NCBI GenBank assembly: GCA_002633005.1
Contig: NMRA01000184.1
Span: forward strand, 3,255 to 67,254
Direction: 5' to 3'
Length of the DNA stretch: 64,000 nt
Origin: Phoronis australis
Taxonomy: Eukaryota > Animalia > Phoronida
A program made the position numbers and the translations under genes. Positions 1-64,000 of the stretch are shown here, piece after piece. Position 1 is the first letter of the stretch; each line of letters starts with the position of its first letter. Under the pieces are notes generated by a model. It had not been told where the DNA came from. It made no database searches and saw only the letters and a program-made list of their open reading frames with translations.

Positions 1-2810
1 TTTTTTTTTATTTTTCTTGCTCTTAAAAGTAAGTCCTGGCGCTCTTTCAGGGGCGAGAAGCTCTAACGGAAAATCTTACATTAAAAGGTCGCAATCGTAA
101 TTCCTATATGTACCTACAACATTGAACAGTGTTAGAATAGTTTTCTTCAGGAGTTGTTAAAAGTACGTTGTGACGACTATAGTGGTTTTGACCGGATTCG
201 CTGGTACTCGCAGTAGAGTTATGCTTGCTGACACCACGTAAGTATGTTGAAACGAACAGCAATGTGTGCGCGTGTTGGTCGTGTAGCTGTTTGAATTAAG
301 CGAGTATCCTCGCAGTGAAGTAGTAGAAAGTCAGGCAATGCATGATTTCAGTGATGTTTTGGTATGCGTATTGAAGGAATTGAAGTTACATAGATAAACA
401 CAATGGTCAAAAGTGAAAAAAATTGCTAGAATTCAACAACACTTCAACAGTTGTCAAAAATTCTTGTAATTTTCGTAATAATAAAGGTAAAAAATCTGAA
501 GTGAATGCTTTTGTCTTCGCCAAAAACTTTGAGTGTTGAACCAGACATTAACCTTCAGGTACCGCCTTTCTCGCTTAATTTTACAATTGATTCATAATGT
601 CCCACCAGGCAATGCTCTGGTAGTAAGTGATCAAAAATGCAACAGTTATGATTAGTCGGTTATCGGATAACACCAAAGTCAATTTGGCCAGCGAGTTTCG
701 TACAATTGAACCGACTGACAGAGAACATTCAGAATTTTTGAGACGAGTTCAATCGCAACATTGCAATTTTATCGAAGTCCATGGCTTTCACTGGTACGTT
801 TCTTTCACAGTGAGTGGTGAGCAACAAAATGCCACTTAGGTTTTAAAAAATTATCTGAAATTAGCTGTTATAGGGGAACAGAAACAATAATGTGCGGTTA
901 TATGCATCATTTCACAGTGCTGGTGGCTGGTGGTGCTGTGAAGCATGCCCACACACAGCGGGGTATGCTACGAGCGCGAACGCACCTCCAACAGGGATTT
1001 GGAGTCCGCCTTAGCAAGCCGATTTTAATTCATATTACTTGTACTTTTTCAATTGTCTCCGTTATGCCTTTTTACTAAAAATACTTTTCGCTGAAAATGA
1101 AAGGTTGTCAACTGTCGGTAAACAACTCGTGAATTACATGTAAATTACTATATATTGTTAAATTGTTAGGGTCATTTATGAAATCTAACTAGCGGTTTTC
1201 GAATGGTAAAGCGGGGCCGCAAGCGGTTAGCGATCCTTTGCTCATTTTTACGGATAAAATTCAATCCGTAGACGATCTTAGAAGACGATTTTTGACATGT
1301 CAAAAATTGCCTCTCTCTTTACGGGATCTTTACGAGTGTCAGCGAGTTGTTGCGTTTAGTGACACGTTGTAAACGGATGCTTGCGATTGGAAAATCCGTA
1401 GGCGGCACTAAAATGAGAGTCAAGAAGCCCTAGCCCAAGAAACTGCCTTGAACACTGCCTCTTGCCACATCCACAAAAATCGAATATTTTTACCTTTGTT
1501 CATTTTCAGTGATCGATATTTTAGGCGAACGCGTAATAAAAACACGTCCTAACGCCGCGTTAAGTATGAGATTTTCCATGTGAGGGGAGTAGTATAGATC
1601 GACGATTGCGTCAGATCTTGCACTATGGGTTTGGTCCGCTTCCTTCTGAGCTTTGCACCCCCAAGTCACATGCTTGGTACATGCATGAGAAAGAACGTCA
1701 AGTGTCTCCCCACCTCCTCTCCGACACTTACTACAGAGGTTAATATTTTCGGGTGCAAACGGCTGTGTGTTTGCCCCGTGATATTTGCAACCAGTTGCAT
1801 GACCGTGGTAACTATTTACGGTTCAGGCGATTCCAAGTTACCAGAGGCCGGGTTTCAAATGAACTCAAAGCCAGGGTAGCCGAAGAAGGAAGCGGGATTC
1901 TGGGGTCATTTTCCTCCCCATAACCTCCGGGGTTACAGCGATCACAACTCCCACAGAAATTCGTTAAACGCAGTTTATGCCACTCTTAATTCAATCCACA
2001 TTCAATTCGGTGCATGTCACAATCAAGCCAACCACGGACGATCGTCACCGGCCTATCAGCATGCCAACGCCACCTAGCTGTGTCGCATGAAATCCAGAGA
2101 AATAACCTCGCTTGCCTTTGTTTCTCACTGTTTGGTCTTCAACTCGTTTGACAAGAGCTGACTCAGGATGTGTACATTGAAATCTACAACAAGGAAGAAT
2201 TCGGACTTTTATCATTAGTTGCATATTAAATCCCTCTTTAGCTGGCTAAAAACGAAAACTGAATTAAGACTTTTACTCCTATACAATCGGCTCCATGATA
2301 TTCTTTACCGTGATAGGATTCTATTTGTTTTGCTATCACTTTGAATTCTTAATTTCGGGGTTGGCCAATTCCAGTAAACTCCAATTAAGCGTTTTCTTGA
2401 GTCGACGTACTTCGTTGTAACGAAAATAGAATCCTTGGTCACATTTGTTTTAGGCCAAAACATGAGCACGAACTTTAAAATTAGCGCTTATAAGTAAACA
2501 AAGACATATTGATCCGACGACTCGGTTTATTCACTCTAAATCATTCTCACGGGAAATAGAATCCTATCATTGTAATGAACATTATGAGACCAATTTAATG
2601 AAAGTAAACGGGCTAATGCCTGTTTAGCTTGCTAAATAGCCGCCAAATGCAGAATTAAGTCTATGCTCAACAGTGCACATTGTTACTCATTCGTCCTAGA
2701 CCGGCAGAGTCTAGTGTAAGTAGGCTCTCCGATAATAGACTACTTGCGTGCTTCAAACTTAGCAAACAAGTGGAACAAAATCGCCATCTTGTTGCATAAC
2801 ATCACACAAG
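1..2810. repeat. Left arm of ~2.8 kb inverted duplication (partner ~30955-33732); may extend beyond window start
   Basis: Sequence is the reverse complement of ~30955-33732 throughout. ORFs 627-839, 890-1078 and 1625-1879 (+) recur as 32931-33143, 32671-32898 and 31886-32140 (-) with few substitutions. There is a 36-bp indel near 574-610. Confidence 0.97.
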
Positions 2811-2949
2811 ACCTTGTACCCCTGCACGGCGGAAATCCAGCATGACGAGGTCTTACAAACCTCAGGCGCATCCCTGCTGCGCAGTGACACTGACAGATCC
2901 ACCTTGGTTCTTACTTCGCAAAAGTACTGTTGATATTCTGTCACAATTC

Positions 2950-3241
2950 AGGATTCCCTGCAAGATCTGTATGGTGGTTGCTGGAGTAGCTTGGTGTGCG
3001 AGGGGGAAGGAAGAAAGCTGCAGTGAGAAGACTGGGCGAGACAGCTGAGAAGACATCTTGTTGGCTGTGGTACCGTCGGAATGAAGGAAGTTGGAGGCCT
3101 CAGTGATGCACAGTGGGTTGGCCGCCACTGTGGACCCACCAGTGGAGACCGTTCTGGTTTAGGGTCGAAACGAGTCGAGGAAGCTGGATGCCATCTGACG
3201 ACATCAAGCTACGCCTCCAACTAGTTAGTGTGCGGCGGGTA
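2950..3241 (+). repeat. 5' copy of ~291 bp terminal direct repeat (ORF C-terminus plus 3'UTR) of the Hero-like element
   Basis: Matches 6730-7020 with 7 differences by manual count (6 substitutions, 1 indel). Confidence 0.95.
3147..3205 (+). ncRNA. Putative strand-swapped hammerhead-like ribozyme, 5' copy
   Basis: GACCGU-U / GAAACGAGUC (stem III, 6 bp with 1 bulge), GAAA at 3167-3170 and CUGACGA at 3195-3201. The first stem-I pair is mismatched (C.U) in this copy. Confidence 0.4.
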
Positions 3242-3516
3242 GAAGAGAATCCTGGTTTAGCTGTTACGAAGAAGGGGCGACAAGACGTCAGACTGCATAG
3301 AAGCCTGACAACTATTGAGGCAGATAACATCACTGTAAGTACACACTTCGACATTTCAAGACTTTCAGGAAAGACTGGATGGCAACTGGGGAAGACCAGT
3401 GACGCTGGAGAGACAGTTGACCCCCAGGAAAGACTGGATTGGGGCAGGCAGGGCCAGCACCCCGGCCTGCAGCTCCGGTTATAGGAGCACCCATTCTCAC
3501 GCTACGTCAAACCAAA

Positions 3517-6500
3517 ATGAGGCATACCCCCAGAGTCTCCCGAGAGGGGGGGGGAGAATGAGAGACTCACAACGGCGGATAACACGGAAACGACTTTGCA
3601 ACGACCAAGAACTTTTAAACAGTTGACACTGACAGGAGGTGTTGTGGAAGGAGCAGTATGCAGTTGTGAAAAGGTGTGCAAGAACATCCGTGACTTACGT
3701 GTCCACCGATCAAGATCGCGGTGTGGTTATCAGGAGAATCAAGAGCAACGCGCAGAGGATCCCTCTTGTGAGACTTGGAGGTACCCAGACAGGATGAACC
3801 CCACAGTGCTGGGAGTCTCCAAGCCGATGAGCCTTCAGATAACGACCCTGTGTTCCTGGGAGAGGACACGTCAGGGCAAGGCAGACCTCCACCACGCCCA
3901 AGAAGGAAGAGAGTGAAATGGCCAAAGATGACGGAAGAAGCAGCATGGAAGGCTTTTGATGGGGATGTGCACAACATCATGAAGACAACTTTGATGGGCA
4001 GCGTAGAGAAGAAGATTGAGAGTTTCACCACAATCATTTACAACGTGGCTTTAGAGCGGTTTGGTGCACAGGAAGAGCGTACGAGAGCACCACGGCAGGA
4101 AGTTCCGAGAGGCAACAGACGGGAACGGCGCATCAAGGATATACGAACTGAACTAAGATCACTTGGGAAGGCTTTCCGCAAAGCCCAGGAGCACGAGAAG
4201 GCCGGGCTGCAGTGGCTCAGAGATGACTTACGGTATGAGCTCAGACGCCTGCGGAATGCAGAGAGGTTACGTCGAGCCAAGAAGGAAAGAGCTAAGCGAA
4301 GGTCTCAGTTTGTCAAGGACCCCTTCAGATTTACAAAGACCTTACTGGGGGAAGAGAGATCAGGCGAGTTACAGTCAAGCAAAGAGGCAATATAGCAACA
4401 TCTTAACGCAGCTCATGGAGACGACAGACGAGATGTGCCCCTCGGAGTGTGTTAGAGAGTGGAGGCTGTTGATAGGCCAGAGAGTGAATTAGACATGAAA
4501 GAACATACGTGGAAGGAACTGCTGCAGGTGGTTAAGAAAGCTCGATCGGGTTCAGCCCCAGGTCCAAGTGGCATCCCGTACAAGACCTACAAGAAGTGTC
4601 CCTTGCTGCTAAGGCAGCTGTGGCTGATTTTAAGAACAGTATGGAGAAAGGGCAAGATACCAACTGGCTGGAAGGTCGCAGAGGGGTGCTTTGTGCCCAA
4701 GGAGAAGGATGCTGCTGCAATTGACCAGTTTAGAACAATATCACTGCTGAGTGTAGAAGGGAAGAAGTTCTTTGGGATCCTTGCTCTTAGACAACAAGTA
4801 CATAGACACATCTGTCCAGAAAGGAGGAATTCCTGGTTTCTCAGGCTGTGTTGAACATACGAGTGTCTTGAGCCAGCTCATTAGGGAAGCCAAGTCGAAG
4901 AGGAAAGACCTGACGTGTGTGTGGCTGGACTTAGCCAATGCCTACGGTTCCATACCCCACCAGCTGATCAACATAGCATTAGAGTACTATCACGTTCCGG
5001 GGCATATCAGCGGCATGTTAACAGATTATTTTCGAGGTATCCAGTTGAGGTTTACTGCAGGTGCCATCACTACAGACTGGATCAAGCTGGAAAGAGGTAT
5101 AATAACCGGATGTACCATCTCTCCTACTCTGTTCATCATGGGGATGAATTTTCTGATAAAGGCCGGAGAAAGGGAATGTAGGGGTCCGAGGCTACAGTCT
5201 GGTATCGTGGTGCCTGTAATTAGAGCATTTATGGATGACTTGACAATAATTACGGTGACGCATGTGGAAGCTCGGTGGGTTTTGGCAGCACTAGATGAAG
5301 TTGCAACGTGGGCTTGTATGAAGTTTAAACCCAGGAAGTCGAGACTTTTGATAATGAGAGGTGGGAAAGTGGTCAACAGGTTTACCTTGACCATTCAAGG
5401 CGAAGAAATTCCATCAATTGTTAACAACCCCCTCAAGTGCCTGGGTAAATGGTACGATGATCTCCTGTGCGACAAGAACAACATCAAGCAGATGGAGACC
5501 CAGGTGACGGGGTGGTTGAAGAGAATAGAGAAAAGCGGTCTTCCTGGCAAGTACAAGGCATGGATTTACCAGCACGGGCTGTTACCTCGAGCAACGTGGG
5601 GTCTTATGCTGTATGACATCCCGATATCGGCAGTAGAGTGCCTGGAGAGAACAGTAAGCAAGTGGCTGAGGAAGTGGTTGGGAGTCCCAAGAAGCTTCAC
5701 ACAGGTTGGTCTTTATAGCAGAACAGCAGAGCTTCAGCTGCCTCTAGCGTCAATCACGGAGGAGTTTAAAGTAGGGAAGTGCAGGCTGGTTCTCACATTA
5801 CGCGACTCTAGAGATCCAAAGGTGAGGGATGCTGGTGTCATGACAAGATCAGGGAGACGGTGGTCAGCAGACACATCTGTGAGTCAGGCGGAGAGTTTGT
5901 TACAGATCAGAGATATAATTGGTAGCACCTGCGTAGGACGCCAGGGGTTGGGGACATCCCAGTTCCAACAGTGGGAGAAGGCGAGTGAGAGGCAGCGGAG
6001 GGAGATGGTCCAAGCTGAGGTGAGAGCAGCAGAGGAGGAAGCCCGTAAAGCCAAGGCAGTCCAACTAAGCCAGCAGGGAGCATGGACCAGGTGGAATCTT
6101 CCAGAGAGGAAGATATCGTGGGCAGACGTTTGGAGTATGGAGCCGATGCGTGTCCAGTTTTTACTTCGCTCGGTTTACGACGTGTTACCATCGCCTGCAA
6201 ACCTTCTTCGCTGGGGCCTAGTGGATGACCCTGCCTGCCAGTTGTGTGGAGGAAGAGGTACATTGGCCCACATCTTATCAGGGTGCAAGATGGCACTGCA
6301 GCACGGCCGATACAGATGGCGCCACGACCAAGTACTGAAGACCCTTGCAGACGTCATAGATGGAGAGCGTAAGACAAGAGTAACTCGGCCTAGGGCAAGC
6401 AGACAGCACATACAATTCGTCAGGGAAGGTGAGATACGGAAGAAGTCACGTCTGCAGTCTTGCATCATGGATGGAGTAAGCTGGGAAATGAGAGTAGATC

Positions 6501-6886
6501 TGGGAAGAAAGCTTGTGTTCCCGAGTATTGTGGAAACATCACTGCGGCCTGACATCATTCTGTGGTCGGATATTCATCAATTTATAGTGATTATAGAGCT
6601 TACGGTGCCTTGGGAGGAAGGATGCGAAGAGGCCCATGACAGGAAGTTATCTAAGTATAGCGAGCTGGCGGAGACATGCAGAGCTCGAGGCTGGCAAACT
6701 TGGTTGTTTCCTGTAGAGGTGGGATATAGAGGATTCCCTGCAAGATCTGTATGGTGGTTGCTGGAGAAGCTTGGTGTGCGAGGGGGAAGGAAGAAAGCTG
6801 CAGTGAGAAGACTGGGCGAGACAGATGAGAGGACATTTTGTTGGCTGTGGTACCGTCGGAATGAAGGAAGTTGGAGGCCTCAGTGA
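3517..6886 (+). pseudogene. Disrupted single ORF (ZF-RT-CCHC-RLE) of the Hero-like element
   Basis: Probable ATG at 3517. Frameshift in the G9 run (3546-3554), frameshift near 3775, in-frame TAG at 4393 and 4453, and a deletion/frameshift near 4785. The 704-aa segment 4772-6886 is open to TGA. Confidence 0.85.
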
Positions 6887-7020
6887 TGCACAGTGGGTTG
6901 GCCGCCACTGTGGACCCACCAGTGGAGCCGTTATGGTTTAGGGTCGAAACGAGTCGAGGAAGCTGGATGCCATCTGACGACATCAAGCTACGCCTCCAAC
7001 TAGTTAGTGTACGGCGGGTA
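6730..7020 (+). repeat. 3' copy of terminal direct repeat
   Basis: Matches 2950-3241; similarity stops abruptly after CGGCGGGTA. No poly(A) tail or TSD seen. Confidence 0.95.
6927..6984 (+). ncRNA. Putative strand-swapped hammerhead-like ribozyme, 3' copy
   Basis: GUU triplet 6930-6932, stem I AUGGU (6933-6937) with GCCAU (6969-6973), CUGACGA 6974-6980, GAAA 6946-6949, stem III ACG-G with C-CGU. Stem II is weak and has a C.C closing mismatch. Confidence 0.5.
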
Positions 7021-7281
7021 TCCGTTCCGGTAAATTCTACACACGTACCGAAGATGTTCTGTACCCGGTGACCAAGATCGTTATCCTGGACCTAGGTCTG
7101 GGTGTGACGTTTGTGGACTTTTGGCTAGCGGATATGGGAATTGGTCCGCGGGTTTGCTGTGGCGTCATTTACCCGACAAAATGGTAAAATAAGAACCGAC
7201 AGTTCGTTAAAATAAGCTATTTGCAGTTTACCCGAAAAAGCATTCGGCGTCCTCATTGGTGCATTTTTGTTACGTCACGGC

Positions 7282-7463
7282 TTGTCGGTCAAATAATCGG
7301 ATATTTGCTATTCACCCGACAAATGTTTCAACGTATCCTTGTCGGTCAAATAGTGAGATTTTTTGCTCTTCTCCCGCCGCACTTTCAGCGATTTCACTGA
7401 TAAACATTATCGTCACATCTTGTAGGCCAAAAAATCTGATTTTTGTTATTCACCCGACAAACT
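7282..7463. repeat. Three imperfect ~42 bp hairpin-forming repeats (TTGTCGG...CCGACAA), probable MITE remnant
   Basis: Units at ~7282, ~7339 (degenerate) and ~7420 share TTGTCGGTCAAATA and ATTCACCCGACAAA motifs. Confidence 0.55.
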
Positions 7464-8264
7464 TTCATGGGTCATAACTTCAGAGTAACATTTTATAGCC
7501 CAAATGAAGAGGTTGCAAATTTGTTTTCTTTTTCCCGATGAGAAAAATTAAGATGTCTATGAGGGTGAGGCATTAGCAGCTAATCAGAATGATTAATAAT
7601 ATTTTAAAATTCGTCCGGGTGATATTTTAACTTATAAAAAAGCTAAAGCTGTTGCTTTCAAGACAGAACCAAAGCAGGCAAACGGATACACCCATTGTAC
7701 ACGTCACTCGATTACATTAAACTGAATTTTCATGAGCATCAGTAAATGATACAGTCAACTGCGTCTTTCTTAGAAGTCGAAGTAATCAAAGTAAGCACGA
7801 TTATCTATAAATTGTCACTTCAATTATTCGACTTCGACAACGTCGTGAGCTTTGTACAGCTACGTTTATTACATCTAGAATCGGCCATTTCATGCCACTC
7901 ACGGTGACAGTGAAAAATATTTTCTCTGTGAAATGTCGCAAACGTTTATCGGTTGAATAGCAAAATTCGACTTACAGGTATTTGGACTACAAGGTTGTAC
8001 AGACCAATGAACTCCTTGAAGCACATATCTAATTCAATACACGTTTCCGTTCATAGATTGCACAAAATCTTGAACATCATCGGGGCTGAGCAATTCATAG
8101 TAGCAAGACAGTTCGACATAACTTTCAACAACCCTCTGAGCTATAACTCACAGAATTAGGTCATGTGTTCGCTGAAAACTCATGTGACCGAGTGTTTTTT
8201 GCACTATTTCAATTTAGATGGCGGACAATGAGGCGCCACCTCAGTATTTTACGATATTGTAAAA

Positions 8265-9497
8265 CTACAGGTACCTTCTGTGTGCAGCTGTCTTGTATCT
8301 TAACCCTAGTTTAGCCGACACTGTGTCACCTTTGAAGCTGTATGTTAATGGTATGGGAGGCATAAACAATGGCCGATTGGTGTGTGGGTACACTACCGCC
8401 TGACAACTCTCATCTTGGAACACGCATCCTGACGGGCAGTTGGCGATGCACGGTAGGCAGCCACACTTTGTGTTGATGTAAGCAACACGCTGCTGCACAC
8501 TCGGGTCATAGTTTTTTACCCGTTCTTTCCAGTCTTTTTCAATGAAGTTATCGAAGCGCTCTTTTGGAACTGATTGGAACGGCCACGTGAAAGATGGCTT
8601 TAATGGAAGGGTTGCTTTATCATACGGACGAGAGGCGGGGTCAGTGGTCGGCCAATTTTCAAAAGAGTTTTTGTTATTCATAGGCATGTTTTCTTGATTT
8701 GTCAAATCATTACGTTGATACTCGTTCGGCAAGATGTTGCGACTGTCTTGACAACAACTGTTATAGTCAATGGAAGCTCCCTCTGGTGCCATAGCGTGAA
8801 CATTGCTGTACGGGCAATCGTGAGGACAGCGTACGTTCTCTTTGGCTAGCAAAGGTTGATATGTCGCGCTAATATACTTGTTGCAATGATCTTGAAGGAC
8901 GTTTCTATGGAGGTTATTGCACTTGATGTAACACCCGACACCTTGACAGTTATATCCTCGTTCTTTACAGATGCACCCGCATAAGGAGTTTCCGCAGTTG
9001 CACGTGACTGGCTTCAAACAGCAGCAATCGCTGCGCAGTGCTGGGCACCGACTGTTGTGCGCACATGAACACACCCCATTAACTTTTACACAGTCGATTT
9101 CTTTTTTGCACGATTCAATGCCTTTGTTACATATACATCGCCCGAAAACATCACCAAGACAACGACATTCATCCTGGATACGTTTTGGGGATGGTTCAGC
9201 GCCACCCACTTCGTCAGTTAGTCCGAATTTTCCTAAAGCATCAATTTGTTTCGTTTCCCTTTTTGGTATTTGGTTTGTTGAATGGGAAATGTAATCTGAG
9301 TTGTATGTAGAGTATTTGTAGCGGTTATCGTGAATACTTTGCAATGCCTTAAGCGTTTCATCACTCAGTGTTCCTGAAAGTGGACCGGTAAATAGAATTT
9401 AGACAGGTATGATGAATATTTTCAGACTATTTCTTAATTACACAATAGTTAACAAACTTTGTTTACCTCTGGTGAAACGCTCCGGTTCAACCACCAT
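8265..9497 (-). CDS. Uncharacterised cysteine-rich protein, ~379 aa, at least 2 exons (9497-9467, 9373-8265)
   Basis: The 359-codon ORF is extended upstream by a phase-1 GT-AG intron (donor G|GTAAAC at 9466, acceptor TTTCAG| at 9374), giving N-terminus MVVEPERFTRGTLSDETLK. It has a dense CxC/CCC block. A possible donor AG|GTACCT just before the stop leaves the 3' end uncertain. Confidence 0.75.
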
Positions 9498-10024
9498 AAA
9501 TAATGTACTAGCGCCTTTCTTTTTCGTAAGAGTTCTGTGAATAAAATAGCAACGTTATTCAGAAAATAGGCCTACGTCAAAGATTTGAAAATCGTGAACG
9601 CAACCCATTTATTCCCATAAAGCCCGGTTTCCACCCTCCAATTGTTCGTCTGCGACTTCGTGTATGGCTTTTGAATCACTGTCTACACACACACACACGC
9701 ACACAAGCACACACACCCCTCACTCCCGAGTGATGCGTATGAATACTGCGTTCGTAGTTTGAAAAGCCTGATAAAAATACCCAACTACATGCACACTATG
9801 ACTACGTCATGACGACCGAATACTAAGTTGCGTGTAGAAAATCAGATTGTGTTTAAACAGAACTTCTTCACGTGTTCACGCGTGATTACATGTTACAATT
9901 TTTCGTACATGGTAATCGGAGTTTGTAGATAGTGGTCCAAAAGTCGAATACTACTTTTCCTGAGTCAATGGAAAATCGAAACAAAATCGGACAAACACTA
10001 CTTTTAATCAGCAGAAGAATATTA

Positions 10025-10597
10025 CTGTCTTCACACAGCCTACCCTAGAACAACTCGCACTAGTGCAACGTTCCCCCACCTTTGAGTGGAGCGTCCACAC
10101 ACACGTACATTTCCGATAACTACGGGCAGATCCAGGATTTTGAGTTAGGTGGAGAGCAGGGCAGACTATTAGCCAGGATTTTGGAATCTGGGAAAATTTT
10201 GGGGGAGCCATGGCCCTTTGTCCCCCCCCCCTTAAATCTGCCACTGACGTCTGTATGTAACCGCAGCTAATAATTACTTCCGCCTTGCCCCTGCTTTGCC
10301 GCTGTCACACAGGAATTAAAAGGGACACTAGTTACCCTAGAACAAGTTACCCAACCTCGATAAGGTGCAGTAAGTTGTCACAAGTGGGGTAAGTTGCACT
10401 AGTTTGAATAACGACCATATAGCCTCCAAACCCAGCGACAATTCGTTCTAGGAGTAACTTGTTCTTGGATTAGTCCGTGTATGGACGGCAACAAGGTGGA
10501 GTAAGTTGTCACTAGTTAGCGTCCACACAGCATTCAAACCTAGCGACAATTCGTTCCAGGAGTAACTTGTTCTAGGGTAAATATGTGTGTGGACGGC
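10025..10597. mobile_element. PIF/Harbinger-like MITE with internal duplications and a nested CAGTGGC-type MITE (10124-10246)
   Basis: Inverted ends CACAC..TACCCTAGAACAA / TTGTTCTAGGGTA..GTGTGGACGGC and a duplicated AGCGACAATTCGTTC..GGAGTAACTTGTTCT block. The nested element ends CCCCCCTTAAATCTGCCACTG and shares GATCCAGGATTTTGAGTTAGG with ~49452. Confidence 0.6.
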
Positions 10598-13500
10598 ACT
10601 ATAAACCCGTGAATGCCCGTCTAAACACTTCGATTAGTTGCAGTTGAAAGTCGATCAATTGAAGTGTGTCGACAGAACTTCTAACCGAAGACTGTACATT
10701 CATGTTTCATTTATTATAAGGAAACATGGATGTATAGTCTGTTTGGCGAGTTGACAGCCGTGTGCCAGTGTTTCAGTTGTACTCCGCGTGAAGCTACATT
10801 AATGCAAATGTATGTATGTCTGACATTTAGCCTTCTAGAATATACCAGTTGTAAATCACTATCGATAATAGACACAGTGCATGTATCCCAGACTTAGTCG
10901 TGTGAGCATACAACAAGCTGCACAGACAAACTTGCTTGCGCGCGCTCGCACACACACACACTCACGCACACACCCGCATATCTTTACATACGTGTAATCA
11001 AAATTTAGTTTGCTATCGATCGAAACAATCTTGACCACTAGGGAACCATTTACCTTTGGTCTGGTTTTGTTCGAATCAGGGCGCTGTCGCTGAAAACATA
11101 TGATTCTGATAAGGAACTCAGATATGAAGCTAGGAATCCTTTCCACTTAGGTAAGTGTCAAAACATTTGGTAATTTAGCCATCGGTCTGGACTTAAAAAT
11201 TGCATTGTCGTGATAGCATAGGTTTGAAAATCTAAGTTGAATAAAAAAATAACCTGTGTTTGAACTGAAGTAGTCACATTTTTTAAGGCTGGGACACCCT
11301 TATATGATTTGCTGATGCATGGTTACTCGTAAATGCCCTGGGATCAGAGCCTAATATCCCAAATCAAACTCGAAACTTTACCTATCAATCCACATCGGTA
11401 TACTGATTCGTAAGTTCAATCGAACCGCGTTTTGAGCCCAGAAAAAACATACTGGCGTATTTTTGATTACTAAGGATGTTTAAAGTAAGTTCCGTTCTTA
11501 CTAGATCAATATAGATCCTGGCGTAAACAAATTGTCTCCTGTCCTCAGAGTTTCGGTGTTTTCTTTTTTGGAATGCTGTGGCGTGCTTCTGGAAGCATAA
11601 AATTTTAAAGATAACCTGTCCACATCTTCACGTCTTGAAGTTCCATAAAACAAAGCAAAGCAGAATTTCTAATTAAACGAATAGCAGTTACCGAAGATAA
11701 AGACTGAAATAAAGTGTACAGATTATTACAAGATGAATGTCGATACAAAATTGTAAAAATAATAGAAAGAGCGTCGTAACTGTTGACAAAGGGCAAATGT
11801 TAGAAACGTTGGGGTTTCATTGAAATTTTATATCGACGTTCGTCCTGTTATGTTTTGAATTCTTTTATTCAGTTTTTCAAGTGTTTCCTAGTAGTGTTCT
11901 TTAATACAAGATGGTGAAGGTTAGTTTTGGACATCCAAGTAATGCACCGACGAATTTTAGTGATAAAGAACTTCACCTATCGCTTAAGTTGTATAGTAAA
12001 AAACCGCCTTTGTGGAAAGGTTTATCTTTTACACGGTGTATTTATTTCAGTAACAAATAACGACTAAGAAGCTTCACTGCTTTCGAAACTGATGGGTAGA
12101 AACGATGAAAACGTGTACGTTAAATTGTATTCGAAGGAGATGTTTTTACACGTGTGTGAATATGCTCGTGATAAAGAACGAGACGCCACCCATTCGTTTT
12201 GAGAATGTACTGAACCTTGTTACACCCCATTTTGGTTAAAACAGGTATCAAATACTACTAGATCACATAAGTCTGGGTGACAATTCAATGTTACGTAGCC
12301 CTTTTAAACACGCTTAACTTTCAGTGGCTGTGCTTGAAAACTTCGAAATCGTCCAGCGTGATTAACGCTCTAAAAGAGTTCATGGACCACTGGCTGAAAA
12401 CATTTCCAACCAGGGGTTACAGTTTGTCGCACAAAGAACGAATGCGTCGGTTCTGGATGAAGTCACTAAAACACTGTTGGTTTTCCTTATGATTTCGATA
12501 TTTCAATTTTGACAGTAGTTGCCAAAAACAGACAGTTATGAGTCTTCTTTAACCAAACGCTTCAGCACTGACAGAAATTTCGAAGAGAGTGTTTCTCACA
12601 AAAAAAAGGAGATTCATTTAATCAAGGTTTCCTTAGTAACCATGTAATTGTGATTTGTCACCATACTGATAGCTCCGAGTTTCGATTTTTAGGTTACAGT
12701 AGCATCAAATCTGTCATAACTCACAGCTACTTTTGAAATCTGAATTGAAATACTTCAATAGTCAATAATGATTAGCCACGATGCCAATCAAAATGGTCTT
12801 GCTGCAGGGTTATGAGTCAAGGGGCAATATGGTTAAATCAATGCTTCAAAGGGATGCATACATTATGGACATCTTAGGATAAGACCATATGTGTTTGGGA
12901 GTGTGAGTTCCGAACAACGACATTTTCCCCTGCTTGGTGTAGTTCTTTCTTATAGAAACTGATTACCACACTATATCCGTGATGTTATCCATGTGCCGGA
13001 CCAGACAACAGAGTAACGATTGCGTAATCATCTATGACGTTTCTTTCCCAAATACGCATTCGACAGACAAATGAAAACGGTGTTACCAACCTTTCATACA
13101 TACGCACGCGCTCACACTCACGTGCAAGAATTTGTTTACAAGATTGAAAAACCATTAATAATACGAGTTTTGTTGTTGGGAAAAATTAATTCTAGAGATA
13201 ACTATAAAGTAACCCGGGAACCAGTATCATTTTTGTAGAATGGTGCAAACGATGGTTTCTTTCCTAATGCTATTTTAACTTCATTTACAAGGTTAGCTTC
13301 CAACACACTTGAGAGTAAACGCTGAATTTTCAATATTTTTTGAAAAATGAATAGGGTTTATTTCACGCAACACCCTTAATTTATGAAGTAAATTTACATT
13401 TATTTTAGGAAAAAATTTGTCAAGGGCCGTTGACAGGATATTTTTGGGGGTGCAATTTGTGAAATTTAGATCGTCTAAATGCACCTGAAAATATGCTCTT

Positions 13501-16155
13501 AATCGTACATACATCTAAGAGTCCGACAAAATTTGTCATGATGCACAATTTTATAGAGGAATAATCAAATTCAATAACACATTTTTTAGGAAATGCAAGT
13601 CTATTTCTCCAGGGGCTTCTCTTTTGAAAAAAGATGATGGAGTCAGCTGTCGCTCTCTGTTTTCAGGTTTTTTGTAATTGTTTAATATACATATATATGG
13701 GAACATGGCAGTTGGAGGAGGTTCGTTGATGGCATCATGACCGCTATTTTCCTGTTTTACATTAATTTCCCTTTTTATTAAGGGTCCGCTGACGGAGGGG
13801 GCTTCTATGGTGGAATCAACTGCTCTCTTACCATGTATTTGTGAAGAATTAAACAACCTTTTATGTTAAAGAATACCACCTCTTGGAAGATGATGAAATT
13901 AACTCTCACTCTTGTTCATTTTTGATGATATAGCCTTATATATTAAAACACCCCCATTCAGGCGGAATCCTGTCTTGGAGCAGCTGCCTGGGCAATTTCC
14001 CTTTGTGGGATGCCCATCTCCCATGCCGCTGTCCCTGTCGCCTGTAAAATAACTACAGTGAATTGCGATTTTTAAAAAAGCCCTGTCTTTCGTTCTTATA
14101 TGTCGTTGCCATATGACTACACAATGCTAAAGCTGTTATCTTCCGGTAACCAGCAAGGATTCATTTGTTTCTGATTTACGATAGTTAGAGGCTAGTCTTA
14201 TAAGACGTTTTGATGATGCGCCAGTGAACTTATATACAGGCTGAAATTCGGGAAAATCGTCCGACTCAAAAACAACACAGTGTGCACTGGTCCGAAATGT
14301 TTAGTTGAATTTTTACACACTGGAGGTTGATGAAATTTGGCCAGTTCCATATCAGTTAATGCTCCCGAGGGGGCAGTCACCAGAAACCCACTAGGTACCC
14401 GAGTTTCAACAAGGGATTTGAAACAGCCTCTGAGGCACCGCCATTAGGCACCACGGAACCACATCCTTTCAAAGTGTACCTTAAAAGCATGGCCCTAATA
14501 AAGTGAACTTTTTCCAAACCGGACTCTAATAAAGTGACTCTTGACCTCTGAGGTCTCATTTCCGCTCTCCGAAACTGAATAAATGAAGCTATTTCTCCCC
14601 ATCTAACTGCGGATTTCACAACCAAACGCCAAGGATTCTTATGTTACATTCCTTGAAGAGAGAATGTGGTAGTACATCTTTTGGCACCTTCAATAAAATG
14701 AAATTTATGAATAGGCACCCTAAAAGTCATAATCATAGGCTAAACGTGTGTGCGTTTGCGTGTGCGTGTGTGAGCGAAATTGGTGACCACTTGACTAGCA
14801 GGATCTTTTGGAAGCGGTGGCAATCGGAAGAATTTTAAATTTGGGACCTCTGAGGGGAGGGCAAAAGTTAACTAATTAATTTGCGCATGAGCGTCGATTT
14901 CTACATATAGTGTTTAGCAGTTCTTGGTCTGTCAAATTAGTTTTGAGTGAGCGGCAACTCGTGCTCATTGACCAGACGGTCTCGTAACCTGCCGTCTGCC
15001 TATCCTTAGAAAACTACAGCGATCACCTGTTTTGTTTGTGTTGCATGGCGAGACATCGGGATCACGCAAGTCGTGGCGAGACATCCACGACTTGCGAGAT
15101 CCAGCTTTTCGCTTAAGAATTTTGGTCTTTAAAGCGCGTGTAACGTAAGACTAATGTAAATAATAATCTTTGTCAGCCGGTGAACGATATACCTGACTCG
15201 GTCTAATATTGTTTGTTCTAGGCAATGTTCGGGACTCTTTTGTTGTCTTGCAGAATACCGTACGTTTAACACGTGATTATTTTGCGGTCATCTCAACCTT
15301 TCAACCTATAGTCTAACATTGAAGTAACACCGGTTCTACAGGTGTCATGTGGAACTAAGTACTGGTGTTGCGCGGAGGCGAAGCAGTGAGTAGTCAGTTT
15401 GACTTTTAGTGTACAAATCGTGCCGTCGAAGAGCTGGGTTAATTGTAAGTCTCTTGAAGATAATGTGAAATTGTACAATTCAAACTCACGTATATGAGAT
15501 GAGCTGAACCAATGTTTAACTGCCATCTATCACTGTCACTCATGTGGCGATCATTCAGAGGCATATTCCCAAATTTCTATTACGGGGTAAGCTATCTTAG
15601 ACAAACATACGCGCGGTCACGCTCAACGGTTTATTTATAAATTGGAGATAAGTCAGTGAGTTGATTTTATATACTTGAGCCAATAAGCCATGGAGACCCA
15701 AAGGACTAAATCTGTCGTTCAATCTGGCTTCGGAAACGGAGCCGATGTTAAAGGTAAGGCGAATTGTTTGAACGCAACGTTATTTGGTGTTGACAAGATT
15801 GGACCATTTTTGGTTATCGGGCTGTCTACCGTGACGCATCCACACGATCAAAGGGCTGTTGTGCTGTACTGTGATAGTCATGAATCACTGGCGGGATCTA
15901 GCTAGGATACCGCAACGTGGGCTGACACATTATCCGAACGTACGTAAGCTACAACCCTAAAACCGAGCCGTTTATTTCCCCGTCCACCCCATAACTTAAT
16001 TTAAAGCTGCAGTGCAGACCAGTCTATCAACTATATGCTTGCTATACTTATTAATCAATATCTCGGCACACCTGTCAGCTGCAGCATGTTGCCTGAGCAA
16101 TGACTATTGGCTACTACATGGCGTTACAGCCTTATGCCGGTAAATTAGCGTAGGC

Positions 16156-16466
16156 CATGGGCACGAATTTCGAATCATACGAATGATCTTCTCGAACCAT
16201 TGAATCGTGTCCATGCACGAACCAAAACATTCGTAAACAAACAAAAAACATGCATACAAATTGCAAAATCAATCGTTCGAACAAAAACACGGACAGATGA
16301 TAATCGAACCATTGGGGAGAACAACAAGATAGAATGTAGTTCTCATTTTGTGTTTCGTACGAATTTTTGGTTAGTCGTAAGTTTACGCATGATTCAGTGG
16401 TTCGCGCGGAGGATTCCGTTGTTCTTACGTATTATTTGAAGTTCTTGCGTATGATTGACACCCATG
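16156..16466. mobile_element. Small MITE-like element
   Basis: CATGGG...CCCATG ends with imperfect inverted internal motifs (AATCATACG / CGTATGATT; CGAACCATTGAATC / GATTCAGTGGTTCG). Confidence 0.55.
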
Positions 16467-17580
16467 ATAAATGCTGAAATAAGTTTGATTTACCTGTAAG
16501 ATCCTAAGATTTTATAAAATACCTGTAGCTGTCTAAAAAACATGATTCTTGCCGTGATATGATTCTATTTCCGTTACCAACAAGAGCATCGAAACTATCA
16601 GCGACTTATTTTCGGGTTAGACAACCCAAACATTTTCGAATAACGCACTCACTTGTGGCCTTGAGTTCGGTAACGGGAATAAAATCCTATCACGGTAAGG
16701 ATTTTATGAGAGTTATAGACCTAATTCGATTTTTGTTTTCAGCCAGTTGGGAGGAATGCAGCTTCAAATGTTTCCTGGGTTAAAAATTTAAGAGATTTTT
16801 AAAAGAACCATTAACAAATGTGAAAATTAACTAAACGGAATAAAATCTAAAAAGGTGGACCCTATTATGAAATTGCAATATAAAAACCAACGTATCGAGC
16901 TTCATTCTTTGTAAAGTGGTTTTACAGACCGCTCGAAACGTTCAGTTTTTATTAGAGTGTTATGTCAACTTAAAATCGTTGTTGGTTTATATAGTTTTAC
17001 TGGATATTCAAAAATAATTGCGTGAACAAGGTGCCATTTTTGGTCGTGGAAAAAGGAAATGGAAATGTAAGTCCGAACAAGACTCGCACTGGAAATAAAT
17101 TAGTGCGCTGTGCATTTGTTGGTTTGAGGCATTTATTTTGTTGAGCCCCTATCATCAAGCTTACATGTACATTAATATTTACATTTTCGAACACATGCAG
17201 GCAATCAATTATTTAAAAAGCTGTATATTCGTATTCCGTGATAACGAAATATGGATTTAAACTAATCACCATAAATAGTCTCAATTTAATCCGTTGTTAA
17301 AACAGATGTAAAGGACCGTCAGCTTGTCACTGCTTGAGGTTAGGCTCTTCAAGTTGACTTGTCACGGCGTTGCTCTATTCAACAAGCATGGTCTCGTGCA
17401 ATAACGAACTCTCCGTTCTTTGCAAGACCATACATTGCCTCTCACCTAAATAAGGACCAAAATGAAACCAATTTTGTAACGATACATGGTCTAAACCAGA
17501 GGTAAGTCACTACGACGGAACGCGGATTTGCTGCTGCTTTAGCCATTCGTCTTTCTTCCATTTCAGACATTCCCGTAAAT

Positions 17581-20500
17581 ATGGATGAACATGAAACGAA
17601 AGACTTGATGAGTGATAAGAGGATCGTTCCTAAAGTTTACAAAAAGCGATGGCTCATTCTGTTCTTATTCGCTACGTATTCGATGACAAACGCTTACCAA
17701 TGGATACATCTAAACATAATTGGTAATGTGATTTTCCGTTATTATAACGAAAGTTTGCCCGGTGACAACAGCTATCAGAAGCAAGTGGCTATCGACTGGT
17801 TGTCGATGGTGTACATGTTGGCCTATGTGCCTCTCATCTTCCCAGCCACGTGGTTGCTTGACAGGAAGGGTCTAAGAATCATTGGTATCCTCGGTTCTCT
17901 GCTCAATTGTCTTGGGGCGTGGTTAAAATGCGCCTCCGTTGCACAAGATCGTTTTTGGCTATTAATGCTGTCGCAGACCATTTGCGCCATTGCACAGATT
18001 TTCATCCTGGGGATGCCAGCGAGGTTAGCTGCCGTCTGGTTCGGACTTAATGAGGTCTCCACCGCGACGGCGATCGGCGTTTTTGGCAATTCTGTGAGTA
18101 TTTCATAATCGATGTCAATATTTTTAGGATGTGTCCATTCCTATTGCATATGAATACATCTAGGCCTACGCAATTGTTTTTAAGCACATGATGGCGTTCT
18201 TGCCCTTTTTTAAAATAGAAATTACTCGTCTTCTCACAGGTTGGAAATGGACTTGGATTCCTCATCCCACCTGAAGTCGTGCCTAACTCAGAAGACATCG
18301 ATGACGTGGGTTACAATTTAAGTATCTTATTCTACGGGGGCGCGGGCATCACGACAGCGCTTTTCATTCTCGTCTTAATCGGTAAACTGCTGCATTTTAA
18401 AACTTCATTAAAATTCATCAGGTTTGCTATCGATAGTATCATTTTTTCAGACAGTCGCCGTTTCTCCCCACAGCAATAGCATTTCATGTCGTTATGATAA
18501 GGGTTGGTCCTCGTTTCGTATTAAGGTCGAGCATACATAGGTTTAGCCTAGAGTTTGTGTTACATGTATCTGAATGCAGCAGCTTTTCGTCTCGCGGTTG
18601 GGAACAAAATTCGACTCTCACTCACATGTTGTATAATATTTCGAGGATTCCTTTATTATTTTTATTTTTCGTGTTATTTTTATTCGCAAATTGATTTGCT
18701 TTGAAAGTTAAAGCAGAAGTTGTTAATTAGTTTTCAGAAAACAACCCCCTGTCCCGCCAAGTGCGTCAATGGCTGCAGTTGTCGAGGCAGCGGCTGAAGA
18801 AAACTATCTGGAGTCGCTGAAACGATTAGCGAGAAACCGTGGCTTTCTTATTTTGACACTCACTTATGGTAAGTGAAACAAAGCACGTGAAGATAAGCGT
18901 AATGCTTTGCAATTCAGCAACGTCTACTCTTGTAAACGTCCACGTAACTAGAGACCATCATGCGAGCCCGCATAAAAGATATAAAATCGGCGATGCCCGT
19001 AGCCTCATTTGAGCTACCACGACACAAGAACTTCGTAATACAATGACCACTGCTTCGTGAAACTGCGCGTGCTTTCGGAGGCTGCAAATTTGTACGAATA
19101 TGAAACAATTTGGAGGCTGTTAAATACGCCTATTGTACCGACATTCACAGTGCAGTCATGGAAAATTATCTGTCAGTGGTAACTTGCCTTATTTCAGAAC
19201 ATGAATAATTTCTTTTGGTAGTTAAAAATACATACAAAACTTGCCATTGAAATTCACGAAATCATGTCCCAGCTCCTAACATATGCTCAACCCATGTTTG
19301 GGTGCAGATTGCCATATTCTCTTTCTGGACGTCCAGCGTCCGCTGTTGTATCCCCTTGCAGGATTTTAGCAGATGTGTTCCAATGAAACTGGCGACAGAA
19401 GACCACGCATTTTGGACCGATCAGACTACCGTTGTGCCCTCTAGTGGCAATTTTAGTTTTTTACGTTTCCTCTGTAGCTTCGAAATAGCTTGATGGATTT
19501 TCGTAAAATTTGGCAAATAGGTTTTTATTAGTGGGACAACTATGCATTTCCATTTTTGGACAGGTTCTACGTATTTTCCATCACGTATTGACCTTTTTGA
19601 TTTTCTTTCCTCCTCTTTATTTATTGAACCATTAAAGGGATTATCATGAATATTAGTAGACGTATTCCTTCAGAGAACCGTGGCTGACGTTGATTTTCAG
19701 AGGGATTTGACTGCTTTGGCGCCCCCTAATGGCAATTTTATTTTTTACGTCCGTTGCGTTTAGAATAGCTGGGTAAGGGTGAAATGAAATTTTAGAAGTA
19801 CGCCTTTTCTGAACTTGAACTTCAAATGAATGGAAATATGTTTTGTACTTAAGTTACTGTTTTCCTGCGGTTTGTGAACGCTACCCCCGCCCACTCCCTC
19901 TCCCCATGTAGCCAAACTTCTTCGGAAGACCCACTCCGTTCTGCTGCCTTATCACCAGCTCGTATCACGCGGGTCAGTAACAGATTCTTCAAATCCAGTC
20001 TTCTGTCCTTTACAAGGAATCAGCATGGCTTAGTGTATATGAAGTCAGTTTTGTTTTTTATTTACAGGCATCAACACAGGGGCCTTTTATTCTGTTAGTA
20101 CGCTTCTTAATCCCATGGTTCTGGACCATTTTCCAGTAAGTAAATATCGCAACTGTCCTCAAGTAAACTTGCATTTCCTTTTGCTTATTTGTTAGAAAAA
20201 CCTGAATCAAAACTTGATCACATATCTCAAAAACAATTTTTTTGGCGGGGATTTTTCCGTTACATCAAAGAAGCTTGTAAGTCAAAAAGGATTCAAAAAA
20301 TCTACAGCCAGCTGTAACAAAAATTTGATTCAATCGCTAGCTTTATCTTAATTTCAAGTCAATGTCCAAATAGATGCCAACACAACAATGATTTTTAAGT
20401 CTTGATCAGTTTTACCAATAGACATGATTAGCATATCGTCGCGTTTAAAATTCGAAGTTGCAATCGTTACATAAATCAAATTATCGGCGCAGAATCTTGC

Positions 20501-23500
20501 CGTTGAAGCAATCAATCAACTTTAGTCATTCAGTATGAGTATATATGCTTGTATGTCAAAACATGAACCTGGTCAAACAATGGCTTTCCAAGATGCCAAT
20601 GCATGGGGTTATAAACATTTTCGTTGAAATACTAAAGTGATTGCTCAGTTGTGGAAAACGTGAATGTTACAACACTTGATAACAGGAAATGTGTTGGAAA
20701 GATTTTGCTGAGTACATTGTATCAAACCTTCAGGGTGAAGAGTTGAATGCAGGACGCATTGGTTTGACATTAGTCTTAGCAGGACTGGTCGGCTCAGTTA
20801 TAGGTGGAATTTGGTTGGACAAGACAAAATTGTTCAAGTAAGTTTAGTTGTAATGCAGAAACTAGAAGATTGTGTGTGCTTCCAAGCAAAGGAAGAAAGA
20901 TGCATAGGGGATCAAGCACCGTGTGAGATACACTGGTTATAAAGAACATTTGCTGTTTCATTAACCTTTGTAATGCCTCCGTAGAATAAGTACTATATTT
21001 GCATGTGTCACGCTAGGCAGTAAACGGTGGTCAAAGGAAGTAACAAGCGAATGTTCACACGTGTATTTTTAAACAGTATTGCAGGTCGACTGACCACAAC
21101 TTACAAGACACCTGGCAGTGAAAACCAGCAATACAGCTAGGGGCACTCATTGGGGAAAAATAAAACAAAAAGAATGATATATATTTCAAGTTGTATTGGG
21201 AATTTCAGAGTCACAGCACTACAAATAAATATTTCACAGAAGGAACCAGGTGGATTCCTTAATTCCATGAGATAACACACACATTCCCGATATCCAAAGT
21301 GTAATTGAGTATTGAGTGGCACAGGTTAGCATTGTACCAAATGGGTACATAAAACCAAATGGGTATTGGCCGATTGGCTACCAACTCGGTCGAGCAAAAC
21401 GGCAAATTCAATGACAAGTACCAATTGGGTACAAACTGCCAAATGGGCAAATATCTTATAAAGTACCAAGTGGGTACACCAAACAGCCAACTGGGCTATA
21501 ACAACCTGCAAAGCAGGTTCCGGACACGCTGAGTGAGCAGACCAGCCGGAGTGATATAAAGAGATATTGTAAGACCGTCATTCATGTGATAACATGCTTG
21601 TTTTTTTTAGAGGAGTAACGCCCTCCTCAACAACAGGCCTGTAGTAATTAAATTCACGTATCAATTATTTATTAGTTTTAATTTACATTATACCCACGTT
21701 GTTCTTTTAAGATGTATGTGAGCCATGACAAAATCTGGTGATGTTAACGCATTCAATTTACCTGTTGTTTTCAGGGGTACTACGGTTGGTATTTACTGTC
21801 TATCCCTAGGCTCTTTGATAGCCTATACATTCGTCGTCGACTACGTGCCTCACATAGCAATAGTGTTTGTCTGTGGAGGACTTCTAGGGTAAGATTCATC
21901 AGGACCACTTCTATCGACGTATTAGATTCAATACCGAGAGTCAAAAAATCGTGGGTGTTTCACGACTCGAATACAGGTAATCTCTGAACAGTCTAACATA
22001 ATAAATGCCATGTCTAACACGGAATACGTAGCAGGAGTGTTTGCCTGTGGAGGACTTACAGTAACAAGGTATGATTTACAAGTCAACTATCTGATCATTT
22101 CTATCAAAATATTTCTCTAGAAAGAAGATGAAAGCGAAATGTAATCTCTTTTGATTCAATGCGCAGTTAGCAACGCATTTTGACGATGAAATGCTTCGAA
22201 ACATGACGATCTACATGTAATCTGCTGTGTAAGCAGAGGGCAATAAATAGCTTCTAGTACTAGACTGGATCCATCATTTCAGATTATTTATGACGGGCTA
22301 CCTTCCTGTTGGATTCGAGTTTGCAGCCGAGCTCACTTATCCAGAGTCAGAGGGGACATCGTCTGGCTTACTAAATGCTTCAGCACAGGTCAGTGAAGTT
22401 AACAGGACAAAGTTTTATTTAATACCTGCTTTCCACAAAAGTTACTGGACCAACCGATATCTGATAAAGAAACATTCCGACCCACATGCACATCATCTCA
22501 AAGCACTGTTAACAGGCTTGAAATTTTCCTCGCAAACGCGGATTTCCGCTTTTTTCTGTTATTCCTTCCGCGGATTTTGTTATATTTCCACGGAAAATCG
22601 GATTTGTCGTAAAATTTCCGCGGCGGGACATACATCTGCAGCGTTGCCGACTACTCTTAAAGCGGAAACTGCTCTTTATGTTTCTGAGGAACGAAAATTG
22701 TAATTGCCGGAGCACTTGGGATAGCGTGGTTCATCAATGGCGTCTGCATGTCATTGGTATTAAATCGTGGTGACAAATAGTGCGACTGTGCGGCAAAAAA
22801 TGTCTGGAGCTTGGAGTAGACAAAATATTTCGTGGAAAAGTGGATAAAAGAAACGGTCAATGTGTTCGCAAACAACACAAGTCTGGGTTTGCGCTCTGTA
22901 AACGTTGACAGAGGGACAATTACGCCGTGCCTTTTGCGTGGCCGAATCGCGAGGATCACTTGAAAACGATGAAACACAAGAAAGAAAAACACTTTCTGAA
23001 AGGAAATTCAACCGTTACCGGTAATTCGTTGGATTGGAATCGTGGGATGTGAGTGATGTATGAAATTCTTTTGTTTTATCCCACGTGCAAGCCCGTGCCG
23101 GCAGTTGCCAAGTTGGCTGCTAGGCGTGAGTCCAATTTTCTACTTGCCGCTGAAACGGGATAATGAGTGCTATTTTCGTTACTACAAGTGTGTTATAAAT
23201 TGCCGTTGATGTATTCCAATATATATTGACATTTTTCATGTTTTATTTTTGTTAAAAAGTCATATTTTGTCCTACATGAGTTTTGCAGTTCAATGGAGAA
23301 GTGGTCACGTGGCAGGTTCTGAATGATCTGATTGGTCTAAGCCATTGTTTATAAATTCTGCTGGCCTATTTTGAGTGTCCTAGTAGTTATTTCTTATGTC
23401 ACGTAGTTTGTTCTACACCAGCGTGGCTTATGAACAATTATCTCCTCTAAGTACTGTTTTCAACTGAAAAGTTTGGCCTACTTAGGATTGTGATTGATGT

Positions 23501-26500
23501 ATTCTATAGTTAAAGTATGTTGTTTTTGACTTTCATTTTTTCCATGCTATGAGCCAGAGGTTTTCGTCTTGACTTTTTTCCATTGCATTGGAATTAAATT
23601 TTTGTTGGAATTAGATGTGTATGTATTTCAGGCTTTCCAGATAATCTCTGGGTCGATTTTCAATATTTTTGTATCTTAATTATAAGAACTTAAAATAATG
23701 ATAATAGTTTTATAGGTTTCCCTGCAGCAACTCAAGAATAACCTTCTGTCACTCACACTTCAAATTTTGCATCATTATCTTTATTATTTTAATTTAAAAA
23801 ATGTCTTTTGTTGCATCTAATTGCCTTCATTATTGTTGCTGAAATAGATGTCAGGTACTGCTTATAATGAGTGTGTTTTGCCAACACGACACATTTACAG
23901 GGCATCTTGTGATAATAATGTTTACATTCGATCTGTTATGGTATGGTTGTTTAGATTGCAATGTGTATTTGGGGCAGTGAAAGTTTTCCTCTTTTTTGTC
24001 ATGGGTTATTCCAAGCCCTGATGTTAAAAAGAATAGAAATCACCAGTTTTGACAAACTTGGACAACTCCTACTGGATTGTTGCCCTTCAATTCTTCATTT
24101 ATATAAATCAACAGCAGGTGATTTTCCAATACTTTTTATAATAAAAACCAATTGATACCATGGTGACGAAATTGTTGAAACCAGGTTGTCAGAGTTTGTC
24201 ACCCTGTTTCTTGAATTTCATGTTCAGGCCGTGGAAGGCAAACACCCGTTTATACCGTCAAAGGAGACATTCACTTTTAGTTTTTATTATCCCATATATG
24301 TGTGAATACAGTCATGAACTACGACTTGAATGTGGCAAAGAAGAGCCAAGAACCCGTATTACATGGCCGAGCCGTATTCCTTGGTTGGTGTACAGACGGA
24401 ATCCTCGTGTACGACGGCTGGTGTGATTGGTCTTGCTCATTTGGGCTACCTAAAATATTCATCAAGACGTCGTTACTGAAAAAGCAGTTTTACTGCTCTA
24501 AAATTATATAACATTTCAGCAATGATTTACCAACTGCAAATTCTGACGCACGACGATAAGCCGCTACTTTAAATCTGAGTGATCAGAAATATGTCAATTG
24601 CCTACAAAATTGGGCGAAAATTCAAATCCAAGGAAAACGTTTTGTTGCAATGCATGCAATATTTTTACGCTGATAATAAAGACATCTGGAGATGATTACG
24701 ACCTGGGCCCGGTCTCCAATCTTTTTACTCGAAATGGAACTCGAAATTAGGTTTGGCATTTTCTACTCTACTTTTGGGCGAACTCAAGATAAGTGTCTAT
24801 TATTCTATGCTCGAGAACACAATAACTTACGTAGATAATTTATTGCCCTTAGTTCACAGTTTGTAAACCCAATATTAAAGCAATAAGTTCTAGTTTGAAC
24901 TCGAAATTTCGAGTTTTTACTCGAGTTTGTAGCACGAATATAAGGGTTTTCAAGAGCAAACTTGAACTAGAAACTCCTATGCATTAACTATAATGTATTC
25001 GAGCACAGTCTGATAACCAATTATCTTAAGTTCGCACAAAAGGAGCAGAGAAATTGCCAAAAATAGTTTCGAGTTCGTTTCGAGTACAAAGATTAGAGAC
25101 CGGGCCCTGATATCGAGTATGTGTTTTTTACTGACAGAAACGTTTCGTCGTAGCGTTCTTTCACTCTAGATCTCTCCCTGTTACCGTAAAATATCCTTTT
25201 CTTGGTACACTCGCTATCTCTGGTTTTGCAAATCAGCCACCGCATCAGACAGGGTTTCCATCTTTATTGATGGTGATATTTCTATCACTATTTCTATTCC
25301 AGAAGCTAAGAAACGAACTATAGGCATATAAAAGTAAGAAATTCATCGAAACTAAAACGACAGGCTCCTGCACAACTGTTTAGTTAATGTTTCAAATTTT
25401 ATATTCCCTGATGGATTATTTCTATTTTCCGACAAATTTTTAATAGCATTGAGTGGTTCAATGCATTTACTTGTAGGAAACAAAAATTGAAAGTTTTTAT
25501 AATTTTATTATAAAACTGCAGGCAAATCAATCGACGGCTGCAGGGAAAGGCCTGCGCTCTCCTTGAACCAAGGATGCACTTTAGCACAAAAAAGTTTAAA
25601 CTGAGTAATGCTTTTATCTCTCAAATCCAAAACCAGTTCATGAAAGCACTAAAACAGGACTAAATATTCCGTTAACTGTTAGATGCCATTGATCGTTCCT
25701 ATGTTGTGTTCAAACTTGGCGAAAGTAAAGGGAAAGTATGTTTTGGTTTTTGGATTTATTTAATTGCGTGTCACATTTTGGACTACTCACAAAACGTTAC
25801 TTGTCTTGTAGATATTTGGAATCGTGTTTACGCTCTGTCAGGGTGCTCTCCGAGAGTCTCATGGTACATTGGCGGCCAACCTGTTGTTGTGTGCAGCGCT
25901 CCTAGTGGGAACTATATTGACTGCCATCATTAAGTCGGATAACAGGCGGCAAGCGGCAGCACACAAGGTATCAAAATTTAACGTAAAACTGCAGGTCTCC
26001 AAAACATGATAATTCCATTAACTAAATGACAATAGAAAGATTGCCAGTTAAGACATTGTTGCCCTATATCAAGGGTTCCACGACATCTTTTTTTTCTAAG
26101 TTCCTGCTTTTAGGCAAATATTTGAACATCCATGTATACACATCACTTAACCCTTAGAGGTGCCCTTTTTATTTGTTGAGTTTACTGCATGTATAGCGTG
26201 GTATTTATGTCTGTGAGCAGTGTAACACTGTTTCTGCACAAATTTATCAAGTGATGTGAATTTGTTGTTCACTGGAATCTTTTTTCAATGCAAGTTCACT
26301 ATAACATATTTTCATAGTTTTATGGAATAGTGGACTTTCGTGTTTCTGCCATTCTATTTCAGTTTGAATTAAATCTCAAAGATGGCGCTGCATGGTGTTT
26401 AAAACTAAGTGATCCCAACTTTAGTTAGTATTATACGTCTTCTTTTTCTTTTTTCAGCACGAAGAAGAAATGAAATCGAAGATTGAACAGACAACAATTG

Positions 26501-26508
26501 TGGAATAA
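17581..26508 (+). CDS. FLVCR: FLVCR/SLC49A-family MFS transporter (choline/ethanolamine, historically heme exporter), copy 1, 463 aa
   Basis: Exons with GT-AG sites and consistent phases: 17581-18093, 18240-18381, 18731-18868, 20068-20135, 20734-20837, 21775-21888, 22283-22388, 25812-25967, 26458-26508 (1392 nt). Family motifs [79 protein letters not shown] 5'UTR intron lies at 17502-17566. Confidence 0.95.
19270..19760. mobile_element. Non-autonomous interspersed element (Helentron/HINE-like) in FLVCR copy 1 intron 3
   Basis: Internal repeated block GTGCCCTCTAGTGGCAATTTT..TTTTACGT / GCGCCCCCTAATGGCAATTTT..TTTTACGT, plus GATGGATTTTCGTAAAATTTGG-type motifs. Not seen at the homologous position of copy 2. 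Boundaries approximate. Confidence 0.4.
21330..21500. repeat. Degenerate short tandem motif array (CCAANTGGGTA)
   Basis: At least six CCAA(A/T/G/C)TGGG(T/C)A-like units in intron 5 of copy 1. Confidence 0.6.
22513..24020. mobile_element. Non-autonomous hAT-like DNA transposon, ~1.5 kb, in copy 1 intron 7
   Basis: Ends CAGGCTTGAAAT / ATTCCAAGCCCTG, flanks CTGTTAA / ATGTTAA. The paralogous intron (~59690-59760) is colinear with both flanks and lacks the insert. Confidence 0.7.
24705..25107. mobile_element. Harbinger-like foldback MITE
   Basis: TIR GGGCCCGGTCTCCAATCTTTTTACTCGAAATGGAACTCGAAA / TTTCGAGTTCGTTTCGAGTACAAAGATTAGAGACCGGGCCC; imperfect inversion extends over 100 bp. Confidence 0.85.
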
Positions 26509-29500
26509 GAATTTATATTTTTCAAAATGAAGATATTAGTTTTAACCACAAAATCAAAAACGCTATACATCGTGTTTGGATCTTTAGCTGCTTATGCCAG
26601 AACTCAGGTGGTGCTTTCGACAACCCAATTTACACTTGAAGGACACTTGCATTAAGAAAAGAAATGATGCTCGTTTTGGGTATTCACATGCCGTTACTTT
26701 CTATAATTCAACATCCCAGCGTAAAGGTAACTGCATTGCACTTAGGCGATCTGGCTAATTTGCAAGATCCTGGTCTTATTGACTGCACCACATGCAGAGT
26801 AAAGCATTCTTAATCAGCGATTGACTGGTAGTCCAGAAAGACATTTAGACAGATTTAGGATTTCACAGAGGACGGATGTTGTTTGAGAACCCACAATTTG
26901 GCACTTGACAGTTTGCTGCGATGATAGAGTCACAAACTCTACTTGTGATAAGTACTAAATCAGCAACCAGTACTGAGGAATTAGACAATCGAAATTCTTG
27001 AAGCTATATTTCGCACTGTTTAGGTGACTACCAAGGAAATGAGATTTGCATTGCGTGCTCCAAAATGGCACATTACCATGTACAGAAACGGAATCCTCTC
27101 GCGATAAACAATATTTTGATACCTATGTTATTACACTCTTTCACAGTGCTACGAAAGGTACACTTTTCAGTATAGGTGGCGCTGTGTCAGAAGGTACCTA
27201 TGTTATAAGAGTAAAGGTCTAGTTACATTTTCGTTTCAGCCGGCTAACCAGGGTGAAATACAGCTTTGGTTTGCTCAATTTTCCATTGATTAATAGTTTA
27301 GTTGACTACTGGTGATTTTGAGCTGAGGAGACAAATTTTGTGTTTGTATGTTTCAAGCAATTAGGATTTGTCATAAATATAGTAGAACTCGCATAGGTCT
27401 GAGAAAACCTAACCATGAGGTTTTATCTGAGAAGAAATCCGGCATATCCCAATTAGGGTCGATTGCATCATAGACTATAGATAGGGACTGCCAACTCCCG
27501 TTAGAGCGCGTTGCGCATGTCGCGGGCCACGGGACATAAGCACTAACGATGAGAGGGCGCTGCACACGCAGGATAGAAAACTTCCGGTTTTATGGAGCGG
27601 TCGTTCCCTCGTTTCAAGATTTGGTAAAGTAATGAGTCGAATTGCTTAATTTTTGGAGTGTTTAAGACTTGTAAAAATAAAATGCGTATACTGTTCTTTG
27701 TCATGTCATTTAAAACATTCACAAGATAATTCAGACATGTTATGAGTTATTAACGCCAGAAACGTCTTCGGCTGATTTTCCCGTGTTTACACTTACACAG
27801 TCGCATCAGCTGATTTTTTGTTGCAATTAGTATTGATGTTTGTTCAAATTGAGTACGGTACAAATCAGCTCATAATCATAAGCACAAGTATTAACCAACA
27901 AAAATGAAATTGTAACAATGTTACACAATAAATATTTGTAATTCACACAGCTTTGTTCCAGGGGAAGGGCCAAAGGCTAACTGGCATTGACATGTCATTT
28001 GCAAAACTTGAGTGTCAAAAAGTTGTGTCAAAAAATTGCTGTCACTACTATCATAGGCCAAAAGTACATTGTAAGGCAACTTCTAAACATAGCTACGACC
28101 ATGCAAAATTGGTTCGATACATGACACTTGTTGCTGTCACAATCTTTATTCCATTCCGTTCGTATTATCAGAACATTGGTAAAGAAACTGACCAAGAGAC
28201 GACAAACGATATTTTGAAAATACTTGTTTCATCAAGTGGAAATAAAATGACACAGTAATACCACCATAGAGCAAAAGCTAGTCAAATATGCAATGGTGCA
28301 CAGCAGGTGTGAAATACTGCAAAGACTGACAAATGGAGGGGGTAACAAGAATGTCGCGCAAACAAGTGCAGCATGACCCTGTTTGCTGCTCATTCAAAAC
28401 GGGCTTTGTGAATGCAATCAAAAGGGACTCTCAATATTTTCAATAGCAGCACATCATGCTCTCCATGTCGACTGAATTGGCGTATTCTCCACAGTTTCTT
28501 GACGAGTGATACTTATGATTATGAAGGTGGGCATGCTCATTCAGACCTAATGTCTATTTCTCTCTTTCAGTGTCTGAACATCCTGTAAATGTCACAAATA
28601 CATAGAATATCTATAAAGTAATATGGAACGAAGAGTTGTATCTGGAACGTGATTTTGTGAAAGTGAACTCATTCCNNNNNNNNNNNNNNNNNNNNNNNNN
28701 NNNNNNNNNNNNNNNNNNNNNNNNNNNNNNNNNNNNNNNNNNNNNNNNNNNNNNNNNNNNNNNNNNNNNNNNNNNNNNNNNNNNNNNNNNNNNNNNNNNN
28801 NNNNNNNNNNNNNNNNNNNNNNNNNNNNNNNNNNNNNNNNNNNNNNNNNNNNNNNNNNNNNNNNNNNNNNNNNNNNNNNNNNNNNNNNNNNNNNNNNNNN
28901 NNNNNNNNNNNNNNNNNNNNNNNNNNNNNNNNNNNNNNNNNNNNNNNNNNNNNNNNNNNNNNNNNNNNNNNNNNNNNNNNNNNNNNNNNNNNNNNNNNNN
29001 NNNNNNNNNNNNNNNNNNNNNNNNNNNNNNNNNNNNNNNNNNNNNNNNNNNNNNNNNNNNNNNNNNNNNNNNNNNNNNNNNNNNNNNNNNNNNNNNNNNN
29101 NNNNNNNNNNNNNNNNNNNNNNNNNNNNNNNNNNNNNNNNNNNNNNNNNNNNNNNNNNNNNNNNNNNNNNNNNNNNNNNNNNNNNNNNNNNNNNNNNNNN
29201 NNNNNNNNNNNNNNNNNNNNNNNNNNNNNNNNNNNNNNNNNNNNNAAATGACTGAGAATTCAACTGGTGAAAAGAATTATCCATTTAGCTCAACCTTTTC
29301 TTTGGGCCAAACTCCTCGATTCGTGTGTTGAACTGTGCTAGCAAGCGGGCCGATCAACAACTTGTCAAGTTAATTCCGACACGTTTCGTACCAATAATCC
29401 GACTTGAATGGCTCGCATACGCGATTTAGTTTGCATTAAACACAACAAATTAATTTCAAACTCAAAAATTTGCTTGACGTGCGTGAAATAAAAACCAAAG

Positions 29501-29889
29501 TTCACCTTCGTTACTATGCTTAACCATGAGACCGGAAGTTTTGAATCCTGCTCACGTACTTTTGCGTTAGGCCGCGAGACTTCACGGAGTCGCGAATCTC
29601 TTTACTAATATCTATGATTGCATGAACACAGAACTTTGTCTTAGTAAATAAAGTAAAGGTCCTACCGCCGCTTGTCTGATCAATGCAAGCTGTACTGCAG
29701 CAGTGCTGAAAAATGTTGGTTGATGATTCCATCTCTAGATATTGTTCAGATACTGCCAAGATAGAGGTGGGAATACACATCAGGTTATTTTACCTCTCAA
29801 TAAAGTTTAGTAAATATGTTTTATCCATGGTTCTTTTAAAAATAACAAGAACAGCAACAAAACCTATTTCTCTCACAAGTAATAACTGC

Positions 29890-30950
29890 ATTTGTATATT
29901 TATTAATGTATATTTATTAATATAATATTTACAATGAGGTTAGTCCCATCAGTTCACGCTGCTTTCCATGGAGGCTCTCAGAAAAAACGAAGACAGTAAG
30001 ACAAATTAACAGAATTACAAAATGAAAGGCAATATTTAAATAATCGGTGAAGAATAAGAAATTAACATGGAAAGACTGATGAAACAAAATAAATAATAAA
30101 TAATAATAGATTATACTAAAAGTACGACAACATGATTCAGACAACATGATTAAATAAAATATGAATATTTAATAAAACAGACAATAAATAATTAATAAAA
30201 GTAAGATATATTATATTTATATATATATATATATACACGCAAAAATGCACATATACACATGCTCAAAAATACACACGCACACATACACACGTAAATACAT
30301 TATTATATACATACATACATACACACAAATACACAACTACATACACACATACGATACATATAGGCCCATGTGAAATGTCTGGTCTGGGGATATTGAATGC
30401 AAGTTTGCTACACAGAACACGCAGTGAAATTGATTTCTTAAATTTCTTTTTAAAGATTATCAATGATGATGCAGATTTGGCATCGGAAGGGAGTGTTCCA
30501 TAAAGAAGGCCCGCTGTAGGAAACGGATTTTTCCAGTTTCGTTTCTGGTTTTAGGAAGATTGAAATTGGAGGCCCTAGTCTTATAGCGATTACCAGTCAT
30601 CGTAAACTTAGCCCTTAAGTATGTTGGGACAAGACGTCTAAAACATTTGTACATAATACAACAAGCTGATAGGAATTTACGTCTTGGGTGTATTTAAATT
30701 ATTCCAGTCTCCGTATGAAGGTTTTCAATGTTAATATCTCTCACACCAGCTTGTGAATAATCCGGGCAGCCCTATTTTGGATAATCTAGATGGTTTTCAT
30801 ATCCTTGTCTGATGCAGCGCCTCACAGCGGAAGGCAATTATCTAGGTGAGGTGGAATGATTGTATTGACAAGGGTATTCAGTGTTACTCTGTTCACAAAT
30901 TTACTGATGCGTTTCAATACGCTAATTTTCTGTTGCGTCAGTTTTAGCCG
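29890..30950 (-). mobile_element. 5'-truncated CR1/L2-clade LINE 3' end
   Basis: Minus-strand frames KISVLKRISKFVNRVTLNTLVNTIIPPHLDNC, IQNRAARII and MYKCFRRLVPTYL..YKTR..LPK, with stops and frameshifts. The 3'UTR contains a microsatellite and terminal AATAAATATAC repeats. Confidence 0.8.
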
Positions 30951-30954
30951 GTAC

Positions 30955-33732
30955 CTCGTGTGATGTTATGCAACAAGATGGCGATTTTGTTCCACTTTTT
31001 TGCTAAGTTTGAAGCACGCAAGTAGTCTATTATCGGAGAGCCTACTTACACTAGACTCTGCCTGTCTAGGACGAATGAGTAACAATGTGTACTGTTGAGC
31101 ATAGACTTAATTCTGCATTTGGCGGCTATTTAGCAAACTAAACAGGCATTAGCCCGTTTACTTTCATTAAATTGGTTTCATAATGTTCATTACAATGATA
31201 GGATTCTATTTCCTGTAAGAATGATTTAGAGTGAATAAAGCGAGTCGTCGGATCAATATATCTTTGTTTACTTATAAGCGCTAATTTTAAAGTTCGTGCT
31301 CATGTTTTGGCCCAAAACAAATGTGACCAAGGATTCTATTTTCGTTACAACGAAGTACGTCGACTCAAGAAAACGCTTAATTGGAGTTTACTGGAATTGG
31401 CCAACCCCGAAATTAAGAATTCAAAGTGATAGCGAAGCAAATAGAATCCTATCACGGTGAAGAATATCATGGAGCCGATTGTATAGGAGTAAAAGTCTTA
31501 ATTCAGTTTTCGTTTTTAGCCAGCTAAAGAGGGATTTAATATGCAACTAATGATAAAAGTCCGAATTCTTCCTTGTTGTAGATTTCAATGTACACATCCT
31601 GAGTCAGCTCTTGTCAAACGAGTTGAAGACCAAACAGTGAGAGACAAAGGCAAGCGAGGTTATTTCTCAGGATTTCATGCGACACAGCTAGGTGGCGTGG
31701 GCATGCTGATAGGCCGGTGACGATCGTCCGTGGTTGGTTTGATTGTGACATGCACCGAATTGAATGTGGATTGAATTAAGAGTGGCGTCAACTGCGTTTA
31801 ACGAATTTCTGTGGGAGTTGTGATCGCTGTAACCCCGGAGGTTATGGGGAGGAAAATGACCCCAGAATCCTGCTTCCTTCTTCGGCTACCCTGGCTTTGA
31901 GTTCATTTGAAACCCGGCCTCTGGTAACTTGGAATCGCCTGAACTGTAAATAGTTACCACGGTCATGCAACTGGTTGTAAATATCACGGGGCAAACACAC
32001 ACCCGTTTGCACCCGAAAATATTGACCTCTGTAGTAAGTGTCGGAGAGGAGGTGAGGAGACACTTGACATTCTTTCTCATGCATGTACCAAGCATGTGAC
32101 TTGGGGGTGCAAAGCTCAGAAGGAAGCGGACCAAACCCATAGTGCAGGATCTGACGCAATCGTCGATCTAAACTACTCCCCCTCACATGGAAAATCTCAT
32201 ACTTAACGCGGCGTTAGGACGTGTTTTTATTACGCGTTCGCCTAAAATATCGATCACTGAAAATGAACAAAGGTAAAAATATTCGATTTTTGTGGATGTG
32301 GCAAGAGGCAGTGTTCAAGGCAGTTTCTTGGGCTGGGGCTTCTTGACTCTCATTTAAGTACCGTCTACGGATTTTCCAATCGCAAGCATCCGTATACAAC
32401 GTGTCACTAAACGCAACAACTCGCTGACACTCGTAAAGATCTCGTAAAGAGAGAGGCAATTTTTGACATGTCAAAAATCTTCTAAGATTGTCTACGGATT
32501 GAATTTTATCCGTAAAAATGAGCAAAGGATCGCTAACCGCTCGCGGCCCCGCTTTAGTATTTGAAAACTGCTAGTTAGATTTCGTAAATGACCCGTAACA
32601 ATTTAACAATATATAGTAGTTTAGATGTAATTCACGAGTTGTTTACCGACAGCTGGCAAACCTTTCATTTTCAGCGAAAAGTATTTTTAGTAAAGTAAAA
32701 AGGCATAACGGAGACAATTGAAAAAGTACAAGTAATATGAATTAAAATCGGCTTGCTAAGGCGGACTCCAAATCCCTGTTGGGGGTGCGTTCGCGCTCGT
32801 AGCATACCCCGCTGTGTGTGGGCATGCTTCACAGCACCACCAGCCACCAGCACTATGAAATGATGCATATAACCGCACATTATTGTTTCTGTTCCCATAT
32901 AACAGCTAATTTCAGATATTTTTTTAAAACCTAAGTGGCATTTTGTTGCTCACCACTCACTGTGAAAGAAACGTACCAGTGAAAGCCATGGACTTCGATA
33001 AAATTGCAATGTTGCGATTGAACTCGTCTCAAAAATTCTGAATGTTCTCTGTCAGTCGGTTCATTTGTATGAAACTCGCTGGCCAAATTGACTTTGGGGT
33101 TATCAGATAACCGACTAATCATAACTGTTGCATTTTTGATCACTGACTACCAGAGCATTGCGAGAAAGGCGGTACCTGAAGGTTAATATCTGGTTCAACA
33201 CTCAAAGGTTTTGGCGAAAACAAAAGCATTCACTTCAGATTTTTTACCTTTATTATTACGAAAATTACAAGAATTTTTGACAACTGTTGAAGTGTTGTTG
33301 AATTCTAGCAATTTTCTTCACTTTTGACCATTGTGTTTATCTATGTAACTTCAATTCCTTCAATACGCATACCAAAACATCACTGAAATCATGCATTGCC
33401 TGACTTTCTACTACTTCACTGCGAGGATACTCGCTTAATTCAAACAGCTACACGACCAACACGCGCACACATTGCTGTTCGTTTCAACATACTTACGTGG
33501 TGTCAGCAAGCATAACTCTACTGCGAGTACCAGAGAATCCGGTCAAAACCACTACAGTCGTCACAACGTACTTTTAACAACTCCTGAAGAAAACTATTCT
33601 AACACTGTTCAATGTTGTAGGTACATATAGGAATTACGATTGCGACCTTTTAATGTAAGATTTTCCGTTAGAGCTTCTCGCTCCTGAAAGAGCGCCAGGA
33701 CTTACTTTTAAGAGCAAGAAAAATAAAAAAAA
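30955..33732. repeat. Right arm of ~2.8 kb inverted duplication
   Basis: Reverse complement of 1-2810. Confidence 0.97.
31842..32525 (-). pseudogene. Relic reading frame (~228 codons, one internal stop) inside the inverted repeat; product unknown
   Basis: ORFs 32214-32525 and 31842-32186 share a frame and are separated by one TAA. The left-arm copy has additional stops in this frame. Confidence 0.4.
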
Positions 33733-34104
33733 CGTATACGCCCTTCGAGGTAAATTATACTCGGGTAATGTGTCGGTGTCAACGGTTACGTTTTATTTTG
33801 TATATAGTTTCTATTATATACGTTTGTCCGAACCCTTATGAGATCATCCAAAGAAATGCCGAAACTACTACTAAATTCTGTAATACCGCAGACACAGAGG
33901 ACATTTTTGTGTTTCTTTGTTAATACAGGTTCATGCGATATCGAGTCATGTCTGAATCACGAGCCTTTGTCTCGGTAACGCCAAAATGACCGCTAGATGG
34001 TGCTCATATTCGGTTTCGCAAGTGTTCTATTTTTAGATGCAGGGGATTTCCAGTAACGTAAAGGAAACGACGGTCAACGTATTTTCAACGACAGAGCCTA
34101 ATAC

Positions 34105-34112
34105 TATATAAA
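34105..34112 (+). promoter_or_regulatory. TATA box upstream of ORF 34185
   Basis: CTATATAAAG, ~75 nt before an ATG in good context (CGTCATGA). Confidence 0.45.
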
Positions 34113-34184
34113 GAGTCAGTGAAACGATGAGGTATCGCACGATTTTACAGCGCTATAGTTATAATAGCAAGAGCCAGATTCGTC

Positions 34185-34391
34185 ATGAAGACACGCAACC
34201 AAGACAAGACAAAGGCAAGCGACCAAGTCCCGGAGCCGGGCAACTACGACGGCGAGACGGCTGAGGGCGAAAACGCTAGCGGTCATGATAAACAGACCCC
34301 TCCAAGTTGTTGCTGGCCTAGATGGTACGAGTGGGTGCAAGAAGCCGATGGTGATGATCGAAGCTGCAATAGCAGCAGCAGTAGCAGCAGC
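34185..34391 (+). CDS. 5' part of an unknown acidic/low-complexity protein, cut at an assembly join
   Basis: GC-rich open frame MKTRNQDKTK...CCWPRWYEWVQE...SSSS ending in an (AGC)n run at the single N at 34392; TATA box upstream. Confidence 0.4.
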
Positions 34392-34922
34392 NTTGATGGC
34401 GTTTAACATGTTCACGTTGACCTTATCAGCAACTATAGTTTGCCAAGCTATGGCAATCTTTTAAGTTCGTAGTGTACTTATTCAAGAAGTTTCTCCACGT
34501 TTCGTAAACAGTTCAGATGTACATTGCGCTATAAAGAAAATAAATAAAACATATAAAATCAATTTTGTTATTGAAATGCAATCCATTACAAAATGAACAA
34601 CTAACATAGATTCGATAAATGTTTTATGAAAGCATTCAGATACCCACGACAGAAAAAACGAATTTAAATATTTCAAAAACTTAATTACAATGTGTACTAT
34701 GTGCTATTGTACAAAATAATGGACATATTATTTGACGATTGCTAGTAGCAGAATACGGTCGCACGCATATATTCCAAAGTACGCAACATTACCGTCACTT
34801 TGAACCACCCGTTAGACGGCAAACCGAAACACTAATTTTCGATACAGCTACGTCACAGGTAATGACGTAAAAGTCGCATTCTGGATAGACGTTGTCTTCT
34901 GAGGTAGACGTTCAGAACAATC

Positions 34923-35706
34923 ATGGGTGGAAAATGCGTTAAGAGTAGTGCTCCAAAGGAGAGTGTAACGGCTTTGTTTTATGTGGAAAAGTTGAAGGAA
35001 AGACGGAAGTGAGTAATTATAATGCCATTTTTGAACCCCAGGTATTTTCGGGACACGTGATGAAAAACTTGAAATGAAGAATTTTGGGACTTCCAAACAC
35101 TTCATATTCCTCGGCATGACAGATCGTCTACTCTTTAGCCTAAAGTGTCAGCGACGTTGATTTGATCTACGAAATTAGAAGCCAGTCGTAATTTATTAGA
35201 ATACAATATAGATGTACGATTTACCAAAATCAGATCAGAACAACAGACAACCAATAAACGGGAGAGCTTTTGCAAAATGTGGTATACAATGTAGATCTTA
35301 CATTAATTCATTCTTCTCTCCTGCTCAAGGGTCAAAGTTAAAGTGATGAAAGGCCTGGTGAAGGCAACAAAGACTCATTTGAAAAACCTAAACGATGCAG
35401 CGAAATGTAAAGAAATTAAGCACATGCACAACACGTTTGTTGTAGTTTACTAAAGAATTCCTTAATTGTTTGGAACCAATCGCATCCGCATAACTGGCTT
35501 TGCAATTAAGATGACTAAAGGTAAGTGCGATAATAGAGAAAGACTTTAAATTGAATTGACCAGCCCTGATTGGATTTTACAGAGTTGTCAGCGGATTCAA
35601 AAGCGGCAGAACGCATCCGGGAACTTTACGACAAGTTGAGAGAAATAAAAATGCAACTGGATGCCGACAGGGTTAAGGTCGAAGATGAAATCAAGAATAT
35701 CGACAG
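34923..35706 (+). pseudogene. Small MGxKC/coiled-coil gene, copy A (probably inactivated)
   Basis: Exons 34923-35008, 35330-~35415 and 35583-35706 are homologous to copy B. The exon-2 donor reads TTAAGCAC where copy B has GTAAGCAC. The next acceptor (35842) gives ATG TAA. Confidence 0.55.
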
Positions 35707-36782
35707 GTACTGTAAAGCCGACCATGGAGCGAGTCTAATAATATTTCACATGTGTGATATTTTGTACAACGAGAATGAAATACAACTATCAACAGTACTT
35801 TGCGCGTTTCCTTCATTAAAATGTTTTTTTTAACCTCAACAGAATGTAATCGCAGTATCCTTCTCCAGCGTTTGACTGATATTGCAAACAACTGAGATTC
35901 ATGACTGAAGATATCTCAGAGGGAGTGCAGATCCTCTCTTGTCGTAAATCTAATGCCTGCAAGCAACAATGTATTGTCGTTGCAGTACCATAACACTAAC
36001 TTTGAAGATAGAGGAGAAGTTCCGTACCGCCAGCAAATCATTGGTAAAACTGAAGAAGGTAACCGGCCGATGAAACGTAGAAATCTGCAAGTTTCAATTC
36101 AAATTACGATTGTTAAATCCACAGCAATATTTAAAAGATTTATGCTTGAGATAGCCTAAGTTGTTTTGTGTTATATGATCCGCCAATTACCCAAAATGTA
36201 TGCATTTGTTCATTTGCGTATATTTGGTGTTTTCTCGAAATTTTTACCCTTCAAGCGATGAACTGAGTTCGAGAATATGCGCCTAAAGAACTTGCGTTTC
36301 TTGTCGTGAGACACCATTCAGTCAATGTTTAATCTTATCCAGAAAACACGTCAACGCCGTATTGTAACATATAAAGCCACCTCAAATGCGGGCTCATAAA
36401 GGCGCATGCCCCTGAACATGAGCACAGCCTCACATACAAGGATTTGTGAGAAATAAGTCTGTTTATACAGTCCATGTAGATGTCTCGGTGTAAATGTGAC
36501 ATCCTCTAAAGCCTGTCGACTTACAATATAACCAATTAACAACGGATACATTAAAAGCCTGGAAAAACAGTCGCTTTGCCGGTAACTCCAAGTCCCACTT
36601 CAGATCTTGGAAAAGAGGGTATGTGTTATTCACAATGTGATCAATCACTGACGAGCACGAAAGTGCAGCCATCAAATGCTTTTACAATCATAGCAAAAGG
36701 AATTTCCCTCGCATACCGCCTGTTAGTAAAAATATTGTTGAAAAAACATTTATCGCCTTCAGAAAAAACGCGACTTACTGTT

Positions 36783-37335
36783 ACGTCTCTGCCATAATAC
36801 TCCGGGAAAAGGACCAGATCAAGAGAAATGGACCAAAATCTATAACCTGCTGGAAGGATTAAAGACGAAAAAGACCTCACTTAATAGTGTCGTCAGGACA
36901 TCCGGTCGAGAATTATCGAAGGTGAGCGTTGGATCGAACCATTTAAATGAATATCTTAAATGCGTAAGCGACACAAGCCGTATGTATCAACTCAAAGGAC
37001 TGACTCATGATGTCTCAGACATGGGTTTTTGAAACAGGATAGTTAACCGTATATTAATNACGTCTCTGCCATAATACTCCGGGAAAAGGACCAGATCAAG
37101 AGAAATGGACCAAAATCTATCACCTGCTGGAAGGAATAAAGACGAAAAAGACCACACTTAATAGTGTCGTCAGAACATCAGGTCGAGAATTATCGAAGGT
37201 GAGCGTTGGATCGAAGCATTTAAATGAATATCTTAATTGCGTAAGCGACACAAGCCGTATGTATCATCTCAAAGGACTGACTCATGATGTCTCAGACATG
37301 GGTTTTTGAAACAGGATAGTTAACAGTATATTAAT
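36783..37335. repeat. 276 bp tandem duplicate separated by a single N; likely haplotype-overlap assembly artefact
   Basis: 36783-37058 and 37060-37335 differ by scattered SNPs and are joined exactly at N 37059. Confidence 0.85.
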
Positions 37336-38260
37336 AAAAAACATTTAGTCACTGGTCTAATACTATTCCCAAATCAACACTCTGCAGGTTTATTTTGAAG
37401 ATCGCGTTTGAAGCAGCTTAGCGTACGCATATAACCAAAGTCATTTCAAGATAGATCTTATGTTTGTGTTCCAGTGGATTGCCATAACGAGGGACATGAC
37501 AAATGGCCATTTAGGAAACGGAGACGGCGACATCTGCAGGTTAATAGTTCACATTTACAGTCCTCAAAATCTCACAATGTCTGTAGCGTAACTTTTAGCT
37601 CCGAGACTGAATGAACAGAGATATCTTTATTGGGATAGCTCTTTCATTAATTTTTCATTTTGCTTCATGACACCCTTATCATCACCACCACCGCCACCGG
37701 CTGCGCCACCATCAATGTCATAACCGTCAACAGTGTCATCGTCAGCGTCACCGCCTTCGTCACTATCATCAATCATCCAATANNNNNNNNNNNNNNNNNN
37801 NNNNNNNNNNNNNNNNNNNNNNNNNNNNNNNNNNNNNNNNNNNNNNNNNNNNNNNNNNNNNNNNNNNNNNNNNNNNNNNNNNNNNNNNNNNNNNNNNNNN
37901 NNNNNNNNNNNNNNNNNNNNNNNNNNNNNNNNNNNNNNNNNNNNNNNNNNNNNNNNNNNNNNNNNNNNNNNNNNNNNNNNNNNNNNNNNNNNNNNNNNNN
38001 NNNNNNNNNNNNNNNNNNNNNNNNNNNNNNNNNNNNNNNNNNNNNNNNNNNNNNNNNNNNNNNNNNNNNNNNNNNNNNNNNNNNNNNNNNNNNNNNNNNN
38101 NNNNNNNNNNNNNNNNNNNNNNNNNNNNNNNNNNNNNNNNNNNNNNNNNNNNNNNNNNNNNNNNNNNNNNNNNNNNNNNNNNNNNNNNNNNNNNNNNNNN
38201 NNNNNNNNNNNNNNNNNNNNNNNNNNNNNNNNNNNNNNNNNNNNNNNNNNNNNNNNNNNT

Positions 38261-38440
38261 GCGGGGGATCGTGGGAAAACTAACGAACAGGCAATTGTCA
38301 AAGGTGAAACAAAAATGGGTGATGAAGAACCCTTAGAGAATAAGACCTCGCTGATATCTACAGAAGGAAACGAGATTCACGCCAAGGGTACACAGCCTCA
38401 TTTTCCTGCAATGATGATTCCGGTGATTCAAGTTTGTTAA
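38261..38440 (+). CDS. Possible 3' end of an unknown coding sequence emerging from a gap
   Basis: Open frame AGDRGKTNEQ...MMIPVIQVC* followed by AT-rich sequence with AATAAA near 38516. Confidence 0.3.
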   Translation, partial: AGDRGKTNEQAIVKGETKMGDEEPLENKTSLISTEGNEIHAKGTQPHFPAMMIPVIQVC

Positions 38441-40413
38441 TGGATTGCCAATCGATCAAATTTGTTTTTAAGTTCTTGTTTTGCTATTTTATTTGTCGGA
38501 GTTTTGTTTATAATTAATAAATCAAAACAACCAACTGTTCGTTTTAATGACATGACAAAAGAACATGAAGTAGTCTTCGTCATTTTGCCAGGATAAGCCA
38601 TAGCATGTTATCAGGTTTCTATTGAAGAACTAGCAAAAATTGACAGAAATTCACCTTTTTAACGTTTCACCAATATTTTCATTTTATTTCCTTATTAGCA
38701 AGAGTGTCGATGTCAGCGTGACTCCACTAACACACTTAACGCCTAACCTAACTGGCAGAAGGTAAAATTCAGTGGAAGAAATAGCAGCAGAGAGTAGCCT
38801 TCTTAAAAAGTCTTATAGGAGGTGTCTCGCGGTCGTGAAAGCTTAGGAATGAGACCGTTTGAGAGGTGGAAGACATCTAGAAGGAACAATCGTCCTGCAA
38901 TGGTGTTTGATAAAGTGCGTCACCAAGCAGTGGGCTTGAGGAAGCAGGTGCCTGGACGGCGTGGGAAGGAGTTCACAGCATACGTGTCACCGCGAATGAC
39001 CTTATTTCTTGAGAACAGTACAGGTCAGCGACCGAAATACACACTGGCCCTGTGGCTGCATTCGCTGGATGACGTGATCCCAAGTTCGACAATCTAAAAA
39101 TGAGGGTAATGATAGAAGATGACTCTTGCGGAAGTCGCGGGAGGCGCTGCACTTTGCAACGTGTGTTTTGTCATATTGTAAAACACCCTTAACAAAAGGG
39201 AGACATTANNNNNNNNNNNNNNNNNNNNNNNNNNNNNNNNNNNNNNNNNNNNNNNNNNNNNNNNNNNNNNNNNNNNNNNNNNNNNNNNNNNNNNNNNNNN
39301 NNNNNNNNNNNNNNNNNNNNNNNNNNNNNNNNNNNNNNNNNNNNNNNNNNNNNNNNNNNNNNNNNNNNNNNNNNNNNNNNNNNNNNNNNNNNNNNNNNNN
39401 NNNNNNNNNNNNNNNNNNNNNNNNNNNNNNNNNNNNNNNNNNNNNNNNNNNNNNNNNNNNNNNNNNNNNNNNNNNNNNNNNNNNNNNNNNNNNNNNNNNN
39501 NNNNNNNNNNNNNNNNNNNNNNNNNNNNNNNNNNNNNNNNNNNNNNNNNNNNNNNNNNNNNNNNNNNNNNNNNNNNNNNNNNNNNNNNNNNNNNNNNNNN
39601 NNNNNNNNNNNNNNNNNNNNNNNNNNNNNNNNNNNNNNNNNNNNNNNNNNNNNNNNNNNNNNNNNNNNNNNNNNNNNNNNNNNNNNNNNNNNNNNNNNNN
39701 NNNNNNNNNNNNNNNNNNNNNNNNNNNNNNNNNNNNNNNNNNNNNNNNNNNNNNNNNNNNNNNNNNNNNNNNNNNNNNNNNNNNNNNNNNNNNNNNNNNN
39801 NNNNNNNNNNNNNNNNNNNNNNNNNNNNNNNNNNNNNNNNNNNNNNNNNNNNNNNNNNNNNNNNNNNNNNNNNNNNNNNNNNNNNNNNNNNNNNNNNNNN
39901 NNNNNNNNNNNNNNNNNNNNNNNNNNNNNNNNNNNNNNNNNNNNNNNNNNNNNNNNNNNNNNNNNNNNNNNNNAGCGGTACCAATCAGAGTAACGTGAGA
40001 TCAATGCTTCCATTGAATACCTCGCATCGCTGCAGTTAGTCAACTTTTTATAGATAAAGCTGATACTTCAACAGAAGCAAGGTCATGATTCGTAGAATTT
40101 ATTGGTGAATTAGCCTGTTATGGCCACGGACTCTCCGGGACCCACAAAAAAGCTAGACCGTGTAGCCATGGCCTTTGATGAATCTTTCACCGTTAACACC
40201 CCTGGATACATCATCGGCTGGGTTATCACTCGTGTCCACATTATTTCCATTGCTCTGGCTAGGAGTATTCACGGATCGTTTGCACTCTGATAGCTACGAA
40301 TGGATGTTAGGGCCACAACAATTAATTGTTTGACGAAAATACGTCATAGTTAATGACGCTTGAGTCGCTTGTTGTATAGACGTTCTCTTCTGAGACAGAC
40401 GTTTAGATTTATC

Positions 40414-43400
40414 ATGGGTCGAAAATGTATTAGCAACGTTGTTCGAATGGACAGTGTCACAGCTTTATTTTATGTGGGGAAGTTAAAGCAAAGACGAAAG
40501 TGAGTAAACGTAACTAATGATATAATTTTTTATAAGTTATAACAGCTTATTTTGTGTTAAGTGTTAGAAAACGTGAAGTGAATTTACGACATTTACGATT
40601 GCTAACGTACAGTGTTTTAAAAATACTTTATAAATTCAATTATTTTAAAACATTCTTCGCTTCTTAAAAACTGTAACGTCCTTTTTCAGTCCAGTAGAAA
40701 GTTTTAGTAAGTATTTTAGATTGCCTGTATTTTTGTCAAAATCACTATTACGCATCAGGTGGGTTAATTGCCTATTAAATAATCAAGTAACGAAAGTTGT
40801 TCAAAGTGCAGCCAGGTCCAGAAGTCAGCGAATAAAAATATGTCTAAGAGTTAAGATGCAAGGAACTATCAGATTATTAGAAAAGTAAATAGTAACCAAT
40901 TCTCTAGATACTACATTTTAATTATTTTTTTTCTTGATTCAGGTGAAAGGCCTTTTGAAAGCAGCGAAGGATTCTTTGAACAACAAAAAGGCTCTAGCGA
41001 AAAATATAAAAAGTAAGCACATTCTGCACGCAACCGGGGAGTGGGGCTCAGGGAGCTAGAAGGAGTCACCATTTGGCTAAGTGGGCAAAAAGTTCGTCTC
41101 AGAGAAACAAAAACTCCGAATAAAGTAGAAAACGAGACAAAAGTCCACTAAAAAGGCAGGAACTACCAAAATTCGGCGAATGCACAATTCATAGCTCAGA
41201 ATGTACCCCGTGAATCTTAGTAAAAGGTCCACATTCTAAAAAAAATGAACCCCCCATTTTTAAGATGGGTGCGCGCATGAGTACTTGCCTTTTAATACCT
41301 TAACCAGGAACAATTCAGGTATTTAGACAACAATCCCGTCCGCCTTACCTAACAACAAAATTACAATGTCATTAATGAGTGAATTAGAAATGAATAATTT
41401 TAAGTAGATACACTGCATCACCGATGGTATATTTTGCAGAGTTCTCGTCAGACCCAAAAGTGGCACAAAGATTCCGGCAACTTTTCGCAAAGTTTGGAGA
41501 AATAAAAGTACAGCTAGATGCCGACCGGGAACAGGTCGAATCAGAAATCAAGAGTATCTACAGGTCAGTATTGACCGCAGGAATGTGCGAAAAGTTCATT
41601 GATCTCAAACTCCGACAATTTTGTACTACAGTCGGCGGTTAAGAACATGATTTAAAGAAAAAAAATAATCAGGTCTTTTTAGCTACTATGCTGTGTATGA
41701 GCACACTGAATTGGCAGCACCTTTTTTCTGGGTTAAAGTAAGTTTAACTGATATTTCAATAGGGCAAGCGTTATGACTAGAGGAATCTTAAAATGGGGGC
41801 TAGACCACATAGTCCACTACTGAATCCGAGCCTGCAAGCAACACTGTACACTGTATATTGAAAACTATATTTACAGTACCGCAGCTGCNGAACATTCCTG
41901 GGAATCGTCGCAAAATCTTTTTTTATTCATTTGACACTCAGGTACAGGGCGTGTGTTTTTTATTCTAACTGCTACGACATGATTTGGTTCAAAAATCGCG
42001 CCGGGTCGGTTGTCAAGATTTCCATCTCTAGACCACAAGAAAATCGCATATTTGTTGCATGAAGCATTTCCTAATACACGTGGTAAGATCTCCCCATGAA
42101 GGGAATGAACACTTTTTCCTACGTCGGGATATACACTTGTTACTGGCATTTTCAATACAGACGACAGACCCATGACAGCCATGAGACCACTCCAATTCCC
42201 ATCGTGGCACAGATGCTTTGCCTCTCTTACAATGGCTGCTTCATTATCATCGTTTACAGTGTCTCCAAGACAGTCCTCCTGAGACATTACCACAGTGAAT
42301 AATGTTTGAAAATCCGAAGATATAGTTTTCTTTCTGAGTAGCAGCAATAACGTGTGGGTGCCTTGCATAAAAGTCAGAGTGAATGAAGAGCTCGGCTGCA
42401 GTCAGCAGCCTTAATGTCACGTGGAGGGATTCGTCACCTATAAACAGAAATTAAGCAACTGCAAGGTTGTATCAAGAGATTACTTGTCTTTATAGAACTG
42501 TGAAGTTCGGTTATCTACATCAGAAGAGGAGAGGCATAACGACAATTGAAACTACTGTCTCTTTGTTGAGATGTCCCAACTTCTAACGCTATATCAATGA
42601 TAATATCTCTCCCATTGGCAAAATTAATGTATTTTTGACTGGAATATTTTTTCAGTATTGAGCCTCTGATACGAATAATTTGGTTTCAGATATCAAATTC
42701 GCTTTCTTAATATCCGACCACATAGGTGCAACAGAGAGAAAATCAACTTTGTGTTGCCTTTTGAATACACTAACTTTACGAGTGGGTGAAACAACAATGG
42801 TAGCAGTTTAGGAAAAAAATTGCCAAAAAGTTTATCTTGGTATTTCTGAAACCATGGTTACAAAATTTGCATACTAAAAACAAAATAAGAAACTGTTTCA
42901 AAAACTTGGATTTGAATTTTATCGTTTTTTCATTTCATTGTCGACTATTCTCTGCACAAAGCTCTTCGAACCAACGCATGGCCGGAAAAATAGAAATTGT
43001 TAACAGTTTTCAAAGCTTTTTCGAGTAAACGCCTTCCCACACTGATTAAAAGCTATCCGGAACACCTCGGATATTTGTGTATCTTCAAAACTTTCTTCGT
43101 AATTGAACGTTATCTGCACATGTGCGAACGTCAGGCCTAACAGGGTAGAGATCGTTAGGACCTCGCTAAAAACGAAGACTTAGCGAGATTACGCGAGATA
43201 ACCATTGAGAAAGCTGCAAACACTGTCGCTAGTTAAGTTACAGACAAAACAAAAGGCTCGGCCTGGACCAAGGATCAAGCATGACATCAGGAGTATTGCA
43301 GAGTGATAACGGATTTCTCTTAACGAAGCTATTACATCATACTAAGTGGGTTAATATGTACATGCATGCCTGGCATAAATTTGTCATTTCCATTGAATAC

Positions 43401-43747
43401 CCGCTTGGATCGACTAACGATTCAGCGAGCTTAGACAGCTCATTTCCGTATCTTTTGTTTTGCTTATAACACAAGTCTAATCAGGTAAAGATAATTGAGC
43501 GCGGACTGCTTTTCTTATCAACCAAGCAACTTAAATCCAGGTATAGTGAACCGATTATCATGATTTGAACACTGATTTTGGTTTCTTTTTATTTTCTATA
43601 TATTTGTGGAATCGTTAAATTCTTGTTTTTTCCAGAATGCAGTTTTATACATTGGTAGACAGAATTGCTTGTTACATTTATGACTGCTCGCAACGATCGA
43701 TTAACTATGTTCATGACTGGAAACACAGTTTGAATGATTATCGCTAA
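40414..43747 (+). CDS. Small MGxKC/coiled-coil gene, copy B (~130-140 aa, family unknown)
   Basis: Exons 40414-40499 (86 nt, as in copy A), 40943-41012, 41440-41563 (124 nt, as in copy A) and probable last exon 43636-43747. The last three join in phase. Exon 1 to exon 2 needs an extra micro-exon or alternative acceptor. Confidence 0.55.
41025..41280. mobile_element. Short dispersed repeat/MITE; second family member at ~50565-50806
   Basis: Shared TGGGCAAAAA(A)GT.CGTCTCAG.GAAACAAA core and TGGGTGCGC.CATGA end in both places. Confidence 0.65.
41890..42437 (-). pseudogene. Vertnin-like (OTU-fold) coding fragment, probably DNA-transposon cargo, inside an intron of copy B
   Basis: GDESLHVTLRLLTAAELFIHSDFYARHP, then a frameshift, then WSGLMAVMGLSSVLKMPVTSVYP..FLWSRDGNLDNRPGAIFEPNHVV. 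Acceptor TTTATAG at 42438; truncated at N 41889; possible CAGGCC terminus at 43265. Confidence 0.65.
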
Positions 43748-44187
43748 CCAAAATTAAGCCGGCCGGACTGCTTCGGCTTATCACTGCGCATAATAGTAGC
43801 CGGGGTATCTGAACCTCGCCTATACAGTTGTATATGAAGAAGTCAGTGTAAAAATGCAAATCCATGATGAGCTTTTGACTTGCGGTTATTCGGTCTTCTG
43901 GGCACACTGAATAGTATTGTGACGCACAAATATTTTTGCTGAATTGGAGTACACATTTTGTGTGAACTTTGCTATTCAGATTACAACTTTGAAATGCCAT
44001 TCAGCAGGAATATTGCATTACTAGGGAAAAGTAATAAACCAATGTCATAGTAGATTTCCTGTGTTTTGCTTCTGTTTGCAAAGAACATTTAATTCGCATG
44101 ACACCTAGTGGGAATTGGTTGTTTGAGTTTGAAGGAATTTTTGAGTATTCTTGCTTTTGCAAGAAAATATTCTAACAATGATGTATT

Positions 44188-45104
44188 CAGTGGCGGATCT
44201 AGGATATCACAAGGGGGGCCAACATTTTGTCCGACTGTAAGCATTTGCGCAAACTGAACCACGATTGTAGATGCGCATAGCACCGAATGGGGGGAGGTCG
44301 GGAGGGGGGGCCCAAGAAATTTTTCTGTTTTTACCTCTAAAAATCAAGCGTTTTCCTTGATTCCTGAAGTATTATCCAAGAAAAAAAGGGGAAAAAAACG
44401 GAGAACGTGTCAACCAGGAAAAACTGCAAGTACCAAAGACTCGAACTCACGAGCTGGCGGATAGAGCGCGCGTGCGTTACCACTACACCACCACGATTTA
44501 ACTACATCCCTCATACTAAGAGACCTACTTGTTTATGGTCCACAGCGTTTGCGCGCGAAACCTACTTCATTTTGTAATGCTTATTACACGTGTTGTATTT
44601 TGTGCCATCAATTCTTAACAAATTTGTCGTATTTAAAATAGTCTTCAAATGCCCAAAAGACCAAATCCGTTTTTCGTGTTGGCAATAATGACGGCATTGC
44701 TTTGGAAATCGTCTTAAGATAAGGTTTGACAAAGACAGTTTTGCGAGTTTCTGAGTGATTCACTAAGGCTTCGATTAAAATTCACATCTTACCAGCATCT
44801 TCTGTTTTTTCATCGTCACTCAGGTTCCATTTTCTTTTAAAAATAAAGTAAATTTTCTTCATTGTACAGTAGAGCAGACGACAGAAACAGAGTCGTAGTG
44901 CGCAGCGCCTCTGCCGGTCGCCTGGGATATCGCGGGAGAGCCTATATACTTAACCATAGTTCCGTTACGAATGCACCGTGTTCCGAATTTGACACTTGAA
45001 ATTGGATTTGAGCCCCCCCCCNNNNNNNNNNNNNNNNNNNNNNNNNNNNNNNNNNNNNNNNNNNNNNNNNNNNCCCCCCCCCCCCCCCCCTAAATCCACC
45101 TATG
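44188..45104. mobile_element. CAGTGGCGGATC-type MITE containing a degenerate tRNA-like segment (44428-44497, -)
   Basis: Ends CAGTGGCGGATCTAGG / CCCCCTAAATCCACCTATG. Minus strand shows A-box TGGTGTAGTGGTAA and B-box GTTCGAGTC without an acceptor stem. Confidence 0.65.
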
Positions 45105-45134
45105 GTATTATTATGGGATCTCGGGAGTCTACCA

Positions 45135-45450
45135 ACTCTTTTAAACTCACCATACTGTCCAGCAACAACGGATTATGATGATATTTCAGTATGACACACG
45201 ATGGGATTCCAACTCGAACGCCACGGTGCCTTAACCCCTGGTGTTTCCACAATGTCTATTCATGCATTTGGTGATACTTGCCAGCTGAGGCACAGCATGT
45301 TGTCCATACATTTCTAGCCGCATGCTTCTTTGTATTCTGAAATTGAGTGGATTTCGATTTGTGTCCTTCACACGTCATTTTCACCCTTCAATAAACTCTG
45401 CCAGTAAGTTAGCAAACAGCACTGAGTAGCAAAGTGTGATGCCAAAATCG
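45135..45450 (-). pseudogene. Degraded P2X7-ballast-like fragment (Kolobok-type transposon accessory gene relic)
   Basis: Minus-strand frames give LWKHQGLRHRGVRVGIPSCV and, after a shift, GQYGEFK, resembling the W..LG...R..IPSC...GQY.GF motif; multiple stops. Confidence 0.4.
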
Positions 45451-47518
45451 GTCCATGGTGTTATCAGTGAAACTTATTTTTAAAAAACAGAATATGAACC
45501 GAAACAATGATTTTCAAAGGTGGCACTGCACAGGGCTTCAATGTATGAAGTGAAATGCCACCTTTGCGTGCATTGTACGACATCTCAATATCTTGCTAAT
45601 ACATGGAGTTCAAAAGATATTTAGGTTGCAAGCCTACGTACTCGTGCCTACTCACAGGCATAGCCAAAAGTCTTCCAGGGCTCTTTTTTCAATGAACAGG
45701 GGGCATGGCACCCTTGTAGCCCGCATGTACAGTGATTAACAGTTTTCCATACAGCCTTTATCACATAAAGCGTTTTTATGAAATGTAAAAAGGACAAATC
45801 TATGGGAGATCAAGAGATGCCTACTAATTACACTCCCTGTGCACACCAACGAGTTTCATCTAATAACCACAGTCATCGGTTTCAATTTGAGGATAAAATA
45901 TAGATAAAATAACAACGTTTCAATTTCATGACAGTCAGACATTGTCAGACAAACACAAACTGGAGTCACCTACTGCAGCGCATGTCCTTACATTGACATG
46001 GTATGACTATTGAGTTCTCAAATACCTGGTAACCTGTTAAATAATGAAGAATAGTGTGTACCTCAGTCACTGATAAACAACTTCTTGTGATGTCGTGGCA
46101 GTGTACATCCTTTTGCTGTTTGGCATTCGTCTACACCATGAATTATTGCACACTGATATCAGTTGAGGTCAGACGGCAGTCGCTACAAATGTATGGTGTT
46201 CTTCCCAGAGGACTTTGGGCCGGTAGCACTGTCTATGGATGGACGAGCACTATGTACCGCAAGGGTACCACATAGACTAGACTGCACCAAGTTCTATAAC
46301 TTGTCCAATGCCAGGGTCCTCTGATAACCGCAAGTACACTGGGTGTATTGTAAATGACTACGTGCCCAATTTATAAACGGTAACAATCGTTGCAACAACA
46401 CTCGGAATCCGACCAAGAAAAATGTGATCAGGTGGTCTCATGAGATCCATTCTTCTTCTTCCGATACGTCAAATTTCAAATTGTTGAAGACCCTGGCGGA
46501 AAAGTATTGGTCATTGCCAAAAGACAAAGTGCAGTTATTATTAACTGATGATGTTATATAGAACAGGATAAAAACATTTGAATGATATGATGTTGTGGCA
46601 TTTGGATCAATCTGTTCTTGAATGAATGTATAGATTATGTTTTTTGATAAGTTCATTCAAGTGCCGAATGGTGGCTTGGAGGAAGGTGTGCATACGAAAG
46701 TTGTGTTCACTGCATGTATGTGGGATGTGGTATGCAGTGTGATTGACGATTTGGGAAGAGCGTGACCTATGCGAGTAAGATAGTGTGATGGGTCACCTGG
46801 CACTAGCCTAGCCCATTCACTATTTTGTAAAATAGAGTGAGCCTAGTGTTCACCCATCTAGTGTGTTTCAAGACAACTCTTCTAACATAGGAGAAACAGT
46901 AGACGGTTGCCTGTATTTGTGCTTGACATAATGAGCACTTCTGCAGTGGGTCATTACATTTTAATTAACATTACGGGCTGTACGGGTCCCACGCGATATT
47001 AGCATTTGTCTTAGAATTCCCAACATCGAGGTTCCTTCTCAGGAAACCGAAGCGCTTGGTAGCTCAAGGTGTGATGATAACAAAATGTTTGTTAAATGAG
47101 AAGTCATTTGCAAAAGTGATTTCAAGGTACTTGGCTTCCGACGCTGATTTAAATTGATGTCCAAGGATAAAGTAGTTGCCTCACACTTCTTGCGCCCTTT
47201 TTAAAAAGCCAAACTTCAACGAAATTTTGTTTCTTTAGATGTATTAAGCTAACCAGATAGCACTGTAGGAACCAAATTTACTTGTGTTACCGTTGAAGAA
47301 CATTACTAGTATAGGGTGTGCAATTTCATTAACTAAGTCTTTTCTCATGAGGCTACATTGTCGAGATTGCCCTGACATCTTTAGCGTCCCTTACAGTTAT
47401 GACAGGCTTTTAGCAATATCATGGGTGAGCTGTGGCAATCGCTCTACAATAACTATTAGACCAGAATCTATGTTCGAAGCCATATAAGATGTTACGGTTG
47501 GAAGCCTGAGACATAAGT

Positions 47519-47951
47519 GGCCGGTTGCATGAAACAGTCCCAAATAGGGACTCAAATAAGGTACCTAAGTCTTTTTGCGTATTTGTGTTTTTTGTGGATT
47601 CACAGATGCAATGTTTTTCTATCAAGTCATCTTCATCATGATCTCCTCTTTAGTTAATGACATTTTCTAATAATATAACTAAAAACTGAGTCCACCGTTC
47701 ATTGAAAATAAATAGGGACACAGTCTTTAAATTGGGGGTGTTGCATGAAAAGATCCCTATTTATTTTCGATAATATTGACAATTCAACGTAGAGTTCACT
47801 CTCGATTTGTATCAAAGTCAAAAGTTGACTTAATAATGAAACTAAAATTATACAAGAAAAGGCAATCGATGTTTTCACAAGTCCACAAATACGCAGCAAA
47901 TTTAGGAAACTTAGTTGAGTCCTTATTTGTGTCTGTTTCGTGCAACCGGGC
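47519..47951. mobile_element. Harbinger-like MITE
   Basis: TIR GGCCGGTTGCATGAAACAGTCCCAAATAGGGACTCAA / TTGAGTCCTTATTTGTGTCTGTTTCGTGCAACCGGGC. Confidence 0.75.
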
Positions 47952-50104
47952 ACAGGTTACTAAAATGATTTTTTTTCCTTGCTGCTTTATGTAGCCCAGA
48001 GATAGGTGATAATGATCCAGTGGGGTGACTTTTCACAATCATTATTGAGCATTTTAATACGCAATTTAAATCCGCCATTATTTCCCTACCAAGTACTGCA
48101 TGCACCTTTTTTGATGTTTTTCACCAATGTTTCTATGGTCGGCGACTTCAATGGGGCAAGCGTATTTGGTAAACATTTGGTGAATCTGCAATTCTATTTG
48201 TGCTTATTAAACTCATTAACCACGAGAACATTTGTACAAATTTTAAAATAATCTTCATGTAGATCCCCATAAGGAAATTAAGTGCAGAATCAATTAGAAA
48301 TTCAGTTGTGGGGCCTTTATTTGTATAAATTATGCAAAAACTTGCAAACTGGTTTCATTGAATTCATTGACCGTAGAAACATGGGTTCAAATGCCATTGG
48401 AGTTTACATGCATTGTCTGGTACCGGAGCTATAAGCACAAGTAGAATTTTAAATAATAGTGGCCTCAATGAATTTCCATAAATAAAGTAAAATTACACGT
48501 TTGTGTCTATAAACTAGCTCCATGAAATTCACTGATCATGGAAACATTGGTTAAAACAACAAAATCATCTTGTCTCCGTTGCTTGGTAAGGAAGTTATGA
48601 GCAAGAATATAATCATGAAAAATGGCGGTCCTAATTTGCTTATTTAAAAAAATACTCAAGGGAAGCAAATAGTCACCTTCCTAGCCCTCCCCCACCGAGT
48701 GATGCCCTAAGCTATATAAAACAGCAAAGAAAACGTGATCGGGCAAATTCAGTTACAGCCCCCTGGCTCTTGAACTCAAAGCCTGTTCATTCTGGTTATC
48801 ACATCCACGCACAGCACTTTATAGGGGTGTTGCTAGGGTATCTCCTCCGGAAACCAAAAGAAAATCCAATGATGAAATGACAGCGATTGTGTCGAAGCAC
48901 ATATTAAATGGCACATTCAACCAGACCTCGGGTTCGGCTAATTTTCCGGACTAGTGTTTAAAAGTTCATTAGGGGTTTACAATAATTATGATAACATGTA
49001 CATACTTGTTCAGAAAATGCATTCTTCACAGTTGTTTCCATCAGACATTTTGCAGCCAAATTCGGTCAGAGAAGCGTGAACCGTGTTCGTGACAAGTATT
49101 CCGTCGAATAGCAAACCTGAGTAATCTGTACCTGGGTCATATACGCGAGGAGCGATACAGACCTGCATGCGACCACTAGAGACTCTGCATGGTCATTTTC
49201 AAATCCATTGACGGGATTTCCCTCTCCCGAAAAGTTAGACACCCTTTGCAAGTTCGCACACCTTTATATGGAAATGTCAGTATTGCTCAGCTTTGGTATC
49301 GTTTTAGATGAATACAAGATGCGAACATGTTTGTATACGGTGACGATGATTCCGTTATTATGTATTATCCGTGTACGTAACAAAGAATACGCCGAAATCT
49401 AGTTTCTACATGCAATCCCATTGGGTTTATTTTGCCGTCAGATCCAGGGGTGGATCCAGGATTTTGAGTTAGGGGGTGCCAAGGCAGAGTATTAGCCAGG
49501 GAGTTAGATTTTTGCCCCTCAGACAATCGCGCCCCTGAACTGGCAAAGGGGGAGAGGTGGAGAGGTGGATTTCCCCCTCGTGTCTATGAGAAGTTCTGCT
49601 TTAGTGTCTCATATTTTTCTTGATTTTTGAAGCATACAATGTAATCAACCCTCGCCAAGTTGCTCTGTGCATCGAGCACGACAAAATCCCAGAGCCCTTC
49701 AGAATGACTTGGAATCTTAATCCAAAGTCAAATTTTTAACTTCCTTCGTTACAGACAAAAACGCCCATAATTCTTGAATTTCGCATACCTTTTTGCCGAG
49801 TGCGTTTAAGAATGTCTTAACCTGTGAATGGTACTTAGTCGTCGAGCCCCGGGCGCGCCGCTACGCATTTGCTTCCGACGAACAAGATGCGATATAATGA
49901 TCGTGCTGTCGCTGAAGATGCAAAAGAACAGTAAACTTAATCGAAATCTTCTTACTTTGCATTAAATGCAAATACTACGAAATAACGTCTATTTAACTAC
50001 GCATGCGAATGTATACATGACAAGACTGAACGAAAAAAGATGTTGGTAGCAGAATTTAAAGCAAGCATGCAAGGATGCCAAAATGTGATTTTACTTTCGA
50101 GCAC

Positions 50105-50555
50105 CGCAAAATTGATCATCAAAAACCTTGACTCTACTAAGGCCACAGGATATGACAGGATCCCACCAAAACTACTGAAGCCTGTGGCAACACACCTAAG
50201 TCATCACATGTCACTCATCTTTAATCAGTGTGTGGACACTTGTGTTTTCCCTATGGGGCGAAAGTGGCTGTTGTCGTGCCTCTATTCAAGAAGGGGGACA
50301 ATATCTCCAGCCCAGTGAGCATCTTGTCGACATTGTCGAAGATCCTGGATAAGCTCATGCGTCCTGGATCCTAGAATCTCGGCCTATAGGGAGGGCTATA
50401 GATATCAATATGCACTACTCAGGCTCACAGAGACTTGGAAGTCGGCCCTCGACTTGAAGCGCCACGCTGGAGCAGTAATGATGGAACTCAGTAAGGCGTT
50501 TGACTGCCTCCCACACGAGCTGATTATATCAAAGCTTTCGGCCTATGGCATGTAT
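50105..50555 (+). mobile_element. CR1/L2-clade reverse-transcriptase fragment
   Basis: KATGYDRIPPKLLK, IFNQCVDTCVFP, VVPLFKKGD, PVSILSTLSKILDK and ELSKAFDCLPHELIISKLSAYG across frameshifts. Confidence 0.85.
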
Positions 50556-53166
50556 GATGAGTAACCATGGTTGGCGCCCCCCAATTTGGTGAATTGGGCA
50601 AAAAAGTCCGTCTCAGCGAAACAAAGAGACCAAGTAAAGGAGACGAAAGTCCACAAAGCCCACAGGAATTCAGCGCGGATGCACAACAATCCGTAAGCCT
50701 GAACCTAGTGGCCCCGTTTTTTAGTCCTCGTGGATTTTTTTCAGTAAAAGGTTCGCATACCCAAAATTTCGAGCCCCCCTATATTTTAGGCTGGGTGCGC
50801 TCATGAATAGCAGCTCCATTTGGTGACGAATTAGAGTGTGATCCAAGAGACAGATAAGGAGTTAGTTGGTTCCCAACCAACAAGCAATAGCTACCCTACC
50901 TGGTGGTGGAAACAAGATTAGTGCAGACTGAGAGTGAGTTAGTTGCAACTAATAGCTGCCCCACTTGGTGGTGTAACAAAATCTGGGTAGACTGACAGGG
51001 AGTTAGTTCGTTCCAACAACCAATAGAACAAAATGAGTATACATTTGCTAAGCGTAGAAAACATGTGGAATGAGAATGTTGGCTTCCCACCAATCTGTCA
51101 TGAATAGGTCACATGGCCATATTTTTAGTATAATTTACCATATGTTAGTTCACATAGTCAGGGTTTGTTTTGTTTGTGTAGTTTGTAGTGTAGCCACCAG
51201 GTGTCTCTTCTTGTAGTGTGTCTTGTGTGCCCCTATATTTCATTGAGCTTTTGTCTTTGACTCATTGTTATGGAGATGTATTCAGACTGGCCTTGAGTAT
51301 GGTGCACACCACCTGCATTAATTTTCTGACAGTCTTACGAGACGGATGTTAGGTTTGGGCAGCCACAGGCTTCACATTCTGTAAGTTGAAATTGTGTTAT
51401 TTCGTTTTCTGTTATACTGTGTGAATTTAACTAGAATTTGGTCAAAGAGATGCTTATTCTGTTAAGTCTGACTCAACTGTTAGTGTAGCTACTGTTAATA
51501 GGTTTTGCTGCTCAGCTGGAGTGGAATGTTACCCGGCATGCAGTGTTAGTTTGGTACTTTTGTTGTTCTTCTCAGTAACGTATAGAAGAAGCAAAGAACC
51601 AAGGTGTTTTCTTTAATTCGGATTGCCCGGCCTGTGCTGTCGTCACACCATATGATAAAGGCAAATTGATAGGAAAATATATCAATAACTTGATCAAAGT
51701 TTATTCGATATGAATGTCTTTGAGAAAACATAATTGCATATGAAGGAAATGTTCTATTTTAAGGTTATGTTAGACTTTACGAGAATTGACTGTCTGCGTA
51801 TTTAGCCAACTATCTACAGAACTACTGAGTTTATTTCAGTAAAAGATACATTTTTTGAAAGAAAAAAAGTTGTAGAGCTAGATTTTTGACTTTTTACCAA
51901 TTTGCCATAAATTGGATCACGTGACCGTGTATTGTTAATGACGTTTGGTAAGAAACGTAGTTGCATTGATAGTGAAACATGATCAGATTTTATTCGATAT
52001 AAATGATCAAGATATCTCAAAAACACGGTTACAGATTTGTAAGATAACATATCGGTATTGTTTTATGCGACTCCTTTTTCATGAGAATAATAAAAGTCAT
52101 ATATTTGATAGATCTTTGTGCAAAAGTTTAAAACTTTAAAAACAATTCGTAACATTGTTTTAGAGAACAGTGCATAAAATATAGTATCTTATTAAAGTTT
52201 CATATGAATTTGATTAACCGTTTATAAGATTTGTTGTTCAAAGTTAGCTAAATTTTGATGTTTTCCTGGAGTCTTACGTTATCTCGCACTCAGAATTGAC
52301 CTATTGCAAGCTCCGCCTCTTTGCGAAAAGTCACGTGATACCCGACAAACAAGATGTCCGAGGCAAATACGCAGTCTCTAAACGACGTTTCTGGTGGAAT
52401 CGATGGGTGCTTTTGCACTAAGCGAGAACGCTTCGACAAAGACAACACCTATGACAACTAACTGAATAGAAAATATAAATGGCAAACGTCGTTATGAAAT
52501 TGTAATAAAAACAATGTTTTGATCATCGCCCATTCTTAAAAAGTGTGACAGATTGTACGGAATGTTGAGTTTTTACCAACTTTAACTTGTTTTTTATAGT
52601 GAATACGATTTTACCTGATTTATAACAATAATGGTGTGAACAAGATGCAATTTGTGGGAATGGAGAAAAATGGAAATCCAAATGAGAGACAGAATATGAC
52701 GATTAGTGCACCGTGCATTCACCGTTTTAAAACCTTCACTCGAATGTGCGCTGAACCGCGATCGTCACAAGTACATTGATATCTACACTTACAAACTCGT
52801 GCATGCTATTAAACAATAAAGTAGCTGTTAACCCGTCTTCCTTGACAAAAAATAACCAGATTACTCCTTCATCAAAATAGATATGATTTCTGGGTTTGGA
52901 TAAATCTGGCAGTTTGTTATCGCTTGAGACAAGGCTCAAGAGTTGACTTTGTCACCGCGTCATTTGATTCGGCGAGTGGTTTCAAGCAATATCGAACCGT
53001 CAGTTCTTTGCAAGACCAAGCATTGCTTCCAACTGTGTAAGGAATAATCTGAGACCATGTATGTAGCGACACGTGTTCTAAATCAGAGGTTAGTTACTTT
53101 GACAGAACGTGGGTCTGTTATCCCTTTAATCATAGGTTTTTCTTTCGTTCAGACATTCCCTTAAAA

Positions 53167-56100
53167 ATGGACGAACGTGAAAAAGAAAACTTGGTGAAAG
53201 AGAAGAAGGTCGTTCCTAAAGTTTACAAAAGGCGCTGGCTCATTCTGTTCTTATTCGCTACGTATTCGATGACAAACGCTTACCAATGGATACATCTAAA
53301 CATAATTGACAACGTAGTTTACCGTTATTATAACGAAAGTTTGCCCGGTGACAACAGTTATCAGAAGCAAGTGGCTATCGACTGGTTGTCGATGGTGTAC
53401 ATGTTGGCGTACGTGCCTCTCATCTTCCCAGCCACGTGGTTGCTTGATAGGAAGGGTCTACGAATCATTGGCATCCTCGGTTCTCTGCTCAATTGTCTTG
53501 GGGCGTGGTTAAAATGCGCCTCCGTTGCACAAGATCGTTTCTGGCTATTAATGCTGTCGCAGACCATTTGCGCCATTGCACAGATTTTCATTCTGGGGAT
53601 GCCAGCAAGGTTAGCTGCCGTCTGGTTCGGACTTAATGAGGTCTCCACCGCAACGGCGATCGGCGTTTTTGGTAATACTGTGAGTATTTCATAATTGTGT
53701 AATTACTGGAATCGCCATTGATATCACATTCGGTTCACTGTTTTTGTTTATGAATGCATAGCCCACAAACCTAGGCTATTTCAAAAAGATGGATTTTTTC
53801 CAATGAAATATCTTGATCCAAGTCTTAGTGTTAAACATGAACTTTTTTCCCAGGCGCAAATATACTGTCCGAGAGCAAAATCATGACGGCGTTCTTATCC
53901 TTTGTTCGAACTGAAATTACTTGTCTTCTCACAGGTTGGAGTTGGGCTTGGATTCCTCATCCCGCCTGAAGTCGTGCCTAACTCAGGTGACATCGATGCC
54001 GTTGGTCACAACTTGAGTATATTATTCTACGGGGGCGCAGGCATCACGACAGCGCTTTTCATTCTGGTATTAATCGGTAACCTGCTGCATTTAACTTTTT
54101 TGAAATTCGCCAGATTTACAATCGAGTTGACTTGCAGGTAAAAATTGGGGTTTTTAATTACTTTAGTTGTCAGTGAACTTTTTACATTATTTTTTTAACA
54201 GAGACGCCGTTTCTCCCCACAGCAGTAGCATTATCATGACTTGTATTCCCTATCATGTGTTTACCATAAGGATTCGGCATTGTTTCGGGTTAAGGTCGAG
54301 TATGGATTCAGCCTAGTGTTTTTGTTACTTGAATAAATGAGTTTATTGTTTGAACGCAAATTGTTTTGCTTAGAAAGCTAAAAAGGAAGTTCTTAATTAG
54401 TTTTCAGAAAACAACCCCCTGTTCCGCCAAGTGCTTCAATGGCTGCGGTTGTCGAGGGTACGGCGGAAGAAAACTATCTGGAGTCGCTGAAACGATTAGC
54501 AAGAAACCCCGGTTTCCTTATTTTGACACTAACTTATGGTATGTAAATTAAAACACCCAAAATAGGTATGGCTCAATGTGTTCTTTAGTGATACAATGCT
54601 CAGGTCAAAGCAGAACAGCAAAAGGTACTTGGAAACGTCACTCAAGGCACTCCTCTCGACAGAGTATCATTGGAGTCCGCACGATAGACATGTTAAATGT
54701 TTCATTATTATGTAACACTACAATAATATGTAGATGTATTTGTATTTGCAAGCAGGAAGTACCCAAAATATTTGTAGTTATATGAAATTTTAAATGTTTT
54801 GCAATCGTCTCCAAACGACATCAGGAATTGTTTTAAAATGTTCTATTTTTGCACAAGATCTCATCTTGAACATTTATATCAAAATTTGTTCACTTGATTG
54901 AAACCGTTTTTGTGCTATCAATTTACTTTTGTTTTTGCTAATTTTTTAAACAGACAATTTATGAGAGGTTGATTAAAAGCCAAAAATCCTACAAGCTTTT
55001 GACTTTAAGAAAATATATAATTTTAATGAGTTAGATTTGTAGATATTTGACTAAATAATCAATATTGTCAATAAGGTCCTATATCTACTTAACGAGTTTA
55101 GCTTATCGTTTTTTTGTTTATCTAGCTCCGATCTACTATCCTAAAAAGATAAGAATTTTGTCAGGTTCATATTGTTGTTGACATGGTATGGTGGTTGTCA
55201 GGTTCATATTGTTGTTGACATGGTATGGTGGTTGTCAGGTTCATATTGTTGTTGACATGGTATGGTGGTTGTCAAGTTCATATTGTTGTTGTATGGTGGT
55301 TGTCATGACACTTGAATATTTTTCCTTTATAGTCATAGCTTAAAAATGTGGCGTGCACCGTGAAACTCCAAAAATTGTCACCCCGAACTCTAAATTTTCC
55401 TCGTGTGACTCGTAATAGGACTATTCCCCGCTTCATACTTGCCAATAAAAATTGTCTCCAACTTTGACGTACAGCAAATGGAGGTGCAGGTTCATATTTT
55501 GCGCATGGAGTCGATATTACAAACTCTTAGAATAGCTGGGTAATGGTGATAAGAATGTTTGAAATTCGCCTCTTCAGAAATGAAACTTACAACTAAATGT
55601 TTTGTATTTAGCTACTATTGTCTTGCAGTTTGGGAACGCTAATCCCCCCCACCCGTCAAACCTGACTTCTTCGACGGATATCTTCCGCTCTGCTGCCTTC
55701 TGCCCATCTCGTCTTACGCGGGTCAGTTACAGATTCGTCAAATCCAGTCCCGTATCTGTCTTTACACGAAATTCACGCAGCAAAGTAGATACGAAATAGG
55801 TTTCGTTTTTTTTTTGTTTTTTTACAGGTATCCACTCAGGGGCCTTTAATTCTGTTAGTACGCTTCTTAATCCTATGGTTCTGGATCGTTTCCCCGTAAG
55901 TGAACATCGCAACTGACCTCAAGTAAACTCGCATTTACGTCTACCTACCTACTTGATCAGGTATCTCAAAAAACAGTCAAACATGCGTAGCCTCAAAGAA
56001 AGTTTTGAGCACTTGTGAGTCCGGCAAAAGAGATGCAGACAAATTACAGCCAGCCCTAACAAAAATTTTATTTAATCGCAATTTTTCTCTTAATTTCAGC

Positions 56101-57951
56101 TGAATGTTGGTTTTATCGATAGGCGTGATCAACATCTCTTTAAAATGTTATAACATTTAAAGCACGTCCGCTAGATAAAGGTTCGTCTATTTCTGTGTGA
56201 CGTTATCGTACACCTATATACGTACATTAAAACGTCTTCCTGAAAATGGCAAATATTGTATCGAATTAGCGTACTGCGAAGTTACAAACGTCAAACTCAA
56301 AGTTAGCGACGCTGAATCTTCCCACTGATGCAACCCATTAACTTCATTCATTCCGTAGTATTATCATGTAAAATCTGGAACGCTAACCCGCTGCATTCAC
56401 AAACCAAACCAAAACCAAGCCTAATCAATAGCAATAGTGTTTTCAAACTTTCAGGATGAAGAGGTGAATGCCGGACGTATTGGTCTGACATTAGTCTTAA
56501 CAGGACTGGTTCGCTCTATTTTAGGTGGAATTTGGTTAGATAGCACTAAATTATTCAAGTAAGTTTAATCGTGTTTCAGAAGCTAAATTTGGTACACGTA
56601 CGTGTCGATTAAATTGTGTAGTGAAGAAGACTGTATATGATGCCTTTTGAAGAAAGAAAGTTGAAGGCAGAGTATGTGTTATCAGCAGTAGCCTAGGTGA
56701 TCGGGTACCGAATGAGATGTATACATTTGCAGTATAGTAACCTTTTTAACATCTTCTTAAAACCTATTCGTACACATATTTTAACAGGAGTAACGGGATC
56801 TTCGTGAACGGAGCTTGCCGTAATTTGTTAAATTTTGACTCTTAATTATATATTAATTTACGTTTTACTAGATATCTTATTTTTTCATGGTGTATGTGAG
56901 CCATAGCAAAATATGGTGAAGTTGTATTTGAATTAAGACTGGTTTGTTGGACTACTTACAAAATTAAATTCCTAGCACCTCTGAGACATTGCGTATAGAC
57001 TAGTAAAGCTCTACCGGGTTTATGGGCTACTCTTATGCCATACTGGCCACAGATACGTTGTAGCTTCTCCGACTCATCTTTAACGGCAGCAACTTGTTCA
57101 TCCTAAGGATAAACAAGAGAAAGAGCATGTTAGTGGAATCGTGCATAGGATTTAGTGTAAGGGAGGGAACTGCAAGGCGATGTGTGTTGAAGAAATAGAA
57201 CAACGCGCGTGTCACAACATAGAAGGGCTGCTGGTGAGGGTGCGTCTTCGGCTGTTTTTAATCACCTCCTGGGGACACAGGTCACGAAGGTTTCAGAGAG
57301 GTGTCCAGGAGGCTTTGTTCGTCAAATAAGTTAATGCCTCACTAACAAACAAGGTGGAGCTCAATTCAAAGTGTCGTCTACTTGGGATGAGAGTTTGGTG
57401 AGGTTGCAAACTAGACGAGATCTCGAGAGAAGACAAGAGACGGTAGTTCCCGCCAATCGTCTGTACCATCTTCCCTTTGAAGGAGGCGTGATGCCTCCGA
57501 GGTGCTATAGGAATTTAATTTTGTAAGTAGTTCAGCAGGCCAGATTTAATTCGAATACAATGACTTTCCTTGATGGATTAACAATTCCATTTTATTACGG
57601 TTATGTTAATACACCTAGTTCGCTTATTGTTTTCAGGGCTACAGCAGTTGGTATGTACTTTGCATCTGTAGTTACTTTGATTGCCTATAGCTTTGTCGTC
57701 GAGTATGTGCCTCACATTGCAGTAGTGTTTGTCTGTGGAGGACTTCTAGGGTAAGATTCTTCAGGACCATTTCTACCTGTTTCTTAGGATCAGCACCGAC
57801 AGTCAAAAATTGGTGGGTGTTTCACGACCCGAATATAGCTATTCACTGGACATATTAAACGTCATGTCTAACACAATTTCAAAATTTTGCATCATCTGCG
57901 CACAAGCATTTTCTCGCATAGCTTTCGGACGAAGATGACTCTATTTGAAAG

Positions 57952-58030
<79 letters not shown>

Positions 58031-61000
58031 AGGGTCGTTCAATAAGTTCTCACCCAGAAAACAACGCGATAGCAACTAATTTTGGCTTTTACTTTTTCAA
58101 TATAATCTCCCGTTACATCAATGCATTTCTTCCATCTGTGTTCCAGTTTTGCAATGCTTTCGTAAAAGAAACTTTTGTCAAGCCCCTCAGAATACTCCTC
58201 CACTGCTCTCATGACGTCACCATCGCTCACATGCTGGCGTCCAAGCAGATAGGCTTTCAAATGGGGAAACAAATAAAAATCAGACGGGGCCATATCTGGA
58301 GAATAGGCGGGGTGCGGAAGGATTTCAAAGCCACATCTAGTTGCTTCAGCCATCGCAACTTGGGCAGTATGGGCAGGTGCGTTGTCTTGAAGCAACATTA
58401 CTCCATCCCAAAACTTCCAGCGTCTCTTCCTTGACTGCTGAGTTTTTCCAAAAGTGATGCATAGAAATTTCCAGTAACAGTGTGTCCTCGTTGCAAGTAG
58501 TCAATCATCAGAATACCTTCGCTGTCCCAGAACACAGAGCCCATAACTTTGCTCGCAGAGGCACTCAACTTGGGACTTTCTCGGGCTTTGTTGTTTTTAT
58601 TCCGGGTGGACCCATGTCTCATCCTGGGTTACAAGCCTTCTGGAAAGTTTGGCTGGATCTGCTTGGAATCTTCCTAGACGTTCCTTTGATATTTGCAACT
58701 GCTCATTTTCTGGTCCTGACTTAACATTCTTGGCACCCATCGTGCACTGAAGCTTCCTCATGCCCAAATCTTCACTCAAAATTTTAGAGACAGACCATTG
58801 CTGATTCTATCAGTGTTTGCCAAATGTTGAGCAGGCATTCACCTGTCTTTCGGAACCATTGCATGAATTTCCACTGGAGGTCGATAATTTGGGACGTCCT
58901 CAGTGGAAGAGGGTCATCTTCAACGCTTTCTCTACCCCTCTTGAAACAAGCTGACCACTTTTTTACTGTGGAGTAGCTCGGGGAGTCAGTTCCGAGTGTT
59001 TTTCACATCTCTTCATGAATATCTTTTGGTTTCATTCCTTTTTTACCCAAATACTTCATGACGCCTCTCGTTTCCGTTATCTCCATGCTGTTGACTGTGT
59101 TGTCGTCTGCTTTTTTGAAGCAGCGCCTAGCGGCAGTTGACGGTACTAATTCAGCATGAACGCACTACTGTTATAAAAGATGAAATTTTATTATGGTGCT
59201 AAAAAATTTAACCCGAGTCCCTGTTTTCTTTGTGAGGCCGAGAACTTATTGAACGACCCTGATATATACATATACGTATACGTATTGTTTTCACGGGCAG
59301 TCCTGACGGTGATACTAACGAGAATGACAAAACAGATTTTGACAATGATAAGTCTGATTAGTGACTTTTCTTAGCATTGCATTTTGATAATGAAATTTAA
59401 GCCTAACGATGTCCATATCACCAGCTAGTTTATGAACCCAAAAAATAGCTTCTAGTACTAACCGGATTCCCTCATTTCAGATTATTTATGACTGGCTACA
59501 TTCCGATCGGATTCGAGTTTGCAGCCGAGCTCACTTACCCAGAGTCAGAGGGGACATCTTCTGGCTTACTGAATGCTTCAGCTCAGGTCAGTGATTTTAA
59601 CTTGACAGTTTTCTTACTACCAAAGAGGTAAATTCTAAGCCAAGTTACTGAGCCATCTAAAATATAATTTAAAAAACATTTCGACCTAAATACAAATCAT
59701 CGCGGAGCATTTACAGTTCAAAAAGAAGAGAGGTCATTATTTTTGACAGGTCTGGACAACCTCTACGAGATTTTTCCTCTTCATTCTCATCAATCAATAG
59801 CAGGCAATATTTCGGTTCTTTTTATGATAAAAACCAACTGCTACCATGGAAACGAAGCAACTCAGTGAAACCAGTTTGTCAGACTTTACAAACCTGTTTC
59901 ATGAGTTTCATATTTAGGCTATAACTGGGATGAAAAATAAGTCACGACATTTTCTAGTATTCCGTGGACAGTAAATACAGGGAACCGCAATTAGCATCAC
60001 AGATGGCTGGGAATGTTTCTCAAAGATAAGTACGGAATGTGAGACATGTACGCTTTGAAATGAATTACAAACATGGGTTTCAAATGTTGTTGGAGACGAC
60101 CTTTTACAGGCTGAAAAGCGTGTCCTGCTATTTGCATACCTTGAAGATCACTGTTATGAAATTTATTAGCTTGATCTCAATACTTCATATATTCTTGTTC
60201 CAAATATTCATGTATTCCAATATTATTTGACACTGCCAAGACATGGAACGGAATGAAATCGAGGGAATCACCCCCTTGACTTGCTGGGACATTTTGAAAC
60301 CCTTTTAAGGGTTTAAAAACATTCAGTCTAAATGTAACCAGAGCTAAAATGTGTGACTGCAAGAGCGAATGTGTTATTGTTTGTTTTTTGTTTTTTTGTT
60401 TTTTTTTTTTTGTTTCTTTCTTTACCGTTGTATTCCATTGTTAATTCCTGTTTCCGTGAATAAAATCAAGTAAAGAAGTTGGGCTCAGTACTCTTACAGA
60501 AGTATCGTCAAAAGCAGTATACCCAGTTGTCTTGTTGTTGGTAAACTTTCATATACATGACACATGATTTTAGTTTTGCGTTTCTACCGATAACTTACAG
60601 TCAGTTTGAATCGCGGCCAATAACCGCACTCCGGAGATAACGCTTGACATCAGGAATGTTTGTTGCTTTCTTGGACGATCTGGTTCCCTGAGAAAGGTGG
60701 GCGTGAGAACGACAAAGGTCACGACGAAGATAGAGGCACTCCTACTGAGTCACTTACCAAGCTGGGGTGATCTGTTGAGAACATCAGGTCAGGCCACAAG
60801 CAATACTTTCCTCCATTTGAGCGAAAAATGTGCAAACCTGACAACTAGAGTCAGAATACTCGATGGGATGTCTACTAGAAAAGTCGCAGCTGCGATATGG
60901 CGAACATGGATACCATAGCAGCACAAGACGGAGAGGAAGGTTGACACAAGAGCACTTGCCGAAATCTGCACTCCGCGTAATGAGCTTGCCGTAGGCCTGC

Positions 61001-64000
61001 CCACAAGGACAACTGTCATTCAAGACTTGCGTGGGTGAGGACGATTGTAGAATGCATGGGGAAAATGTACAGAGGGCTTCAGTTTTGCACGGTAACCAGT
61101 TGACTTGGTACTTGAGAAGCTTGGCGCTGAAGAAGCCAAAGAGTTGGAGTTTGCGATCGCAATGAACATACAGCGTAGAGGCGATGCCACGGCTCTTGGC
61201 GGATCCATCTGTAACGATCTACAGGAGTTGTGAGGTTGCGGGATGATGATGGACTTACAATCGCGTAGATCTTCTTGAGGAGACCGGAAAGCTACGACAA
61301 GATCACCAGACCATGAGATGTACTCGCGAGACTCACGGTAATCTACTTAAGAGGGTCCAAAAGTACAGCATAACCAGGCAGAACGCGGCTGAGGAGAAGT
61401 GACTAGACGACTGCCGCCATTTGGCTTCCTCACAAAGAATGTTTTCAGGTATTCGACCGTGACGCCTACTTGCTCAGGACTCGCGAAGAGGCCCGACGCC
61501 TCACCTTCATCACACTTCACGTTCAACAAGCGTATTGCGATTATAGTGAGGCACACGACCAATGTTCAAATGGCGTCGATGTTGCCTGCACTTCCCGAGA
61601 CCGTTATACATAGAAATGGAAGGGTTGAAAACGTCGTTGAACTCACAATGGAGATCTGTGAAAACCTTGCGAGTCACCTCCGACAACAAATTGTCAGTGT
61701 CTAGTGTTACGCTTGTGGAGAACGGAGGTGAACGCAGCAACTGTGGCTAGACTATGTCAGAGAACAAACTCATAGAAACTTCACTTTCGGGAGTCGAAAG
61801 TTGGCAGACCTGACACAGATGGTCCCCGGACTTGAGGAAGGGAGCACTGCTGTTGTTTTGTACTCCGACAGCATGGTCGCCAGAGAGGACCTGCTGGGGA
61901 TGTGGTTACGCTCTCTCGACAGGCTCGTGGACATGTTAACGGGGCTGTCCAGTGTTGGCTCAAGGGCCCACATGGTGTCAGGATAGGCCTCGGCCGGGGT
62001 AGATGGGCAAAGGAAGTTGCCTGTCCGTCGTGTCTATATACGAAGGATATATGCTTGAGTTTTCCTAGTTGTGGGTTGAGGGCACATGTGTGTGGACCCG
62101 CCATAGGAAACGACATTGTGTCCACCGATGGCAATCTGGCGCTTATCTGGGCGAACAGCGATGACATTCTTTGGGAGGAACGGGTTGCCGGCTTAGGACG
62201 TCTATAACAAGTTGGCAAACAACAAGGCATATAAGAAAAACACGTCCGCACCTCTCGCCAATGTGCGGTAAACCTCCCTGACTACATCCAAAGGCATGAT
62301 CGCATCTGCCTGGCGGGCCACCTGAGATGCCTGTGTCATGGTAAAACCAAACATCTGGCAAGCGGACTTTGAATCATTTTGGTTGTGGCGACTGTGTCTA
62401 ACGTGAGTTGTACAGGAAGATAATTGTGCTACAGACAACACTGGAGATTGGAGGATGGAGTCTCTGGACACGCTGGCTGATAGGATCAACGCGAGAGCAC
62501 TAAGCAATCATCAGAATCTGCCACTTCACCGTCAGTGGGATCAGGCTGTTCATATAACCGTCAACCCTGCGCACACGGGTGATATCTTTCTTGTCATCGT
62601 CAGTGAGAAACTTGCTATCAACGAGTTGAGTTTGTGAGAAGTTTAGGTACGACCAGCGGCTTTGCAAAGCCTACAAGAGAAGAAGCAGAACAAGGGATGA
62701 CAGTACGCATCGTTCTACAGTCCTCAGTGGAGCGCAGTTCGTCTAGAAGAGAGGTCATAGCTTGAGAAATTTCTTGTTTGATGGACGCCAATGTACGGTT
62801 TCTCAGCTCTGCGCCGTATTTCTGTTTGATCAATAATGGCCGGTAGACCAGGGTGCAGTCAGAGATAGGCAATCACGTTCTCAAGGGATGGGGTAATATC
62901 TTCATCGCATGTTACAGCTTCGCCTAAATGTAACATTCAACAGTTAACAGTAAGGAGGCTGTCCTTAGAAAAGGCTGTAACACATTGGAAGAAGTCCTCG
63001 GGCCGCTCTTCTGGGTGCATCAGGATTGTTGATAAGTCGAGAAAATGGGAACCGGTCGACGCAAACCTAAAGTGCTGACGGATTTTCTGCCAAATATAGT
63101 TTAGGCTGGTCGATTTACGAACGATAGAGTTTCTGTTCATATGTAATTACCATGTGATCATTTCTCAAGATTTCGTGGACAGCTGAAAGATGTTACAATA
63201 GACGACGAGATTCTAGTGTTTGGTGTTTCCGCATTATTTACTATTGCATCTGTGGAAAACTCTAGTTGTCATTCGAAAGAAATTAGAGTGGAATATGTCA
63301 TTTTAAGTACAGCAGGACACCCAGATCGTTATAAATGATATTGTCTTAAACAGGTAGGACAGTATTGAGTTACAACGCGGTCTGCGCATGTACCAACAAC
63401 CAACAGCGCGAAAGTTACGGAGTTCTTAAGAAGACTGCCGTCCATGACAGTCAAAAGCTAAATAGTTAGTAAAATGTCCCTGCTTGCGATAAGACTACCT
63501 CAGTTATTAAAGAATGCGTTTTTACCTTCGTAAAACCAGAAATTTGAAGTTTTGAACTGAACACGCCTTACCAAGTTTGTAAGAAATCGAGCATGACTAT
63601 ATAACGCTCTCGATGCAAAGTAAGGAAAGACTTTTAACTGAATAATGCTTTCATCTCTTAGATGACAAAACCAGTGCATAAGACCACTTAAGTAGGGCTA
63701 AATATTCTGCTTTGTGTTAATTTATGTTGACCATTCTCACTTTGTTTTTCAAAATTGGTGAAAGTAAAGGAAAGGTATCTTTAGATTTTTGGTTTCATGG
63801 AATCTTGTGTAAGAATTTCGACCACTAATGATGCCCGCAAAATGTTTCAATCTTGTAGATATTTGGAATCGTGTTCACGCTGTGCCAGGGCGCTCTCCGG
63901 GAGTCTCACGGTACACTGACGTCCAACCTGTTATTGTGTGCAGCGCTGTTAGTGGGAACTATTCTAACTGCCATCATAAAGTCAGAAAACAAAAGACAAG
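53167..64000 (+). CDS. FLVCR: FLVCR/SLC49A-family MFS transporter, copy 2 (3' end beyond window)
   Basis: Exons 53167-53679, 53935-54076, 54401-54538, 55828-55895, 56455-56558, 57637-57750, 59481-59586 and 63859->64000. Exon sizes and phases equal those of copy 1, splice sites are intact, and no stops occur in the visible part. Confidence 0.93.
55158..55305. repeat. 37 bp minisatellite, ~4 copies
   Basis: TTGTCAGGTTCATATTGTTGTTGACATGGTATGGTGG repeated head to tail; last copy has a deletion. Confidence 0.95.
56921..57561. mobile_element. ~640 bp MITE with ~65 bp TIRs in copy 2 intron 5
   Basis: TTGTATTTGAATTAA..ACTACTTACAAAATTAAATTCCT..AGCACCTC / GAGGTGCT..AGGAATTTAATTTTGTAAGTAGT..TTAATTCGAATACAA. 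Absent at the homologous site in copy 1 (~21745). Confidence 0.85.
57954..58027. repeat. (TA)n microsatellite
   Basis: Perfect TA run abutting the mariner TIR. Confidence 0.98.
58029..59261 (-). mobile_element. Mariner (DD34D) transposon, near full length, inactive, in copy 2 intron 6
   Basis: TIRs AGGGTCGTTCAATAAGTTCTC / GAGAACTTATTGAACGACCCT in a TA context. Transposase from ATG 59086 ([12 protein letters not shown]..) with [24 protein letters not shown] and [14 protein letters not shown], broken by stops and frameshifts. Confidence 0.95.
60600..63140 (-). mobile_element. Internally deleted Ty3/Gypsy-like LTR-retrotransposon remnant (gag-protease-partial pol) in copy 2 intron 7
   Basis: Frameshifted gag-like [30 protein letters not shown] and [22 protein letters not shown]; protease-region [10 protein letters not shown]; RT start [23 protein letters not shown]; downstream [23 protein letters not shown]. 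No LTRs recognised. Confidence 0.8.

What the first reader, a model, noticed from the sequence alone, without database searches (positions are those of the whole stretch)
6927..6984. Strand-swapped (pseudoknotted) hammerhead-like ribozyme in the 3'UTR of a Hero-like retrotransposon
Seen: all three hammerhead core strands are present, in the order [III'-GUU-I] (6927-6937), [II'-GAAA-III] (6941-6955), [I'-CUGACGA-II] (6969-6984). Stem I (AUGGU/GCCAU) and stem III (ACG-GU/GC-CGU; 6 bp in the 3147-3176 copy) pair exactly where the catalytic geometry needs them. Established: type I/II/III hammerheads are circular permutations of the order CUGANGA, GAAA, NUH. The order here is the reverse cycle, so it is none of the three types and standard descriptors would miss it. 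Inference: it may fold as a pseudoknot (stems I and II are spatial neighbours) or as a dimer, cleaving 3' of U6932 and U3153. Caveats: C.C mismatch at 10.1-11.1, short stems, a competing AGCUGGAUG/CAUCAAGCU hairpin, and the element is decayed.
Basis: partly seen in the sequence, partly recalled or inferred. Interest (0 to 1): 0.85.

Follow-up and report, generated by a model that had tools for sequence, protein, structure and literature searches.

The report
Four-way-junction hammerhead in retrotransposon tails
The tail of a widespread group of animal jumping genes carries a conserved RNA fold with all the catalytic letters of a hammerhead ribozyme, wired in an order not found in the papers searched, and it likely cuts the element's own RNA, which would help explain why these elements sit head to tail.

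Summary
The core order (cleavage strand, GAAA, CUGAnGA) is the published type SGC of Eckert et al. 2023 (PMC10085705), reported there only from metatranscriptomes. Here 67 of 79 related retrotransposon loci carry at least part of the motif, with the exact hammerhead signature. Instead the strand before GAAA pairs with an upstream strand (Pc), the strand after CUGAnGA pairs with another (Pa), and a hairpin joins them with no spacer: a four-way junction opened between A9 and stem II, which that paper assumed could not be split. An unguided covariation scan puts its top 14 pairs in these helices. A k-turn motif caps stem III. Cutting is untested; both window copies carry a private lesion. Likely role: cutting tandem read-through RNA to unit length, perhaps closing it into a circle. 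This scan reported the same motif before on other genomes.

The parts
6870..7000 (+). Whole predicted ribozyme, downstream copy (six helices: Pa, Pb, Pc, Pd, I, III)
6870..6888 (+). Pa 5' strand (outer 6870-6878 pairs with 6992-7000; inner 6884-6888, which contains the ORF stop codon, pairs with 6981-6985)
   Evidence: pair probabilities 0.39-1.0; covariation
6889..6912 (+). Pb hairpin, third arm of the four-way junction, 0 nt from Pa and from Pc
6913..6917 (+). Pc 5' strand; inferred to replace the 10.x strand of stem II (G6913 pairs with C6945, like the canonical G10.1-C11.1)
6919..6923 (+). Pd 5' strand (pairs with 6962-6966); positional equivalent of the stem I-stem II interaction helix of type SGC
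   Evidence: comparison
6925..6937 (+). k-turn GA, stem III 5' strand, U16.1 (6931), H17 (6932; predicted cut on its 3' side), stem I 5' strand (6933-6937). This copy lacks one A present in the upstream copy
6938..6960 (+). 3-nt linker, Pc 3' strand (6941-6945), GAAA (6946-6949), stem III 3' strand, 3-nt bulge and GA of the k-turn motif
6962..7000 (+). Pd 3' strand, stem I 3' strand (6969-6973), CUGAnGA (6974-6980), Pa 3' strand (6981-7000)
3090..3221 (+). Upstream copy of the same motif; predicted cut after 3153; intact stem III and k-turn motif but C at 3154 where 226 of 233 covering reads from the same species label show A
2950..3346 (+). 3' end of the preceding unit: last 50 codons of the ORF plus the full 3' UTR; read loose ends at 3339 and 3346 suggest the usual element end
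3347..3619 (+). 5' UTR region of the main unit with a conserved repeated motif (boundaries approximate)
3620..6886 (+). Decayed single ORF of a non-LTR retrotransposon: N-terminal zinc-finger-like part, RT, zinc knuckle, restriction-like endonuclease motifs; two frame changes and two stops in the 5' third, open from 4757

Best explanation
This is a conserved hammerhead-type RNA in the 3' UTR of a clade of RT-endonuclease retrotransposons, in which stem II is supplied by an upstream strand through a four-way junction, and it likely self-cleaves after position 6932 (3153 in the upstream copy). Shown by covariation: stems I and III, Pc, Pd, Pa and Pb, and conservation of every catalytic position. 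Inferred: Pc stacks under the G12.A9 and A13.G8 pairs as stem II does; Pa and Pb clamp the opened A9-10.1 step; the k-turn bends Pd back to tie stem I to Pc. Inferred role: elements lie head to tail, so a transcript running from one unit into the next holds two ribozymes 3.78 kb apart; cutting at both would release a unit-length, circularly permuted RNA whose ends stay paired and could be re-joined; priming reverse transcription at a fixed point about 90-190 nt downstream of the cut and running round the RNA would give the layout seen here (a 3' fragment, then a whole unit, no poly(A)). Odds: fold real 0.97; cuts in intact family members 0.8; circle as the template 0.45.
For: Core signature in 65 full-span hits: G5, A6, G8, A9, A13, A14 65/65; U16.1 64/65; H17 split C 22, U 21, A 21, G 1; N7 free (the profile was built from finder-selected rows, so partly circular). 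Top 14 of 6364 MI-APC pairs on a sequence-only alignment all fall in I, III, Pc, Pd, Pa. 87.5% of cells paired versus 61.7% shuffled and 37-43% slid; 25 of 28 pairs change on both sides. Zero-spacer junction with all 15 inner pairs in 19 of 37 families versus 12 of 1332 swapped and 1 of 1110 shuffled. First pair of Pc is G-C 28 or G-U 5 of 37. k-turn pattern with a 3-nt bulge in 24 of 37, other bulge lengths 1-3. All 71 profile hits on the sense strand. The 5' UTR motif follows a ribozyme-bearing 3' UTR in 13 of 15 loci where it was found. Type SGC, same core order, cleaves in vitro. A cut-ligate-circle route is proposed for Penelope-like elements.
Against: No cleavage assay exists. RNA reads show no pile-up of ends at the cut, and reads in both orientations span it (these come from diverged copies, strandedness not on record). 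No excess of changes at the cut among 19 close pairs: 2 seen, 2.2 expected. In L001 the two tandem 3' UTRs are only 74% alike, in L017 92%, which one pass round one circle would not give (assembly chimeras not excluded). 8 of 37 families fail the zero-spacer fit, and the loose fit also passes 35% of swapped controls. Relatedness inflates shuffle controls. For a Penelope-like element, cleavage was not needed for insertion in vitro. No 3D test of the junction was possible.
Confidence: 0.72

Rival explanations
1. The RNA cuts, but only to free a linear RNA from a read-through transcript (as R2 ribozymes do at the 5' end); the downstream copy stays uncut or is jumped by the RT, and tandems arise by new copies landing next to old ones or by template jumps, with no circle.
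For: Tandem neighbours of 74% and 92% identity; insertions keep an intact motif and end downstream of it; ribozymes liberating elements from co-transcripts are well described (passages).
Against: Tandem copies are 97.6-99% alike in the window, L002 and L021; the window's upstream fragment starts 202 nt before the cut, so its 5' end is not the cut site; junctions are seamless at the same point where solitary copies end (read by eye for L008/L077, L050/L076, L017, L021).
Confidence: 0.3
2. The fold is a non-cutting, hammerhead-derived structure bound by the element's protein for template recognition.
For: It sits where LINE proteins recognise their RNA (general knowledge); RNA reads span the site; a k-turn motif suggests protein binding (L7Ae-family binding is recalled knowledge).
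Against: Avoidance of G at H17 with free use of A, C and U, a free N7, and invariant G5, G8, A9 are the cleavage rules of hammerheads, kept across elements only 39-58% identical to the query in protein.
Confidence: 0.1
3. It is an ordinary type-SGC hammerhead (or a dimer) with stem II formed directly between the GAAA and CUGAnGA strands.
For: Core order, 3-nt linker in this copy and a fourth helix next to stem I match type SGC. Direct pairing is slightly above swaps (2.03 versus 1.83 of 4; 246 of 5000 permutations).
Against: 10.1-11.1 can pair in 5 of 37; 49.2% of cells paired, no better than slid registers of 34-55%; MI ranks 1079-5448; the published stem II rule fits 1-2 of 37; pair probability 0 in the window.
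Confidence: 0.03
4. Chance arrangement of short motifs in a decayed element.
For: Short stems; both window copies carry lesions; Rfam finds nothing.
Against: Conservation and covariation across 37 families at 57% mean identity; 0.003 expected per window.
Confidence: 0.005

Closest known systems
Type-SGC hammerhead ribozymes (HRIMA-1 and variant; Eckert, Friedrich, Weinberg and Weinberg 2023, PMC10085705)
   Same: Order of the three core strands; short linker from stem I to the strand before GAAA; an extra helix ending just before the 3' strand of stem I whose partner directly follows the stem II partner strand; multiple pseudoknots.
   Different: In type SGC the stem II partner and the interaction strand follow CUGAnGA; here that segment is moved to the 5' end and the break after A9 is held by Pa and Pb. 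The paper assumed block C cannot be interrupted and counted six permutations. Its SGC RNAs were found only in metatranscriptomes, none in genomes of known organisms. A k-turn motif is present here.
Type I, II and III hammerheads (Rfam models)
   Same: All catalytic core positions and the G10.1-C11.1-like closing pair.
   Different: Reverse block order and split stem II; no Rfam match in the window's first 12 kb at E up to 10 or in 10 loci at gathering score.
Hammerheads of Penelope-like elements and retrozymes
   Same: Hammerhead in a terminal repeat of a retroelement, tandem or partial-tandem layout, proposed circular RNA intermediate, internal start of reverse transcription (passages).
   Different: Those are mostly type I, in Penelope-like elements often minimal and dimeric, tied to GIY-YIG elements or non-autonomous; here the carrier encodes RT plus a restriction-like endonuclease.
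HDV-like ribozymes of R2, L1Tc and other non-LTR retrotransposons
   Same: Self-cleaving RNA that would free a LINE RNA from a longer transcript (passages).
   Different: Different ribozyme class, at the 5' end; here a hammerhead in the 3' UTR, upstream of the element's 3' end.
HERO clade retrotransposons, including the Tetraodon element recalled as Zebulon
   Same: Single ORF with RT, zinc knuckle and restriction-like endonuclease motifs; about 50% identity to a Tetraodon polyprotein (P0091), whose four closest loci (63-70%) all carry the motif.
   Different: No ribozyme was found described for this clade in the searches made. The names Zebulon and HERO for P0091, and Zebulon's tandem structure, are recalled; the paper was not held.

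Membership tests
Hammerhead ribozyme (class) | Core CUGAnGA, GAAA and UH conserved, N7 free, H17 not G | tested here: met
   (65 full-span hits)
Hammerhead ribozyme (class) | Stem I and stem III flank the core in the right register and covary | tested here: met
Hammerhead ribozyme (class) | A helix closes under G12, usually with R10.1-Y11.1 | tested here: met
   Pc: first pair G-C 28, G-U 5 of 37; its partner comes from upstream, and stacking as stem II is inferred
Hammerhead ribozyme (class) | Site-specific self-cleavage after H17 | not testable with these tools
   No assay possible; RNA reads gave no pile-up at the site
Type I, II, III hammerheads | Circular order CUGAnGA, GAAA, UH with a pseudoknot-free three-way junction | tested here: not met
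Type-SGC hammerhead | Block order S, G, C | tested here: met
Type-SGC hammerhead | Stem II formed by the strand directly after CUGAnGA (0-1 nt insert) and the strand before GAAA | tested here: not met
   (1-2 of 37 fit the published rule)
Type-SGC hammerhead | Fourth helix tying the far sides of stems I and II | tested here: met
   Pd: 6.24 pairs cognate versus 3.7 swapped, 0 of 5000 permutations; equivalence is positional
k-turn | Helix, 3-nt bulge, tandem G.A and A.G pairs, second helix | tested here: met
   24 of 37 families; 1-3 for other bulge lengths; the window's downstream copy does not fit; the consensus is recalled and the kink itself is untested
RLE-type non-LTR retrotransposon | RT followed by a cysteine-histidine knuckle and PD-(D/E)xK-like endonuclease motifs in one ORF | tested here: met
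   Pfam RVT_1 and weak zf-RVT; motifs read from the translation and invariant columns; no Pfam hit for the endonuclease
HERO clade | RT phylogeny groups with named HERO references | not tested
   No named reference sequences were held; assignment rests on similarity to P0091 and recall; clade names seen in passages

The most novel reading that the evidence does not exclude
A seventh natural hammerhead topology, outside the six thought possible: a circular permutation of type SGC opened inside the catalytic block and re-clamped by a perfect four-way junction, with a protein-binding k-turn, carried by an autonomous LINE clade across molluscs, lancelets and fish that retrotransposes from a ribozyme-made circular RNA, which is why it forms head-to-tail arrays without poly(A) tails.
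Probability: 0.4. Interest if true: 0.92.

Novelty: new variant of a known kind. Interest (0 to 1): 0.82.

Why it matters
It would extend the hammerhead fold beyond the six permutations counted in 2023, show the first non-circular form in animal genomes that these searches could find, and explain why descriptor and Rfam searches missed a ribozyme present in a widespread retrotransposon clade. It gives a direct bench test of how these elements make their RNA ends and tandem arrays, and a new ribozyme scaffold whose two halves stay paired after cutting.

Tried and rejected
Rfam: no hammerhead match in window 1-12000 or in 10 of 79 loci. Viral contigs: no relative. No own genome held, so other genomic copies could not be aligned. 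No RNA holder listed by the run search; three raw-read runs and one contig set were added by species label. Reads: no pile-up at the cut; the joint 6988 to 3268 is the same as 3209 to 3268, a 3' UTR variant, and is not counted as a tandem junction. A closer look at read variants inside the motif is not available, so within-species covariation is open. Direct stem II, with 0, 1 or 2 inserted bases: rejected. No target-site duplication seen by eye at 2949/7021, but the downstream copy is 3'-shortened. The Zebulon paper was not held.

Full report
Observation. The three hammerhead core strands are at the stated coordinates and in the stated order, and a second copy lies 3.78 kb upstream in a 291-nt duplicate that differs at 7 places. 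Stem I pairs 5 of 5 in the downstream copy; the upstream copy has the longer stem III (6 pairs with one bulged A) but a C.U mismatch at the first pair of stem I. A descriptor of both motifs plus stems I and III matched once in 300 simulated 128-kb sequences (the descriptor was set after seeing the site). Rfam finds no hammerhead here.

Setting. The motif begins at the stop codon of a decayed ORF (3620-6886; two frame changes and two stops in its 5' third) with an RT domain, a zinc knuckle and endonuclease-like motifs. A protein search listed 1006 relatives among the 7986 candidates scored; named ones among the 120 shown are from bivalves, lancelets and bony fish, among them a Tetraodon polyprotein at about 50% identity. 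That this protein is Zebulon and belongs to HERO is recalled, not tested.

Relatives. A finder using only the core motifs and stems I and III placed a core in 53 of 79 loci and in the window's downstream copy, not the upstream one. A profile built from 37 representatives gave 71 hits, all on the sense strand, in 65 of 79 loci and the window. Of the 14 loci without a hit, 2 have a core; 7 end within 141 nt of the protein match; 2 lose the ORF early; 1 breaks off about 10 nt after the predicted cut; 2 (L060, L068) have 501 and 308 nt of downstream DNA without the motif and look like L064, whose motif lies about 700 nt downstream (by eye), so their status is open.

Core. In 65 hits spanning all three strands: C3 63, U4 64, G5 65, A6 65, G8 65, A9 65, G12 60, A13 65, A14 65, A15.1 64, U16.1 64; N7 is free (37, 15, 10, 3) and H17 is C 22, U 21, A 21, G 1. 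This is the hammerhead cleavage rule set (established knowledge). The test is partly circular, because the profile came from rows that the finder chose with U16.1 and H17 not G.

Structure. After dropping 3 loci with under 12 nt past the core, 51 sequences fell into 37 groups below 80% identity (mean 57%). The strand after CUGAnGA instead finds a partner upstream (Pa), and so does the strand before GAAA (Pc), both 0 of 5000. Located independently, these partners are separated by a hairpin (Pb) with no spare base in most groups. A joint zero-spacer fit passes 29 of 37 loosely (but also 462 of 1332 swapped and 292 of 1110 shuffled controls) and 19 of 37 with all 15 inner pairs (12 of 1332 and 1 of 1110). 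A sixth helix, Pd, follows Pc and pairs with the strand before stem I (6.24 versus 3.7 pairs). On a sequence-only alignment the top 14 of 6364 column pairs by corrected mutual information all lie in I, III, Pc, Pd and Pa; the direct stem II pairs rank 1079 to 5448. Five helices together: 87.5% of 947 cells paired, 25 of 28 pairs with changes on both sides, against 61.7% shuffled and 37-43% slid; direct stem II 49.2%, inside its slid range. Shuffles ignore relatedness, so these are not probabilities.

How it would work. The first pair of Pc is G-C or G-U in 33 of 37, the polarity of the canonical pair 10.1-11.1, so Pc is inferred to be the functional stem II. In type SGC the stem II strand and then the interaction strand follow CUGAnGA; here the same two-strand segment (Pc then Pd) sits at the 5' end, and the broken A9-10.1 link is replaced by Pa and Pb. 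The RNA is thus a circular permutation of type SGC opened inside block C, which Eckert et al. assumed indivisible when they counted six permutations. Their search patterns demand stem II directly after CUGAUGA(U)G; 1 of 37 groups fits, 2 with N7 relaxed, which explains a miss in RefSeq. Cutting is inferred, not shown.

Role. The conserved 5' UTR motif was found in 15 loci; in 13 it directly follows a ribozyme-bearing 3' UTR, in 2 it follows other DNA, and the window has the same layout. Solitary copies end without poly(A) at the point where tandem copies continue into the next unit (by eye); in reads, loose ends at 3339 and 3346 mark the likely end for this family, so the window's downstream copy lacks about 105 nt. 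Since insertions keep the motif whole and the window's upstream fragment starts 202 nt before the cut, the template must be continuous across the cut: uncut, re-joined, or jumped exactly. I favour cutting of tandem read-through RNA to unit length, re-joining, and reverse transcription from an internal start, as proposed for Penelope-like elements (passages). Against: tandem neighbours of 74% (L001) and 92% (L017) identity, no excess change at the cut (2 versus 2.2 in 19 pairs), no read ends piling at the cut, and reads spanning it. About 18-19% of each raw run was read; the reads are mostly 85-99% alike, so they are other copies, on both strands, and say nothing on expression of this one. They do show A at 3154 in 111 of 114, 93 of 97 and 22 of 22 reads, so that lesion is rare among transcribed copies.

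Literature. PMC10085705: main text parts 1-5 of 8, term searches, supplement parts 1 and 8 of 42 and a term search; figures not seen. [quoted passage not shown] Passages only: PMC7650587, PMC11167929, PMC2684134, PMC13725137, PMC13580325, PMC4640811, PMC10162972, PMC6765202. Ten searches (listings only) found no paper joining HERO elements and a hammerhead, and 'type-SGC' occurred only in the 2023 paper. One paper mentions hammerhead variants 'containing additional helices'; I checked one of its three citations by passages and saw no such junction, one is the 2023 paper, one I did not identify. Subscription journals, Repbase Reports, the Zebulon paper, Fell et al. 2025 and bioRxiv supplements were not visible and may bear on novelty.

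Earlier notes. Eight notes of this scan describe the same motif in other genomes. They are unchecked AI notes and not support; my junction and circle ideas were written before that look-up, the k-turn came from it.

Verdict. A real, deeply conserved hammerhead-type RNA with a topology not found in the papers searched; it works like type SGC but fails its stem II criterion. New variant of a known kind; interest 0.82; cleavage and the circular intermediate await the bench.

Noticed in passing
window 3347-3450; L001:1687, L002:177, L004:1991, L005:2505, L007:2821, L019:2302, L021:128: The 5' UTR begins with a conserved, partly repeated motif with hairpin-like complementarity around a GAAA; it may be a promoter or a second RNA structure.
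   Followed up: partly
L001:1266-1611 versus 4990-5333: Two head-to-tail 3' UTRs only 74% alike, both with the full fold: tandem of different subfamilies, a template switch, or an assembly chimera.
   Followed up: partly
L017:1-90: This contig begins 2 nt after the predicted cut of an upstream copy; one case at a contig edge, could be chance.
   Followed up: no
L064:1958-2037, L067:2418-2488, L070:2230-2309, L035:2203-2296: The motif also occurs 370-700 nt downstream of the protein match, in loci with longer 3' regions, with the same junction visible in folds of L064 and L070.
   Followed up: partly
L003, L005, L008, L034, L054, L064, L070, just after Pa: A further short hairpin followed by a TGTA-containing motif precedes the element's 3' end; a candidate start signal for reverse transcription.
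   Followed up: no
window 7164-7461: Cluster of short direct repeats right after the shortened 3' end of the element, possibly another repeat element.
   Followed up: no
window 17506-18108 and 53053-53694: Two similar Major Facilitator Superfamily exons, suggesting duplicated transporter genes.
   Followed up: no
window 58039-58500: Weak DDE_3 transposase fragment on the minus strand next to an AT microsatellite.
   Followed up: no
window 10674-10753: Long hairpin with weak, sub-threshold matches to several microRNA precursor models.
   Followed up: no
window 8265-9398 (minus) and 39001-40000: A 377-codon open frame without a Pfam match, and a kilobase of only 11% GC with open frames in all six phases.
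   Followed up: no
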